A stretch of DNA of 63,971 bases, filler included, from Reclinomonas americana ATCC 50394 (taxonomy: Eukaryota): the NCBI GenBank assembly GCA_048213135.1. It is 19 parts of 19 records of this genome, joined end to end, with 100 filler letters (N's around TTAATTAATTAA, not from the genome) between each part and the next. Parts side by side here need not be neighbours in the genome. Positions count along the whole stretch, not along the records: positions 46,484 to 49,201 come from AFZH01023235.1; 18 more parts are not named here. One strand, given 5' to 3'. Made by a program: the position numbers and the translations under genes. Numbering within the stretch: the first letter of the stretch is position 1; the number at the start of each line of letters is the position of its first letter. Positions 1 to 63,971 of the stretch are shown here, piece after piece. The notes beneath the pieces are model-generated. The model ran no database searches. It was not told the DNA's origin and saw only the letters and a list, made by a program, of their open reading frames with translations.

Positions 1-514
1 GCTTCTGGAAGGCGGCGAGCAGGGCGCGTAGCAGGCGCAGCGGATCGACCATGCCGTCGAGCTTGCAGAAGGTCGCGCCCGCGACGCCGTCGCCGAGCAT
101 CGGGAAATCGGCCCGCATGTCGGAAAGGCTCGCCCGCGCATAGCCGCTCGGGATCTGCGAGCGCGCCTCGGCCGCCTCCAGCTGTCCGGCGCGCTTGTCG
201 AGCTCCTCGGGCGAAAAGCAGCAGAAGAAGGCGCCGTCCTGCCGGAAACGCAGGTCGATCCCGGTTTCGTCCGTTAGCTCAGCGGCGAAGTCGCGCCAGG
301 CCAGGGCGGCGCGGCGGGTGAGCTCGGCATAGGGTGGGCTCGCCAGCCCTTTGCCCTGCACCCAGACATTGCCGAGATTGCCGCGGGCGGCGCGGTGCGC
401 GACGTCGCCCTCGTCATAGAGCGCGACGCTTGCCCCGCCGCGCACGAGCCCGAGCCCGATTGCGGTGCCGACCAGCCCGCCTCCGACGATCGCGATCTCG
501 GTTCCCGCCGCCAT
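1..514 (-). CDS. FAD-dependent oxidoreductase (DAO / HcnC-OoxB-like), truncated at window start
   Basis: Hand translation from ATG 514: MAAGTEIAIVGGGLVGTAIG (GxGxxG Rossmann motif), then AARGNLGNVWVQGKG and KLDGMVDP. Not in the ORF track because it runs off the edge. Confidence 0.85.
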   Translation of the reverse strand, partial: MAAGTEIAIVGGGLVGTAIGLGLVRGGASVALYDEGDVAHRAARGNLGNVWVQGKGLASPPYAELTRRAALAWRDFAAELTDETGIDLRFRQDGAFFCCFSPEELDKRAGQLEAAEARSQIPSGYARASLSDMRADFPMLGDGVAGATFCKLDGMVDPLRLLRALLAAFQK

Positions 515-523
515 GCCAGCGCC

Positions 524-1246
524 TCAGCGCTCGTCCTGCCGGAAGCGGCGTGGCCGCAAGCCGGCATGGAACCAGTTCACCAGCGACACAGCGTCATAGA
601 CCGGCACACCGAATTTATCGACGATGTCGGCGCTGTAAGGCGTGAGATTGGTGCATTCGGAGACGATCGCGCCGATATTCGGATTCTCGCGCAGCAGCCG
701 GCCGGCCGCCTCCAGCACCTCGACGCGCAGGGTGTCGAAGGGAACACTGTTGTCGCCGTCGCGGATCGAACGGACGAACTCGCTGTCCTGCGGCATGCCG
801 ACGACCGGCGTATCGGCGGCGACTCCGACACCCTCGAAATAGCGCCCGCTCAGCGAGGCCGCGTTGTAGGTGAGGACGCCGACGCGCTTCGAGGCCGGGA
901 TCAACCGCTCGACCATCGGCACCTGCAGCAGGGCGCTGGTCGCGACCGGCACGGAGCAAAACTCGGCTAGCTCGCGCTGGTAGATCGAAAGGAAGCCGCA
1001 GGTGGTGGTGATGCCATCGACGCCAGCGTCGATCAGCTCCTGCGCCGCCGCCTTGAACTTGTCGAGCAGGTCGACATTGTGGAGGTCGGTCATCCGCGCC
1101 GGGATCGCGTCATGGACGATGCGGTACTGCACCGGGAAGTTCCAGGTGCCGGCATGGCCGATATCGCCGAGGAAGCGCTCGAAATAGGAGCGCACCATCA
1201 GGATGCCGACGCTCACGCCGTAATAGGTCTTCTTCCGCTCGTTCAA
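524..1246 (-). CDS. Asp/Glu/hydantoin racemase superfamily protein
   Basis: Motifs GDIGHAGTWNFPV, ITTTCGFL and IVSECTNL (paired Cys). TTG start at 1246 follows an AAGGAGA RBS and overlaps the upstream stop. Confidence 0.85.
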   Translation of the reverse strand: MNERKKTYYGVSVGILMVRSYFERFLGDIGHAGTWNFPVQYRIVHDAIPARMTDLHNVDLLDKFKAAAQELIDAGVDGITTTCGFLSIYQRELAEFCSVPVATSALLQVPMVERLIPASKRVGVLTYNAASLSGRYFEGVGVAADTPVVGMPQDSEFVRSIRDGDNSVPFDTLRVEVLEAAGRLLRENPNIGAIVSECTNLTPYSADIVDKFGVPVYDAVSLVNWFHAGLRPRRFRQDER

Positions 1247-1524
1247 CGCAGTTCTCCTTCGGCATGGCTGACCAGCGCCGGCTTGAGCGCAGGCGCAGTG
1301 CCGCGCGCGGTCGCGATGCGGCTCATCAGGATGGTGGCGCCGACCAAAGCGAGGCCGATCAGCCCGCGCTGCCAGACCGGTACGACATAGGCGAGCGAGC
1401 ACAGGCTGCCGGCGGTGACATAGGCGAGGCGCAGCCAGATCGGCAGCGGCCCCCAGGTGTAGCCGACGAGGCCGGCCGAGATCAGGATGAGGCCCGTCGA
1501 CAGCGCGATCGCCGTCGAGACGAT
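1243..1524 (-). CDS. C-terminal fragment of a hydrophobic transporter, probably the TRAP fused permease of the next contig
   Basis: Open frame IVSTAIALSTGLILISAGLVGYTWGPLPIWLR...GELR*, on the same strand as the TRAP gene across the spacer. Confidence 0.65.
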   Translation of the reverse strand: MVSTAIALSTGLILISAGLVGYTWGPLPIWLRLAYVTAGSLCSLAYVVPVWQRGLIGLALVGATILMSRIATARGTAPALKPALVSHAEGELR

Positions 1525-1624
1525 NNNNNNNNNNNNNNNNNNNNNNNNNNNNNNNNNNNNNNNNNNNNTTAATTAATTAANNNNNNNNNNNNNNNNNNNN
1601 NNNNNNNNNNNNNNNNNNNNNNNN
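1525..1624. other. Artificial contig-join spacer, first of 18 (others start at 4332, 6063, 7931, 10410, 12304, 17947, 20661, 40207, 44777, 46384, 49202, 50414, 51693, 56611, 59117, 60371, 62835)
   Basis: Identical N44-TTAATTAATTAA-N44 block each time. The 12-mer puts stop codons in all six frames. Confidence 0.99.
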
Positions 1625-3112
1625 CGGCGAGGCGTCGGCGAGCACGGCGAAGTAGAAGATGAAGAGATGGATTGCGATCGGCGTCACGCCGTGCTCGGCG
1701 ATCAGCGGCGCCCCGATCGCGGCGGTAATGATGTAGGCCGGTGTCGTCGGGATGCCGACGCCGAGGAACAGGCAGGTGCCGGCGATCAGCAGCGCCAGCA
1801 GCAGCAGCGAGCCGCCGGCCGCGGCCTTGATCATGCCGGTGAAGGCGAGCAGCAGGCCGGTCGCGGTCAGGGCCGCCGTGATGATGCCGGCCGAGGTGAC
1901 GGCGACCGCGATCATCGAGATCAGGAAGCCGCCATCGCGCAGGGCGATGAAGAGCGCGCGCGGTCCCATGCGGGTATGGCTGCGCAGCGCTGCGATCACG
2001 ACCGTCGCGATCGTGCTCCAGAAGGCTGCGAGGTACGGCGAGAACCGCATCATCATCATCGTCACCAGCAGCGCGAGCGGCAGGACGAGATGGGCGTCGC
2101 GCCCTAGGTCGGACAGGCTGGGCAGCATGTGACGCGGGATCGCGCCGATGCCGAGCTTCTTCGACTCGTAGTGAACCGCGGCGAGGATGTTGACGTAGTA
2201 GAGCGCTGCGCCCATCGCCGCCGCGACGATGATCGCCGAATAGGGCACTGCGATCATCTCCGACATGATGAAGGCGGCGGCGCCCATCACCGGCGGCACC
2301 AGCGGCCCGCCGACGCTCGCCGCCGATTCGATGCCGGCTGCGAAGACCGGCCGGAAGCCGAGCCGCTTCATCAGCGGGATCGACATCGAGCCGGTGACCA
2401 CGACATTGGCGACGGAGGAGCCGCTCATCGTGCCGAACAGGGCTGAGGAGATCACCGCGACCTTGGCCGGCCCGCCGGTGAAGCGTCCACCGGTGAGCGC
2501 ACCGAAATTGCCGAAGAGTCGGCTCATGCCGCTCGCCTGCATCAACGCGCCGAAGATCAGGAAGGAGGCGACGATGGTCGCGCTCATCACCGTCAGCGAG
2601 CCGTAGAGCCCGCTGCCGACCGAGAGGAAATTGATCTCGGTGATGTGGGCGAAGGAGAGCTCGCGATAATACCAGGCGCCCGGCAGCAGATGGCAGATCG
2701 CCATGTAGGCGATCACCGCGACGACGAGCCCGGCCAGCGTGTAGGAGATCGAGCGGCGGGTCGCCTCCACCACGGTCGCGACCATCATCGTGCCGAGCAC
2801 ATACTGCACCGGTGTGAGCGGATCGATGAAGCTGGTGCGCTCGTAGATCTGCTCCTGGTTCAGGTAGATGTAGACGTTCGGCACGAAGGCACAGATCGAC
2901 AGCACGAGGTCGAGCACGCTGGGCCGGTTCTTCGGCGAGTGCTCTGTGGCTGGGAAGAGCAGGAAGATCGGCGGCACGAACAGCGCCAGATGGATCGCCG
3001 CGAGCTCCAGCGGCTCAGGATAGCCGGTGCCGGCGAACCAGAGATGGACCAGCACCGCGGCCACCGACCACAGCCCGAGAAGGATTCCTGGAACTCCGTC
3101 TATCCGCCGCAT
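1625..3112 (-). CDS. TRAP transporter fused (4TM/12TM) permease, 3' truncated by contig end
   Basis: Motifs GGPAKVAVISSALFGTMSGSSVANV, PPVMGAAAFIM and GIPTTPAY. Start assigned to MRRIDG (ATG 3112). Confidence 0.92.
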
Positions 3113-3398
3113 CGTTCGTTGCCCCCGAGCGCAGCCGCCATGCCGGACATGCACCGACCGAAGCCTGCGAAGGAGCGTCGGACGTGACGCGTCTTCACTT
3201 TTGTCGATTGCATGCAATAATCAAGACAGCTAAGTTCCATGTCGTCAATTCTCTTTGACGCGCAATTTTCGGAAAAAATTTCTCCTTACCGAACGGATCG
3301 TCCGTTCGAACGGACAACTCCCGGTTGCCTGGAGAGCGGGTATGATCTTGCAGGGAATCGCGGATGCCGGGGAGCAGCGCAGGAATGGAGGCGGGAAC

Positions 3399-4124
3399 GT
3401 GACGGTGCCGTTCAGCATGCCGATGCTGGAAGCCTCAGCGCGACGGGTCGCGGCCCAGCCGCTGCCTCAGCAGATCGCCGCGCATTTGCGCGAACTGATC
3501 ATCCACGACGAGCTGAAGCCGGGCGAGCGGATCCGCGAGCAGCCTCTGTCGCTGGAACTCGCCGTGTCGCGCACGCCCTTGCGCGACGCCCTCAAGATCC
3601 TTGCGGTCGAGAGGCTGGTCGACCTGCACCCGAACCGCGGGGCGACGGTCGCGAATCCCAGCGTGGATGAGCTGCGCGACCTGCTGCGGGTCTACTCGAC
3701 CATGGAGGGCCTAGGCGGGCAGATGGCCTGCGAACGCGCAGTTCAGGGCGATATCGACGCCGCCCACCGCTGGCACCAGGAGATGGTCGGGGCCTTCGAA
3801 CGGCGTGACAAGCTCAGCTATTTCCGTGCCAACCAGGCCTTTCACCTCGGCATCATCGCGGCCTCGCGAAACGCCTCCCTGATCGAGGTTCACGGCCAGC
3901 TCAATCTGCGTCTGCACCGCGTGCGCTATCTCGCGATCATGCAGCAGAAGGACTGGACCTTCGTCAGCAACCAGCACGAGGCGATCATCGAGGCGCTCGA
4001 CAAGCGCGACGGCGCGCTGCTCGGGCGGCTGCTGGTCGAGCATTTCTCCAGCGCCTGGCGGGCGCTCGACCTGCTCGAAGCTCAGCAGACGAGTGCTGCC
4101 GCGCCCGCTGCGGCCGGGCTCTAG
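3399..4124 (+). CDS. GntR family (FCD) transcriptional regulator
   Basis: LKPGERIRE...LAVSRTPLRDAL HTH, plus NQAFH and QHEAIIEAL FCD motifs. GGAGG RBS precedes GTG 3399. Confidence 0.92.
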   Translation: MTVPFSMPMLEASARRVAAQPLPQQIAAHLRELIIHDELKPGERIREQPLSLELAVSRTPLRDALKILAVERLVDLHPNRGATVANPSVDELRDLLRVYSTMEGLGGQMACERAVQGDIDAAHRWHQEMVGAFERRDKLSYFRANQAFHLGIIAASRNASLIEVHGQLNLRLHRVRYLAIMQQKDWTFVSNQHEAIIEALDKRDGALLGRLLVEHFSSAWRALDLLEAQQTSAAAPAAAGL

Positions 4125-4138
4125 CGCGGGAGTAAGAG

Positions 4139-4331
4139 ATGCTGCCGCAGCCGGAACGACAGACGCTGGCGACACATTGGGGCACCTATCGGGTGCGGAT
4201 GGAGGGGGGCCGCCCCATCGCGCTCGATCCATTCGAGGCCGATCCCGATCCTTCGCCGATCGCCTCCGCGATGCTGGAGGCGCGCACCGCCCGGCCCGCA
4301 CTTCTGCGGCCGGCGGTCGCGACGCGTCTTC
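4139..4331 (+). CDS. N-terminus of a molybdopterin oxidoreductase (BisC/TorA-like)
   Basis: ATHWG...PFEADPDPSPI...RPAV resembles the BisC-type N-terminus. Cut by the spacer. Confidence 0.8.
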
Positions 4332-4432
4332 NNNNNNNNNNNNNNNNNNNNNNNNNNNNNNNNNNNNNNNNNNNNTTAATTAATTAANNNNNNNNNNNNN
4401 NNNNNNNNNNNNNNNNNNNNNNNNNNNNNNNG

Positions 4433-6062
4433 CAGAGCCAGGTCCACCGCTTCCTCAACACGATCGGCGGCTATACGCGCTCGGTCCAGAACTACTCCTT
4501 CGCCGCTGCCGACACGATCCTGCCGCATGTGATCGGCGATCGCAGGGGGCTCGCCAGCGGCCATACGCCCTGGCGGCTGCTGGCCGGCCATGCCGAGCTG
4601 ATCGTGATGTTCGGCGGTGCCTCGCCGAAGAACGCACAGGTCTCCTCCGGCGGACTCAGCCGCCACGCCTTGCGCGAGGGCATCCTCGCCTGTCGCGATA
4701 AGGGGGCGGAGCTGGTCTCGATCAGCCCGATCCGCGACGACACCGCGCTGGAGGCCGGCGCGCAATGGTGGGCGCCGCGGCCGCAATCCGACGTCGCGCT
4801 GATGCTCGGCCTCTGCCACACGCTACTGAGCGAAGGCCTGCACGATCGCGACTTTCTGGGGCGCTGCACGACCGGCTTCGACAGGGTCGAGGCCTATCTC
4901 ACTGGGGCCGCCGACGGCACGCCCAAGACGGCGGACTGGGCTGCGGCGCTCTGCGAGATCCCGGCCGAGGAGATCCGTGCGCTCGCCCGCAGGATGGCGG
5001 CGAACCGGACCTTCATCATGATGTCCTGGTCGCTGCAGCGGGCCGACCATGGCGAGCAGCCCTACTGGATGGCGATCACCCTTGCTGCCATGCTTGGCCA
5101 GATCGGCCTGCCCGGCGGAGGCTTAGGCTTCGGCTACGGCTCGGTCAACGGCGTCGGCAATGCCGCACAGGAGATCACCTGGCCGTCGCTGCCGCAGGGC
5201 GAGAATCCGGTCGCGGACTTCGTTCCGGTCGCGCGCATCGCCGACATGTTGCTCGATCCCGGCGGCGCCTATGACTTCAACGGCGAGCGCCGGAACTATC
5301 CCGACATCAAGCTGATCTACTGGGCCGGCGGCAACCCCTTTCACCATCATCAGGACCTCAACCGCCTGGTCCGGGCCTGGCAGCGGCCGCAGACGATCAT
5401 CGTGCATGAGCCCTGGTGGACCGCGACCGCCCGCCATGCCGACATCGTCCTGCCCGTTACCACCCAGCTCGAGCGCAACGATATTGTCTGCGCCAATCGC
5501 GACCTGATGCTCGCGGCCTCGCACAAGGCGGTCGAGCCGGCCGGCGAAGCCCGCGACGACTATGCCATCTTCTCCGGGCTCGCCGCGCGACTCGGCGTCG
5601 AAGAGGCCTTCACCGAGGGGCGCGACGAGGAGAGCTGGCTGCGTCAGCTCTACGGGCTGGCTCGCCAGCGCATCGCCGCGGCCAATCTCGACATCCCGGA
5701 TTTCGACAGCTTCTGGCGCCAGGGCGTGACGCTGCTGCCCGAGCCCGAGGCGGTGAAGCCGCTGCTGGCAGATTTCCGGGCTGACCCGCAGGCCTATCGC
5801 CTCGCGACACCGTCCGGGCTGATCGAGCTCTTCTCCGAGAAGATCGCAGGTTTCGGCTACGACGACTGCCTAGGCCATGCCGCCTGGCTGCCCTCGCAGG
5901 AATAGTTGGGCGCAGAAGCTGCGGAGCGCTTTCCGCTGCATCTGATCTCGAACCAGCCGGTGACGAAGCTGCACAGCCAGTACGACCATGGCAGCCACGC
6001 CCGCGACAGCAAGATCGCCGGGCGCGAGCCGGTGCGCATGAACCCAAGGGACGCCGCGAGCC
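4433..6062 (+). CDS. Molybdopterin guanine dinucleotide S/N-oxide reductase (BisC-like), internal part, with in-frame TAG at 5903-5905
   Basis: NYSFAAA (Mo-Ser ligand), WSLQRADHGEQPYW, YWAGGNPFHHHQD and ADIVLP. The frame continues past the stop with LGAEAAERFPLHLISNQP...LHSQ. Confidence 0.88.
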
Positions 6063-6162
6063 NNNNNNNNNNNNNNNNNNNNNNNNNNNNNNNNNNNNNN
6101 NNNNNNTTAATTAATTAANNNNNNNNNNNNNNNNNNNNNNNNNNNNNNNNNNNNNNNNNNNN

Positions 6163-6501
6163 CGCCGCATCGATTCCAACGGCCGCCGCAGCCGCGTCGT
6201 CGTCCATAACGGCACGCTGCATTTCGCCGGTCAGGTCGCCGACGATTTCAGCGGCGACATCGGCCAGCAGACGAGCGAAGCACTCGCCCGCATCGACAAG
6301 CTGCTGGCCGAGGGCGGCAGCGAGCGCCGCAAGGTGCTCAGTGCCACGATCTGGCTCAAGGACATGGCCGACTATGCCGGGATGAACGCGGTCTGGGATC
6401 GCTGGATCGATCCGGAGCATGCTCCTGCGCGCTGCTGCGGCGTGGTCGAGATGGCCGATCCCGGGATCAAGGTCGAGATCATCCTGACCGCCGCGCAATG
6501 A
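6163..6501 (+). CDS. RidA family (YoaB-like) protein, 5' partial
   Basis: Hand translation: VVHNGTLHFAGQVA...ATIWLKDMADYAGMNAVWDRW..APARCC..KVEIILTA*. Confidence 0.88.
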   Translation, partial: RRIDSNGRRSRVVVHNGTLHFAGQVADDFSGDIGQQTSEALARIDKLLAEGGSERRKVLSATIWLKDMADYAGMNAVWDRWIDPEHAPARCCGVVEMADPGIKVEIILTAAQ

Positions 6502-6674
6502 GCCCGCGGGGCGTTGCCGCCTCCGCAGTCGGCTGTAAAGCGGGCTTCCCGGGCCGGCATTGAGCGTTCGGCCCAGCTACCGTCTGCGCCCTTGGCCGTT
6601 AGGCGTCGCCACTCGAGCGGGCGCATGGCGACCCCGGGATGGGCGCTCATGCAAACGACGAGCACCGCACGCCG

Positions 6675-7250
6675 TCAGCGGACGAATTTGATCCCGGCCG
6701 GCACGGCGAAGAGGGAGGCCGGCTGCGGCCCGACGACGACGTTGCTGTCGCGGATCACCAATGTGCCTTTCGGATTGCCCTGCTCGTCGGGAATGGTATG
6801 CCGCGCCTCGATCAGGACGCCGTCCTTGCGGCAGGTCATCTGCGAAATCTGCTGCTGCTGGCCGTTCACGTCCGCGGTGATGGTGACGAGGACGGTGCCG
6901 TCGCCGCGATCCTGCGAGTTCACCTTGATGTCGCGGCGCCGGTTATGGGGCGGAGCGGGAAGCCGCGAGCCAACCTTGGTCTCCGGATTGAACAGCACGG
7001 TACCTTGGCCCGGTCCGTTCATGATCTTGACCTCGGGGCCGACCTGACCCGAGCTTTCCTCACGGAGCTTGCCGCCGGAAATGAAGACCTTGGCCCGCAG
7101 AGAAGCGTCGGGGCCGGAAATACTGCGATCGGCGCTGTAGGAGCCGGGCGCGACCTTGACGCATTCATTGGCGGTCGCGGTGCTGACGAAGGCGACCGGG
7201 CCGCACAGCACCAGCATGGCAGGAAGTGCGCAAATGTGTCTTGCAATCAT
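6675..7250 (-). CDS. Exported hypothetical protein (beta-rich, possibly LolA/DUF4412-like)
   Basis: Signal-peptide-like N-terminus, KVFISGGKLRE motif, and C-terminal GPQPASLFAVPAG. GAGGA RBS before ATG 7250. Confidence 0.65.
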   Translation of the reverse strand: MIARHICALPAMLVLCGPVAFVSTATANECVKVAPGSYSADRSISGPDASLRAKVFISGGKLREESSGQVGPEVKIMNGPGQGTVLFNPETKVGSRLPAPPHNRRRDIKVNSQDRGDGTVLVTITADVNGQQQQISQMTCRKDGVLIEARHTIPDEQGNPKGTLVIRDSNVVVGPQPASLFAVPAGIKFVR

Positions 7251-7930
7251 GGCTGTCCTCATCGCAGGGCTGGGGGCAGGCGCTCGAAACCCGCAGCATG
7301 ACGTCGCCGACGATCCGCGAGACCGATGTGCCGTCCCGGACGGCCGACAGAGCGGTGCCCGTCGGCAGGTCGGCCTTCCGCCTCGCGATCGCCAAAGCCT
7401 TGCCGGTATATTGTGACCGAAGATCGGCCTGCGTCAGCACAGTCTGGCCAACGATCGAATCGGCCATGTAATAGACCTCGGAGACCGCTCGGCGCAGCAC
7501 GCTGAAGTGCTGGAACTTGCCTTTGTCGAGATGCAGGATCACCGGCGCCGCCAACTTCGGCAAATCCTCCAGCGCGATCTCTGCCCCGGCGGCCTGGAAG
7601 CCCAGCTTCTTCGCCGCGAAGATCAGATCGTCGAAGGAGACGCCGTTGCCTTCGCGATTCTTCCACTGTTCGGCAGTATAGCGCGAGCGGATGATCTCGA
7701 GCGCCTCGATCTCGGTGGTCGGTCGGTCCCAGTAATACGTCAGGATGGTCGCAATTGAAGCGGCGCCGCAGGTGAAGTCGGCGGTCTGGCCGACGACGCC
7801 ATCGAACCGGCGGTCGAGGAAGGTTTTCGGTCTGCGAACCGAGCCTTCCTGGACCGGAGCCTGCTCGGCCCTCGCCGGAAGGCCTCCTGCGAGCGAGGCG
7901 CACAAGGCGCCGCCGCAACCGAGGAAGCGG
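7165..7930 (-). CDS. Stand-alone C39 family cysteine peptidase, 5' partial
   Basis: QTADFTCGAASIATIL (catalytic Q/C), FQHFSVL (His) and YMADS (Asp). Confidence 0.88.
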
Positions 7931-8030
7931 NNNNNNNNNNNNNNNNNNNNNNNNNNNNNNNNNNNNNNNNNNNNTTAATTAATTAANNNNNNNNNNNNNN
8001 NNNNNNNNNNNNNNNNNNNNNNNNNNNNNN

Positions 8031-8177
8031 GTCATGTATGCCTGCGTCCAGTTCCATGGCGGCATGGGCTTCATGCGCGAGAGCGCGATCGAGCGCATGG
8101 CCCGCGACGCCCGCGTCCAGGCGATTGGCGGCGGCGCCACCGAGGTCATGCTTGAAGAGGTGGCGAAGCGGCTGTGA
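8031..8177 (+). CDS. Acyl-CoA dehydrogenase, C-terminal fragment
   Basis: VQFHGGMGFMRESAIERMARDARVQAIGGGATEVM. Confidence 0.9.
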   Translation, partial: VMYACVQFHGGMGFMRESAIERMARDARVQAIGGGATEVMLEEVAKRL

Positions 8178-8794
8178 CGGTCGTGACGGGACGGGCTGAA
8201 CGGGCAGAGTTGGAGGGTGGCGCGCGGCGCCTGATCCTCGACCATGCCGCGCGCCTGCTGCGCAGCAATGGCTATCACCAGACCAGCCTGCGCGAGCTCG
8301 CCGAGGCGGTCGGTATCCGCAAGGCCAGCCTCTACCATCACTTCCGTTCCAAGGAAGAGATCGTCGAGGCCGTCGTCAATGACGGCGTCCGCCTGGTTCT
8401 CGAGACGGTGCTGTATGCCCTGCAGGTTGCGGGCGAGTCGACGCCGCGCCAGCGGCTCAAGGCGGCGATCGCGGCGCATCTCGCCGCCTTGCACGGCCAT
8501 TCCGACTATACCTGCGCCAGCATCAAGGTCTTCAGCTTCGGCGAGAACCCGACGCCGGAGAGCGTGCGCGCCACCCGCCGCGCCTATGACGATCTCTGGC
8601 GGGCTCTCATCGAAGAGCTCTCTGCCGCCGGTGTGCTCACGCCCGGCATCGCACCCGAGCGGCTGCGGCTTTTCCTGCTCGGCGCCATGAACGGCTCGAT
8701 CGACTGGTATCGCCCTGGGCGCTTCGAGATTGCGCAGCTTGCCGGGGAGCTCGCGGCGTTGGTCGCGCCGGTCGGAGCGACCGAAGACAGCTAG
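8174..8794 (+). CDS. TetR/AcrR family regulator
   Basis: GYHQTSLRELAEAVGIRKASLYHHFRSKEEI HTH. GTGA overlap with the upstream gene. Confidence 0.92.
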   Translation: MTVVTGRAERAELEGGARRLILDHAARLLRSNGYHQTSLRELAEAVGIRKASLYHHFRSKEEIVEAVVNDGVRLVLETVLYALQVAGESTPRQRLKAAIAAHLAALHGHSDYTCASIKVFSFGENPTPESVRATRRAYDDLWRALIEELSAAGVLTPGIAPERLRLFLLGAMNGSIDWYRPGRFEIAQLAGELAALVAPVGATEDS

Positions 8795-8842
8795 CCGGTT
8801 CACTTTAACCTGGCTTTGACCGCTGCCGAACGATTGTACGGC

Positions 8843-10409
8843 ATGACGCGCGACGGCCTGTTTCGATTTGGTGGCGAATTCCGGGATTTCGCCCGCGAGG
8901 CGGCGTTTCGCGACGCACGCTTCGGCGAGATGCTCCGGCAATGCCGGCTGATCTTCCTGATCTCGGCCGTGCTCAACACGCTCTTCCTCGCCAGCGACTG
9001 GCGCTTCTACGGCACGCCGCATTTCTTCGTCGCGGTGCCGGCGCGGCTGATGGTCGTCTTCGCCTCGCTGCTCTGCTTCGCTCTGGTGCGCAAGGCGGTG
9101 CGCTTCTCGCAGTCGCAAGGCGTGCTGATCCTCTGGGAGGTCACGACGGCGCTGATGGTCGCGCTGCTGGTGTCGTCGCGCAGTGATCTCGCCCTCTTCG
9201 TCGTGCTGATGCTGCCCTCGATCTTCTATCTCGTGGCGCCCACCGCTTTCCGCTGGACGATGACCTTGGGGCTGGGGTGCAGCGCACTGATGCTCGCCGG
9301 CTATCTCGGCCGTGACCCGATGCCGTCGACGCTGCCCGGCCTGATCCTCGTCCTGGTCATGCTTAACTTCGCCCTTGGTCTGGTCGTCGTGCATGGGAAC
9401 CGCTTGCGCCGGCTCGAATGGGCGGCGACCCAGGCCGAGCGCCAGGCCAAGGACGAGCTCGGCGCCAGTCAGGCGATGATCGAGCGCATCTTCATGGCGG
9501 TGCCGATCCCGCTTGTCGTCACCTCGCGCGGCGACGGTCGTTTTCTGCGCGGCAATGATGCCGCCAAGCGCTATTTCGGCGACGATGTCACGCAGGCGCA
9601 GGTGCAGGACATCCTGCCCGATGGCGGCAATCGTCGCGTCATCGCTCGCTTGCTGAAGGACCATGATCAGATCGAGGGCCATGAGGCACAGGTCCGCGAT
9701 GGCAGCGGCGTCGTCCGCGACGTGCTGATCACCGCGACCACATTGCCGATCGGCGAAAATCCGGCCGTCGTCGCTGGCATCGTCGACATCACTGATCGCA
9801 AGGCGGCCGAGGCACGCACACGCCGCCAGGCGACGCATGACGCGCTGACCGGGCTGCCGAATCGTTTGCTGTTCAACGAGCGAATGCAGCAGGCGCTGGC
9901 GCGAATGGCGAGCAAGGGCGGGGCGGTCGCGCTTTTCCTGATCGATCTCGACGACTTCAAGTCGATCAACGACACGCTCGGCCATGATGCCGGCGACGCG
10001 CTGCTGATCGAGGCGGCGAAGCGGCTCGCTGCGGTGATCGGACCAGATGAGTTGGTCGCTCGCCTCGGCGGCGACGAATTCGTGGTCCTCTCGACGCAGC
10101 GGCTGACCGCAATGCAGGCACTGGTGAAGGGTGAGGCCTTGATCGAGGTGCTGCGCCGGCCCTGCGAGCATGCCGGGCAGATGATCGCGACCCGGGCGAG
10201 CCTCGGCATCGCGCTCGCGCCCGAGCACGACCGCGACGGCGTCGAACTGATGAAGGACGCCGATCTCGCACTCTACCGGGCCAAGGCAAACGGCCGCAAC
10301 ATGGCGATCGTCTACGAGCCGGCGATGCGCGCGGCGATGGCGCGCCGCGTCGCGGTCTGCCAAGGGCTCGCCGGCGCATTGAAGGAAGAACGCATCCTGC
10401 CCTACTATC
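8843..10409 (+). CDS. Membrane PAS-GGDEF(-EAL) diguanylate cyclase/phosphodiesterase, 3' truncated
   Basis: About six TM segments, DITDRK PAS end, HDALTGLPNR and RLGGDEF. EAL domain starts at the contig end. Start codon uncertain (8816 or 8843). Confidence 0.9.
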
Positions 10410-10559
10410 NNNNNNNNNNNNNNNNNNNNNNNNNNNNNNNNNNNNNNNNNNNNTTAATTAATTAANNNNNNNNNNNNNNNNNNNNNNNNNNNNNNNNNNN
10501 NNNNNNNNNTGCAGAACCACAAACAAACCAAAAGAAATGAAGAAGACACAAACGCAGAA

Positions 10560-10594
<35 letters not shown>

Positions 10595-11291
10595 ATGGGA
10601 GAAACGTGTCGCGGCCGTTGCGTGCACTCGCCGGCCGTGCCGGTAACCGACACGCCGAGTCGAAACGACAAGGACGGCACGGTTTGTGCATGCCACGAAA
10701 GTACGTCCTCCGTGATGATGGGTTTCGCGAGCGTGCAGTGAACTGCACACCTCGCATTGGCAGACGCGACGGGCAAACGACATTCTGAGGGTGCGAGCAA
10801 CGAATGAGGGACCACGCATACTAGAGTGGCACCCCACTCTCGCTCTCTCTCTCTCTCTCTCACTCACTCACTCTCTCCCGGCCCTCTTTCTCACGTGCAC
10901 GCACCACAGTCGTCGCGCGTCGCCATGGTGATGGTGCTCGAGCAAGTCGCTCCGGTCGCAGCTGCACTCGAGCGCTTCATTGATGCGCGTACACACACGC
11001 ACACGCGCACCAGTCACAGCAGCTGTGCGACCGACTGCGGCGCCAGGCAAGGCACGGCAATGGAGGCGATCAGGGCGTGGCAATGCGACCTTGCGGAAAA
11101 CACACTCGATGAGCAAAGGGAGTGTGCACGAAGAAAGCATCATTCGCGCAAGTCTTACCTGCGACTGCGACTGCCACTCTACTGCAGAGAAGAGGCCCGC
11201 CGCGCACCGATCGAGAGCGGAGTCGTGCGCACAGTGTGACGCACAGCACGACCATAGCCATAGTCCACCTGCACTACAGCACCCGCCCTCC

Positions 11292-12303
11292 TCACACATC
11301 CTCATCCACCTCGTCCGTCTCCATCTCATCCGTCTCCGAATCCGCTTGTGGCACCTGAGATGACGGCTTGCGTCGCTTGCGTGCAAGTTCATCGTCGACG
11401 ATCAAGTGTGATCCGTCACGAAGGTGCTTTCCACTGCGGCGACGTGGCGCTGGTTCCGCCGGGGGTGCTGCCGGGGGTGGAGGCGGCGGTGGTGACAGCA
11501 ACCAACCAGCGGGCGCAGGCGGGCTGCGTGGATCGCACCGTACGCAGTGAGATGACAACTGCGACACATGTAGACCCAGCTGGCCAGTGCGCACGTGCGT
11601 GTACTTACCCAACCAATTGCACGGCGTCACTGCTGCGTGGAAAAGGTAATGCCACTGCTCCTCCTCGCGGTGCTTCTGTTTTCGGCAGCGGTTCCTCAAT
11701 CGCGAGCGCGATGCAGCAGATGTTCTTGGCTGCTGACCCGTCACGCGAAACTGGCACGTTGTGAAGCCTGCAGCGTGAATTCTTACACCTCAAAACCTTC
11801 CGCGTACCAGGAGCCGGGTTAAATGGTTTGCCGCAAGAACAGTAGCGAGTCGTGAATCCCTCGGTGGGTTGGACAAAGATGATGGGCCGCAATCCGAGGA
11901 GAGCGCGCCTTGCGTTGGCCTTGTCGATCTACACGAGACGAAGAGTGAGTGCTGGAGTGGGACACTTCACACAAAGAGAGAGACAGAGAGAGACACGCAC
12001 CGCGCGCTTCAGCCTGGTTACAAACTGACCGTGCCCATCGCCGAGCATAGATCGCGTCGTGGATGACAAGATGACGCGGCGTTTTGTCTCGCTCGTGCCG
12101 TTGGCGTAGTCTCGCTGAGTCCAGCGCGCTGCCATGCTGCTCACCGATTGACTGAACATGGGGATGATGAGCGTCGTAAACAACGCAATCAGGCTGCATG
12201 TGTGACAGTGAATCACAAGGAGACGCAGGCGCGCACACCAGCCAACCGCCACGCCCGCAACTAGTGAATCACAGAGATGTGGAAACTGGTGCGGATGCGC
12301 GCG
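11292..12303 (-). CDS. Spliced Fanzor2/TnpB-like RuvC nuclease gene, 5' truncated (exons 12303-12262, 12193-12001, 11928-11609, 11523-11292)
   Basis: Joining three GT-AG introns gives ..FHISVIHYLIALFTTLIIPMF..VSSM..ILSSTTRSMLGDGHGQFVTRLK..PTEGFTTRYCSCG..VLRCKNSRC..SRDGSAAKNI. The last intron and exon are less certain. Confidence 0.8.
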
Positions 12304-12403
12304 NNNNNNNNNNNNNNNNNNNNNNNNNNNNNNNNNNNNNNNNNNNNTTAATTAATTAANNNNNNNNNNNNNNNNNNNNNNNNNNNNNNNNNNNNNNNNN
12401 NNN

Positions 12404-12735
12404 GAGAGAGAGAGAGAGAGAGATAGGGGAAGGGTAGAGAGGAGCACAGCAGCAAAGGGGAGAAGAGTGAAGACTGGAAGGCGAGAAGATGAGAGTGACA
12501 AGAGGGGGAGAGTGAAGCGGGAGAGCGGCGAAGAGAAAGTAGGAGAGCACGGTAAGGGAGGATGAGAGTGACATGTGGTGAGTAAGAGCAAATGGAGGAA
12601 GAGAGAGAGAGAGAGAGAGAGATAGGGGAAGGGTAGAGCACAGAGCAAAGGGAGAATGAGTGGGGATAGGGTATAGGAGCGAAAGGGAGAGAATGAAGTA
12701 GAGTGAAATACATAGAGAGTGTGTGAGAGAGAGAG
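12404..12735. repeat. Purine-rich low-complexity / (GA)n microsatellite tract
   Basis: (GA)n runs, and GAGAGAGATAGGGGAAGGGTAGAG occurring twice. Confidence 0.85.
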
Positions 12736-12739
12736 GCTC

Positions 12740-15700
12740 ACTTTTGCGAAGAATGGCCTTGTCCTTGCGAGACTGCTGACCCGAGCTGGCGAACAGATCC
12801 ACAGCAGCGGCGACGGCGGCATCGGCATTGTCGCCGTGCACCGCAGCTCGCCTGTTTGTAACGACGTCCATGTACTGACGTTTCCGCTTGGCGATCATAA
12901 TGTCGCACACGAGCGGGCACTCGCTCGTGCCGCATTCCATAACGACTGTCGCCAGCTTGCGCTCCATACGACGTCGCCACACCGCATCGTTCTTCGTCTC
13001 CATCACGAATCGCGTGAGAGTGTCATTGACGCGCTTTCGCACGGCTGTCGCTGTCGCTGCACGGCCAGAGAGTGATGAGCGAGAGAGAAAGAGAAGAGCG
13101 GTGGGAGACGAGTGAAACACCAACCGACAGAGGTTGCTTCTCCTCCTCCTCCGCCGCCGGCAACCAACGTCGACCAATTTCGCTCCTTACGCATTTCGCC
13201 TGGTAACACGATGAACATTGCGTCAACGCAAGATAGCGAGAGAGAGAGAACAGGATCGCAGTGTACACACCGGCAACAGCACGCCATGACAACACATTGA
13301 CGAAGAGTGTGCCCGTGGTCGCGACAACGTCCTTCAAGCAAGAGTCAAGATGCCGAAGCGCTTGGAGTCGGGCACGATCTGCGTCCGAGAGCGCCAGCTG
13401 CCGCTCCTGCAAGGCCTTGGCCGCCGTCTGAACTGCCGACAGTTGCGGTCCTTGTAATCGCGCTTGCGAGTCGTCGAACCATCGTTGCTCAATGCACAGG
13501 AGAGCGGCAACAACTTCGGCACGCTGAACGGCCGGCAGTTCATCGTCAGCAGCCGGCGGCGCATGTGCCGCGTGAGCGGCGGTCAGCGCACTGGTCAGTC
13601 GGGAGCTGCTAGACAGCAATCGGCAGGCGTGTTGCTGTACCGCGTCGACATAGGCAATCGCTCCGCCAACCAGCTCACGGGGAACGGCCAGGAGTCGAGC
13701 CATAGCAGGCACGTCACCGTCCGGGTCCACATCAATCTCCATGAGCTGATCTGACTCCACGGCCAATTGCAGCGAGCGCCGCAGTTCGGCAATCGCCTGC
13801 AGCTTGTCCCGGTCGCCACGCTTACTCAACACAGCTAGGAGCGTCATGTGCGGGTCATCAAACAGCTGGTTGACGGACGATTCTGCGGACTGCATCTGCT
13901 GCGTGAAGAGGTCGATGTGAATGCGGATTGCGGAGGTCAGCTGCGCCTTGACACGTGCGTCAATGCCCGATGCGTGTGCACGAGCTTCAAACACTGCAAT
14001 GGAGGGGACGTACGTGAGATGGTGGTGCAAATTGCAAGAGAGAAAGACCAAAGGAGAGAGCGAGAGAAAGGCCAAGGGAGGAAGAGAGAGAAGAGAGAGA
14101 GATCAAGGGAGAGAGAGAGAGAAAGGGAGAGAGTGGTGCGTACCATTTTTCTGCTTGTGATAAGAGCGGCAGAGGCTGCTGGCACAGTGTCTGACAGCGT
14201 TCCACGCAGCCAAGGCAAACTTGCGGAGGTGAATGCGAAGTACTTGATCGTCTTCGGTACCAATTCTCTCGCCTCGCACGTGCATGCGCAGCAAACGCCA
14301 CGAAGTCTCTGCCAGTCGGTGCACTCTCGTAGATGAGACGGAGATACAAAAGAAGAGCAATCATAAGAATGCGTGCGCACCTAGGTCGTCGGCAGCCTCA
14401 CACACGGTGGCCGAGAATGCTGAGTCTGCCGACGCCGCCACCAAAGTCAGAACGCGCAGCAATGCGTGCACGACCACATCGGCGGCGTCCATGATGCCAA
14501 CGTTGACGCTTGCAGCCACCCGATCCCAGATCCCAGGCAACATCTCCACCACCCGCAGCAATCCGTAGACTCCGCAAGAGACGAGCATTTTTGCCTCTTG
14601 CTCGGATGCGCCGACATCACCGCCGGCGGCGAGCAGCGTGATGAATGATTGCAAAAGTTCATCGTCGTCGTGCTCCCTGTCGACCGCCGAGCATCGCGTC
14701 AACCACTCAAGTCGCTGCCTCGCCACCTGCAGCTCAGAGGCGAGCCCCACGCATTGTCGCACGCGGGCCACGGCATCAAGAGCATCTGGCACATCACCGC
14801 TTTGTCGACCCGAGTCCTCGCGCACCGGCATCGACGACAGAGCGTGGCGAGCATTCTCCACTGCTACGGTGGCGCACTCGCCAAGCAACTCACACACTGA
14901 AGACAGGTTGCCGGAATCACTCGGGTCCACAACAGCGGGCCCAGGTTGTTGTGGTTGCTGCGCATGCTCAGCAGTCGCGTGATACAACTCAAGTGTCTTG
15001 AGCATGAGACTCGTCTCAGCCACACGAAGAGACACGGTGGGCGCGACAGCGGCCACGGCGACATTCTCGTATGCTGCACGCGCGTACAATGCACAAAACG
15101 ACGATTGAAACGGTGAACACACACGTATCGACTGGAGTCACCATCACCCATCGCAACGTACCAGCGTTTCGCAGCGTCTGTCGCGCAAGTGACTGCACCT
15201 CCTCGGTCAACATTTGCGGCAATCCAGACGCAGACAGCTGCTTGTCCACCACAACCGCCGACGGTGTCTTGGAAAAGCTGACGCGATGGATGCACACAAC
15301 GTCGACGAGATTCTGCGTCAGAGCACTCGGCGGCGGCGGTGGAGTGTTCCAGCGTGCTTTCCATTGCGAGAGAATGCGACGCTTCGCATCGGAGAGGAAG
15401 CGCCGCGCCGCATCAAACAACTTTCCCGAGAGTTGCAGCAACTCGTAGTTGCAACTCAACAGATCTTCTCGGCAGGCTTGTCGTAGATCGGCAGCACGGC
15501 CTTGGCATGTATGCGCCAGTCTAGCGACAAACTCATCGCTGCGTGGAGAGTGTGTGAAAATCAGTATTGCGCGAGCACTTCTCACACACAACCAGAAAGG
15601 GAGAGAGAGAGAGAGAGAGGAAGTACCAGTCGAAAGAGGCCGGCCGCTGTTGTGCGCTGTGTGCCTCAAGAGCTTCATCGACCCCGGTCTCGAATTCGGT

Positions 15701-17850
15701 GTCGCAAAGCGCCTGAGCACGCTGTTGTGCAGAAGCGTGCAACGTCGAGGTTCTCGCAGTTGCACCGACGCACAGCTCCTGTTGGAGGCACCGCATGAGC
15801 GCCAACAGCACTGCACACACCATGCACAAAGAATCAGTGAGCTGAGCGTGTGAGGCACACGCAAGAGTGCAAGGTTTACGCACAGCCTCGAATGGATGAT
15901 TCCTCGTCAACCACTTCGTCGTCGTCGTCTTCCTCCTCATTCTCCACCTCATCCTCCTCCTCGTCCTTCTTCTCCTCGGCAGCTGGCCCCCGCACGCATT
16001 GGTGCCGATCGACGACGTTCTCCACCGCCTGGGCAACGGCCACCAACGAGAGCGGGGCTGAGGCGTTACGGCACAGACCGGCAACGCACGCGGCGCACGA
16101 CTCGATCAACGCCTTAGCGTCTGCACGACACGCAGCCTTCCAAGTCTGACCAGTGACACACTGCGCCGCCAGTCGCGCAGCCCATCTCCGCAGCGAGTCA
16201 GCCAGTCGCTGCAATGGGGCGTGCACCGCAGGATGGGAGATGCTCAGGATGCAGCTGGAGGACTCCGGCACCGGCACGGCAGCAGGTGCTCTCGCTGTGT
16301 AAGCGCGCGCAACGTGCTGTATGAGTGGTGCGCCATGCAGGTTTCGCGCGCGCGCTTGACGGACGTGTCACTCACCTACGGGCTCCTTTTTCTTCTTTGA
16401 TGGTGCGGCCGGGAAGAGTGCGCACACCAGCTTCCTGCATTGGTCACCTGTAGGAGAGAGAAAGCGAAAAGAGAAAGAGTGAGAAAAACGAAAAATCTTG
16501 CATTGGCAGAGAGAAACGTAACGACAGTCTTGCAGTGCGTCGTGCAGCTTCTCCGCCAGATTGGCGGACGACCGTCGCAGGCGATCGACATGTGCGACGA
16601 CAGCTTCAGCTGCGTCCACGTCACCGGCCTCGAATGAACTGTAAAATTCTGTGAAATCAACCCACCATAATCAGCTGTCCTGCAGCTGTCCCTGTCACTC
16701 CCAAACACACAGTCAACACACGCATAGCACACACCATCGAAGAGCATCACATCCGTCATCACGTGCAGCAGCCTGGCGAAGGAAGCATGCCCATTCTGGA
16801 ATGCTAACGTGGCCAGGCTCAGTTGCGATTCGGCAAACGGGTCGCTCCCTGACCTCAACTGTGGCCGTGGTATCTGGTCGAGAAACCGCTTCACGGCATC
16901 AGAGTCGTTTACATCGGCGTAGGCACTTGCAGGTTCCTGGCCGATGTAGGCGAAAGAGAATGACAAGAACAGTGCATTCTGCTGAGCTTCACGCAGAACA
17001 CCGAGGTCCGCATCATCTGTGCACCATAGCCACAGGTGCGCGGTGTGGTGAGTGATTGCAAAGGAGCAAGTCATCCTCTTGTCTCTCTCTCTCTCTCTCT
17101 CTCTCTGCTGCGCGCTGCTGGGCCCGGGTATGTTCACATGCGCCCTCTCCCTCTTCAGATGTCTCTCGTTCACTGATTCTCGTATTCTCTCAATCTCTCT
17201 CTCTCTGCGTGTGTTTGTTTGTTTGTTTGAGACCAACGTACCATATTCTCGTGCACGTGTGCTCATGAGGACGGCGAAACGACCTGCGAAGAAAAATTGT
17301 AAGGACTTATCGTCTACTCGCACGCTCCCTCGATCGCTCTTCAGTCCATCGCCGCTCTTCTCTCTCTCTCTTGTATCTCTTCCATCCCTTGAGCTTGCCT
17401 CTCTTGTTTGTGTATCTCTGACTTGCTTACCAGCAGCGTGGAGTTTTCTTCGGCACTCGGCTTGAATGTCGGTGATGATTGTGTCAACAGAATCCACCAT
17501 CGGCAAACCCTCATAATCAAGGAGAATTCTGTCGCGAATCAGCTTCTGCATGGAGTTCTCGAGAATGCTCGTTGCTGTCGCGTAGTCTGCATGCGACAAC
17601 AGTAACCAGTGAGCAAGCGAGAACAGTGAAAATGGGAACACGCGCGCACAAAGACAACCCACCTCTCCGCTTCTTGTCCGTGGCACACAGTATGTCAGCA
17701 AAAACGTACTTCGCTGCCAGCAGCTGCACAGTCCGGCGCATTTCCTTCGCCATAAAGTTGGTCCCGTTGAAAGCGGACTCGGCCGTCTGAGAGCAAGACA
17801 AGAGGACAATGGATGATGAGGACCTTGATCGAGGGGGATCCTGCAGTCAT
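12740..17850 (-). CDS. Multi-exon eukaryotic gene(s) of unknown function (large helical protein)
   Basis: Successive coding-like minus-strand frames (e.g. 13100-14010, 14370-15080, 15130-15545, 17440-17590) separated by CT-rich GT-AG introns. No recognisable motif. Boundaries approximate. Confidence 0.5.
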
Positions 17851-18469
17851 GGAAGGGCAAGAAGAAGGACAAGAGGAAGAGGATGAACGAGAACAAGAAC
17901 TAGAAGGAGAAGAAGAAGAAGATGGTGGTGGAGGAGGAGGAGAGAGNNNNNNNNNNNNNNNNNNNNNNNNNNNNNNNNNNNNNNNNNNNNTTAATTAATT
18001 AANNNNNNNNNNNNNNNNNNNNNNNNNNNNNNNNNNNNNNNNNNNNCAGCTCATGTCCACCTGTCCGCCAACGGCTGCAGACGCCACAGCACGAGCATCG
18101 ACAGAGCAGTGGAGCTGAATGTCCCCGCCGCTGTCACCGCGTGCAATGAGTCTCGCCACACCGCGTGGAATCGGCAGCGCGAAAACAAGCGGCAGCAAGC
18201 TGCACCACGCCCAGCCCACAGTCAAGACAAAAGCCAAAATGACAGCGCACACTAATCGCAGCTGTGGTGACGAAACATGGCTCGCTCCAGCTCCCCGTCA
18301 GCGCCAAACACGTACTCAATCGCTCCGCCGGCAGGCTGGTTGAGCAACAGAGGCAATTGCACCTTCGAGTCGAGAATGGAGTGGTCGTATTGTTTGACGC
18401 CGGGTCTGCGTTACGCACGCTGCAGTGAGTGCACAGCTAAACATAAATGAGTCCATTCAATCGCGATAT

Positions 18470-20580
18470 TACCTTCCGCGAACGGCTTGGGAGTGCGATG
18501 AATACTGCTTGAGGAGGGTGACGAGCATTTGATGTTTTCTGTGGACATCAGGCGGTGCAATCACTCGACCATGGCCTGCAGCGCCTTCCTCGTCACTGGT
18601 GGTGCACAGACAGTTACAGTCAGCATTGGCAACCAATCCGCAACAATTCGGGCCCCATGCACACACACGTACCCGGCATTCGGATTGTCGAAGGCAATGA
18701 AGTGCGAGCGACTTTCGTCGCTCGTGCACGCCAAGGCTGCCAAAAACCTCAGAAAAGAGGGCGGACAGATGCCGGGCGAGAGCAAGATGGAGCCAATGAA
18801 AGGGCATCTTCGCGCAAGGCCGAGAATGATGTGGAGAACAGAACTCAAAGTTTTCTTCTTCAGCAACTTGGTTATCGCGCTCGCTTGGCGAACGTCGTTG
18901 GCATGGGCAAGAGAAAAACGCAATGTCTATACATAAAAAACGCGCGCATGAGGCCAGAATCGAGGTGCACAATCGCAGCGCAGCGACAAAATACGATACA
19001 TACCGACAGCTCATCAGCACTCTCAGCAGGAAGTATGCCGTGCGTCGCAATCAGCGCCACCAGAAAACGCACAGTGTGCAACATTGTCGCTGTGAAGGAG
19101 AGCATACTCTTCTTCAGTGGATCGCGCACGTCGCCGATGTTCACAGGCGCGTTGGCGAACACAAGGCTGCTGGTCGACTTCGCCTGCAAGTGTTGCGTGA
19201 GCAGTGAGCCGCAAAACAACACTTGATCGCACACACACACCTTCGCAGCTGTGGACTGCTTGTCTGCATCACCCGTCGGCGGCGGGTGAACAAAAATCGC
19301 CGGTACCCGTGGTGGCGCACGTGGCGGTGGCGGTGGCGGCGGCGGCGGCGGCGGTGCGCCCTCTGCGTCGACTCCTGCCCCTGCGGGCGCCGCAGCTGTT
19401 GCGTCACTGCCACTGTCGGCACGAGCAGAGCGCGTTGGAGGCGGCGCAAGTGTGGCAACCGGGTCGCTCATGATCCCTTTGTTGCACAAGCCCTCGAAGG
19501 AGTGTCCCACAGCGCCAGACTCGAACAACTTGCGCCCCTTTTCCTTTGTGTCGATCTCCGTTTCGTCGCGCACGTACAGGTGGACGACATCCACGTCACT
19601 GCACGCCAGCGTGAACAGTTAGATGTAACTCTACACAGTGTTGTCTACATAAAGTGCAACATACCTGAGTTGGGAGGGGTCCGAGTCGAGAATGACTTGC
19701 AGCATCTCCTTCACCACAAGCGACATTGGGGTGGAGAAACATCTGCGGAAACACAAATGCATGTTAATTATCACGAGATATCACCTACAACAACTTCAGG
19801 CACCCGCACTTTCGAAGCGACAGCTTGGATTTCATGGACTGTGCCAAGGCAACCAGAACACCATCGCCTGCTCTACTCATGAGGCGGCCGACCTCCGCCA
19901 CCAAGTCTGCTGCTGCTAGAGTCTCGGGTGGCACACAAAAAACTTGTTTCTGCGCGACGTTCCACCGCAGGAGGCAGATTGACGCGGTTATGGCAAAGTC
20001 CTGGACGTGAGAGGGCACCACCAGCGCCGGTTTCTTTCCAGCCGCAGCGCGGGATCCTGCTGAGAGCCTCTTGAAGGCCTCCTGCACAGTGCCTAGCAGT
20101 GCAGTCGTGTGTGCGAGGTCCGTCGAAGCAAACAAGCTGGGCGCACTGGGCATGCACGCACAGCCAGGACGGTGAGTAGTCTTGCGGCAGAGAAGTGGAA
20201 CCGACCAATCGCTTCGCAACTGCACGACGAGGAGGAGGAGAAACATCAGCCGCGCGTCGCTGGTGGCCGGCAGATCGAATCTTCGCTCCTTGTCGGGGTT
20301 TCCACGTGCTGCCTTCTCCCCCACACTTGTAAAAACGAGAGCGGCGTGCATGGCGGAGACTGTGGTGCGAAGTAATTAAGCTCTGAATGGCAACCGCAGG
20401 GAGCGTACAGCTCTCCTCACTCATCACTCACCTTCCTCGCTCAACAAGACATCTGCATTTCTTGTTTCAAACACTTCAACGTCTCTCTGAAAATCGTTGC
20501 AAAGTCGACGCCTTTCCGGTGGGAGCGAGGCCAGAAATAGATCTTTGCTCACCAGCAGTCGATGAAGCTGCGCATGTTTC
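18470..20580 (-). CDS. Probable multi-exon eukaryotic gene, unknown function
   Basis: Coding-like minus-strand frames (18561-18923, 19020-19594, 19785-20351) with a poly-Pro linker and plausible splice sites. Boundaries approximate. Confidence 0.4.
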
Positions 20581-21601
20581 ACAAGTATGTGAGCAAGAGA
20601 GAGAGAGGCCGAGGCATCGACACGACAAGCACGTAACGAAAAGAGAGCGGATGTATGGTTNNNNNNNNNNNNNNNNNNNNNNNNNNNNNNNNNNNNNNNN
20701 NNNNTTAATTAATTAANNNNNNNNNNNNNNNNNNNNNNNNNNNNNNNNNNNNNNNNNNNNGGGCGCAAGTCATCTGCGCCGATCTCGCAAAGGAGCTTGA
20801 AGTCGTCTGGCGCTGGGCTGCCAACATTGGCCAGTCGCTGCGCAAGAAGCAAGGCATGCAAAGTTGGCGATGCTGTCGCTTCGAGGGCGATCGCCTCGAT
20901 AGCTTGCTGCCACGGATCCATGGGCAGTGGGTGCTCCACCGGGCCCGCCGAGAGCAACAAAAACCCAGCAGGCGCAGTCGCCATGTTTGCTGAAGCTGTG
21001 TGAGCGCGCAAATGTAAGTTAGAGGCGCGCGAGTGAGAGACATTTCCATATGCATATGCACACACGCCCAAAACACATCTTTTCGCTCACTTATACGTGC
21101 ACTACGAGAACTACTACTGTGGTCATTGAGGAGCAACACACACGTGCGCACACGCACACTGCCTCTCACCTCTTGCGTGCTTGCCAGCTTGTCCTATTTT
21201 ATTGGGGGTTACTGCGAGGTAGAATGAAATTCTACCTATAGCAGTAACCCTCTCTCTCTGCCAGCGCACCCTCCCCGTTCCTTGGACTCTGTTATTCGCC
21301 ATTTCGCGCCCTCCTCCTCGGCCACGCATCACCGCGCGACACTAACACCACCACCACACTCCTCTTTGCCTGCCATGCCAGAGCCACTCAAGAAATCGCA
21401 CAGAGAAGAGGGTGGTGAAGTAGCATCGCGTGTGTGGAGGTTTGTTGGTGAACGGAATGCGTTCACAGCGTTTTCTTGGCACCAACTTGCTCAGCGCCGA
21501 AGACTGCGCAGGAATGGCAGCCCAGCGGAGTTCCTGGTGAGGAGTCAACATGCGATGGACACCCTTGCCAAATTCGACCAGCCGCCGCATTTCGCGCGCA
21601 T

Positions 21602-21645
21602 TGATTGCGTCACACATGATTGCGTCACACTTGATTGCGTCACAC
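21602..21645 (+). repeat. 3 x 15-bp tandem repeat (TGATTGCGTCACAC-N)
   Basis: Copies start at 21602, 21617 and 21632. Confidence 0.95.
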
Positions 21646-21824
21646 CCCGTTTTGCGATCGCCATGCGAGAGCGCGCAACACCATGAACCGACGCAGCGGA
21701 AATGAAGGTGTGCTTCTCCCCTTCAATTTCGATTCGATGACTTGTGACTGATGACTGACCACGATGTTGTGCAGGAAACGGTGGGCGGCCAGAGCGAGAG
21801 ATCCGCCCTCCTGCTCGGTACGCT

Positions 21825-22862
21825 GTGGACGCGCCCGCGAGTCGCCGAGAGGGCTTGCGGAGAGAGACCGGTCTTCCAGGTCGCCTCGCCTCTGGCGATT
21901 TTGCCGTCGAGATGCGTGGCGTGAGAGGCGCCCCACCTCCACGTGGACGACGTACATCGGCACCACCCGCGCCACGTCCAGTTGCTCAACGACGTGTGGA
22001 GCGCGAGGAGGAGGAGGGGGAGGAGGAAGCCCAACGCGTGCGGCCACTGTCCCGGCGTGAACTAGATGCTCAGAGGAAGCGCCTGGCTCGAGCCAACGAA
22101 GACGCTGAACAGCGCAGACGTCGTCTGGAGGCCGACGCACAGCGGCATCGTGAAGCGCGGGCCAGGGAGAGCGCGGACGAACGAGATCGCCGACTTGCAG
22201 CAGACCGACAGCGTCATGCCGAACGGCGTGCGCGAGAACGCACCGTGGGAGCCCCCGTTGCCGAGGAGGTTGTGCCTGCCGAGGTCGATGGCGCACCGCA
22301 GTCCCCACAGGCCGAAGCATGGCAGCCGCCCCCGGGTCCATTCGGAGAATTGGAGGCCTCATGGAATCGCGCCTTTGCCGACCACAGGCAAATGCCCTGC
22401 TCGCCACTGCGACAACTTCAAGGGTCGCTGGTTCGGGTGGAAGGTCTGCGCACGGCGTGGAGCCAAACACGGTATGCAACGATCATGCGGCGCACTCACT
22501 CCACAGCTGTCTTGATCGTGCGTGCACTAACAAGACATGTCGCCACAGCTGGCCGTCTTCTGTGTGATCGGTGCGACCGCCACAAGGAAGATTCACCAGA
22601 GTTCCAACGGTGGAGCGCGGAGAACAACATTGATCTTGGCGAGCAGCGCAACGAGCTGTTGGACCTCACTACGCTTGAGCGGATGATCATTTCGCCCATC
22701 GATCTGATCATGTCGGTGCACCTGCTGGTCACCTCCAAGCACAGCAACAACCTCAACGCCAGCCACCTCGCTCAGCTGGCCTTCATGGGCCACGTCATCC
22801 ACATCCCATGGCTCTCGACGACAGCCTCGAGTTCTGCGTGCACCGATACCTGCCACTGTTGA
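21825..22862 (+). pseudogene. Frameshifted remnant of the N-terminal region of a Helitron-type RepHel protein (charged repeats plus DUF6570-like domain)
   Basis: RARESADERDRRLAADRQR repeats, and CDRC...WSAENNIDLGEQRNELLDLTTLERMIISP...GHVIHIP. No Rep or helicase motifs follow. Confidence 0.7.
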
Positions 22863-23521
22863 CAGCGGAGGTGAAGACGCAGCCGACGACATCCAGCGAC
22901 AAGTTGACGAGCTGCGCGGTCACCTGCAGTACAAACTCGACTCCATTCGAAACCATCGCCAAGGCGCCGTCGCTGAGCTCGAGGTGGCAGCTAGCGCTGC
23001 TGCACCAATTGCCGAGGTCATGGAGGCCGACCAGCAGGCCGCCGTGAGGGACGACGCCAACGCAGTCCTTCTCCAAGACAGACATGCATGCCGTTGTGCT
23101 GGTGACCGCTCCTGCAGATCACTTGCACATGCAGATCGACGTGCAGATGAGGATTTGCAGTCACAAGCGAGGCTGCTGACGAGGCGGCAGAGGAAGAGGA
23201 GGAAGAGATGTGAATAATGAAGCCAACAATGCCAACCGCCATTCCATTTCGCCTCGCAGTAACCCCCAGCTACCGCAACGCGGTGCCCCCTAGTTTTCCC
23301 AATGTAACGGACATGATACGTCCGTCGGGACACGCACAAAGATTCGAGCTAAGCGACGGAGCTGGAGGCGAGGGAGAGATCAGTGTGGAACAGAGAGGAG
23401 GAGGGGGAGAAGCATCGTCGCGCGCGATCGATCGCGACGTCTGCGCCAGCTGCATTGAGAGCAAATGCGTGTGCAAGAGAGCGCTCGCATAATGGAGACG
23501 ACAGAGCGGACGTCGACGAGA

Positions 23522-23562
<41 letters not shown>

Positions 23563-23634
23563 CTACCGAACAGGGGCATTGCGGTGCCGGATCTATATTC
23601 CGCGCGTGGCCATGTCATGCATATATATATATGT

Positions 23635-25850
23635 GCATCTGTCGATCACTGAGTGCGATCGTTGGCTTGGCGCCGGCTACCCGTTCTACTCACCGACTCG
23701 TACAAGTGAGGCGAAGAAGCAAGTGACGGAGATGCTCACTCTGATTGAGGCCATCATGATCAAGCAGTCGTCGCTGTTGCCGCTCCAGAAGGTGGATGCC
23801 GTTCGCCGCTTCGTCCTCACCAAGGCCACCTTCGTCATGTCGGCGGTGGAGCTCCAGCAGTCCGTGCTCGCCAAAATCGACAGCAAGATCCGCGACAGCA
23901 TCCGACTCTGCCTCGGCCTCGACAACGACTCCGGCACTCCCTGCCTCTACACTCCGCTGTCGAAAGGTGGTCTCGGTCTGTACTCGGTGGTGGAGCGAGC
24001 GGCCTCTAGATCTCTGTTGATCAACTCGGCGGTGAAGCTGCTGACACACCGCCGACCGCTGACTCGCCGTGTGGCGGAGCACATGCTCCACTGCTCGGTG
24101 AAGGCGGCCGGTGGTCGTGTCGACGATTTCTCGCCGTTGCCGACTGCTGGTTTGGTGGACAAGTACCGGCAGTCGAACGAGGTCACAGACGTCAATCGCC
24201 AGCAGTTGCCAGTTGCCACGCCGCAGCGGTATTTCTCTGTGTTGTTGTCTCCTGTTGTTCCCCAGGCCGGTGCTGCTGTGGCTGCTCTTGGTGCAGGTGC
24301 TCGCTTCCAAGTTGCCACTGATCCGCATGCCCCTCGCCGCGCTGTTCGCTCCAATCTGATCATGATGAGTGCTGCTCTCGGGCACGCTCTAAAGTTGGGC
24401 GTCAGTGTGGAAGTGCATGCGGCTGCCGCTGCTGGTCAGTCTCCGCTGGTGGTCGGACGGCTGGCTGACGGTGGTGTTGTGTTTCCCTTTGCCTCCGGAT
24501 CCTGCTTTTTGCCTGCGATGTCACACTTCTACTCCAAGCGCCACATTGCTGGCTGGAAGGAATTGCGGAAGTGTGGTGCCTTCGTCGACTCTCTGCAGAA
24601 GGCTGCTGCCGGAACCCATGACGTGGTGGCTCAGGGCAACGGCATCAGCGAGAAGGAGCAGCCCTTCCTGTGCAAGATGCGAACCAACTCCGTCGCGCTC
24701 AACAACAAGGTGGCTGTCATCAACGGCAACGCTGGTGGCCCTGCCTCGCTGTGCCCGTTCTGTGGCAAGGAGTCGGAGTCGCTCGGTCACTTGCTCAACG
24801 GCTGTGAAAAGCTGAAGGGCATGTGGACGACGCATCACGACAACGTGCTCGACGTTCTCCAAGCGGCTTTGGTGCGACGCCCCGAGGAGGACGGTGTGGT
24901 GTGCCAGCTGCTGCGCGAGCGTGTCGACGCCGATCTGCTGCCAGCGCCGGCGGACATTGACAACCACGCCGACTTGGCCAGGCTCAAGCCGGGCCTCATG
25001 ATCACCCTGGTTCACACCAGAGAGGGGACTGGTGAGATCTCCTTGGTCCAGGTGGTGGAGTTGACGTGCCCCTTCGCCAATTGCAACGAAGACTCGGTCA
25101 AGACTTCAGTCAATGGCAAGAAGGCCAAGTACGAGCCGTTGGTCAAGGCCATCAAGCAGAAGATCGGCGATCAGGCCAAGGTCGAGCTGGTGGTGCTCCC
25201 TGTGACCTCGATTGGCACGGCTCGGTTGCTGGTTGTCCATGGTTTCCACTGGTCTTCGTCGTCTCGGCGTGCGCATGCAACGTCCGGCAGTGCATCTCTC
25301 GCCTTTGCACGACAAGCTTACGTACAAGTTACTCGATGTTTGTTATGCGTTGTAAGGGTGTGGGTGGTGCACAGGGTCCGGCCGGAGTGCAACTCGTTCA
25401 AGGTGGTGCTGTTTGAGAGAAGTAATTATAACGGTTTCCCAATGCTTGCCCCACTGTTCTTCTTGATATGTTCAATTTCTTTTTGTCTTCTTCGTAGTTA
25501 CTGCGATGGACGTCTTCTGGTGGTCACTGCTGACGAAGTCTTCTTCCTGGCCTGGAGGCTGTGTGTCCTGAATAGGGCTTTATTCTCAACATCGACAACA
25601 CAGTTAAAAAAGTTTAGTTGTAGAAGGAAAGCACACGAGACTTGTTGGCGATCATTGGTAGATGCTCATTGTTGTGTATGGACCAGTGAACTTTCTATTT
25701 TTTCTCATTGTTGTGCACGTGTGGATCCGGATCAGTGAAGGTTGTTGGCGATCATTGGTAGATGCTCATTGTTGTGTATGGACCAGTGAACTTTCTATTA
25801 TTACTCTATATTGTAATGTCAGTGAGGTTTCTATTATTATGTTGATCACA
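23635..25850 (+). mobile_element. 5'-truncated non-LTR retrotransposon of the restriction-like-endonuclease type (R2/NeSL/R4-like), degenerate
   Basis: LYTPLSKGGLGL (RT thumb region), CCHC knuckle CPFC..ESLGHLLNGC, HHDNV, KPGL (PD position), VELTCPF and K..KY. Frameshift near 25211-25221, with likely true stop at 25353-25355. Confidence 0.85.
25642..25799 (+). repeat. 58-bp exact direct repeat with 100-bp period, in the retroelement 3' UTR
   Basis: 25642-25699 is identical to 25742-25799. Confidence 0.95.
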
Positions 25851-25989
25851 CGCATGCATTTAAACTCTTCTTCTTTCCCCCTCTCACCCCTTCGTCTCGT
25901 ACAAAAGAACGGCAACAAAATAAAAGTAATGCCTGTCAACACAAACAAGGTGCATGCATTAACGCATGATCGCACCGTCTCGCTCTCGA

Positions 25990-28048
25990 CTGGCCGAACG
26001 AGTTGATGGCGCGCACATTCACCACGTACGGTGTATGAGGTTGCAGGTTGGCCTGGGTGTACGCGTAGTTGGCGCGCGATGACGACGACGTCGAGTCGGT
26101 GGCGTTCTTGTAGCCGAAGATGACGTTGCCGCCGTTCTCCGGGAACGTCTGGATCTGGTAGCTGGTGATCAGCGCCAGACCAGTGTAGATCGGGGTCGAG
26201 AAGTTGACGGTGATCGAGGTGTTGGTGCTGGTGCCCTGAGTCGCGGCGGCCGGAGCGGCAGCCTGGCCCGTCTGCGTCAGAGCGCCCTGAGTCGGCGTGC
26301 CAATATAGTTGTTGGCGAAGCCCTGAGAGCCCTGGCCGAGGCCGACAGTGTTGCCACCAATCAGCACCATGCGGTAGCGCGACGACGGCTTGATCGTCTG
26401 GAATAGCTGCACGCAAGTGCCGGCAATGGCCGGGTTGGTGCCGCTGCCGAGCACAGCAGTGTTCATGCCCAGGCCGTCAGCGGCGGCCGGGTTGCCAGTC
26501 GACGCCAAGAAGCGGGTCGTCCACTGCCAGTACACCAGGTAGTAGGTGGTGGCCGGCGCCGCAGTCGTGCCCGAGCCCACCGCAGTCCACGACACGCGGT
26601 ACTCGTTGGCGGCGTAAAAGTCCAGCGACGGAGTGCCAGCAGCCGGCACAATGCCAGCCGTGGTCACAGGCGCCGCCTGGACGTAGATCGACAGCGAGTT
26701 GTTGCCCGTGCCAACCGAGTTGGTGGCGTTCAGGAAGAATCGGTAAAAGTTGCCATTCACCACAGGCACCGACGCCGTGGTGTCGGTGGCACCCACCGCC
26801 ACCGCCGGGTTCGACGCAGTCGTGCCCGACGCACCAGTCAGCGACTGGCCAGAGATGGTAGTCGACGCACCAGTGGCAGTCGTCCACGAGAACGCAATCG
26901 CCGTGCCAGTGTTGCTGGTCACCGCAAAGTTGGTCTGGTCGTTCGGCACCTGGCCCGTCAGCACGTTGTTGTTGAGGCCGTTGCCGATGATGCCATCGCC
27001 GAAAGTGGCCTGAGTCGTCGAAGTGCCAATGCCGTTGATGCCGCGCACGTCGACAAAGTAGTTGGTGGCGTCGGTGAGGCCGCGGATCACAGCCTGCATC
27101 ACCGAGGTGGTGTTCTGGGTCAGCGTGCTGGCCGTAGCCGCGCGCCACGACACCTGCCACTGGTTCACGAAGCCCTGGCCGCCAGTCTCCTGCGGCTGTC
27201 CCAGCTGAGCCAGATCGAGGTCGAACGCTTGAGCAGAAGGTTCGAAGACAGCGACGTGATGCCGCTCGGGCGCTGCGGCGACGTGGCCGTGGTGATGGTG
27301 ATGGCCGTCGCAGACCAGGCAGTCTGGTAGCCGTTGAACGAAGACACGCCAATGCGGTACTTGGTGTTGGCGGTCAGGCCATTCACTGTGAGCGTCGAGG
27401 TGGTCGAGCCGAGCGAGCCAGTGAACTGAGTCACAAAGGAGTCCGGCACAAAAGTCGTCGAGGTGACGTTGGTCAGGTTCTGCACCAGCACCTGCACGCC
27501 GACATAGTTCGAGAAGCCGTCCGACGTGGTCAGCGAGTACTGCGTGCCCGACACAGTCGACGGGGTCGACAGCGTGAAGGTGGCGTAGCCGGAGCCAGTC
27601 GTGCCAGCCGAGCCGCCAGTGGTCAGAGCCGGCAGCGGGTACGGGCGCACAATCGAGTTGGCAATCTGCGACAGAGTGCCCGACTGAGCACCGCTCTGCG
27701 TCGACGTCACACCAGAGTCCGTGCGGGTGTTGGTGGCCTGCACGGCGTAGGTGTACGACTTGCCCGGAATCGTCGGGAAGTTGAAGTTGGTGGTCAGCGT
27801 CGTCCACGTGTACGTGCGGTTGCAGTTGTTGGTGTTCTGCGTCACAACGTAGCCGTTGATCGAGGAGCCACCAATGCCAATCGGCGACGTCCACGAGATG
27901 CTGGTGATGGTGTCCTGGTAGCAGTTGCCAGAGAAGCCCACACTGAGGGTGCCAGGCACAGCCGTGTAACTGGCGCTCGAGTTGGTGCCCTGCAAGTTCG
28001 CCACACCACCAGCCAGCGTCGGGGCGGCCGGGGCGATCGGAGCATCGT
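25990..28048 (-). CDS. Large exon of a Ser/Thr/Gly-rich fibronectin type III repeat protein, with a 1-nt frameshift near 27238
   Basis: FN3 signatures WTSPIGIGGSSINGYVV, GLTANTKYRIGV, GLTDATNYFVDVRGINGIG and NLQPHTPYVVNVRAINSFG, in two frames that join at ..SN/SAQAF. Acceptor CAG at 28049-28051. Confidence 0.8.
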
Positions 28049-28870
28049 CTGTAATGATGGAAAAGCACGAAAAATCAAGTCAGACATCATATAATAACAG
28101 CGCACACTCTTCCCTTCCTCCCTCCCTGTCTCTTCTGACGGGCACAAAGCCTTTGCCAGTAGCGTCACGGCGGAGCTCCGGAGAATGATACACCCGAGCT
28201 TGATCATTCAGCGCACAGAATGCAGCACTGGCAGGCCGTCCGCTCTCGGAATGAAGCGCGCACACGTCTTGGTCTTCCGCGCGCCGCCGACATGTACAGA
28301 TCCAGCGACAGACCGCGAATAGCAGAACCGCTTGTGGCCACGGGTGCCTCAGTGGCAGCCTCACCCTCCACTATGCTGGGAACGCGCTTCCGCACCCAAG
28401 AGGCTGCAGGTATCAAAAATGCCATGCGCGTGAGAACTGCATCACACAGTCACGAGCATGATGCCGCAGCTCCACATGCATGCGCAGACAACAGGGGAGA
28501 GACACACACATGCGTGCAAGCGGGAGAGAGAGATGGAAGCGAGAACAGACACGCGAATCTGCACTTGATTGAGCTTTAGCCAGCTGCGGAGCGTGTGCGA
28601 TGAAGTGGAGTGCTTGACCACCTCGTCATTGTTCTCTGGTAAGCAGGCGCTCTCGGGTGGAAGGCATAGTGGAATGACTGTCTCCATTCTTACGAGTGAA
28701 GAACTGCCAGCGTGATCCAGCGTATGGAAGGGCGGGAGTGCTCGCGCGCATTTCCTTTTCAAGTTTTTTTTTTCGGACCTGACCAGACTGACTGGGAGTT
28801 GTCCTGCGGCGGACGCAATCATCGTTTCGTTTCTGTGTTTGTGTTGTGAGCAAGCAAGCTTTAGGCACAC

Positions 28871-31689
<2,819 letters not shown>

Positions 31690-31862
31690 AAAGTGAGGGA
31701 GAGGAGAATGATGATGATGACGTGGTCACTGGAATTCATTGTAGTAGGGACTGGTAAACAAAACAAGAGAGGGGAGTGGGGCGTAAACAAAACGAGATCA
31801 AGAGAATACCAGTGGTGAACACACACACGTCGTCACACAGCAGAGTGCGTTGGTCGAGCTGT

Positions 31863-33258
31863 TCAGAGCTTCTGGCCGGCCTCCAGGTAATCCGACTGCA
31901 GCAGCTCCTGGTTGTTGGAGGCACCGCTGGCGGCCTGCAGCTGGCGACGGCGACGCACAATGAGGAAGGCGACGAGGGCGGCAATCAGACCAGCGCCGAC
32001 AATCGACAGCGGGATGGCCAGGCCGAGCTTCAGGGCGTTGTTGTTGTTGTTGTTGGTGCCCTTGTTCACGGACTCGAGGTTGCCAGTCGAGCCGCCGCAG
32101 TTGGCCGCGCTCGCCATCAGCTGTGTGTTCCCACCAGCGTCAGCAACAGCAGCACACACATCGGTGGTGACAAACAAGGCACACACGAAACGTTGCTGTC
32201 GGTCGTGCAGCGGTTGCCGACCTGGCCGCACCACGCGCTGCGCACAACAACAGAAAATCAGGAACAGCACACAGAATGGTGTCTCTGGCAAGGCGCGCAG
32301 CACCTGTTCTGCATGTCAACCTGCACCGAAAACCAACCCGTGAGCATGAGGAAGCGCAGGGGAAGAAGATGGGTAGATCTACACACACCGACGCCTGTTG
32401 GTAGTTGCTGTTGTTGAGGTCGGAGATGGTCTGGGTGAACTCGTTGAAGCCACCGCAGCCTGCCGAGTGAACCATTAGTGGACATTGGTGATTGAGAGAC
32501 AGACAGGGGAAGAGTGAGTGAGTGACGCACCCAGGTTGAAGCTCATGTCAATGGCGACAGCCTGTGCCGGGGCCGGCATGTTGCTCCAGTTGGAGATGGA
32601 GTTCTGGGCGCAGCTGATGGCCGACTGCAGGGTGACCTGCAGCAGCTGGTCAATCTGCGACTGCGACAGGCACTGCGAGCCGTTGAGCACAGAGTTGCAG
32701 TCGGCGCCGACATTGGCCAGCTCCTGAGCCTGCTGAGCGGCGCAGCTGCGCACAAGGAGAGAACGAGAACGAGAGTGAGAGTCGTGAACAACGGGCGGTG
32801 CGAGAACATGTCAAACAACAGGCGCACAACGAACAACAAGAGAGAGACAGCGAGCGAGAGAGTGTGTGGGGGTAGAGAAGGAGGGAGGAAGGGGGGGGGG
32901 GGGGGGGACGCACTACTGCAGGTTGAATCCAACGCCTGCGAGAAGAAGAGATGCGATTTGTTAGACACAGTCATGAGAGAAAAGAGGCGCGCGCGCATCA
33001 GCATGACGGACCGACAGTGGGAATGCCCATCTGCGCAGCATGGGGTGAGTATGGGATGGACAGGGAGTGTGTGCTGTGTGGTTTGCTCACCGAGTCGTTG
33101 TAGACGCACGACTCGCTACCTTCGTTCTGCGCCACCAGCTGGTTGACGAGATCGTACGTGTCAGTGCACGTCTGCAGCAGCTGGGCCTGGGCGGGGGCCG
33201 CCAGCAGCATGGCCACGGCAACGGCCGCGAAGACGACGAGGAATGTGCTCTTGCGCAT
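31863..33258 (-). CDS. T4-phage-type (GH24) lysozyme with signal peptide and C-terminal TM helix, 8 exons
   Basis: Spliced NEGSESCVYNDS|MGIPTV|GVGFNL carries an E-x8-D-x5-T triad. Also DMSFNLG and SAWCGQVGNRC, then LGLAIPLSIVGAGLIAALVAFLIV-RRRR. Confidence 0.88.
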
Positions 33259-33524
33259 TGTGAGAAAGAAAAAATTGTCAGTCCTGCGTGACAGACAACA
33301 AAAAAACGCTGCGGGGGAAGCGAGCCCGGTGCGCGCAGAGGGTAAGAATTCAATACATCCTATCACTGCTTTTCCGGTCGATGCACCCGTATTCCCCAAG
33401 GGAAAAGAAGTGCCCGCACCCCGAGTTTCGACGTCGTTCCCACCGTCCGTCCCGCACGAATTCATTCGTTGATTGTTTGTCACTGTCTGACTGTTCCATA
33501 TCAGGTCTCACGCATCGACCGTCC

Positions 33525-34883
33525 ATGGGTATTTTCGACTTCACCGACTTCATCCAGCGCAACGATCAGTTTCTTGTGCCGCTGAAATTACTTGACGCGG
33601 CGTGCGCTCAGCGCGAGAGTCGGATGAGTCCACCACATCCTGACCGCTTATCGGATGCATATAGCACTGGTACAAGTGAAGGGTCTGGCCACGCTGTGTT
33701 GGTGTTGGTGCCGCAGTGGATCGAGCTCGACCACACGGATGGCGTCATTGATCCGACCACCTCTACAGTCCCCCAACGACGCTGCACGAGCTGGGAAGAC
33801 TGGAAGCGGCATCATCGTATGGTGCAAGAGAAGGAGATCCACACGTGGCCGCTTAGTCGGTTCGCCGCGTTTCCACGCATCGACGCCAGCTACTCGTGGG
33901 ATGATCGAGAGTTTCAGGTGCTGCGCGCGCAGCTGTCAGATGCCCTCCGCCGTGTTGTCCGGCCTCCAGATCCATACGACTCGTCAGATGACGGCGAGGA
34001 AAGCGACGAGGAGCTGGAATATTCTCGCCGCAGCAATGCCCACGATGACGACGAGAGTCTCGATCCCGAGGTGACGATAGACGGTGTCGGCGGCGTGTGG
34101 GAAGACCAGCAACTCCCGCACGCGTACATTGTGTCCTTTGAACCGCGCGCTTTCGACACCTTTGTGCTCAACGGCGCGCAGATGGAGCCCGAGCGCGTTC
34201 CCTGGGCGTACCTGTGGTTCGTCTTCAATTCTCGACATGCACCCTTGCCGCTCACCAAGGTGGAGGCGTGCCGCATGATTCTGGGAAACGAACTGGAGAT
34301 CGCTCTCCGTGCTCCGCCGCTGCCACCGCTGCCGGATGTCGACGGATGGCTGAGCCGTCTGAACGCGCAGATCGAGCGGCTGCGGCGCGAGCCCGTACTC
34401 GCCACCGCAGTACACTACTCGCTGGAGAGCACTCCCGATCGCGAGGCACTATCGAAAGCTCGTCTGTCGGTGCTGCTTGGCGATCATGTGCAGGTCGCTG
34501 CCGACGATCCGGCCCGTCATGCAGTGCGAGTTGTCCGTCTGGTGTGCAACACTCACTGCCCTGGAACACTTTCCGACTTTGCCGTGAATTTCGTGTCCAA
34601 CATTCCACTTCAGCTGGACTCGCGCCAGTCAGGCGTTGGTTGCCTCGTTTGTGGCTCTCGACGAGAACTTGCCCGCTACTTTTGTCCCGCACATCGCGAG
34701 GCACCATTGCAATCCGCTTTCGTGGAAGCCGGGGAGCGACGAGCTTCTGCCTGTCGCGAACTGTTCGAAACCCTGGAGGCTGCGATGGAGCACTTCAAGC
34801 CACCGGCAACCATGCAGGCCGCCTTCACCGAGCGGGGAGTGGACTATGTGTTAACGCTTGCGCTAACTCGGCCTCAAGAGTGA
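33525..34883 (+). CDS. Intronless hypothetical protein (about 452 aa) with an acidic tract and a Cys/His cluster
   Basis: Long open frame from MGIFDF; SSDDGEESDEELE; CLVCG...FCPAH. Confidence 0.65.
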   Translation: MGIFDFTDFIQRNDQFLVPLKLLDAACAQRESRMSPPHPDRLSDAYSTGTSEGSGHAVLVLVPQWIELDHTDGVIDPTTSTVPQRRCTSWEDWKRHHRMVQEKEIHTWPLSRFAAFPRIDASYSWDDREFQVLRAQLSDALRRVVRPPDPYDSSDDGEESDEELEYSRRSNAHDDDESLDPEVTIDGVGGVWEDQQLPHAYIVSFEPRAFDTFVLNGAQMEPERVPWAYLWFVFNSRHAPLPLTKVEACRMILGNELEIALRAPPLPPLPDVDGWLSRLNAQIERLRREPVLATAVHYSLESTPDREALSKARLSVLLGDHVQVAADDPARHAVRVVRLVCNTHCPGTLSDFAVNFVSNIPLQLDSRQSGVGCLVCGSRRELARYFCPAHREAPLQSAFVEAGERRASACRELFETLEAAMEHFKPPATMQAAFTERGVDYVLTLALTRPQE

Positions 34884-35704
34884 GTTGCAGGAAGCGAACG
34901 CATACAGAAAGCTGTCTGTGATTTGGTTGTTGTGCTGTGTTGATCCAGACGTTGCTTGGTTGTTGAGGAATGAAGCTGTAATCGTTGTTGATGGCACTCA
35001 GAAATTGAACTGCTACGTGTCGGAGGATGCCCTTGAAGCTGTCCTTGAGATAGTTGTTAGCATGTACTCTGATTGATTGCGGCGTTGCTGTTGCCGGCTT
35101 TCAGGTGCAACGTCGTCGCCGTGGCACATCGTGGCCAGCGTTTTCGAACCGATCCTTTATTGTAACCCTGACACGTTCGAATACTCCCTTGCTGCAACAA
35201 CAACAACAACAACAACAACTTTACTAATCCCAACAGCAACACAGCTGCATGTTGATCACCATGTGCAATGCAGCACAGCGAAACCATGGAAAGAATGCAT
35301 ACTCGAAATGCAAAAACACTTGCGCAGTATCCGTATGTGCGTGTCCGCAAAGAATCCACGACTTATGACGAGAGAAAGCGACCCCTCCACACACTAGGAA
35401 GATGTACCCGCTGTGCAGCGTGAAGGAGAGTGGCAAGATTCGCGCACGACGGCAAAACTCACTGCGCAAGACATGCCATCACTCACACTGTTCGCACATG
35501 CCGCCTGTCACCGCCCACATGCACGGCGACCTCACACCGTGGTCTGTTTCTGTAGAGCGTCGCGACTACGGTTCTGTGTGGCCGTCTTTCGGGCGCGCTT
35601 CGGATCGGAAAAACTTTTGATCACGACAGGCGTGCGTTCGCTTTTCGCGTTTCTTTGTTCCTATCGTGCGAGAGAGGGAAGTGTGCTAGGAGAAAAAGAG
35701 AGAG

Positions 35705-36909
35705 ATGAAGTCGACTGTGATCGTGTTCGTTTTCGCGCTGCTGGTGTTGGCCGCGGTGGTCAGCGCGTGGCCGGCCAATCAGGGCTCCACTGCGTGCACG
35801 CCCGACAGCAACGGCAACAGTGGTGAGTGCGTGACTGAAAAGGCAATTCCCTCTCTCTCTATGTGCCTCACACTAGACTGGACATCCCTGGATGTACTTC
35901 TCTCCTCAGTCGCGTGCGGTGCAAACGGAAACTGCGCGTGGAATGCCGACGCGTCGGCTTACCAGTGCCACTGCCACTACAACTGCATCAACAGTTGCGT
36001 GCACGCTGCGAACTCCTTCGCGTCACACTCCCGTGGCCAACACACTCGCTTCGCTGCACAGACAGCTGCAACTTCTGGACCGACAAGCCAGGCGCGGCGT
36101 GCTCTGTGTTCGGGTCTGCGGCGTCATCGATATCACTGTCGTGCATGGTGCCACCTCTCTCGTCGCTCTCACCCTCCATCTCTCTCGCAGTTCTGTCTAC
36201 GACCCGGTCTCCTTTATCGGCGAATTCTCCATCACCGTCTCGCAGGTGCCAGCGGCCAAGGTGAGTCCTTGCAGCGCTTTGTGTTTTTCCGAAATGCTGG
36301 TCAAGTCGCTCACGCTGTATTCTGGCGTCCTGTTGTCTGCTGGTGCACCAGGCGGCTGCCGCGGCGGTGTACGCCTCCACCAAGGCCTTGCCTTCGGTGA
36401 AATTTGTCCAGCACAGGTCAGTGATCGCGAATGCCGTGCAACCACAACTCAGCGGTCGTCACTCATTTCTCTTCTCTTCTCTTTTGCAGCTGGAACGATC
36501 TCTCGCAGATCACATCGGTGCTCACCATCCGTGGTTGCGTCTTTAGGCCTGCCGCATGGCTGCACACTCGATCTGCGCATGCAAACGTCTTGTTCTGTCG
36601 CCCTCTCACCACTTTTTGCAATCGTGCACAGTGAGCTTCGACAACATCGATGACGCGCTTGCGTACCTGGCTGCGGAATTCCCGCTTATCAACCCGCTGT
36701 TGCAGGTGGGTTCCAACAACACACCCGAGCCCTCTCTTTCTTGCTTCCACTGTTTACATATCCCGGTTTTGACATCGATAAATGCGAAACAGGTGGCGGC
36801 CTACACGCGCTCCGAGGTGTACGCCAGTGCGGCGAATGCTGCGGTGCTTGCTGCCGGTCCACTGAAGGGCTTCGATGTCTTGTACAAGACGCCCATCAAC
36901 TACCCGTAA
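35705..36909 (+). CDS. Secreted multi-exon protein, EGF-like N-terminus plus unknown C-terminal domain (paralog 1)
   Basis: Signal peptide MKSTVIVFVFALLVLAAVVSA; CGANGNC..YQCHC. Exons are conserved with paralog 2 while introns diverge. Confidence 0.8.
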
Positions 36910-37387
36910 AGTCGCAGCGCAACACACATACTGTGAGCGGTTGTAAATTTTGGACACGAACATACCGCCTGGCGACCCAATGAACCCCCCACCTTTGTGA
37001 CCCCTCAGTCACTGGCTCCCGTGCTGCGTGCTCAGTACGATATACCTTTGCCTGTCTCGGCTGCCTACTTGCCACAACTGCAAACAAATACCGGGAAAAG
37101 ATGCACTCAACAAGGGACATACCGGAAATGCAACTCATACATATCCCTTGACCCTTGACCAATGCACAAAACATGTGCTCACCCCTGCGCGTCGCATCTC
37201 ATCCACCCCGTCGTTCACAACATTCGCGCCCTGTGCTTCGTTTCCGTAGAGCAACGCTGACTTACAGCTCGCTTTCTGTCGGGTGCGTTCGGATCGGAAA
37301 AACTTCGTCGCGATCGTCTGCGCACCGCCTCCTTCTCCATTGTCTTGATCCACTCGTGCGAGAGAAGGAACAGTGCTTGAAAAAGAG

Positions 37388-38519
37388 ATGAAGTCGACTG
37401 TGATCGTTTTCGCTATTGCGCTGCTGGCGCTGGCCTCGGTGGTCAGCGCGTGGCCGGCCAATCAGGGCTCCACGTCCTGCACGCCCGACAACAACGGCAA
37501 CAGCGGTGAGTGTGTGACAAAAGAAGGCCGTTCCCTCTCTCTGTTTGTGTGTGTCTGGCTTAAGACTGGGCATACCGCTTCTTCTTTTTCTGCAGCCACA
37601 TGCGGCGCACACGGAAACTGTGCGTGGAATGCGGACGCGTCGGCGAACCAATGCCGCTGCCACTACAACTGCATCAACAGTTGCGTGCACGCACTCCTTT
37701 GCGCTGCAGCTCGTTGCTGACACTTTCGTTGCGTGGCGCAGACAGCTGCGACTTCTGGAGCGACAAGGCTGGTGTGGCGTGCTCGGTTTTCGGGTGTGTG
37801 TTGCATGAGAGCACCTCTTATGTGCCCTTTTCCTTTCTCTCACTCTTCGTCTCCGTTGGCAGCCCGCAGCCTGTCTATGACCCGCTCCACCTGGTGGGCG
37901 AGTTCACCGTCACCATCTCGCAGCTCCAGGCCGCCAAGGTGAGTTCTCGCAGCGCATTGCATTTTTCCGAAATGCTGGTCAAGAGTCGCTCACTCAACTC
38001 TTGTGTCGGGTTAGGCGGCCGCTGCGGCGCTGTACGCCTACGCCAAGACGGTGCCGACTGTGCGTTTCGTCGAGCACAGGTCAGTTGCATTCCACACACT
38101 GCATGTACATGTCAGTCTCTGACTCCGGATCCCTTCGAATTCTCTACTGTAGCTGGAACGATCTCTCGCAGATCACGTCGGTGCTCACCATCCGCTGTTG
38201 CGTTTTTCTTTGGCTCGTGGGTGTTGCATAGCTGTCGCCGATCTTACTCTTTTGTGTGCAGTGAGCTTTGACAACAGCGACGACGCGATTGCGCACCTGT
38301 CTGCGCAGCTTCCGACTATCAGCCCGCTGCTGCTGGTACGTTCCCGTCGCCGCCTCCTCCTCCATCCTCTGTCGATTCCCCTCATTTTAACTGTGAATGC
38401 AGGTGTCGGCCTACACCCGCACCGAGGTGTACGGCAGTGTGGCGACTGCTGCGGCGCTGGGCGCCGGCCCCCTGAAGGGCCTGAACGTCTTGTACAAGAC
38501 GACGACCACCTACGCGTAA
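37388..38519 (+). CDS. Secreted multi-exon protein, EGF-like N-terminus plus unknown C-terminal domain (paralog 2)
   Basis: Tandem duplicate: MKSTVIVFAIALLALASVVSAWPANQGST, CGAHGNC..NQCRC, WNDLSQITSVLTIR, YTRTEVYG. Confidence 0.8.
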
Positions 38520-38684
38520 AGAGGCTGCGCGCTGTGAGCGATTTTTGCAATGTCGGCATGGCCGATGCAACGAATGAATCCCCCCCCGTCTTGAAAAGAT
38601 CCGAAGCCTGCTCCAAAAAAAAAACGAGTCCCTCCTGTGTATATTACCTCGCGCGCGTCATGTCACAGTCCACACGACACGGTA

Positions 38685-39796
38685 CTATCGATACGGTGGC
38701 GGCACACCGGCGCCATACTGCGGATTGTAGCGACCTTGCTGCTGTTGCTGTTGCTGTGGGTACGGTGGCGGTGGCTCGGCGTACTGCGGCACTGTCGAGC
38801 CCCCATAGTGCGCCGGCTGCGGAGCGTATTGCGGTTGCTGTGGAGCGTACTGCGGCTGCTGCGGCGCGTACTGCGGCTGCTGGGGCGCATATTGCGGCTG
38901 CTGAGGATAGTAGGCCACAGGAGCGGGCGCCGGCATGGCCACCACGGCGGCAGGTGCACGCGGCCGCATCACAACGTGCGACAAGGAGACGGTGGCGACC
39001 GGCTGCTCGACCATCGTCACCATTTGCACCGTGTCCGACATTTGCACGTGCGCGCCGACCTCGTCCTTGGACTGAGTGCGTGCCAGCGTGACACAGCCGA
39101 TGAGGGTGGAGATGCACGTGCAGGTGAGAATGAGACCGCACAGCACGCCAATCGTAGTGCGCCGTCCCGAGCCTTCGCCGTCCACTGGATCCGGCGCTGC
39201 AGACAAGCAGGTGAGCAACTCTGCCGACCAACGAGACGGCAAGTGCAGCACGCAACTGTTGTTGTTGGGGTTCTGAATGATGACGCAGTCGCGCGAATCA
39301 GTAGCGGCGCACGAGTAAAAGCCCATGCAGTTGACCGAGGAGCCATTGGCCGTCGACAAGCGCACAGTGAGCGAGACGGCGTTGGAGGCCAGCCGGTTCC
39401 ACGTCTGCTGCATGGCAAAGTCGTTGTTGCTGGTCGCGGCCGCAGCCGATCCGCAATTGTCAAACGTGGTTCCCGAGGCGCTGAATGCACCGCACGAGCA
39501 ACTGCAGTGCGCGCAAGTGAGCAAACAAACACACACACACCACACTCTCCCTCTCTCTCACACACAAACCCTTGCACCGTGGACGCCGACGGTGCCACCG
39601 AGAAGGAGCTCGACGACTGCGAGACTTTCACATTCGACAGGCACGTGGAGAAGCACGTCGGTGCATTGCCTTGACAGAAGAGAGAGCCCGTGCCCAGTGT
39701 CAGCGTTCCACCAGAGCCATAGCAGAACGAGCCCTGTGCATATGCCGTGCACACCACGCACAGCAACAGCACTGACAGTGCGGCAAAGAGACGCAT
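38685..39796 (-). CDS. Type I membrane protein with Cys-rich ectodomain and Pro/Gln/Tyr-rich tail with PPxY motifs (intron 39502-39569)
   Basis: Signal peptide MRLFAALSVLLL; TM IGVLCGLILTCTCISTLIGCVTL; (PQQPQYA)n; EPPPPY and VPPPY. Confidence 0.8.
38821..38904 (-). repeat. Coding 21-bp tandem repeat, about 4 copies (PQQPQYA)
   Basis: Units such as GGAGCGTACTGCGGCTGCTGC on the + strand. Confidence 0.9.
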
Positions 39797-39867
39797 TCTT
39801 GTCTCCGCGAGAGGTTTGACTGTGTGTGTGTGTGAGGTGTGCTCGCGACACAATCAAACAAACAAAC

Positions 39868-40206
39868 ATGGCCTTCCGCGGTGTCAAGGCCTCCTGGTTG
39901 GGCTGGTCATGTGGCGTCGGCACTCTCCTCTGTGTGTTCCTCGCCGCACTGGCCGTCGGCATGCCATACTGGCAATCATACACAAGCGGCTCGGTAAATC
40001 ACACTCTCTCCATTCTTACTCTCTCCATTCTTGCTCACGTCTCTCTCTCTCGCCCACAGAACGTGGTCGACAGCGGTCTGCTCTACAGTCACGTGTGCAC
40101 CGGCGGCACATGCCAGTACACCTCCATCAGCTACCTGTCGGGCAACGGAGTCCGCGGCCTCCTCATTCTCATCCTGTCGAGTCTCGGCCTCTCCATGCAG
40201 TCGTGC
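39868..40206 (+). CDS. Claudin/PMP22-like membrane protein, 3' truncated
   Basis: TM1, then PYW, SGLLY and a C-x4-C loop. Intron about 39994-40059. Confidence 0.55.
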
Positions 40207-40306
40207 NNNNNNNNNNNNNNNNNNNNNNNNNNNNNNNNNNNNNNNNNNNNTTAATTAATTAANNNNNNNNNNNNNNNNNNNNNNNNNNNNNNNNNNNNNN
40301 NNNNNN

Positions 40307-40929
40307 GCCAGCACCATGGCGCCGATGCCGCGGGCCACGGCGGCCGAATTCCAGGGCGCGCTGGCGCAGAAACCGTCGATCCGGCCGCTGGCGAGAGCCT
40401 CGACCGTCTGCGGCGGCGGCACGACCTCGAAGCGGATATGCTCGCCCAGCACGAGCCCCGCCTTGCCGAGCCATTCGCACAGCAGATAGGTGTGGCTGGA
40501 ATAGCCGAAGACCGCCGCGAAGGTCAGCGGCGGCAGTCCGGCGGCGCTGCGGCGTGCCACCAGCGCGGCGAGTGCCCGCGCCGAAACGTCGGGGTCGGCG
40601 AGGTCCCCTTCCGCCAGCCGGGTCAGTTCTTCGAAGCGCCGGAGCGAGACGGTGACGGCGAAGCCGTCGAGATTGAGCGCCATCGGGATCGCCATCGGAG
40701 CGCGCACCCCACCAATCCCCAGCGTGGAGGCGAGCGCCATGGGCGCCAGCACATGGGCAGCGTCGAACAGGCGAACATTGAGCTTGTCGCGCAGATTCGA
40801 CCAAGAAACCTCGCGCACCAGTTCGAGGTTGAGCCCCTCTGTCTCGGCGAAGCCTTCATCCTTCGCGAGGACGACGAGAGCGCAGTCGACGAGCGGCATG
40901 AAGCCCACCCGCAAATGCAGCGTGCTCAT
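40307..40929 (-). CDS. nasS: NasS-like nitrate sensor (CmpA/NrtA family), 3' truncated
   Basis: GFMPLVDCA, REVSWSNLRDKL, DAAHVLAP, VVPPP and IDGFC. No signal peptide. Overlaps the nasT stop. Confidence 0.85.
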
Positions 40930-41510
40930 TTCAGCACCTCCGCTGCCGTGATGATGGATCGGGCGATATCGACGAGCTTGCGCTTTTCGTTCATCGCGGA
41001 TTTGCGCAACAGGGCATAGGCCTCATCCTCGGACAGGTTCTTCATGCGCATGACGATGCCCTTGGCGCGATCGACGAGCTTGCGCTCCTCGAGCTGGGAG
41101 CGGGCCTCGTCGAGTTCCTCGCGCAGCTTTCTGAAGGCATTGAAGCGGCTGATGCAGGTCTGCAGGATCGGCTGCATGCGCTCCTTCTTAAGCCCGTCGA
41201 CGATATAGGCGGAGACGCCCGCCTCGACCGCGGCCTCGATCGAGGCGGAGTCCGACTGGTCGACGAACATGGTGATCGGCCGCCGGATATGGCGGCTGAC
41301 CAGGAACATATCTGCGAGGGCGTCGCGGCTGGGATCCTCGAGATCGATGACGACGACGTCGGGGTCGTGTTGCTCGATGGCAGCGACCAGCCCGGTTGTC
41401 GCGGAAACGCGCACGAGCTCGCGATAGCCAGCCTCGCGGAGCCCTTCTTCGATGATCGCAGCCCGCACCTCGTTGGCGTCGACGATCAGGATCCTGAGGT
41501 TGGGCACCAT
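40926..41510 (-). CDS. nasT: ANTAR-domain response regulator NasT
   Basis: REC-like domain, AGVSAYIVDGL, and ANTAR LEERKLVDRAKGIVM..EAYALLRKSAM. Confidence 0.92.
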   Translation of the reverse strand: MVPNLRILIVDANEVRAAIIEEGLREAGYRELVRVSATTGLVAAIEQHDPDVVVIDLEDPSRDALADMFLVSRHIRRPITMFVDQSDSASIEAAVEAGVSAYIVDGLKKERMQPILQTCISRFNAFRKLREELDEARSQLEERKLVDRAKGIVMRMKNLSEDEAYALLRKSAMNEKRKLVDIARSIITAAEVLK

Positions 41511-41754
41511 GCCGCTGCGCACTGGGTTTGGGCTGAGATCAGATCCATTCACGAACCATGCCATTCGATGAGCGGTGTCTGCCAGTCGTCCATGATCTGG
41601 GCTGCGACACGTGCAGCGGCCATCGCTCAAGGTAGAATGCGCAGGCCCAGAGCCGCTTTGCCCTCCCCGTTTATTTGCAGTCGATGGCGCGGCAGTGCTC
41701 GGCGTTGTGGCTGGGTTGTGGGGCAACAGGCGAAGGTGCCGTGGACGCCCAGGC

Positions 41755-42933
41755 CTATGCGCTCTGCCGCGGCCCAGTGAAGACACGCCAGTAGGAGGCC
41801 GCAAACAACGCGAATGCTCCCATCCAACCAAGCCAAGCAAGCGAAAGCAGGGCCGGCAAAGAGGGATAGAGCGCTGCGCAAATGCGCAGGACCGCAGCGC
41901 CGATGAGGAGGAGGTAGACGGCTTCGACCCATCGCGAAGCGACCAGCGCGCGGCCTGTGTGACCGAGGCTGGCGCGCGACATGATGGCGAGCACCATCAG
42001 GCCCGACGCGCCGACGGTCCAGGCATGGTTGCCTGCGGATACTGACAGCTGGCCGAAGGCGGCAGTCGCGGCGAGGAAGAAGCCGAGCGGGATGAAGGCG
42101 TAGGCGAGGTGCAAGACCAAGACGAGGCGGTCGCGCCAGGTCCGGTGCCCCACCCATCGCATCAGCCTGATGGTCTGGAGCCCTCCAGCAACGATCAGAA
42201 GCACGCCCGTCGTGGCACCCTCCGGGGCGGCCGTCCAGAGCAGCAAGGCAAGCCCGCTGGCGACCAGGGCGGCCATATCCAGTTTGCCGAACGGCGAGGG
42301 CAGGCGTCCTGGATTTTCCCTCGCGAGCCAGTTGCGCGTGAAACTCGGGACGACGCGCCCACCAACCAGCGTGATCAGGAAGATCGTGGCGGCGATGCCC
42401 AGACGGACGCCGACATCGGCGAAGCCCTCGCGAGCCGCCTCGACATGGAAGACGACATTACCAGCCAGCATCAATGCGACGACGAGGATGACTTTGAGAT
42501 TGCGCCAGTTTCTGCCGGCGACGATTTCGCGCGTCGCGGCGGCCGCAAGGAGGGCGAGGAAGGCGAGATCCACGATGGCCGCGAAAGTCAGGGACGTCGC
42601 TGCCGAGGTGGCGATCGCCACACGTCCGGCCACCCAGACCACGACGAGGACGATGAGGGGCCGGCCCTGGAGCGGAAGCCGTCCCGTCCAGTTGGGGATG
42701 GCGGTCAGCAGGAAGCCTGCCACCACAGCCGGCAGAAAGCCGAAGATCATTTCGTGGGCGTGCCAATCCCGTGGCGTCATCGCCGTCGGGATCGTGATCT
42801 GCCCGTGATAGAAGGGCAGCCAGGCGAGCATGGCGGCGGTGGCAAACAGTGAGCCAAACAGGAAGAAGGGCCGAAAGCCATAAGACCAGAGCGGGTGGCC
42901 GCCTTCGTCGCGTAGCCGGGGAATGGGAGCCAT
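41755..42933 (-). CDS. nnrS: NnrS family membrane protein
   Basis: SYGFRPFFL, WHAHEMIFG, GFLLTAIPNWTG, GGRVVPSFT and RASLGHTGR. Confidence 0.95.
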   Translation of the reverse strand: MAPIPRLRDEGGHPLWSYGFRPFFLFGSLFATAAMLAWLPFYHGQITIPTAMTPRDWHAHEMIFGFLPAVVAGFLLTAIPNWTGRLPLQGRPLIVLVVVWVAGRVAIATSAATSLTFAAIVDLAFLALLAAAATREIVAGRNWRNLKVILVVALMLAGNVVFHVEAAREGFADVGVRLGIAATIFLITLVGGRVVPSFTRNWLARENPGRLPSPFGKLDMAALVASGLALLLWTAAPEGATTGVLLIVAGGLQTIRLMRWVGHRTWRDRLVLVLHLAYAFIPLGFFLAATAAFGQLSVSAGNHAWTVGASGLMVLAIMSRASLGHTGRALVASRWVEAVYLLLIGAAVLRICAALYPSLPALLSLAWLGWMGAFALFAASYWRVFTGPRQSA

Positions 42934-43119
42934 GGGGCAATCCTCAACAAGTCTGGCGCCGAGCGTCCCGCAGCAGCCGGTCTGTAGGCGACACGAGTGC
43001 AGTGGAGCTTCAGGCTGCACCGCGGCCGAAGCGGCGACCTCAAACCCGATCACGGGCGTTGCCCCCTGGCGGCCTCGGGAGCGAGGAACTCTCCATAGCG
43101 CCGCCCGCAAAGTGACAGT

Positions 43120-43133
43120 TTGTCCAAGCGCAA
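43120..43133. promoter_or_regulatory. Candidate NnrR/FNR-type box between nnrS and nnrR
   Basis: TTG-TCCAAGCG-CAA (TTG-N8-CAA). Confidence 0.55.
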
Positions 43134-43355
43134 ACTCTACGGCGGACAGCTTGCCGATGGCGGCTCTGGCCCGGTTGCGCTAGCACGGCAAACGCAACGG
43201 GCTTCAGTCGCATCGCGCCCGGCGATGTACCCTAAGTAACCGAAGCCACAGGACATCAGCCAGGCATCGGCACTTCCAGACCCTGCGGAGCGGCGAGATG
43301 GCCAACGCTGGCGGTACCGAACCGGAGGCCGGCGCCGACGAAAAGGAATGAAGCT

Positions 43356-44054
43356 ATGTGCGCGCTTGATCGGTCCATCCTCGACGCCGTCCCCGCCTTC
43401 GCGGCGCTGACGGGCAAGGAGATCGACATCGTTCTCGCGCAGGCAAGGTCACTGCGATACCCGAAGGGCACCACGGTCTTCGAACAGGGGGGAGCGGCGG
43501 ACAGCTTCTTCGTGCTGCTCCACGGCCATCTCCAGGTCGTGAAGCTCACCCCTGCCGGCCAGCAGGTCGTTATCCGCTATGTCGTGCCAGGGGAAATGTT
43601 CGGCATCGCCGTCCAGATCGGACGTCAGAGCTATCCGGCCACGGCCCAAGCGGTAATGGACAGTCTCGCGCTCGTCTGGCCGTCCTCAGCCTGGCCGACC
43701 CTCGTCGCCCGCTGCCCTGCCCTAGCGGAGAGCGCGTTGCACATAGTTGGCACGCGATTGGACGAGGCCCATGTCCGGGTGGTCGAGTTGGCCACCGAAG
43801 AGGTCGAACGCCGCGTGGCGCACGCCCTTTTGCGGCTTCTCAAGCAAGCGGGCCGAAAGGTCGATGACGGCATTGAAGTGGCATTCCCGATCACACGAGA
43901 GGACGTCGCACAGATGACCGGCACGACGTTGCACACGGTCAGCAGGATCCTGAGCCGCTGGGAGGCGCGTGGGCTTGTCGAAAGTGAACGCCAGCGCATC
44001 GTGGTGCGCGATCCGCACGGGCTCTTCGCCATCGCCGAAACCGCCAAGGCGTAA
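43356..44054 (+). CDS. nnrR: Crp/Fnr family regulator NnrR
   Basis: cNMP fold PGEMFG..YPATA, VERRVAHALLRL, and HTH AQMTGTTLHTVSRILSRWE. Context of nnrS and nnrU. Confidence 0.9.
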   Translation: MCALDRSILDAVPAFAALTGKEIDIVLAQARSLRYPKGTTVFEQGGAADSFFVLLHGHLQVVKLTPAGQQVVIRYVVPGEMFGIAVQIGRQSYPATAQAVMDSLALVWPSSAWPTLVARCPALAESALHIVGTRLDEAHVRVVELATEEVERRVAHALLRLLKQAGRKVDDGIEVAFPITREDVAQMTGTTLHTVSRILSRWEARGLVESERQRIVVRDPHGLFAIAETAKA

Positions 44055-44058
44055 ACGC

Positions 44059-44283
44059 TCATCTCATTTCCCGCTCGCCACAGGCTCGCCCGGCCGCCGC
44101 CTCAAGGGCTTGAACGAAAGAGGCGAGGTTGTGTCGGTGGTCCCGGCAGGCGTCCCGCACCGAATGGAAACGGCCGATCGGGCATCCCACACAGAGAAAT
44201 CGGTGTCGGAGGAAAACTCGGATCGTCTCGGGCCACTGACGCATGACGTCGTCGACCAGCGTTTCGGGCTGGATGCTCGGCAC
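44059..44283 (-). CDS. DUF1858-like small Cys-containing protein
   Basis: VDDVMRQWPETIRVF..LCVGCPIGRFHSV.DAC. Confidence 0.85.
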   Translation of the reverse strand: MPSIQPETLVDDVMRQWPETIRVFLRHRFLCVGCPIGRFHSVRDACRDHRHNLASFVQALEAAAGRACGEREMR

Positions 44284-44333
44284 GGTGATATCCCCTGCTG
44301 GCTCCCACCGTAAGCTGTCCGCGACGCTCGTCT

Positions 44334-44347
44334 TTGCGCCGGGACAA
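44334..44347. promoter_or_regulatory. Candidate NnrR/FNR-type box between the DUF1858 gene and nnrU
   Basis: cT-TTG-CGCCGGGA-CAA-Gg (TTG-N8-CAA) between divergent genes. Confidence 0.6.
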
Positions 44348-44429
44348 GGACCTGTCGTCCGGATCGCCTAGGGTGAACCCGTCCAAGTCGCCGGCATCGC
44401 GTGGCCGACGCCACAAGGGGCGGGTTGCC

Positions 44430-44776
44430 ATGCCTTCGTTTCTGACCGCGCTGTCGGCCTTCCTGCTGTTCCATCTCTTGCCGGCCGCCCCGGCGATCCG
44501 CGGTCGACTCGTCGAGATGATGGGGCGCAGCGGCTACCTCACGACCTATTCCATCCTCTCGCTCGTTCTGCTGGCCTGGGTCGTTGTGGCGGCGCGCCAA
44601 GCTGACGACGTCATCCTGTGGAATACCGGACGCTGGCATTATCTGACGCCCTTCGTCGTGATGCCCTTCGCGCTCTTCCTCATCATCGCTGGAGTGATCC
44701 AGCCCAATCCGCTCTCACTGAGCCTGCGGAGCGGCGCCGACATTCCCGCGATCGCAGCCGTCACGCGCCATCCGGT
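44430..44776 (+). CDS. nnrU: NnrU family protein, 3' truncated
   Basis: FLLFHLLP..RGRLV.MMG..GY..YSILSL, PNPLSL and VTRHP. Confidence 0.85.
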
Positions 44777-44876
44777 NNNNNNNNNNNNNNNNNNNNNNNN
44801 NNNNNNNNNNNNNNNNNNNNTTAATTAATTAANNNNNNNNNNNNNNNNNNNNNNNNNNNNNNNNNNNNNNNNNNNN

Positions 44877-45233
44877 GGCGGCAGCAGCCCTTCCCAACGT
44901 CTCGACTGCTTCGCAACGTCGACGGGCATGGGTGCGCGCGGCAGCCTTGGCGGCTGCGGCCTTCTCAAGGCGGAAGCGCATGTCCGACCGCAGGAACGAT
45001 TCCTCTGCGGGAGCCTGCGCTTGCATCTCGGCGAATTTGCCCTCTGCGGCGAGCGCAGCCAGGGCGTCACGGCGCCGACAGGCTGCCTCGACTGTCGGCG
45101 CGTCTAGGCAATCATTGCGGCGTCCTGTCTCGGCCCACTGCTCGAGCGCAGCGTCGATACGAGCCAGCATCCCCCTGCAGATTGCTTCGTGCTCCTCGCG
45201 CGTGACGATCCTGACGACTTTGGGGCCGCTCAT
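44877..45233 (-). CDS. Hypothetical protein MSGPKVVRIVTREE..., 3' truncated
   Basis: ATGA overlap with the upstream gene end; open to the contig end. Confidence 0.7.
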
Positions 45234-45473
45234 GTTCGCTCTCCCAAGGCGTGCGCGACGGCCGTCCGAAGGCGCGCGCGCTCGACATCGGGCTCGTGGA
45301 ACCAGCGGTGCGAGGAAACGCGGTGCAGCACTGGCACCGACCTGCGCAGGACCTGCGGCCGCCAGACTTCTCGGGCCCTGGCGCACTCAAGGAGCGGATG
45401 GCGTGGCGCGTCGCATTCAATGCCGATGCCGAACAGGCCCGTTCGGGGATCCTCAATGGCAAGGTCGATCCCA
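45230..45473 (-). pseudogene. C-terminal Vsr/REase-like domain of a helicase-nuclease-type gene, cut off by IS insertion
   Basis: Hand translation: GIDLAIEDPRTGLFGIGIECD...ARAREVWRPQVL...LHRVSSHRWFHEPDVERARL*. The frame stops abruptly at the IS end. Confidence 0.7.
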
Positions 45474-45519
45474 TGTCAAACGGCGCGGAATATTGCCCCC
45501 CGATCGGCGTCCAATCTTG
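45474..45519. mobile_element. Probable IS21-family terminal sequence, interrupted by ISL3
   Basis: TGTCAAACGGCG...CCCC-GATCGGCGTCCAA resembles IS21-family TG-ended inverted repeats. Confidence 0.5.
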
Positions 45520-46383
45520 GGTCTGACGCAATCTCGCTGACGTTTGGGGCTCATGTCGCGCCAATCAGACGCGCCTGGAGAAGATCGATCTTTCCGCGGC
45601 CGTACATTTGGCGCTTAACGAGCTTGAGACGGGTGATCTGGCCCTCGGTTTGACCGTTTGACCAAGTCGAGAGAATAGCTGCTCGCACAGCGGCCTCGTC
45701 TCGTCGGACGCCATTCGACAATGAGGCGACCAGGCTTTGGGAGGCGCGCTCGATCCAGGAAGCCAAAGGCTCGGCCTGCCTCGCTCTGATCATGGCATGG
45801 AAGTCGGCGACGATCTCGCGAGCCTCGAACAAGGACGGGACGCCGTTCTCGATCGCGGCGATCGTAACAGTTTCGGCCTTCGAGAGATTGTCGCGACCAG
45901 TGGTCATTAACCTCGCGATGGTCCGGGCCGATGGGAGGCGAGCGAGGCTGCTTGCGTCCGCTTTCTCAGCGCGCCGGCGGCGAGTTGCCCATTCGGAGAC
46001 AACCCTGAGGCTTCCCCGGAAGCCGTTCCTTCGCATTGTGCGCCAGAGGGCGGATGCATTGCGGGCGCCGGCGTCCCATTGCGCATCCAACCAGGGTAGA
46101 TGCGCTTCCAGAGAACTCTGGCGAGGTCGGAAGACGTCGCTGCGCTCGCCACGGACGATCCGCCTGACGGTCTGGCGGTGATGGCCCGTGCGCCTGACGA
46201 TCTGTTTGATCGGCACGCCCTCCTGCCAGAGGGCAAGGACCGATGCGTTTGTCTCCTCGCGCCGCAAATATCCGTCATATTGCAGCTTCTCGGCTGCCGT
46301 CAGCAAAGCGGGATTGATCACGGTGGCGCCGATGGCGCCGCGGATCTGACGCATTGACTTGCGCACGGCGTCGAGGAAAGCGC
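45520..46383 (-). mobile_element. ISL3-family element, right part (transposase C-terminus 45551-46383)
   Basis: WSNGQTEGQITRLKLVKRQMYGRG. GG-starting end at about 45520. Confidence 0.9.
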
Positions 46384-46602
46384 NNNNNNNNNNNNNNNNN
46401 NNNNNNNNNNNNNNNNNNNNNNNNNNNTTAATTAATTAANNNNNNNNNNNNNNNNNNNNNNNNNNNNNNNNNNNNNNNNNNNNGATCCCCCGCCTTACGG
46501 GGTCAAACTTGCACACGATGAGGTAATTGCTGCCGTCGATGCCATGACATCAAGTTGATGGACGGCAGGCAGCGGCGCCGGCCTAAGCACGGGATGGTCG
46601 TC

Positions 46603-47631
46603 ATGAAACAGTATGTCGGTCTGGATGTATCGCAGAAAGAGACCAGCGTTTGCGTCGTCGATGAATCTGGAAAGGTCGTCTTTCAAGGCCGCGCGAGATC
46701 CGATCCCGGCGCTTTGGCGGAACTGTTGAGCAAGCGCGCGCCGGGTGCCGAGCGGGTCGGCTTCGAGACCGGCGCCATGTCGAGCTGGCTGTGGCATGAA
46801 CTCAATCGGATCGGTCTGCCCGTCGTGTGCATCGACGCCCGGCACGCGAAGGCAGTGCTGTCAGTTCGAATGAACAAGAGCGACGAGAACGATGCCCAAG
46901 GCCTGGCGGAGTTGGTTCGGGTCGGTTGGTACCGAGAAGTCAAAGTGAAGAGTCCGGAGAGCCAGGCAACCCGATCCCTGCTCGTCGCGCGTTCCAGGCT
47001 TGTCGCCATCCGCCGCGATCTGGAGAACCAAGTCCGTTCGATGCTGAAGGAGCATGGGCTACAGTTCAGCCGATCGATTGGATCACAGTTCCGGCGAAAG
47101 GTCCTGGAGCTGCTTGCAGAGGATCATCCGCTCCGATCCGTGATCGGGACGCTCCTCAGGGTCCATGAGCAAACCTGCGAGGAACAGGAAAAGCTTGATC
47201 GTCAGGTCCGGCGTCTCGCTCATGACGACTGCACTACGCGCCGGCTGATGACGGTTCCCGGCGTCGGCGTGGTGACGGCGCTGACCTACCGCCACACGAT
47301 CGATGATCCCTCGCGCTTTTCCTCGGCGAGCGATGTCGGTGCGTACCTGGGCCTGACGCCGCGGCGAAAACAATCCGGGGAAACGGATGTCAGCGGCCGT
47401 GTCTCGCATTGGGGAGATCGCCTGCTGCGAACCTATCTCTATGAGGCAGCCAGCGTCTTGATGCATCGAACCAAGAAATGGTCGACGCTGAAAGCATGGG
47501 GCATTCGTCTCTCCAAGCGGATCGGGATGAAGAAGGCCAAGGTGGCTGTCGCACGCAAGATGGCCGTGCTTCTCCACTGCATCTGGGTCGACGGCACCAG
47601 CTTCCAATGGGGGAGCGAAAAGAGGGCGTAG
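46603..47631 (+). CDS. IS110-family DEDD transposase/recombinase
   Basis: YVGLDVS, GFETG and KSDENDA (DEDD); [16 protein letters not shown] (catalytic Ser). Confidence 0.96.
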
Positions 47632-47639
47632 GCGCTTCC

Positions 47640-47835
47640 TGCATAAACCCGCTCACGGGCGCCAATCTCGGCACTCGCGATGTCCCCGCCGGGACGGCGG
47701 TTGTGGTGACCTCGTTGTTTCGGCTGACGTCCACTGGAACGTCGTTGCACACGTTGAGGCACCCGACCCGAACATCATCATGAGGCTCTCGACCTCGGAA
47801 AGGACCATGACCCCGGCGATGACGGCGCGAAATCT
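47640..47835 (+). ncRNA. Predicted bridge/seek RNA of the IS1111-type element
   Basis: Contains 9/9 matches to both flanks and short matches to the circle junction, each pair bracketing a small hairpin. Ends approximate. Confidence 0.75.
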
Positions 47836-48557
47836 GAGGTTGACAGCTCTCCGCAATTAAAGGGCCGAAACACAATCCCAAAAGCCCCAGCGTCGCAGAC
47901 GTCCGTCGGCTCCCAGCCCAAGGCCCTCAGCTCCTCCGTCACAGCAACTTCGAGACCATCGCGTCCGCCGACATGGCCAGTCAATCCAGAGGTGAACACG
48001 TCGCCGACGGCCAGACACCGGCCAACGCGGCCCACGGGGGGCACGCGCGCTTCTGCTATCCGGAAGTCCAGCTCCGGTCTCAACGGGCTGCGAGACCATC
48101 GCCTGGAAGACGCTGCGGCCGGGAGACAGCCTCAACTGAATCGATGGCCACCATTTCCTCTACAATGTAGAGTAAATGGTGCCGACACAGACAGGATGCC
48201 ACGTGGCGGGGCGTGTTGGCGCCGCCGCCCACATTCCGCCGCCCTTCTCGCGCCTCCCTTGCGAAGGGGATCCGACCTCAGGGAAGCAGCGACGAGTGCT
48301 CCGACGCTGACGGAACAAAGGAGCGCCGGCCCTCCCGGGCCTCCGCGCCACCCAACGGCTCCAGGTCATCAAGGGAGCATGAGAGGGGAAGGCGCCCATA
48401 AGGGGGAGGGCAGACACAAGCCGTCAACTGCTTCACAGCCTGCGGGTTGACGGAACAGCCCTCCCGCCGGCAAAGGCGTCCAAAAGCAAAGGGGCCGATC
48501 CTCAACGGACCGACCCCAACGCCATCGCCTCCCAGGCATCGCCCCACGATGGGGCCG

Positions 48558-49201
48558 TCACCTTCCCCACAAGGCGCGCCCGAGGCGCCGCCAGTAGCCG
48601 CCCTCCGGAACGGCGCGTCCGCCGATCTCGGCGATCGCGCACGACAAACGGGGAAGGTCGTCCTGGAGGGACGACAGAGCCAGGACCTTCTCCTTCAGAT
48701 CAGCCAGCGTCTGGGTGATCGTCGGATTCGACAGGACGCCGTCCTCACGGGCCTCCAGCTCCGCAAGCTCCTCCATCCGCTTGCGATGGTTGTCGACCTC
48801 GAGCTCGACCTGATCAACGAAGAGGCGATCGACGACGCCAGAGGCGTCCAAGCCGAGAAGGTCGCCAAGGACCTTGGCCTGGACCTCGTCGAGGTAGAAG
48901 GCGGCCAGGTCGACGCCGTGCTGGACCTCGAGACGCTCGAAGACCTCGCCCGGCAGACCGGCGCGATGGAAGCGCACCTCCTCGGCGAGCGAGCGTTCGA
49001 ACATCCCGAACGCCATCGCCAGCACGCTGAAACGGATCCGAAGCCGGCGATCGTCGCCACGCAGGAACGGGACCGGCGGCTTGGCCAACACCTTCGGCCC
49101 GCCGGCCCGGCCGGCCGCGTACTGGCGCGAGACCCCGTCGGGACCGACGGGGTCGATGATCGTCCCCGCCACCACTTGAAGATAGCCGGCCCCATGGTCC
49201 C
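48558..49201 (-). CDS. Hypothetical protein with a degenerate antirepressor-like motif and coiled-coil tail, 5' partial
   Basis: RIRFSVLAMAFGM...FYLDEVQAK resembles the FLNAEQAK/WLNAEQ motif of neighbouring genes. Confidence 0.55.
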
Positions 49202-49301
49202 NNNNNNNNNNNNNNNNNNNNNNNNNNNNNNNNNNNNNNNNNNNNTTAATTAATTAANNNNNNNNNNNNNNNNNNNNNNNNNNNNNNNNNNNNNNNNNNN
49301 N

Positions 49302-50060
49302 CACGAGCTCGACGTGCCGGAGCGACAGGAGGAGCGCACCCTCCACCGACGCCGCGTCCGGGACGGGGCCGACCCCAGAGAGGTCGCTGAAGAGCGCCCT
49401 CATCCGACGGGGGTCGAAGCCCGCCGTCCGATAGAGCGACTCGTCGATGACGTGGAGGACGCCATCCTCCAGTTCGTAGACGACGCCATCGTGCGAGATG
49501 CCCGTCACCCGCTGGGGCGGGGGCGGCGGAGGAAGCGCCGCGGGAGCGACGGGCGGAGGCGGCACGGCCGGAGTGGCCGGCTGAAGCGTGCCGTCCCGCC
49601 AAGCCTTCTCCAGCTTGATCAGGTCGACGAGGAGATCGCGCCCCTTGGGCATGCCTGACATCACGATCAGGAACTTCGCCTGCTCGGCGTTCAGGAAGTT
49701 GATCTTGGGCTTCTCGCCGCGCTTCGACGGATCGATCAAGCCCTCGATCTTCAAGAGATCGAGGAGCTTCTCAGCAACAGCCTTATCGAAAGGCGGTTGC
49801 ACGACCCCATCAGGATCGTGACGCAACAACTGACGGGCCTGAGGATCGATCTGAAAGATCGAGCCGAGCATCATCAGACCGTCGCGGTTCGCGTCGATGA
49901 GATTCCATCGGATGCTACGCTTCCTGGCCATCTGAAGATCCTCGGCCAGATCCTCATCCGCGATCCGAGGCTCGCCGTCGATGATGAACAGGCGACGCCC
50001 GTCCTTGTGGAAAACCTCAGGCTTCGCCACGACGGGAAGCGCACCATTCGAACTGCTCAT
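49302..50060 (-). CDS. Phage/plasmid antirepressor-like DNA-binding protein, 3' truncated
   Basis: IDGEPRIADEDLAEDL..IRWNLIDANR...FLNAEQAKFLIVMSGMPKG..AWRDG, a Pro linker, then a second degenerate domain. Confidence 0.65.
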
Positions 50061-50173
50061 GACCCCGCTCCCGCAACTTGATTCGGCACTCACGTGCAGA
50101 ACATAGCGGAAACAGGGGCGTTCCGGCAGGGATCTCTCGGAACTGCGCTACCCTAACGCAATTCGCCAAGCCG

Positions 50174-50413
50174 TCACTCGGCGGCGACGCCCACGACCTT
50201 CGCCAACTCAGGGTCAGGACCCTCAGGCGTCGTCCCATCGGACAAGCCGACCATGACGAGGTAGGGAGCCTCTCCCCGCTCGGGATGATCAACCATATGC
50301 GCCTTGCGCAGGCGATTGATCGCCACCTCGGCCGACGCGACATGATCGGGCCCCATCGCCAGGGGCCCATGGCCCAAGCAGGCGCGCATCGCCTCGCTGT
50401 CCTCGAGCGTCCG
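50174..50413 (-). CDS. Hypothetical protein, C-terminal fragment
   Basis: Open frame from the contig end to TGA at 50174. No motif. Confidence 0.4.
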   Translation of the reverse strand, partial: RTLEDSEAMRACLGHGPLAMGPDHVASAEVAINRLRKAHMVDHPERGEAPYLVMVGLSDGTTPEGPDPELAKVVGVAAE

Positions 50414-50513
50414 NNNNNNNNNNNNNNNNNNNNNNNNNNNNNNNNNNNNNNNNNNNNTTAATTAATTAANNNNNNNNNNNNNNNNNNNNNNNNNNNNNNN
50501 NNNNNNNNNNNNN

Positions 50514-50829
50514 CGCCACGCTGCGCCTTCTCGTCGCGAACCCGTTGAAGCTCGAGGAACCTCTGCTCGATCTGCTCCGCCAAAGCCGCGACCGGCCGAT
50601 GGCGCTGGTACTCGAACAGGATCATCGTCTCGACGCGACGGACCAGGTTGTCCAAGATCCCGCCATCGTCGAGCAGGCCGAAGGCGGCCAGCTTCTCCTC
50701 GGCCGCGGTCTCGCCGAAGAGCATCCGCGCGAAGTCGACCTCCTGCTCGGCAAGCGAGCCGTCGCGGATCATCTCGACCGAACGGACCGCGGCGCGACGC
50801 GCGCGCTTGACCTCCTCGACGCCCCTCAT
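50514..50829 (-). CDS. Hypothetical protein, 3' truncated
   Basis: MRGVEEVKRARR..., with high-GC3 codon pattern. Confidence 0.5.
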
Positions 50830-50917
50830 CTCTGCGAACACGGCACGACTCCCGACCCTTGACGCGCGGCCCGAAAGGCCGCCCATAGGACCCGACTCAA
50901 GCGACGGGACCACGGTC

Positions 50918-51360
50918 GGGAATCATACCACTTCCGGCCGGACGCCGAAACGGCCCGAATGAGGATTCCCTCACAGGAGCGGATTCCCCGGAATCGCCCG
51001 GATTCCCCGCAATGCGCGAGATTCCCCGGAATCCGCTTGACTTCAGGGAATCCCGTGATCTCAGCAGGATTCCCTGCAATGACCACGATCCGAGGGAATC
51101 TCTGTCGAAAAACGTCAAAGATCACCTCGGATTGCCGATTTCAAGGTGATTTCGAAAATGGGCGTTCCGCAAAAACAAAATCACCTTGAAGCGGCAGTTT
51201 TTTGGCTTCGCCATACGGGCCTACAACGGCCAAGGTCGGCTCTACAACGAGCCGTGGGAAGGTCCCTCAAAACCCATCGCAGGCGGCTTCGCAGAGGCAC
51301 TACGACGTGCATTTTCAATGGGTTAGCGTTTTGGGCCTGACAAGGGGACGAGCTACAACG
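50918..51360. repeat. Iteron-like repeat cluster with a 13-bp inverted repeat
   Basis: About 8 GATTCCC/GGGAATC copies (50918-51100); TTCAAGGTGATTT 51140-51152 / AAATCACCTTGAA 51178-51190; CTACAACG at 51221, 51242 and 51353. Confidence 0.75.
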
Positions 51361-51862
51361 CTTCAGGCCCACATGGAGGGAGAAAGAGGGCACGATACCG
51401 CAAAGTTGCTGCAGTCCCCTCTCGGGTCCAGCAGGCATCTTCGCTGAGCCTCGCTTCCGCTCGTCTCCGTGCTCTCCGAGGGGTCTCCCGACGGGCTCCG
51501 GCCGGGCTCTCGCCGGCCTTCGTGTGCTCCTCGAAACCGGCCTAGTCGGCCTCGTCCCGCGCGCTCCATGTGCCATGGATCGCGCCGCCCTCCTCCGGGC
51601 GGGCCGTCGCGGGTCGGTTCGTAAGAGCGCTCGGAGGCGGCCGCGAGGCCGCCGTCCTACGACCGTTCCCGGTACCGACCGCACGCCTCCTCNNNNNNNN
51701 NNNNNNNNNNNNNNNNNNNNNNNNNNNNNNNNNNNNTTAATTAATTAANNNNNNNNNNNNNNNNNNNNNNNNNNNNNNNNNNNNNNNNNNNNCGATGTTC
51801 CCCGGAAACGGGCAGGATCAGCCCGTAAAATGGTCTGATTCGGGCCCCATAGGAGTTGCGTC

Positions 51863-52381
51863 GTGACCAAGGCCAAGACGAAGCTGCCGGTGAAGAAGCC
51901 GGCCAAGAAGGCTCCGCCGACCATCATCATCGAGGGGCATCAGACCTACGAACGCCTCGGCATGGTCGCGACCAAGATCGATGGCGTCGAGCATTTCCTC
52001 GACCGATCGTACGCCCGGAAGATCGGGCGCCAGGAGAACATGGTCTCCCTGACGATCGAGGAAAATCGGGCTGAGCTCGAGGCGTACGGAACACTTCAAG
52101 TAGTACTTGATGCGTTCGCGATCGGCGGGAACGGCGTCAGAATGCCGATGAAGGCCCACTGGCTCAACGCCGAGCAGATGATGATCTTGGCGATGCAGTC
52201 CCGGACGCCCAAGGGCGTCGCGTTCCGCAAGACGCTCGTCGAGCTGGTCAAGGCGGTCCGTGACGGACGACTCATCCACCGCCAGCATGCCGTCCTCGCG
52301 GACAATCAAGAAGGCAGTCCGAGCCTGGCCCTGCCCTTCGACCTGTCGAAGGGCCTGGGGCCGGTGCCCGAGGTCCTATAG
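51863..52381 (+). CDS. Antirepressor-like single-domain protein (short paralog)
   Basis: AGGAG RBS plus GTG; HFLDRSYARKIG..IEENRAELEAYG..HWLNAEQMMILAMQSRTPKG. Confidence 0.75.
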   Translation: MTKAKTKLPVKKPAKKAPPTIIIEGHQTYERLGMVATKIDGVEHFLDRSYARKIGRQENMVSLTIEENRAELEAYGTLQVVLDAFAIGGNGVRMPMKAHWLNAEQMMILAMQSRTPKGVAFRKTLVELVKAVRDGRLIHRQHAVLADNQEGSPSLALPFDLSKGLGPVPEVL

Positions 52382-52391
52382 GAGTTGCGTC

Positions 52392-53873
52392 GTGACCAAG
52401 GCCAAAACGATCCGCAAAAAGGCCGAGCCCTCCGAGCCGCCGGTCCTCCTTTTCAAAGAGAAGACCTTCGAGCACATGGGCATGATCGCTACCATGATCG
52501 GAGGCGTTGTGCACTTCATCGACCGCTCTTACGCGCGGTCGATCGGCATCGCCGAGCGCAACGTCAGCACAACCGTCGAGAACAACCTCCCAGAGTTGGA
52601 GCTCTACGGAACAGTGCATGCCGCACATGCACTGTTCGCCGTCGTAGGGAACGACGCCAAGTACCCCATCAAGGGATATTGGCTCAACAGCGATCAACTC
52701 ATGATCCTGCTGATGAAGTCGTCGTCGGCCAAGGCCGTCGAGTTCCGCCGGCGCATCGTCACCCTGATCAGGGACCTCCGGGAAGGTCGCCTCGTGTACC
52801 GCGACAACGCGCTCGTCGCCGCAGAGCCCCGTCAGGACACTCAGACCGCGCATACAAGCCCGCCGAGCCTGGCCCTGCCCTTCGACCTGTCGAAGGGCCT
52901 GGGGCCGGTGCCAGAGGTCCATGAGTGGGCGCAACGCTTCGCAATCAAAGACGGCAAGTTCGTGGATTACCGCAACATCCCGCGGTCAGCCAAGACGGAC
53001 GAGGGCATTACGCTCCACGTCGTCGGGACGAAGGTCCACTTTCGCGATGCCGACGTCGCCATGCTGGCGGGATCGACCGAAGCCGCCGTCGACGACCTCA
53101 TCACGGCGAACATCGCCAAGTTCGAGACCCATGGCCAGATCAGCAAAAAGGCCAAGGCGGCGGTCGGCCGGAAGAAGGCCGCATCGACAGACCGCCTCCT
53201 CAACGTGACGCAGACCGGCATGCTGCTCGACCTGTTGGAGGCTAGAGGGACGCCGACGTCGGTCAGGGACCGCCTCGGCGCGATCTACAAGGCCTACCTC
53301 GAGGGCACTCTGGCCGACCTGTGCGGCGACCCGGTCCAGAGGTCCAACGCGATCGCGATCGCGCAGGCCCGCCTCGGCTACGCCATCGACGCGCATGGCT
53401 ACGTCCATAGGACGCATAATAGCGATGGTCATCCGGCTCTACCCGACCCATGGCTGCCGCCCGTCCGCATCGACCTCGCTCGCATCATATCCCATCTCGA
53501 TGGCGGGAAGCCCGTCTACGCGGCGGCAGCGCCCGTCGCGACGACGCGCCAACTCGCCCCACAGCAGCCGCCAGTCGATCCACCAAAGGAGATCGCCGCT
53601 TCAGCTTCACCCCTCGCGCCGACCAGCGGCAGCAGTGAGATCGTCGTGAGGGACATCGAGGCACCCATCGGCGCCGCCGAACTGCCGGGCCTGATCGCCA
53701 CCGCGGTCTCGCAGAGCCTGGCGCCCCTGGTGGACGCCATCTTGGCGACGAGGGCCCAAAGCGCCGCAGAGCCGCCCGGCCAGAGGACGAAGGACGCACC
53801 GCGGACCCTCGACAGGATCAAGAGCGCGTTCGACGCCTTCAAGGACCCGCGCCGCACACACGACGATGCATAG
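52392..53873 (+). CDS. Antirepressor-like two-domain protein (long paralog)
   Basis: Same RBS/start sequence as 51863; YWLNSDQLMILLMKS; second domain HFRDADVAMLAG..RLLNVTQ. Confidence 0.78.
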   Translation: MTKAKTIRKKAEPSEPPVLLFKEKTFEHMGMIATMIGGVVHFIDRSYARSIGIAERNVSTTVENNLPELELYGTVHAAHALFAVVGNDAKYPIKGYWLNSDQLMILLMKSSSAKAVEFRRRIVTLIRDLREGRLVYRDNALVAAEPRQDTQTAHTSPPSLALPFDLSKGLGPVPEVHEWAQRFAIKDGKFVDYRNIPRSAKTDEGITLHVVGTKVHFRDADVAMLAGSTEAAVDDLITANIAKFETHGQISKKAKAAVGRKKAASTDRLLNVTQTGMLLDLLEARGTPTSVRDRLGAIYKAYLEGTLADLCGDPVQRSNAIAIAQARLGYAIDAHGYVHRTHNSDGHPALPDPWLPPVRIDLARIISHLDGGKPVYAAAAPVATTRQLAPQQPPVDPPKEIAASASPLAPTSGSSEIVVRDIEAPIGAAELPGLIATAVSQSLAPLVDAILATRAQSAAEPPGQRTKDAPRTLDRIKSAFDAFKDPRRTHDDA

Positions 53874-54187
53874 CCTCTTATCCAGATATCGGGTGGCGAT
53901 GCCCGGCCGGCACCGCCACATCTTGGGTCATGACCGCGACCCTCTCCTCGCGCCCTCCCCATAGGGATACCGACCAAAGAAGACAGCGAGGACTGTTTCG
54001 CGTCAGGCGAAACGGAGGAGCCCCGGCCCTATCGGGCCTCCCGAAGGCAAAGGATCAACTCGGGCGGGGGTGATCTTCCGGGAGGTGGCATCCATGGGGA
54101 GGTCACGCTTCGCGATCGGCGGGGTTTCAAGAGGGGTCGACCATGGGACACCCAGGAGCCGTCCATGCGCCGCTTCCGCGAACCGGC

Positions 54188-54252
54188 GATCGCCGACGTG
54201 AAGACGAAAAGGTCCTCGTGTCGGACCGAAGGGAGAACCCCTGAGGAGAAGA
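54188..54252 (-). repeat. Conserved ~65-bp non-coding element, copy A (hairpin plus U-tract on the - strand)
   Basis: GGTCC-N7-GGACC followed by TTTT on the - strand. Similar copy at 56511-56574. Confidence 0.65.
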
Positions 54253-54732
54253 CAGGTAGGCCGGCGGAGAGGCTAATCCCCACCGGCCCAGCCTCACAGG
54301 CCCAGGAACGCGCCCGCGATGGCGTAAAGCCACGCGAAAGCATTTCCACCCGTGATGCCGACTTCGATCCTCAAAGTCGCCTCGGCCTTGATCTTCATGG
54401 TCTTCGTCTACCGGGCGGAAACGCCGCCCACCGGAGCCGCCACATGGCGACCTTGCCTTCCCGCCAGGAGGCGACTTCGAGACGAGAACCGTGAGATCGG
54501 CCAAAGATCGATAAGCCCGAAAGCGCTTCGATCGCGTGAAAGCCGGCAGGTCGCCCTGCCGGCTTTCCTCATGGCACGCCGGAGCGCCATGAAGATCCCG
54601 GCAGAACGCGCCGGGGAAATGGCGGATTGCTCCAATCAATGCTATGCAGGGCTCCGTCATCGACGGCGAAGGATCGAAAACCCGGACAACCTGAAGCGAT
54701 GGCTCCGGATCTAAAAGCGACAGCGGCAAGTC

Positions 54733-55167
54733 ATGGCGATCGATTACAAAACCCCGAGGAAGATCAAGGACCCGAGCGCGCCAGCACGCGTGATCGGCAA
54801 GCCTAGCACGATCACCGTCGGGCTGAGGGGACCGAATGAAGATGAGGTCCAGGCCAGCAAGGACAACACAGCCGGCCGGACCATCCAGGCTCCCCACGGC
54901 GTCTACCGCTACAAAAGCCACGATGATGCGAATGCCCAAATGGATCAGTGGCTTGCTCAATCCCTTGCTCGGGAGAGCCGCGCCGCCGCAATCGCGTCCC
55001 TCCGCGCCATCGCGCTTGAGCGATACCGTTCGCGCTGCTTCTGGAACATCAAGGTTCCGGACGGCGCAGCCGGAGACCGGATCATCGTCGACAGGCTGAA
55101 AAAGCACGGCGATATGGTAGCATGGCGGCTCGCCGTCGAGATCGAGGCGCTGGCAAATGCCGCTTGA
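54733..55167 (+). CDS. Putative antitoxin partner of an AbiEii-type nucleotidyltransferase (two-domain)
   Basis: Overlaps the NTase start by 11 nt. N-domain PHGVYRYKSHDDAN..W; C-domain RYRSRCFWN..LKKHGDMVAWRLA. Confidence 0.7.
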   Translation: MAIDYKTPRKIKDPSAPARVIGKPSTITVGLRGPNEDEVQASKDNTAGRTIQAPHGVYRYKSHDDANAQMDQWLAQSLARESRAAAIASLRAIALERYRSRCFWNIKVPDGAAGDRIIVDRLKKHGDMVAWRLAVEIEALANAA

Positions 55168-56068
55168 TTCCTTCCAAGAGGAAATTCTCAAGCTCATCGC
55201 GGCAAACAGGACGGCAGATTCTCATATCGCCGGAGGTTCGGCGCTGCATGCGCACGGCATCCGGCTCTCCGGTGACGTGGACATCTTCAACGCGCCCCAC
55301 GTCGACGTCCCGATCACGGCACGTAACGACATCGAAGCGCTCAGGCGCGGCGGGCTGAACGCCGAGATCGCCCGCGAGCGCGAGGGCTTCGTCGAGGCCG
55401 ACGTGTTCCATGAAGAGTTCGGATCGACGAGACTGCAATGGGTGCAGCACAGCGCCAACAACTTCTACCCGCCCGTCGCCGACGAAACATTCGGCGTCAG
55501 ACTCCACATCGTCGACCTAGCGGTCAACAAGATGGTGGCGGCGGCCAGCCGGCGCGAGCCGCGCGACTTCGTGGACCTCTACTTCATCGACAAGCACATC
55601 ATGCCGCTGTGGACGCTCGCATGGGCAGCGCCGGGGAAGGACGAAGCCTTCACGCCAGCCGGCTACCTCGACAGGGTCTCGGCCCAGCACCAATACCGCG
55701 GCAAGGAGATAGAGGAGAGCGTCGACCTCGCCCCCGGGGTCGTTGGGACCGACATCATCCGATCGGTCAGGGAAGCACTCGACAAGGCCAGGATCGTCCT
55801 CCCGAAACTGCCGCAAAATACCGCTGGCCTCCTCCTCGTCGACGACGAGACGAAGGGGCCGATCACGGGCCCCGACTACTTCGCACGGGGCCGGAAGTGG
55901 ACGACGTTGTCGACCGAGACCTCGAAGCCCTGGCCCCAAGGGCCGATCATCGATGGCCTCCTGATTCAAAGGGTGATCAAGGCCAACGGCCTGAAAGGCG
56001 AACGCGCCTGGACCGAACCGAGGCAGCCATCAGCGCCCGAGAAGGACGACGACGGCTACGGGTTCTGA
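55157..56068 (+). CDS. AbiEii/AbiGii-family nucleotidyltransferase
   Basis: IAGGSAL..RLSGDVDIF and DLAVNKMVAAASRREPRDFVDL. Confidence 0.88.
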   Translation: MPLDSFQEEILKLIAANRTADSHIAGGSALHAHGIRLSGDVDIFNAPHVDVPITARNDIEALRRGGLNAEIAREREGFVEADVFHEEFGSTRLQWVQHSANNFYPPVADETFGVRLHIVDLAVNKMVAAASRREPRDFVDLYFIDKHIMPLWTLAWAAPGKDEAFTPAGYLDRVSAQHQYRGKEIEESVDLAPGVVGTDIIRSVREALDKARIVLPKLPQNTAGLLLVDDETKGPITGPDYFARGRKWTTLSTETSKPWPQGPIIDGLLIQRVIKANGLKGERAWTEPRQPSAPEKDDDGYGF

Positions 56069-56106
56069 CCGCGAAAGTATTGAAAACAACCCCTTGGGAG
56101 GTCTCG

Positions 56107-56484
56107 GTGGACTGCAGGGCCCCGCGTAGGATCCCAGATCCGAGCGCGCCCGCCAGGACGGTGGGACGAAGGAACTTCATCGTCGTCGGACTCCGCGGTC
56201 CGACTGACCAGGAATACACGGCGAGCATCGCGAACTCCCACAAGATCGCCGGGGTGCCGAAGGGCATCCATCGCTACAAATCTCACGAGGACGCCAATGC
56301 GGCGATGGATCGATGGATTGTTCAAGCCGCTGTGGCGACGTCCTGCGCCGCAGCACGCCAGCACGTCCTCGAACAAGAAGACCGCGACCTCCTCGCGGAA
56401 CCCGAACCCGGCTCCCTGACGGAAAGGCGGACGCTCAGGTTCGCGCGCGGTCGCAAAAACGACGACGGCGGACCCGAGCTCTAA
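56107..56484 (+). CDS. Small protein paralogous to the N-domain of 54733-55167
   Basis: GGAGG RBS plus GTG 56107; PRRIPDPSAPARTVG..VGLRGP..PKGIHRYKSHEDAN..DRW. Confidence 0.75.
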   Translation: MDCRAPRRIPDPSAPARTVGRRNFIVVGLRGPTDQEYTASIANSHKIAGVPKGIHRYKSHEDANAAMDRWIVQAAVATSCAAARQHVLEQEDRDLLAEPEPGSLTERRTLRFARGRKNDDGGPEL

Positions 56485-56510
56485 CATCCTCCCTCGTAGC
56501 GCGGCAGGGA

Positions 56511-56574
56511 GATCGCCAAAGTGAACAAAAAAGGTCCTTATGTCGGACCAGAGGGAAAAACTCCTGAGGAAAGA
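56511..56574 (-). repeat. Conserved ~65-bp non-coding element, copy B
   Basis: GGTCC-N7-GGACC followed by TTTTTT on the - strand. Shares GATCGCC, AGGGA and CCTGAGGA blocks with copy A. Confidence 0.65.
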
Positions 56575-56710
56575 TCGCAGAGACCGCGGTCGTCCGGGAT
56601 GCGATGCGGGNNNNNNNNNNNNNNNNNNNNNNNNNNNNNNNNNNNNNNNNNNNNTTAATTAATTAANNNNNNNNNNNNNNNNNNNNNNNNNNNNNNNNNN
56701 NNNNNNNNNN

Positions 56711-57290
56711 GCCGTTCTTCGACTCCGAGAAGGCCGCCCACGTCGCCGCCTACTTCGTGATGCGCGCGGGCGGGCCCATCGACACGCTCAAGCTCGCAAA
56801 GCTCGCCTACCTCGCAGAGCGCGCGTACCTCGAGGCCTACGAGATGCCGCTCACGGGCGACAGGGCCGTCGCCATGCCGAAGGGTCCGGCGCTATCGCGC
56901 TCGGTCGACCACGTCGAGGGCAAGGTGCGCGACCACGAGGAGTGGGACGGGTTCGTGAACGACAGAGCAAGGTTCACCATCGCCCTCAAGAATGAGGGAC
57001 TGACGATCGACAACCTCGATCGCCTCTCCGACGCGAACCTCGAAGTCCTCGACAAGGTCTGGATGCAGTACGGTGGATATGGCGCATTCGAGCTGTGCGA
57101 GATCACGCACCGCGAATGCCCGGAGTGGTCGGATCCTTGGGGATCGTCCAAGACGATCCCGACCGAGGACATCCTCAGGGCCCTCGGGAAGACGCAGGTC
57201 GAGGAGATCCTCAAGGGCATCGCGATCGCCGACGGCTTCGACAGGACGGCGCGGAACGCGGCGCACGTTTACGGCGCGCACCGTTCCTGA
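56711..57290 (+). CDS. Panacea (DUF4065/SocA-like) antitoxin, 5' partial
   Basis: KLAKLAYLAERAYL..PLTGD..AMPKGPA..ELCEITH..PEW. Confidence 0.88.
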
Positions 57291-57302
57291 CGCCGGCGGC
57301 TC

Positions 57303-57712
57303 ATGGAACGCTCGAAAAGTGGATGGGCGCCTACTATCGGCGTCACGCTCCTGATCACGTCCGGGCCGTCCCATGATCCCAACAGGAAGCATCTCCACGT
57401 CATCGTGACTAAGATCGCCGAGGGGGGGGAACCGCCGTCCTCGTCCCTATCACCTCGACGACAGGCGGAGCCAGAGACGACGACGCCTGCGAGCTTAAGC
57501 CGGGCGAGCATCCGTTCGTCACAAAGCCCAGCTTCGCGTTCTATGAACGCCCCCAAGTCTGGGAGGCAGCCGTGCTCCAGGCCATGATGGCGGCAGGCGA
57601 CTGCCTCCTGAAGCCTCCTGTGAGTAAGTCGCTGCTCAACAGGATCATCGCGGGAGCAACCTCCTCCAGACGGATCGACCGGCGCATCAGGGCTCTCATC
57701 GCGATGCCGTAG
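57303..57712 (+). pseudogene. PemK/MazF-like putative toxin, frameshifted at a G8 run (57422-57429)
   Basis: TLLITSGP..KHLHVIV, then a shifted frame TAVLVPITS..DDACELKPGEHPFVTKPSFAFY...* . G9 (or G6) restores one ORF. Confidence 0.7.
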
Positions 57713-57757
57713 ATCATCATAAGAGCAAACCCCCGCAAAGAGTGAAACATTGCCGTC

Positions 57758-58405
57758 ATGCCCACCGAACTGAATGCTGATATCCTCGAGCACGCTTTCG
57801 ACGATCTCGGCCAGATGGCTAGGGACAATGGCCTGATATGTGAGATCGCCGTCTACGGCGGAGCATCCATCATGCTCGCGACCGACATCCGCGGTGTAAC
57901 CAGGGACGTCGACTCAGCATTCTTGAAGGAAGCGCCATTCATCGATCAAGCCGTGCAAGTCATCAGTCGAAAGAGAGGGCTGCCAGATGACTGGCTGAAC
58001 CAATCAATTGCGCACATGGTTACTGGGCGCATAGGCCCGACGGCGAAGCTTACGCTCTTCAACGAGTATCCTCGAGATCACGGCGTTCCAGGTCTACGCG
58101 TCCTTCTGCCAACGCCTGAATACATCCTGGCGATGAAACTCATCATCTCCGGACGAACAGAACCGCATAAAGACGAAAGCGACCGAAAGGACATTATCGG
58201 TCTCATGCGGATCACGAAGATTCGCGACAAAACCAAGATGATGGACCTCGTGAAGCATTTCTTCCCATCGGCGATCGGAACAGGCGAGCGGATCAAAGCC
58301 AAAATCGAAGACGCCATCAAAGCGGAAAAGGACAGCAGATCCCATGATTCCGATGCCAAGACCTGGAACGCTCAAGGAAGTCGTGCGCCGGGTTCTGGCC
58401 GGTGA
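57758..58405 (+). CDS. DUF6036-like nucleotidyltransferase
   Basis: IAVYGGASIML..RGVTRDVDS, GLPDDWLN, PEYILAMKL and DRKDI. Confidence 0.82.
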   Translation: MPTELNADILEHAFDDLGQMARDNGLICEIAVYGGASIMLATDIRGVTRDVDSAFLKEAPFIDQAVQVISRKRGLPDDWLNQSIAHMVTGRIGPTAKLTLFNEYPRDHGVPGLRVLLPTPEYILAMKLIISGRTEPHKDESDRKDIIGLMRITKIRDKTKMMDLVKHFFPSAIGTGERIKAKIEDAIKAEKDSRSHDSDAKTWNAQGSRAPGSGR

Positions 58406-58820
58406 ACAAGAGCTAAATGTCGCGTTCAACGAATTCCTCGACGCATTCTACACGGACCCCGATCCCGTCAGCCGCATGGCACGAATAGCCGAGGAGCCAG
58501 CCTACCTTGACGACGAGGTCGCCGACGCGCTTATCGGCGCCGCGGGCGAGCATCTCGCACGACGCTGGCGGGTCGGAAAACCGCCACGCTGGACCGAGCG
58601 CAAACGGCGCTTCCTCAGAAAACCTTGGTTCCCTGAGGGCGTCGACGCCGAGAAGCCGTTCATGATCGCAGAAAGCCCAATGGCGTTCCGTCGCCGTATG
58701 CTCTTCGTTGACGCGGAACCGCTACGCCGCCTCCGAATGCCTCATGACGAGCGTTGGTATGCCCACGAGCAACAGCGCACCGGCATCGACTGGCGAGAGC
58801 TTGAAAAGCCAAATCCATGA
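58344..58820 (+). CDS. Partner protein of the DUF6036-like NTase (putative antitoxin)
   Basis: FLDAFY..IAEEP..DALIGAAGEHLA..P.WT..FLRKPWF..ESPMAFRRRMLFV. Overlaps the NTase gene. Confidence 0.75.
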   Translation: MIPMPRPGTLKEVVRRVLAGEQELNVAFNEFLDAFYTDPDPVSRMARIAEEPAYLDDEVADALIGAAGEHLARRWRVGKPPRWTERKRRFLRKPWFPEGVDAEKPFMIAESPMAFRRRMLFVDAEPLRRLRMPHDERWYAHEQQRTGIDWRELEKPNP

Positions 58821-58955
58821 TCGAGCGCGAGATTCACGTGGCCGGCACCAGACTACTCGTCTCCCTTAAAGCCGATCCGCTCGGCATCGCGAAAGCGCTT
58901 AAACGCCGCGACGCCGTGGCGCTCTTGGGCGCAGCCGAGATTGCGTGAGAGGGAC

Positions 58956-59116
58956 CTAGGCCTCGTGGACAAAGGGTAGCCAGAGTTTGACTGCGGCGAT
59001 GGCGACGAATCCGAGGTAAGATTCCTTGCTCTTGTCGTAGCGTGTGGCGATGCGCCGCCAGTTCTTGAGCTTGCTGAACAGTCGCTCGATCAGATTGCGC
59101 CACTTGTATTTCTCGG
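58956..59116 (-). mobile_element. IS5-family transposase C-terminus and right end
   Basis: YKWRNLIERLFSKLKNWRRIATRYDK. Stop lies within CTAG at the element end. Confidence 0.9.
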
Positions 59117-59388
59117 NNNNNNNNNNNNNNNNNNNNNNNNNNNNNNNNNNNNNNNNNNNNTTAATTAATTAANNNNNNNNNNNNNNNNNNNNNNNNNNNN
59201 NNNNNNNNNNNNNNNNGACCAAGTCCCAACCCCTACAATGAAGACGAAAAATGCTGAACGCGATCTTTGGCAGCCATCGAACGAGCGGGCGCGTGGACCC
59301 AAACGTCGCTCTGACCTCGCGCGTCAAAGCGCTCGCGCTAGCGGTATGGGACTCTTTTAATCCCATCGCGATGCGGTATGATCGGGCC

Positions 59389-59943
59389 ATGCGAACCGAT
59401 CCCATCCACTTCCGCTTTGATGAGCGAAAAGGCGTCGAGGTGCTCACCTACGTCGCCGAGCGCTGGCCAGGGATCACGCCGTTCTACGCCTCGAAAGTGC
59501 TCTTCGTCGCCGACGAGGAGCACATCAATGCCTACGGACGACCCATTACGGGCGACACGTTCATCGCCATGCCGAATGGGCCTGTGCCCTCAGCGACGTA
59601 CGCGCTGATCAAGGGCCAGCTCGACGCCTTTGGCGCGCCAGAGGCGATCTTCGAGGCGATCGAAATCCGCCAAGGCCCTCGCTACAAGCAGATCTTCGCG
59701 AGACGGCCAGCGAACCGAGAAAAGCTTTCGCCGTCCGACGAGGAATGCCTCGACAATGCGATCGCCTTCTGCCGCGGACGGGACTTCGACGAGCTGTCCA
59801 TGCTGACGCACCAGAATCCAGCATACCAGAGGGCCATGCCCAATGGTCCGATGGATCCGGCAGACATGGTCCGCATCGACCTCCCGCACCGAGACGAGGT
59901 GCTCCAAGAGATGCGCGACTTCAGCCGATATGGCCTGCTCTGA
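59389..59943 (+). CDS. Panacea (DUF4065) antitoxin
   Basis: KVLFVADEEHINAYGRPITGDTFIAMPNGPVPS..ELSMLTH..AY. TATGAT lies 6 nt before the ATG. Confidence 0.88.
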   Translation: MRTDPIHFRFDERKGVEVLTYVAERWPGITPFYASKVLFVADEEHINAYGRPITGDTFIAMPNGPVPSATYALIKGQLDAFGAPEAIFEAIEIRQGPRYKQIFARRPANREKLSPSDEECLDNAIAFCRGRDFDELSMLTHQNPAYQRAMPNGPMDPADMVRIDLPHRDEVLQEMRDFSRYGLL

Positions 59944-60370
59944 AGCGGCCGAATTGGTCACGGGCCATGTCTACGTGATCTTCGCGACCATCGCGAAGAC
60001 TCCCAAGGACAAACTCACGATCTGCGTCTGCGCCGGGAAGAATCTCTTCCTCTGGATCAACACGAAGCGAAACGACCGCCAGGACGGCCAACTGCCACTC
60101 AGGGCCGACGACCATGGCGTGCTCGATCGGGACTGCTTCCTCGATTGCAGACGTTTCCGCCCGTCTCGCTGGCGAGCGCCCGCGACAGGGGCCCATCTCA
60201 GACGACCTGCGCAATCGCATCATCGAGATGTTCGAGCAAACTCCGCCCCGCAGGGTCCCACGCGAACGGGTAGCCCTCATCATCGCAAGTCTCAGGGAAA
60301 CACCACAGGACAGGTATTCGGACGGCGGTCTGAATCCAAACCCCTTAGGAAGAGACAAAATGTTAAAGAC
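59930..60370 (+). pseudogene. Putative toxin (PemK-like fold suspected) with two frameshifts
   Basis: PKDKLTICV..LFLWINT..HGVLDRDCFLDC | TFPPVSLASARDRG | ISDDLRNRIIE occupy three frames (shifts near 60150 and 60194). Confidence 0.6.
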
Positions 60371-60470
60371 NNNNNNNNNNNNNNNNNNNNNNNNNNNNNN
60401 NNNNNNNNNNNNNNTTAATTAATTAANNNNNNNNNNNNNNNNNNNNNNNNNNNNNNNNNNNNNNNNNNNN

Positions 60471-61253
60471 GCTTTTGCCGGGTTCCGGATGGCAGGCCAT
60501 ACGGCCATCGTGACCGGCGGTGCCCAGAACATCGGGGCGGCCATCGCCCGCAGCCTCGCAGGGGCTGGAGCACGGGTCATGATCGCCGATCTCGACGGCG
60601 ACAAGGCCGCCGCAGCGGCCGCGTCCATCGCCGCCGAAACGGGGGCAGACTGCCTCGGCCAGGTCTGCGACGTGACGAAGACCGATCAGATCGAGGCCGT
60701 CGTGGCCGCCACCGTCACCGCTTTCGGGGGCCTCTCGACGCTCGTCAACAATGTCGGCTGGGGCGGCCGGCAGGACGATCCGACCGCGATCCCCGATGAG
60801 GAGTTCATCGCCTCCTACCGCCTCAATACGATCAGCGCGTATCGGATGAGCATGGCCTGCCTGCCCCATCTGCTGGCGGCGACGAACGCCACGATCACCA
60901 ATTCGGGGTCGTTCTCGTCTGCCATACCGGCCTACGACATCCTTCCCTATGCCACGGCGAAGGCGGCGCTCAACCAGATGATGGTTTCGGTCGCGCATTT
61001 GCTGGCTCGCAAGGTGCGGGTCAACTCGGTCCTAATCGGAACGGTCCTCACCGCCGGCTATGCCGATGCAGGAATCGACGAGGCCGTGCAGCAGCGCATG
61101 AAGCACCCCGACACCCTCACAGGTCGCCCCGGCACCCCGGAGGACGTCGCCAATGCCGTGCTCTGGCTCTGCTCGCCGGGCAGCAGCTGGGTGAGCGGAC
61201 AGACCATCAACGTGCATGGCGGGGGCGGTGTGGTGCGTCTCTTTGGGCACTGA
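60471..61253 (+). CDS. Short-chain dehydrogenase/reductase
   Basis: TGGAQNIG, NNVG, YATAK (YxxxK) and VSGQTINVHGG. The start may lie before the contig edge. Confidence 0.93.
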   Translation, partial: AFAGFRMAGHTAIVTGGAQNIGAAIARSLAGAGARVMIADLDGDKAAAAAASIAAETGADCLGQVCDVTKTDQIEAVVAATVTAFGGLSTLVNNVGWGGRQDDPTAIPDEEFIASYRLNTISAYRMSMACLPHLLAATNATITNSGSFSSAIPAYDILPYATAKAALNQMMVSVAHLLARKVRVNSVLIGTVLTAGYADAGIDEAVQQRMKHPDTLTGRPGTPEDVANAVLWLCSPGSSWVSGQTINVHGGGGVVRLFGH

Positions 61254-61297
61254 CCAGAGCGATCCGCGGCGCCGCCGGCACGAAGGGAACCTTGGCT

Positions 61298-62020
61298 ATG
61301 AGAATGGCGATTGCGGCTGCTGCGGTCTCGGCCGCCTTCGGCACAATGTCGGTGGCCTCGGCGCAGAGCCGGGACGCCGCAAAGTCGGTCAGCGATCGCC
61401 AGGTCGCCGTCATGATGTTCGTCGATTATGGCCGTTCCTATGGGTACCAGAGCATGCTGGCGGCGATCCAGATCGACGTGGTCAAGGCTCAGATCGCTCG
61501 CGACCAGGCGCTGCTGAAGCAGAAAGAAGAGCTCTACCGGAAGAAGGCGATCCCGCTCGTCGAGCTGGAGATCGCCCGGCTTAAGGATCTCTGGAACCGC
61601 AAGCAGCTGGTCGTCGCCGAAAAAAGTCTAGCGACGGTGTCGGCCCAATACCAGGCGATGGGCGAAATGGCGAAGCACTTCAGTGGGGTGAACGTCCCGG
61701 TCGATGCCCTCTATGCGACGTTCCGGCGCGCTTGGGACGCAGGTTGTGAGAAGGGCCCCGACGAGGTCGAGGCCATGCGGGCGTGGGCTGCGTTCGCGAC
61801 CAAATCCGCAGAACGTGCTCGGCAGTTGAACCGGCTGGGCCGTGAAACGAAGACGGCGTTGCTTGAGAAGCAGATGCAGCAGAGGATCGCCCAGGCCAAC
61901 TATGAGCAAAGGGCGTCAAGGCTCGACCGCTGCAGGACCGTCCTGTCTCCGAGCTTCGATGACGTTCTGATGGTTGACGCACCGCGGCCAGCTGGAGCCG
62001 AAAAGCCGTCCGACCGATAG
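61298..62020 (+). CDS. Exported helical/coiled-coil hypothetical protein
   Basis: Signal peptide ending ASA; two helical-hairpin-like segments. Confidence 0.7.
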   Translation: MRMAIAAAAVSAAFGTMSVASAQSRDAAKSVSDRQVAVMMFVDYGRSYGYQSMLAAIQIDVVKAQIARDQALLKQKEELYRKKAIPLVELEIARLKDLWNRKQLVVAEKSLATVSAQYQAMGEMAKHFSGVNVPVDALYATFRRAWDAGCEKGPDEVEAMRAWAAFATKSAERARQLNRLGRETKTALLEKQMQQRIAQANYEQRASRLDRCRTVLSPSFDDVLMVDAPRPAGAEKPSDR

Positions 62021-62160
62021 ATGCAACCTCGCCGCCGCCGGAAGTGCTCGCTGTTCTTCCATCGCCGCGCTGTTCGGGAAGGATGCGCCATTAGCTGAAG
62101 TTGGGCCAGCGCCTAAAACCGGACCTCAGAACCGAATGAGTTCAACCGCACAAACGCCGT

Positions 62161-62834
62161 CTATTTCAGCTCTGAGGACCAGCCAAAATCGACATAATCG
62201 GCGCGGCTATCATGGCAGATATTGCCATAGGCTTTGAGATAGGCGCTGCGGCGCGCATCGTCGTGATAGACCGCCGCCGGGTCGGCCGTGTCGCGCTCGA
62301 ATTGGCCGAGGCTTTCCGGGGAGATTAGGCTTGGCAGGATGTCGAGGCCCTGGGGCACCGATCCGCCTTCAAGCCAGTCGGCGGCGTGCTGCGCCAGTGC
62401 ATAGCCGAAGATCGGCGAGGCGAGCCCGACGCTGGCTTTGTAGGGCCCGTTTCGCCGCATTTCGGCGATCGCCTCCGGCTCGCCGTCGATCCCCCCGATG
62501 AACTGGTCGTCTCGGGCGAGGCCAGCTTCGCGCAGCGCCGCCAGCGCGCCGAGCACGACCGTGTCGGCGCCGAGCACGACATCGACCCGCGAATGCGCCA
62601 GAAGGACCGTGCGCATAGTCGCGTGGCCCCCTGCCTTGTCGACGGTCCTGGGCGAGATGTCGGCGATGATGCGCACGCCCGGTAGGCTCTTGAGCGCGGC
62701 GCGGATGGCGACGAAGCGCTGCGCCAGGAACTGGTTGCTGTCATGCGTAAGCAGTACGACGCGGGCTTCGCCTCCCTTGCGCGTCCGGATGTAATCCACG
62801 GCGGCATCGCCCAAAGCCCTGCCTGTCGCCAGTT
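62161..62834 (-). CDS. Sugar ABC-type periplasmic binding protein domain, 5' partial
   Basis: LLAHSRVDVVLGADTVVLGALAAL..FIGGIDGEPEA. Confidence 0.8.
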
Positions 62835-62939
62835 NNNNNNNNNNNNNNNNNNNNNNNNNNNNNNNNNNNNNNNNNNNNTTAATTAATTAANNNNNNNNNN
62901 NNNNNNNNNNNNNNNNNNNNNNNNNNNNNNNNNNTCTCC

Positions 62940-63017
62940 CCATCTCCTTTCCCCAATTCTCGCCCTTCCATCTCCCTTCCCCAATTCTCGCCCTTCCATC
63001 TCCCTTCCCCAATTCTC
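62940..63017. repeat. 28-bp tandem repeat, about 3 copies, at the start of a CT-rich contig of unclear (probably eukaryotic) origin
   Basis: TTCCCCAATTCTCGCCCTTCCATCTCCC starts at 62949, 62977 and (partial) 63005. Confidence 0.85.
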
Positions 63018-63971
63018 ACCCGTGCCTTTCTGATTTTCCTCATTCCACTCCAAGAATACACTCTCGCACCTCTCCATCCCCACTCCTCCATCAACCACTG
63101 ATCGATTTGACCCCTCCTTTCACCCTCTCTCTGCGATTCATGTGAATTCGGAATTGACCAATCAAAATGTCTCTCCTCGTATCTCCCCACCAGTATCTCA
63201 ATTCTTGATTCCCCACGGTATCACCCTTCTTCACCTCTCCTTGCACATGATACTTGCATCAAATGACCTGCTCCATCTCTCCTCCGTCCTCCACAATTTT
63301 CTCAATCTTCCATCAGAATTGCATCAGTCAATCAATTGCAGCTCCTCACCGGCATCTGCATTCCGCATTCCCTCTGGCAGAATCCCTCTTCCCCTCTCCG
63401 CCCATGTGATCCCATCCTTTGTTTCCAAATCTGACCTCATTTCCGCCCTGTTATTCCATCGATGGCCATCATTTCAGCTGAATCCGCACCGTTGCTTGCC
63501 TGCATGCGTCTGTGTGTGAATGTTTCGCATGCCGTGCCTCTTCTCCACTCTCTCCATCGACTCCATCGTGCAATTCGTCTCACTCACACCTTCCACCCGT
63601 ATCACTGCCGGATTTCTCGGCTGCATTTCATTCGGTGCCATGCCGGATTGCTTCGATTTCCACCTCTCACCGCCCGTTCGTGCTTCCTTTCTTCCCCTTA
63701 CTCCAATTCCATTTCTCGCAGAGTTCTCTTCCTCCCCCAATTCCCGCCCCCCCCTATTCATGCATCAATAGCAGCCGGCTGTCCCCCCCGCCGCCACGCA
63801 CCAACACCCACCAGGAGGGCGGCCGGCATGCAATCGGTTTTTGCCTCATTTCACCTGTCCGACAGTTCAACCGATTTCTCCTTTCCCACTCGTGAGAATG
63901 ACGGACGGTGGTGGTTGATCACTGTGCCTGTGTCTGTGTGTGAGCAAGAATGAATGGAGGAGAGGAGGGGA

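Follow-up and report, generated by a model that had tools for sequence, protein, structure and literature searches.

The locus considered here raises the question of whether short minus-strand open reading frames in a 1,794-bp contig (positions 10510–12303) belong to one spliced gene and, if so, what that gene encodes and in whose genome it resides. The contig is one of 19 separate contigs chained by N-linkers into the 63,971-nucleotide stretch analysed here, called the window below. The first-pass annotation had proposed a hidden, spliced Fanzor2-type nuclease gene whose N-terminal half is off the contig, which in a window of chained contigs means beyond the contig end at 12303; the gene frame is indeed open to that point. 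We consider it likely, on the basis of sequence comparison, that what the contig holds is the 3' part of a Fanzor2-type gene that is nuclear and interrupted by introns. This part would run from the RuvC-II strand through the alternative catalytic Glu and the zinc-ribbon (TNB) domain to RuvC-III.

Predicted gene model and splice junctions

The predicted gene comprises the following features, listed in the direction of transcription.

12262..12302, minus strand: exon 1, partial, truncated where the contig ends at 12303; encodes ARIRTSFHISVIH
12194..12261, minus strand: intron 1, 68 nt, GTTGCG...CAG, phase 2
12001..12193, minus strand: exon 2, RuvC-II strand LIIPMF, then helix ...TRSMLGDGHGQFVTRLKRA
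11929..12000, minus strand: intron 2, 72 nt, GTGCGT...TAG, phase 0, CT-rich, with an in-frame TAG at its 3' end
11609..11928, minus strand: exon 3, alternative Glu, zinc ribbon and RuvC-III Asp in RDGSAAKNI
11524..11608, minus strand: putative intron 3, 85 nt, GTAAGT...CAG, phase 2
11292..11523, minus strand: putative exon 4, open frame with Pro-rich linker, ARKRRKP and acidic ETDEM/ETDEV tail; stop at 11294-11292

Every coordinate, splice border and peptide string of the first-pass annotation is present in the sequence, and its reading of the gene as divided by short GT-AG introns, in an intron-rich eukaryotic setting, is supported. The four exons join into 786 nt, or 261 codons, open on the 5' side at the contig end and closed by one terminal stop. 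Exons 1–3 provide 185 codons without internal stop or frameshift, and without use of intron 3 the protein would end at the TAA at 11607-11605. Exon 1, which corresponds to the helix preceding the RuvC-II strand, ends with two bases of a Tyr codon, the third being supplied by position 12193.

Splicing options were compared with a family profile constructed from eight outside relatives, the gene's own sequence being left out. Intron 1 was the top-scoring of nine stop-free options (eight GT-AG pairs and the unspliced frame) and intron 2 the top-scoring of 14 (13 GT-AG pairs and read-through with X at the stop). With both introns removed the model scored 71.6 bits, compared with 64.7 bits when intron 1 was retained and 63.2 bits when intron 2 was read through with X at the stop, so that the gain over retention is a modest 7–8 bits for each. 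An acceptor at 11920 (71.4 bits) and a donor at 11994 (71.0 bits) are near-ties for intron 2. Retention of intron 1 also leaves the frame open to the contig end, and for this reason intron 1 rests on homology and not on an interrupting stop; the BLASTP alignment with the metagenome relative P0003 begins at residue 1 (ARIRT/ARVRN, H, VI, L) only with intron 1 removed. Local splice-site style was taken from an arginyl-tRNA synthetase (ArgRS) gene that has six introns of 59–72 nt and lies in a sister contig belonging to the same group by composition. The GTTGCG donor of intron 1 occurs twice and the GTGCGT donor of intron 2 once among these six, and the 72-nt length is found there as well. Introns 1 and 2, as predicted here, are supported by homology together with this local splice-site style. 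A 30-nt GTGAGC..CAG segment within exon 2 was also considered as an intron and rejected, because its removal deletes a conserved Met and it is far shorter than the local introns.

Family, catalytic residues and relatives

The spliced model with introns 1 and 2 removed scores 71.6 bits against the family profile (E 3e-24, for this one sequence) over positions 415–544 of 569, which bears out the proposed TnpB/Fanzor identity of the spliced product. Of the window's 1,481 six-frame segments only exon 3 (E 2.4e-11, positions 481–545) and the exon 2 segment (E 9.6e-5, positions 416–472) match this profile, and they do so colinearly; the other 1,479 all have E > 2, so that chance cannot account for the resemblance. 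General family models score exon 3 alone below their curated cut-offs, with PF07282 of Pfam at E 0.011 (16.3 bits, cut-off 26.3) and guided_TnpB of NCBIfam at E 0.13 (11.5 bits, cut-off 100), and PHROGs gave no match for the exons. Among solved structures, the best match of the family profile, again without the gene's sequence, is mimivirus L79 (ApmFz2/ApmFNuc, PDB 9b0l) at E 5.3e-61, with ISDra2 TnpB at E about 5e-23; a profile including exon 3 matches L79 at E 2.5e-10. No chain named Fanzor appears among the 23 listed for the family profile at E <= 0.001, or among the 17 listed at E <= 10 when exon 3 is included in the profile. The phmmer search of the PDB with exon 3 alone returned weak matches only, the top two being designed repeat proteins and Cas12p standing at E 0.51, and L79 was absent from the chains at E <= 10. 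An AlphaFold2 model of exon 3 alone, calculated from an 11-row alignment, was unusable (mean pLDDT 45, pTM 0.25). On the profile matches, the gene appears to belong to the TnpB/Cas12 superfamily of RuvC nucleases with a TNB zinc ribbon. Assignment to Fanzor2 rather than Fanzor1 is suggested by L79 as the top match and by the place of the gene in a clade with giant-virus and cyanobacterial IS607 members; the profile match, Pro, alternative Glu and RuvC-III Asp agree with the Fanzor2/IS607-type identity proposed at first pass.

The canonical RuvC-II Glu position is occupied by Pro (codon 12162-12160). The alternative Glu (codon 11862-11860) lies six residues before the first zinc-finger Cys, as E-GFTTRY-C, and the RuvC-III Asp (codon 11742-11740) in RDGSAAKNI occupies a column that is Asp in 166/166 aligned relatives. 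Two of the three catalytic residues are therefore kept in the visible part of the protein, the RuvC-I region lying beyond the contig end. Pro is found at the canonical-Glu column in the gene, in 8/8 metagenome proteins, 34/79 viral loci, 15/23 cyanobacterial loci and 1/56 other prokaryotes; for Glu at the alternative column the corresponding counts, besides the gene, are 8/8, 61/79, 16/23 and 12/56. The Pro had been offered as a mark of Fanzor2, and it is typical of the clade to which the gene belongs, but it does not extend to every Fanzor2, since mimivirus L79 aligns Gly there. In the available text of PMC10711439, Fanzors and pro-Fanzors are defined by lack of Glu at the canonical RuvC-II position combined with an alternative Glu that precedes the first zinc-finger Cys by six residues, and the rearranged RuvC site predicted here has this arrangement.

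The zinc ribbon (11841-11770) reads C-S-C-G ... C-K-N-S-R-C. Cys fills ligand columns 1, 3 and 4, whereas column 2, which is Cys in 159/166 relatives, is Gly, with a Cys one residue earlier; the conserved Gly neighbouring the second ligand is Lys in the gene. The claim that all motifs are present stands for the Pro of LIIP, the Glu of PTE and the RuvC-III Asp, and leaves aside the Cys-to-Gly replacement in the first zinc knuckle. Overall, of 26 columns conserved to 85% or more in 58 members of the clade, the gene is identical at 19.

Mimivirus L79 has the RuvC-II strand, helix, alternative Glu, zinc ribbon and RDxNAAxNI in the same order as the gene, and the alternative Glu, again six residues before the first Cys, is E467 in the ApmFNuc numbering given in the available text of PMC10530073. 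The two differ in that the gene has C-x-C and C-x4-C zinc knuckles while L79 has CxxC, and in that the gene has at least two introns, whereas L79 is described in the same text as intronless and located within an IS607 element with TnpA.

A phmmer search of 1.84 billion proteins with exon 3 yielded five matches, two of which are true relatives from metagenomes: P0003 (151 aa, "putative transposase", E 4.5e-4, 44% identity to exon 3) and P0005 (363 aa, "hypothetical protein", E 8e-4, 35% identity), both of them carrying PF07282. The other three (P0001, P0002 and P0004) are repeat proteins and were dropped because repetition inflates their scores. These nearest relatives share the C-x4-C second knuckle of the gene in the form C-x-N-[PS]-x-C, and P0005 also shares RDGxSAKNIC, but both keep a CxxC first knuckle where the gene has C-S-C-G. 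Word-indexed searching with exon 3 found no longer proteins among 503 candidates and with P0005 found only P0005 itself; locus scans with the three-sequence alignment A1 gave 23 viral and 127 metagenome candidates of which none was confirmed, and no metagenome contig contained an exact 30-mer of exon 3. The divergence of the gene is evident in tblastn, which matches only 4/160 fetched loci at E <= 1e-3, the closest being viral contigs; 0/80 prokaryote loci were matched by the gene model at that threshold.

The relatives in the family are IS607-type TnpB/Fanzor2 proteins that occur in giant-virus contigs and in cyanobacteria. Full-length members P0006–P0011 carry PF12323/PF01385/PF07282, and the RuvC-I motif DPG is present in 7/7 relatives that include the N-terminus, 5/7 of which fit the Fanzor/pro-Fanzor regular expression given in the available text of PMC10711439. 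In the tree the gene pairs with P0005 (support 0.84) and then with P0003 (0.85), within a clade of 40 members that all have Pro and the alternative Glu and that include giant-virus and cyanobacterial IS607 proteins. Among these are the cyanobacterial "pro-Fanzor" TnpBs, for which DPG, the alternative Glu and IS607 association are described in the available text of Yoon et al. 2023 (PMC10711439). These TnpBs come from prokaryotes and lack introns, whereas the contig of the present gene is eukaryote-like. Fanzor2 descends, in eukaryotes, from the TnpB of the IS607 family, and the gene would represent the clade with Pro at the old RuvC-II Glu site and a Glu relocated to six residues before the zinc finger.

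Possible decay or domestication and the putative C-terminal tail

One alternative is that the locus is a decaying relic of an old IS607/Fanzor2 insertion from which no protein is made. The 68 nt would then be a frameshifting insertion or duplication and the 72 nt an insertion with a stop, their GT-AG borders being coincidental. An 11-nt exact repeat, present at 12273-12263 and 12217-12207 and nowhere else in the window, flanks 56 nt where intron 1 lies; the Cys-to-Gly replacement, the changes at 7/26 conserved columns and several lineage-specific insertions relative to the family are also features that decay could leave. The gene is, moreover, a single copy in the window by six-frame search with the family profile. 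The search for further copies and element ends proposed at first pass thus returned only this copy, and on the contig it returned no terminal inverted repeats, the repeats found being microsatellite-based direct and inverted repeats only. Against decay, exons 1–3 are free of stops and frameshifts, each interruption only adds sequence to the family pattern and costs no profile column, and removal of the two at the GT-AG borders restores family-typical spacing. The interruptions also have the sizes and donor hexamers of bona fide introns from the same organism group, and the gene still has the alternative Glu, the Arg-Asp of RuvC-III and three zinc cysteines, so that we regard a pseudogene as unlikely. 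The intron-interrupted Fanzor2-type gene of the preferred reading is presumably transcribed, spliced and active.

A second alternative concerns the 3' end. As noted at first pass, the apparent stop of exon 3 lies within a perfect consensus GTAAGT donor, the TAA at 11607-11605 overlapping it; with the CAG acceptor 85 nt on, putative exon 4 adds a 77-codon open extension with KRRK and an acidic run. Intron 3 and a candidate NLS/acidic tail are plausible on these sequence features. Taken further, this would make the locus a domesticated host gene with a new nuclear function, its Fanzor2 core no longer mobile and supplied, through the third intron, with a Pro-rich linker, C-terminal NLS and acidic tail. 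An in-frame 15-nt tandem repeat in the putative tail (11305-11334) is in keeping with this, and the presence of introns implies long residence in the genome. However, an alternative acceptor at 11559 (a 50-nt intron) also yields an extension, of 52 aa in another frame, and long open stretches occur in all frames of the region. A log-odds model of codon usage, for which 2,981 codons were the training set, gave 0.013 per codon at putative exon 4 against -0.125 and -0.442, and -0.033 at true exon 3, which it fails to separate from other frames, so that it is uninformative on exon 4. No similar tail was found among the relatives in the family alignment, the tested Fanzor NLSs in the available text of PMC10530073 are N-terminal, and a literature search found, among the titles and abstracts listed, nothing specific on a domesticated eukaryotic Fanzor2. 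We consider a domesticated host gene quite unlikely, and domestication is at present unsupported.

A more specific form of this idea, which we regard as equally doubtful, is that the gene, P0003 and P0005 form a eukaryote-resident Fanzor2 sub-lineage that in this organism was exapted as a host nuclear RNA-guided factor. Its marks may be the C-x-N-[PS]-x-C second knuckle, along with divergence in the helix that precedes the alternative Glu. If true, the sub-lineage would have been nuclear for long enough to gain host-type introns, and the exaptation would consist of a degenerate zinc knuckle together with the Pro-rich linker, NLS and acidic tail added through the third intron, with no transposon nuclease role.

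Intron-bearing and NLS-bearing Fanzors have already been published. The available text of Jiang et al. 2023 (PMC10530073) reports NLS acquisition by Fanzors and intron-containing genes with up to about 9.6 introns per kb, such as Chlamydomonas reinhardtii Fanzor1c. That gene and the one predicted here are alike in being TnpB-derived nuclease genes with spliceosomal introns in a eukaryotic host; the intron-bearing example tested in that text is a Fanzor1, whereas the present gene is Fanzor2-like.

Host genome and element context

The contig has a GC content of 0.59, within the approximately 57–59% of the intron-rich eukaryote group in the window, and contains 29 nt/kb of dinucleotide microsatellites, compared with 0 in the 15 bacterial-like contigs. 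Its 3-mer profile correlates with those of the three contigs of the intron-rich eukaryote at r 0.90–0.94, the ArgRS-bearing sister contig giving 0.94. CT/GA tracts had led us to consider a trypanosomatid origin, which would exclude cis-introns; it was ruled out because the ArgRS gene has six of them. The two homology-supported GT-AG introns and the compositional grouping with the ArgRS contig indicate that the gene is probably encoded in a eukaryotic genome. The protist host proposed at first pass goes further than these data, which point to an intron-rich eukaryote. A co-assembled giant-virus or bacterial IS607 fragment, which the mixed window (15/19 contigs bacterial-looking by composition) and the viral origin of the closest fetched loci might suggest, is very improbable, given a coding sequence interrupted twice and repaired only by splicing and the GC content, microsatellites and 3-mers that the contig shares with the eukaryote.

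As an intron-bearing, nuclear Fanzor2-type gene, the locus would add one case in which a TnpB-like branch, otherwise enriched in viruses, has stayed in the nucleus over the long term. Fanzor2 proteins are of interest as compact eukaryotic RNA-guided nucleases for genome editing, and they serve as markers of transfer between cyanobacteria, giant viruses and eukaryotes. With a single partial copy the practical value is small at present. Gene callers blind to splicing hide such genes, and exon 3 alone falls under the Pfam and NCBIfam cut-offs.

By analogy with characterised members such as mimivirus ApmFz2/L79, the complete protein would associate with a guide RNA (fRNA) derived from the transposon end and, using one RuvC site only, would cleave double-stranded DNA that matches the guide. 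Rfam found nothing at gathering score in the window and, on the contig at E <= 1, only a snoRNA model far under threshold. Single-sequence folds gave z +0.61 for 10990-11291 and z +0.90 for 11292-11610. The region upstream of the present gene, where a transposase could be sought, is beyond the contig; TnpA is present in 6/6 relative loci tested, and in 3/3 cyanobacterial loci tested a MerR-Resolvase TnpA is directly upstream.

Gene structure and homology to the TnpB family

The minus-strand region 11292–12303 is a real, intron-split fragment of a Fanzor2-type nuclease gene, as the first-pass annotation had correctly spotted, and all of the sequence features described there were found in the window sequence. 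The fragment is cut by the end of its contig (10510–12303, 1,794 bp), and three introns have been proposed:

12261–12194, minus strand: proposed intron 1, 68 nt, GTTGCG..CAG
12000–11929, minus strand: proposed intron 2, 72 nt, GTGCGT..TAG
11608–11524, minus strand: proposed intron 3, 85 nt, GTAAGT..CAG

The four joined exons form a 261-codon frame with one terminal stop that is open at the contig end. Intron 2 is closed by an in-frame TAG. If intron 1 is left in, the frame beyond it likewise stays open up to the contig end, a point absent from the first-pass annotation, and for this reason intron 1 needs to be judged by homology.

Matches of the window sequence alone to curated libraries were weak: exon 3 gave E 0.011 (16.3 bits; cut-off 26.3) against Pfam PF07282, the Cas12f1-like TNB domain, and E 0.13 against NCBIfam guided_TnpB, and a PHROGs search returned no match. 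An exhaustive phmmer search of exon 3 over 1.84 billion proteins gave five matches, two of which are genuine relatives from metagenomes that carry PF07282, namely P0003 (151 aa, 44% identity, E 4.5e-4) and P0005 (363 aa, E 8e-4). The other three, repeat proteins with inflated scores, were dropped. Six full-length relatives with the TnpB domain set PF12323/PF01385/PF07282 (P0006–P0011) were reached via P0003. A profile of eight outside proteins, containing no window sequence (the outside-only profile), was then run on the window translated in six frames (1,481 segments in all). It matched exon 3 with E 2.4e-11 (profile positions 481–545) and the segment containing exon 2 with E 9.6e-5 (positions 416–472), all remaining segments being at E > 2. 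Since the two matches are adjacent, colinear and on the same strand, they settle that the fragment is the 3' portion of a gene of the TnpB family. Neither a second copy nor the N-terminal half was found by this profile among the 1,481 segments. The sequence for RuvC-I and for the HTH, WED and REC domains, as well as any TnpA and element ends, would fall outside the contig. The closest relative, represented by the metagenome proteins P0003 and P0013, is known only as ORFs of 131–176 aa on contigs of up to 2.3 kb. These ORFs start just before the RuvC-II helix, P0013 with an unrelated-looking N-terminal extension, and their gene, too, may have an intron further upstream.

Introns and the putative C-terminal tail

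For introns 1 and 2, neighbouring stop-free GT–AG pairs were enumerated per intron and the resulting proteins scored with the outside-only profile. The borders first proposed scored best, at 71.6 bits, among 14 options for intron 2 (near-ties: acceptor 11920, 71.4; donor 11994, 71.0) and among 9 options for intron 1; reading through intron 2 with X at the stop gave 63.2 bits and retaining intron 1 gave 64.7. The BLAST alignment with P0003 reaches residue 1, with the helix ungapped, only when intron 1 is spliced (ARIRT---SFHISVIHYLIALFTTLIIPMF against ARVRNRIDDLHHRVIAFLTSSFNVILLPTF). Compared with the family, introns 1 and 2 are each a pure insertion.

The exact 11-mer TGTGATTCACT occurs on the minus strand at the 3' end of exon 1 (12263–12273) and inside intron 1 (12207–12217), 13 nt before the acceptor; these are its only occurrences in the window, with 0.03 expected by chance, and both copies would encode V-I-H. 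The repeat may be left over from a duplication connected with how intron 1 arose, or it may mark a frameshifting insertion in a pseudogene. An independent point of comparison is a gene on a sister contig:

29806–31686, plus strand: gene for an arginyl-tRNA synthetase (ArgRS) of cytoplasmic type, 19-kb sister contig, six introns of 59–72 nt

Among solved structures it is cytoplasmic ArgRS chains that it matches best (E about 3e-53). Before splicing, its coding frame is broken by 5 stops and the two remaining frames by 12 and 19; removal of the six introns leaves one 493-codon open frame. The donors are GTGAGT, GTTGCG, GTTTGT, GTTGCG, GTGCGT and GTACTG, and the acceptors five CAG and one TAG. 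The donors of introns 1 and 2 in the Fanzor-type gene are exactly two of these hexamers, and their lengths fall in or next to the same range. We consider introns 1 and 2 probably real.

The donor of intron 3 is a perfect GTAAGT that spans the stop codon, so that the TAA after exon 3 falls within it. This putative 85-nt intron opens onto 77 more codons, comprising a segment rich in Pro, the NLS-like string ARKRRKP and an acidic run of ETDEM/ETDEV whose units are encoded by an in-frame 15-nt tandem repeat (11305–11334, copies 87% identical) with a unit length that is a multiple of three. An alternative acceptor 50 nt downstream gives a 52-residue extension as well, and the GC-rich DNA here has long open stretches in every frame. 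The codon model applied to putative exon 4 does not recognise even exon 3, and a similar C-terminal tail is present in none of the relatives compared. Use of intron 3 is a tentative proposal, its chance falling a little short of even. The evidence speaks neither for nor against domestication of the gene.

Fanzor2 placement, catalytic residues and predicted activity

The outside-only profile matched mimivirus L79 (PDB 9b0l, the Fanzor2 ApmFz2/ApmFNuc) over nearly its full length with E 5.3e-61, and ISDra2 TnpB with about 5e-23; none of the 23 chains listed for it at E ≤ 0.001 is named Fanzor. A profile including exon 3 matched L79 with E 2.5e-10. Of 434 candidates in viral contigs, scans with an alignment of five proteins confirmed 318, many in giant-virus bins; in prokaryote genomes 325 of 536 were confirmed, the best in cyanobacteria. 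This spread matches the distribution of Fanzor2 and cyanobacterial 'pro-Fanzor' proteins as outlined in two published papers (PMC10711439; PMC10530073). In all six relatives tested (3 viral, 3 cyanobacterial), the ORF immediately upstream is an IS607-type TnpA (MerR HTH plus Resolvase). The TnpA ORFs of these relatives are overlapped, in another frame, by a TnpB-frame stretch that is stop-free for 517–631 codons, and the TnpB frame is therefore open across most of tnpA in them:

L001, 2614–3366: TnpA ORF overlapped by open TnpB frame
L004, 2452–3231: the same
L028, 2539–3216: the same
L081, 2734–3360: the same
L085, 2674–3312: the same
L088, 2845–3357: the same

A midpoint-rooted FastTree of 157 of 167 sequences (10 with > 25 gaps were dropped) placed the window next to P0005 (support 0.84), with P0003 joining them (0.85), a placement that is indicative only because the columns are so few (131). 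The 40-member clade that holds all three consists of 16 viral and 15 cyanobacterial members, 7 metagenome proteins, the window and a short contig from a Bacteroidetes bin; each of them combines Pro at the canonical RuvC-II position with the alternative Glu.

Motif columns were taken from 166 relatives and the window aligned to the profile.

Residues at two RuvC motif columns
Canonical RuvC-II Glu position: window Pro; Pro in 8/8 metagenome proteins, 34/79 viral loci, 15/23 cyanobacteria and 1/56 other prokaryotes (Glu in 43/56)
Alternative Glu, six residues before the first Cys: window Glu; Glu in 8/8 metagenome proteins, 61/79 viral loci, 16/23 cyanobacteria and 12/56 other prokaryotes

The RuvC-III Asp is present in 166/166 relatives and in the window. 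Two of the three catalytic residues are shown in the window. These counts bear out, for the window's clade, the first-pass reading of a Pro replacing the RuvC-II Glu, a relocated Glu and a RuvC-III Asp, whereas mimivirus L79 has Gly, not Pro, aligned at the canonical RuvC-II position. The window protein is divergent: tblastn matched only 4 of 160 fetched loci, all viral, at 26–32% identity. Of the 26 columns with at least 85% conservation across 58 members of the clade, it retains 19. The zinc ribbon shows the clearest defect: its second ligand is Gly (C-S-C-G), and 159/166 relatives have Cys there. The second zinc knuckle is C-x4-C, in common with P0003 and P0005.

Expression, splicing and activity of the gene are predicted. 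By analogy with characterised Fanzor2 enzymes, a complete expressed protein would bind an fRNA that comes from the end of the element and would cut matching double-stranded DNA beside a short motif, without collateral cleavage, at a single RuvC active site formed by the Asp residues of RuvC-I and RuvC-III together with the relocated Glu; this mechanism is established family knowledge, as set out in PMC10530073. An Rfam search of the contig found no relevant guide RNA match, and single-sequence folds of the 3' regions (z +0.61 and +0.90) were not more stable than shuffles; neither outcome argues that a guide RNA is absent. The AlphaFold2 model of exon 3 alone (pLDDT 45) was unusable. The gene adds a member to a known kind, because PMC10530073 already describes Fanzors that carry NLSs and have intron densities like those of their hosts.

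Composition of the window

The 63,971-base window is not a single molecule; its 19 contigs are joined by N44-TTAATTAATTAA-N44 linkers (e.g. 10410–10509, 12304–12403). Four contigs within 10510–40206, the one carrying the Fanzor-type gene and those at 12404–17946, 18047–20660 and 20761–40206, are eukaryote-like, with GC 0.57–0.59, 8–29 nt of dinucleotide microsatellites per kb and 3-mer correlations of 0.90–0.94 between the three sister contigs and the first. The remaining 15 have GC mostly of 0.60–0.68, 3-mer correlations of 0.25–0.67 with that contig and no dinucleotide microsatellites of this type, and carry bacterial genes (NnrS, an ANTAR regulator, Crp, and IS110 and ISL3 transposases), including:

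46555–47628, plus strand: IS110-family transposase (PF01548 + PF02371)
45554–46366, minus strand: ISL3-type transposase fragment
59251–59940, plus strand: SocA/Panacea antitoxin-domain protein

With four eukaryote-like and 15 bacterial-like contigs, the window is therefore a mixed assembly or bin. Among the long frames on the eukaryote-like contigs, those at 23465–25735, 33288–34880 and 16379–17896 lack a Pfam match, and a 710-aa open frame on the 19-kb contig (25939–28068, minus strand) contains a fibronectin type III domain (E 1.1e-15).

Follow-up and report, generated by a model that had tools for sequence, protein, structure and literature searches.

This locus raises the question of how an IS1111-type element selected its insertion site, where it begins and ends, and whether it is still the RNA-guided system that a sequence-only reading had taken it to be. 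The window, the whole 63,971-nucleotide stretch of DNA analysed, consists of small contigs chained by N44-TTAATTAATTAA-N44 linkers, and the contig carrying the IS begins at 46485, leaving a true left flank of only 30 nt. The locus very probably holds an intact, RNA-guided IS1111-group element whose guides covary with its flanks and which lies inside the terminal repeat of an ISL3-family IS. The window element adds a clear new case of an established mechanism. The boundaries of the element were set by comparing occupied with uninterrupted sites, and its parts are as follows.

46515-47863, + strand: the whole IS1111-group element (1349 bp, GC 0.61), without target duplication
46515-46523, + strand: left terminal extension ACGATGAGG (family consensus ACGATGACG)
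46524-46530, + strand: left subterminal inverted repeat TAATTGC, reverse complement of 47853-47859, conserved in compared loci
46603-47631, + strand: recombinase gene (342 aa, ATG at 46603), from Pfam, NCBIfam and relatives that align over residues 1-342
47840-47845, + strand: outward-facing, -35-like TTGACA, 18 nt from the right end, conserved
47853-47863, + strand: right subterminal inverted repeat GCAATTA (47853-47859) and right extension AAGG

The assignment to the IS1111 type in the sequence-only reading is supported by two Pfam domains detected in the 358-aa ORF, PF01548 at residues 21-166 (4.2e-22) and PF02371 at residues 229-309 (8.4e-22), and by a score of 259.2 bits on the NCBIfam model NF033542 ('IS110 family RNA-guided transposase'), for which the cut-off is 140. 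The protein has the domain set of the IS110 family, an N-terminal DEDD/RuvC-like domain and a C-terminal Transposase_20 domain. Candidate catalytic residues were found at D8, E55, D94, D97 and S258, giving the series D, E, D, D and the Ser of G--P----SG. The Ser motif RRKQSGE (S258) pairs with RRYESGS of IS621 (8wt6; E 3.8e-10) in a stretch aligned with GLTPRRYESG, and KSDENDA (D94/D97) was aligned with the two-Asp stretch NKTDTVDA, Ser and Asp motifs being common to the two recombinases. D8 (GLDVS) and E55 (GFETG) were recognized only by motif and by a stretch that aligns weakly with ISCro4. The recombinase was counted as intact because its reading frame is uninterrupted and contains the catalytic motifs.

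Two traits of the IS1111 group were also found. The non-coding region downstream of the gene is 232 nt long (47632-47863) against 88 nt upstream (46515-46602), and a longer downstream region is described for the group in PMC11187229. The inverted repeats are subterminal with short terminal extensions, the repeats being 7 bp, within the 7-17 bp range given in PMC11208160. The right extension measures 4 nt and the left one 9 nt, which exceeds the 7 bp given for ISEc11. On these grounds the element looks like an IS1111-group (IS110 family) IS with gene and RNA apparently intact. The earlier description of an intact, reprogrammable system holds for its first term, while 'reprogrammable' is an extrapolation from tested relatives.

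Part of the downstream non-coding region is predicted to encode the guide RNA.

47688-47817, + strand: predicted guide RNA (long seekRNA / bridge RNA), from RNAalifold covariation
47695-47770, + strand: target-binding stem-loop, from covariation-supported pairs
47716-47724, + strand: 5' target guide TGTTTCGGC, of which seven types stand each beside a matching flank
47745-47753, + strand: 3' target guide TTGCACACG, with the same sequence as the left junction on its top strand
47773-47810, + strand: putative donor-binding region, assigned by position and sequence only

An alignment was used for the fold because the single-sequence fold (47676-47830) was uninformative, with a z-score of -1.41 and 19 of 200 shuffles folding equally well. 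RNAalifold predicted 39 pairs from 42 sequences, 12 of them with compensatory changes; pairing was found in 97.2% of cells against 33-48% with slid partners, and none of 500 shuffles equalled the observed value. At column pair 40/101, for example, 23 sequences have UA and 12 have CG; at column pair 60/81 there are 17 with GC, 13 with AU and 12 with CG. In the predicted structure, stem P1 closes the RNA by pairing GCCGGG (47688-47693) with CCCGGC (47812-47817), and inside it are stem P2 (47695-47708 with 47760-47770) and a base stem CCUCG/UUGAGG (47710-47714 with 47754-47759). Both target guides lie in the internal loop of the target-binding stem-loop, with the hairpin GACGTCCACTGGAACGTC (47726-47743) between them. 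An Rfam scan of 46485-48100 at E<=1 gave no match to a bridge or seek RNA family, and a chance lncRNA match at E 0.066. A 187-nt contig of cDNA library X18 covers 47615-47801 at 100% identity, a weak hint of transcription of the guide region, as X18 consists of contigs of an RNA library, possibly with DNA, and is blind to strand, ends and processing. Parts of the recombinase gene have no X18 coverage, which for contigs carries no weight either way.

Relatives of the element were found in Bosea, Mesorhizobium, Sphingopyxis, Rhizobium and Bradyrhizobium, and the window protein is 100% identical to that of L001. Close copies (92-100% nucleotide identity) occupy six different places in different genomes (the window, L001, L002, L020, L033 and L125), all in one 22-nt site and none in a target unrelated to the guides. 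In run X10, a unitig covering exactly 46504-47874 has two left and three right contexts. These data bear on whether the window copy can still move, and the alternative that a once RNA-guided element no longer transposes there, its matches frozen, seems to us unlikely. A fossil would fit the single copy in G001-G003 and G005 and the truncated copy in G004 (five genomes searched), a left end reading ACGATGAGG where most relatives have ACGATGACG, and the absence of the circle junction from the contigs of X10, X15, X16 and X18, which showed no empty site either, although contigs drop rare forms. It is opposed by the open reading frame with its catalytic motifs, a non-coding region that conforms to the conserved fold, the spread of nearly identical copies over six places and the presence of at least 2-3 contexts in run X10. 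The AGG left-end variant, moreover, is common to L001 and L002, and the putative donor guide mismatches either variant at the AGG position. We therefore retain the reading of an intact element, and turn to its site.

46504-46514, + strand: left target half CAAACTTGCAC, from the inner portion of the host IS terminal repeat
47864-47874, + strand: right target half GCCGAAACACA, made up of the terminal 11 bp of the host IS

The four motifs on which the sequence-only reading relied were all found in the window where it had placed them. TGTTTCGGC is present there in a single copy, as is its reverse complement GCCGAAACA (47864-47872). TTGCACACG recurs at 46509-46517 and has an unrelated third occurrence at 43929; it is made up of 6 nt of target (TTGCAC) and 3 nt of the IS (ACG). 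That target guides could be read from the sequence, and would covary with their targets across homologues, was borne out by the relatives. Of the 54 non-redundant guide/flank pairs of the right arm, 46 agree at 9/9, seven at 8/9 and one at 7/9, giving 477 matches against a shuffled mean of 393.9. The left arm (6 nt) has a mean of 4.71/6 over 45 pairs, a total of 212 against a shuffled mean of 173.6, and in neither arm did any of 10,000 shuffles equal the observed value. There are seven right and 14 left guide types, and one representative per type gave 63/63 matches on the right and 63/84 on the left, again with 0/10,000 shuffles equal in each arm, though the covarying sequences are interrelated and the shuffles overstate their independence. 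Because the guides covary with the flanks across relatives, the matches are far beyond chance.

Individual relatives illustrate the point. L068 has guide type GCTTATTCA beside a matching flank, the otherwise constant GCCG being changed to GCTT in guide and flank alike, and in Bradyrhizobium loci the guide types ATTG, AATG and AATA stand beside differing flank types. At left-arm position -6 there is a match in just 19 of 45 pairs, and four of the 45 pairs reach 3/6 or less (L041, for example, 1/6); the left guide is therefore shorter or looser than 9 nt. These comparisons show the two 9-mers to be the target guides of the predicted 3' guide RNA. Their order, with the top-strand match 5' of the bottom-strand match, is that of IS1111 seekRNAs in PMC11187229. 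By this reading the 5' guide TGTTTCGGC would pair with the top strand right of the insertion point and the 3' guide TTGCACACG with the bottom strand left of it.

It is very improbable that the protein alone recognises the terminal repeat and that the guide-like matches reflect joint divergence within host lineages. The targets all represent variants within a single repeat family, guide and target types alike track host groups, and 1-2 mismatches are tolerated in the left arm, all of which such a protein could accommodate, but the nucleotides that match fall precisely within the internal loop of an RNA supported by covariation, and do so in the published seekRNA order and polarity. The joint change in L068 and the differing guide types beside differing flanks within single host genera, such as Bradyrhizobium, also speak against it, and seekRNA dependence and reprogramming have been shown experimentally for family members (PMC11187229). 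Guidance by RNA remains the preferred reading.

The exact cut was located from empty sites. In Bosea and in further genomes these have the form TTGCAC/GCCGAAACA (the slash marks the insertion point), and the longer sequence ...CAAACTTGCAC/GCCGAAACACA was found uninterrupted at 30 sites or more. Among the compared loci there are 32 uninterrupted ends and ACG is absent from all. One listing of 20 rows includes 18 uninterrupted ends, of which 17 are TTGCAC/GCCGAAACA (14 followed by ACA and unrelated DNA, two cut at the locus end and one with TTGCCC), the other two rows being the occupied L095 and L114, where the end is different. A single Sphingopyxis genome holds seven empty and five occupied copies of one end, with the cut identical. 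In almost all relatives the left flank is followed by ACG, irrespective of the target variant, and because the empty sites lack it, ACG (46515-46517) is part of the IS. The left half of the target is common to L001 and L020 up to 46504-46514, and past 47874 the copies are unrelated in sequence. All copies are oriented alike relative to the site, and comparison of occupied with empty sites revealed no target duplication. Insertion thus takes place between TTGCAC and GCCGAAACA, in a single orientation and without duplication, as the compared sites show. The target matches abut at the cut in the empty site, without overlap or shared core, and donor and target have no common base there.

The interval of the sequence-only reading, 46509..47872, includes flank on both sides; the element itself spans 46515-47863, and its left edge had been placed 3 nt too far right. 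A start at 46518 was rejected, as empty sites in several genomes lack ACG. The associated anatomy, in which the IS runs from 46518 and the empty site is TTGCACAC-G-GCCGAAACA (written TTGCACACGGCCGAAACA) with the single G as shared core, is hardly credible, since, although the 3' guide does match 9 contiguous nt of the occupied left junction, the pattern TTGCACACN{0,6}CCGAAACA had no matches in five Bosea-type genomes and both the uninterrupted ends and the retention of ACG with any target variant contradict it. With the start at 46515, the predicted circle junction is AAAGG/ACGATGAGG, in longer form ...CAATTAAAGG/ACGATGAGGTAATTG..., and the ..AAAGG/ATGAGG.. proposed before is wrong.

The second loop of the RNA may read this junction. 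CAUCAUCAU (47773-47781) is complementary to 7/9 nt of ACGATGAGG and is followed by a hairpin, GAGG..CCUC (47782-47796), with the sequence GAGGCTCTCGACCTC; AAAGGACCAUGA (47799-47810) is identical at 11/12 nt to the predicted junction AAAGG/ACGATGA. TCATC (47775-47779) and AAAGGA (47799-47804), which bracket GAGGCTCTCGACCTC, are present as the sequence-only reading described, and occur 90 and 12 times, respectively, in the window. Its claim that these donor motifs match the junction is weakened by the finding that the longest k-mer common to the non-coding region and the predicted junction, the 7-nt AAAGGAC, was equalled in 401 of 2000 shuffles. The donor region is almost invariant across the 42 sequences and the IS ends are nearly invariant too, which precluded a covariation test. 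By eye, no correlated changes were seen between loop variants (L004, L015, L029, L030, L016) and left-end variants (L022, L035, L043, L072, L074). The donor guides are positionally plausible and not beyond chance.

By analogy with ISEc11, ISKpn4, ISPa11 and IS621, the RNA would be cut from the recombinase transcript and then bound by the recombinase. The element would exit as a circle whose junction, AAAGG/ACGATGAGG, would be read by the second loop, and a change of guide would retarget it. The conserved TTGACA, whose spacing from the right end is constant among the relatives compared, may become part of a junction promoter, as in systems described in PMC11187229; a sigma-70 scan of the linear element found no promoter-like sites.

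What the element interrupts proved to be not a host gene but the terminal inverted repeat of an ISL3-family IS, 11 bp inside it. The other end of that IS is found on the preceding contig.

45474-46383, - strand: other end of the host ISL3-family IS, with its terminal repeat TGTCAAACGGC... from 45474
47875-47880, no strand: ATCCCA, probable target duplication of the host ISL3-type IS, with a second copy at 45468-45473

The identity of this target had not formed part of the sequence-only reading. The preceding contig encodes the C-terminal 276 aa of a transposase at 45551-46381 (PF01610, 5e-8), identical at 274/276 residues to the 527-aa transposase of L098, which scores 337 bits on NF033550; the ISL3-type IS of L098 has the IS1111-type element in its other end too. 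From 47875, the right flank matches G059 at 100% identity and stands there immediately after sequence corresponding to 45251-45473 of the window, and in L088 the host gene is uninterrupted and reads ..GGCAAGGTCGATCCCAAAAGCCCC... Because they share this host gene and the ATCCCA repeat, we infer that the two linker-joined window contigs are halves of one ISL3-type insertion, and the comparison shows that the ISL3-family IS itself interrupts a host gene. Other relatives were found in similar ends beside IS21-family genes and in 60-70-bp mini-elements, each consisting of two such ends. Sub-threshold matches to NF033546 (the ISL3-type protein, residues 302-392, at 5.6e-10; L043 at 1.9e-6) suggest that the ISL3-type and IS21-type host elements possibly share a DNA-binding module; pairwise BLASTP of the two types of host protein gave nothing significant. 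Splitting of the terminal repeat would disable that host IS end, and the element would therefore be a parasite of mobile elements, at little cost to the cell.

No description of an IS1111 element targeting an ISL3 terminal inverted repeat was found in the literature search, ISfinder being outside it. A similar habit as a parasite of a mobile element is that of IS4321 and IS5075 of the IS1111 family, which reportedly, in work attributed to Partridge and Hall from 2003, insert at one position and in one orientation in the terminal inverted repeat of the Tn21 family. Their hosts are the 38-bp repeats of the Tn3 family, in contrast to the ISL3-type and IS21-type ends and mini-elements found here, and they occur in Enterobacteria whereas the clade of the window element is in Alphaproteobacteria.

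The closest named relative is ISBdi12, whose transposase, printed in supplementary file 3 of PMC11187229, is identical to the window protein over the first 21 residues and is the only ISfinder transposase there with a shared start. It clearly belongs to the clade of Bradyrhizobium loci L042-L079, whose identity with the window protein is 71-77%, and is itself a separate species-level element at roughly three-quarters identity, as estimated by eye. In the literature text searched, which lay outside ISfinder, no description of its ends, guides or target was found. The window element also resembles ISEc11, ISKpn4, ISPst6 and ISPa11, for which PMC11187229 (Siddiquee et al. 2024) reports a seekRNA shown by experiment, in its downstream non-coding region, subterminal repeats, lack of target duplication, guide order and fixed orientation. 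It differs from them in that its target matches abut where theirs overlap, and in inserting into an IS terminal repeat, their targets being a REP sequence, an attC site or a short chromosomal site. In ISEc11, 4 bp at the left end of the IS repeat the target, unlike the window element, where the first 3 nt of the IS (ACG) differ from those of the right flank (GCC).

The bridge RNA of IS621, of the IS110 group, has two loops, each reading one strand per side of the crossover, and extra 'handshake' bases that match the partner DNA after strand exchange (Durrant et al. 2024, PMC11208160; Hiraizumi et al. 2024, PMC11208158). The IS621 RNA lies upstream of the gene, its guide order is reversed relative to the window element, and all four guides read a shared CT core, whereas the window element has no shared crossover nucleotide. 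The ACG of the left guide could, by analogy, act like the handshake bases. The cut TTGCAC/GCCG, with no shared core and with ACG in both the IS and the guide, departs from the published picture of overlap and core. With ACG, the bottom-strand target guide matches the integrated left junction at 9/9 and the naive target at 6/9, and the second-loop stretch AAAGGACC scores 7/8 both against the donor junction AAAGGACG and against the product junction AAAGGGCC. We raise only tentatively, and with considerable doubt, the idea that this clade recombines without a core common to donor and target, its RNA tuned to the excision or post-exchange state, as a hyperparasite of IS termini.

If this were true, the clade would have a built-in three-base handshake and a crossover chemistry unlike the CT-core model of IS621, and would be specialised in hyperparasitism of a single type of IS terminus, found on elements with ISL3-type, IS21-type and other transposases, possibly because these have a DNA-binding module in common. 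Independently of this, the IS boundaries should be annotated as 46515-47863. The family is a natural 'reprogramming series' of seven right and 14 left guide variants with their cognate sites, and its record of tolerated mismatches is useful for the design of IS1111-type recombinases. ISL3-type and IS21-type ends and mini-elements join the list of termini hunted by IS1111-type elements, which is relevant to the annotation of nested IS and to how IS hold each other in check.

The IS1111-type element, in the IS110 family, is well preserved. Its contig starts at 46485, so just 30 nt of flank precede it on the 5' side.

46485–49201: contig bearing the IS1111-type element
46603–47631, + strand: recombinase reading frame (342 aa, two IS110-family recombinase domains)

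The recombinase passes the NCBI model 'IS110 family RNA-guided transposase', and its alignment with the solved IS621 recombinase spans the two-Asp stretch as well as the Ser motif. An ORF listing offered a TTG further upstream, at 46555, as the start, but alignments with relatives begin at the ATG at 46603. There are 232 nt of non-coding DNA downstream of the gene versus 88 nt upstream, and 7 bp subterminal inverted repeats (TAATTGC/GCAATTA). A longer downstream non-coding region and subterminal inverted repeats have been described as marks of the IS1111 group (PMC11187229; PMC11208160), and the IS1111-type identity proposed from sequence alone fits on domains, non-coding region and repeats alike. 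The recombinase also gave a sub-threshold match to the NCBIfam TIGR-Tas RNA-guided endonuclease model (1.6e-8, 34.8 bits, cut-off 100).

Relatives were drawn from 80 loci found in one scan of reference genomes. The recombinase was 100% identical to that of a Bosea MAG (L001), 99% and 94% identical to those of two Bosea isolates (L002 and L020) and 64–88% identical to those in Mesorhizobium, Sphingopyxis, Rhizobium, Bradyrhizobium and others, while a Bosea plasmid carries a copy of the element with 95.9% DNA identity. The conserved left end is ACGATGACGTAATTGC, with AGG for ACG at positions 7–9 in the window, and the conserved right end is GCAATTAAAGG. The transposase of ISBdi12, printed in the supplement of PMC11187229, has its first 21 residues in common with the window protein, and the clade is already in ISfinder as ISBdi12; that name was absent from the paper texts searched.

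Empty sites were sought by comparing the left flank of L002 with 81 Bosea genomes, in which many copies of its last 39 nt were found. Among the 20 matches listed, 17 uninterrupted ends read ...GGGGTCAAACTTGCAC|GCCGAAACA; 14 of these were followed by ACA and unrelated DNA, two stopped at the end of the locus and one (L109) had TTGCCC. The remaining matches listed were one with a different end (L114), one occupied (L095) and one ending in ACAGA at the locus edge (L107). A wider search pattern matched 32 uninterrupted ends in the examined loci and the window, every one of them without ACG. One complete Sphingopyxis genome contained 13 copies of a single IS end, seven empty (...TTTTGAAC|GCCGTTTGACA), five occupied (...TTTTGAAC|ACGATGACG...) and one with ACG and then unrelated DNA. 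The last of these copies (genome G083; L131 position 1501, L132 position 969), an IS21-type end, is 532 nt upstream of another copy of that end, which carries the intact IS, and may represent a rearrangement or the remnant of an insertion.

The search proposed in the sequence-only reading thus yielded both empty sites and other insertions, but the empty form was not the one predicted. The predicted form, with a G at its centre, had no match in five genomes, and comparison of uninterrupted with occupied ends placed the left boundary 3 nt to the left of that first proposed. The inserted DNA is therefore ACGATGAGG...TTAAAGG (46515–47863, 1349 bp). Insertion duplicates no bases, and donor and target have no base in common at the cut. 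This differs from the published description of IS1111 elements, which has both matches overlapping within the target (PMC11187229), and from IS621, whose guides all read a core (PMC11208160).

The window consists of 19 short contigs (1.0–19.4 kb) strung together by linkers of the form N44-TTAATTAATTAA-N44 (e.g. 46384–46483), with GC content by contig from 0.53 to 0.68. Given this variation and the linker joins, adjoining contigs are not necessarily neighbours in a genome, nor from one organism. Four contigs at 10510–40206 (GC 0.57–0.59), which have long (GA)n/(CA)n tracts and, at 35.7–38.5 kb, tandem repeats of a unit of about 1.68 kb with 75–90% identity, are dissimilar to the surrounding high-GC bacterial contigs. 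From 47875 on, the right flank of the element matches a contig from Bosea genome G059 with 100% identity, and there it directly follows ...GGCAAGGTCGATCCCA. The sequence upstream of this point in G059 is found at 45251–45473 in the preceding contig of the window, where TGTCAAACGGCGCGGAATATTG... comes next instead, followed by part of an ISL3-family transposase.

45551–46381, − strand: ISL3-family transposase fragment, C-terminal 276 residues
L098 (a locus from another genome) 150–1730, − strand: complete ISL3-family transposase, 527 aa

ATCCCA is present at both junctions (45468–45473 and 47875–47880). The fragment is identical at 274 of 276 residues to the L098 transposase (NF033550, 337 bits), which belongs to a 1.7 kb ISL3-type element with matching imperfect terminal repeats, and the other end of that element carries the same IS1111-type element. 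The continuity in G059, the fragment and the L098 copy together reveal a nested insertion: across an inferred contig join, a host gene is interrupted by an ISL3-type IS, with the IS1111-type element 11 bp inside one of its terminal repeats. The split gene (45251–45473 and 47881 onward) matched no Pfam family and is whole in G059 (L088 1300–1600).

Left-flank frames were scanned at 59 loci, the two largest per locus and 118 in total (L055 and L056, duplicates of L053, were omitted). An ISL3 transposase was present in 10 loci, IS21 IstB in 11 and IS21 IstA in one more; elsewhere the frames encoded transposases of other kinds or ordinary genes. A second, inverted end was found 25–60 nt leftward in 9 of 66 loci, making the target a 36–70 bp mini-element of two ends.

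L003, L023, L038, L044, L049, L053, L055, L056, L072: mini-element just left of the IS

Some have a central hairpin (CCCCCGGCTTAGGGGG), and they look like MITEs of ISL3/IS21-type termini. The ends of the ISL3-type element in L098 are similar to those adjoining IstB genes. Residues 302–392 of the 527-aa ISL3 transposase matched the N-terminal part of an IS21 transposase model below its cut-off (5.6e-10), and residues 292–328 matched Pfam HTH_23; a DNA-binding module common to the IS families is possible. Pairwise BLASTP between ISL3-type and IS21-type proteins found nothing. IS4321 and IS5075 insert into the terminal repeats of other mobile elements. A search of papers, as distinct from ISfinder entries, turned up none that reports ISL3-type or IS21-type ends as targets.

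An alignment of 42 distinct non-coding regions gave a consensus RNA fold of 39 pairs, 12 of them with compensatory changes. Paired cells made up 97.2%, versus 33–48% when partners were slid by 1–3 columns, and the observed covariation was reached in 0 of 500 shuffles.

47688–47693 with 47812–47817: outer stem of the RNA, enclosing a long stem that opens into an internal loop

The internal loop holds both target guides, which flank a variable, covarying hairpin, and a second region 3' of it surrounds an invariant hairpin, GAGG..CCUC. Direct reading placed every motif named in the sequence-only reading where it had been located. The guide position is exactly that in tested IS1111 seekRNAs, where the top-strand match comes first (PMC11187229). 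The RNA at 47808–47815 (TGACCCCG) is complementary to CGGGGTCA at 46498–46505, which ends 9 nt before the left half of the target begins. This is probably coincidence, since the chance expectation for such 8-mers is about 0.16 and this stretch of the RNA lies within stem P1.

Loop strands were compared with flanks in 83 copies (the window copy, those at the 80 loci and two from plasmid loci), with truncated or misanchored copies removed and identical guide-plus-flank combinations counted once. For the right arm (67 usable copies, 54 non-redundant), the guide at 47716–47724 and its counterparts matched the flank at 9/9 positions in 46 pairs, 8/9 in seven and 7/9 in one. Each of the seven guide types (GCCG-AAAC/ATTG/TTTG/ATTC/AATG/AATA-A and GCTTATTCA) adjoins its matching flank, and in L068 the otherwise constant GCCG is altered in guide and flank alike. 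For the left arm (61 usable copies, 45 non-redundant), scored over six target positions, matches were 6/6 in nine pairs, 5/6 in 20, 4/6 in 12, 3/6 in three and 1/6 in one. Position −6 matched in only 19 of the 45 and is probably not a guide base, because it is paired within the RNA in the consensus fold. When flanks were shuffled among elements, the observed totals were reached in 0 of 10,000 trials for each arm, likewise with one representative per guide type, though such figures exaggerate independence as the sequences are related. The covariation of guide and target suggested as a check was thus present in both arms, and single genera hold different guide types, each with its own flank type. 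In L041, L048 and L062 the right flank fits the guide but the left flank matches at only 1/6, 3/6 and 3/6 positions, respectively; these could be half-matched insertions or reflect later deletions beside the IS. A 2026 preprint is reportedly titled on 'half-match recombination'.

The 3' guide TTGCACACG (47745–47753) corresponds to six bases of the target followed by the three with which the IS begins; it matches the occupied junction at 9/9 positions and the empty site at only 6/9. This register may be comparable either to the handshake bases of IS621 (PMC11208158; PMC11208160) or to the need of ISEc11 for flanking target sequence in circle formation (PMC11187229).

On the donor side, AAAGGAC (47799–47805) matches 7 nt across the corrected junction (11/12 when extended to AAAGGACCAUGA), and CAUCAUCAU (47773–47781) is complementary to the left end at 7/9 nt. 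As 401 of 2000 shuffles also gave a 7-mer match, and neither the loop nor the ends vary within the family, these are putative donor guides, assigned from their position and by analogy. At 18 nt from the right end there is a conserved TTGACA, and no complete promoter was found in the linear element. A junction promoter has been reported for relatives (PMC11187229), and by analogy we infer one here. Four sequencing runs were examined. A cDNA library (X18) gave two perfect contigs, 46567–46745 and 47615–47801, of which the latter covers the region of the guide RNA; full-length relatives with 95–99% identity were present in two metatranscriptomes (X15 and X16). A probable DNA run (X10) gave a unitig of exactly 46504–47874 with two left and three right continuations. 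Contigs cannot prove transcription, so there is only a hint that the guide RNA region is transcribed.

The RNA-guided class is already known and has been tested (PMC11187229; PMC11208160; PMC11208158). What is gained for this element is its corrected boundaries, an identified target, and an unusual crossover and guide register.
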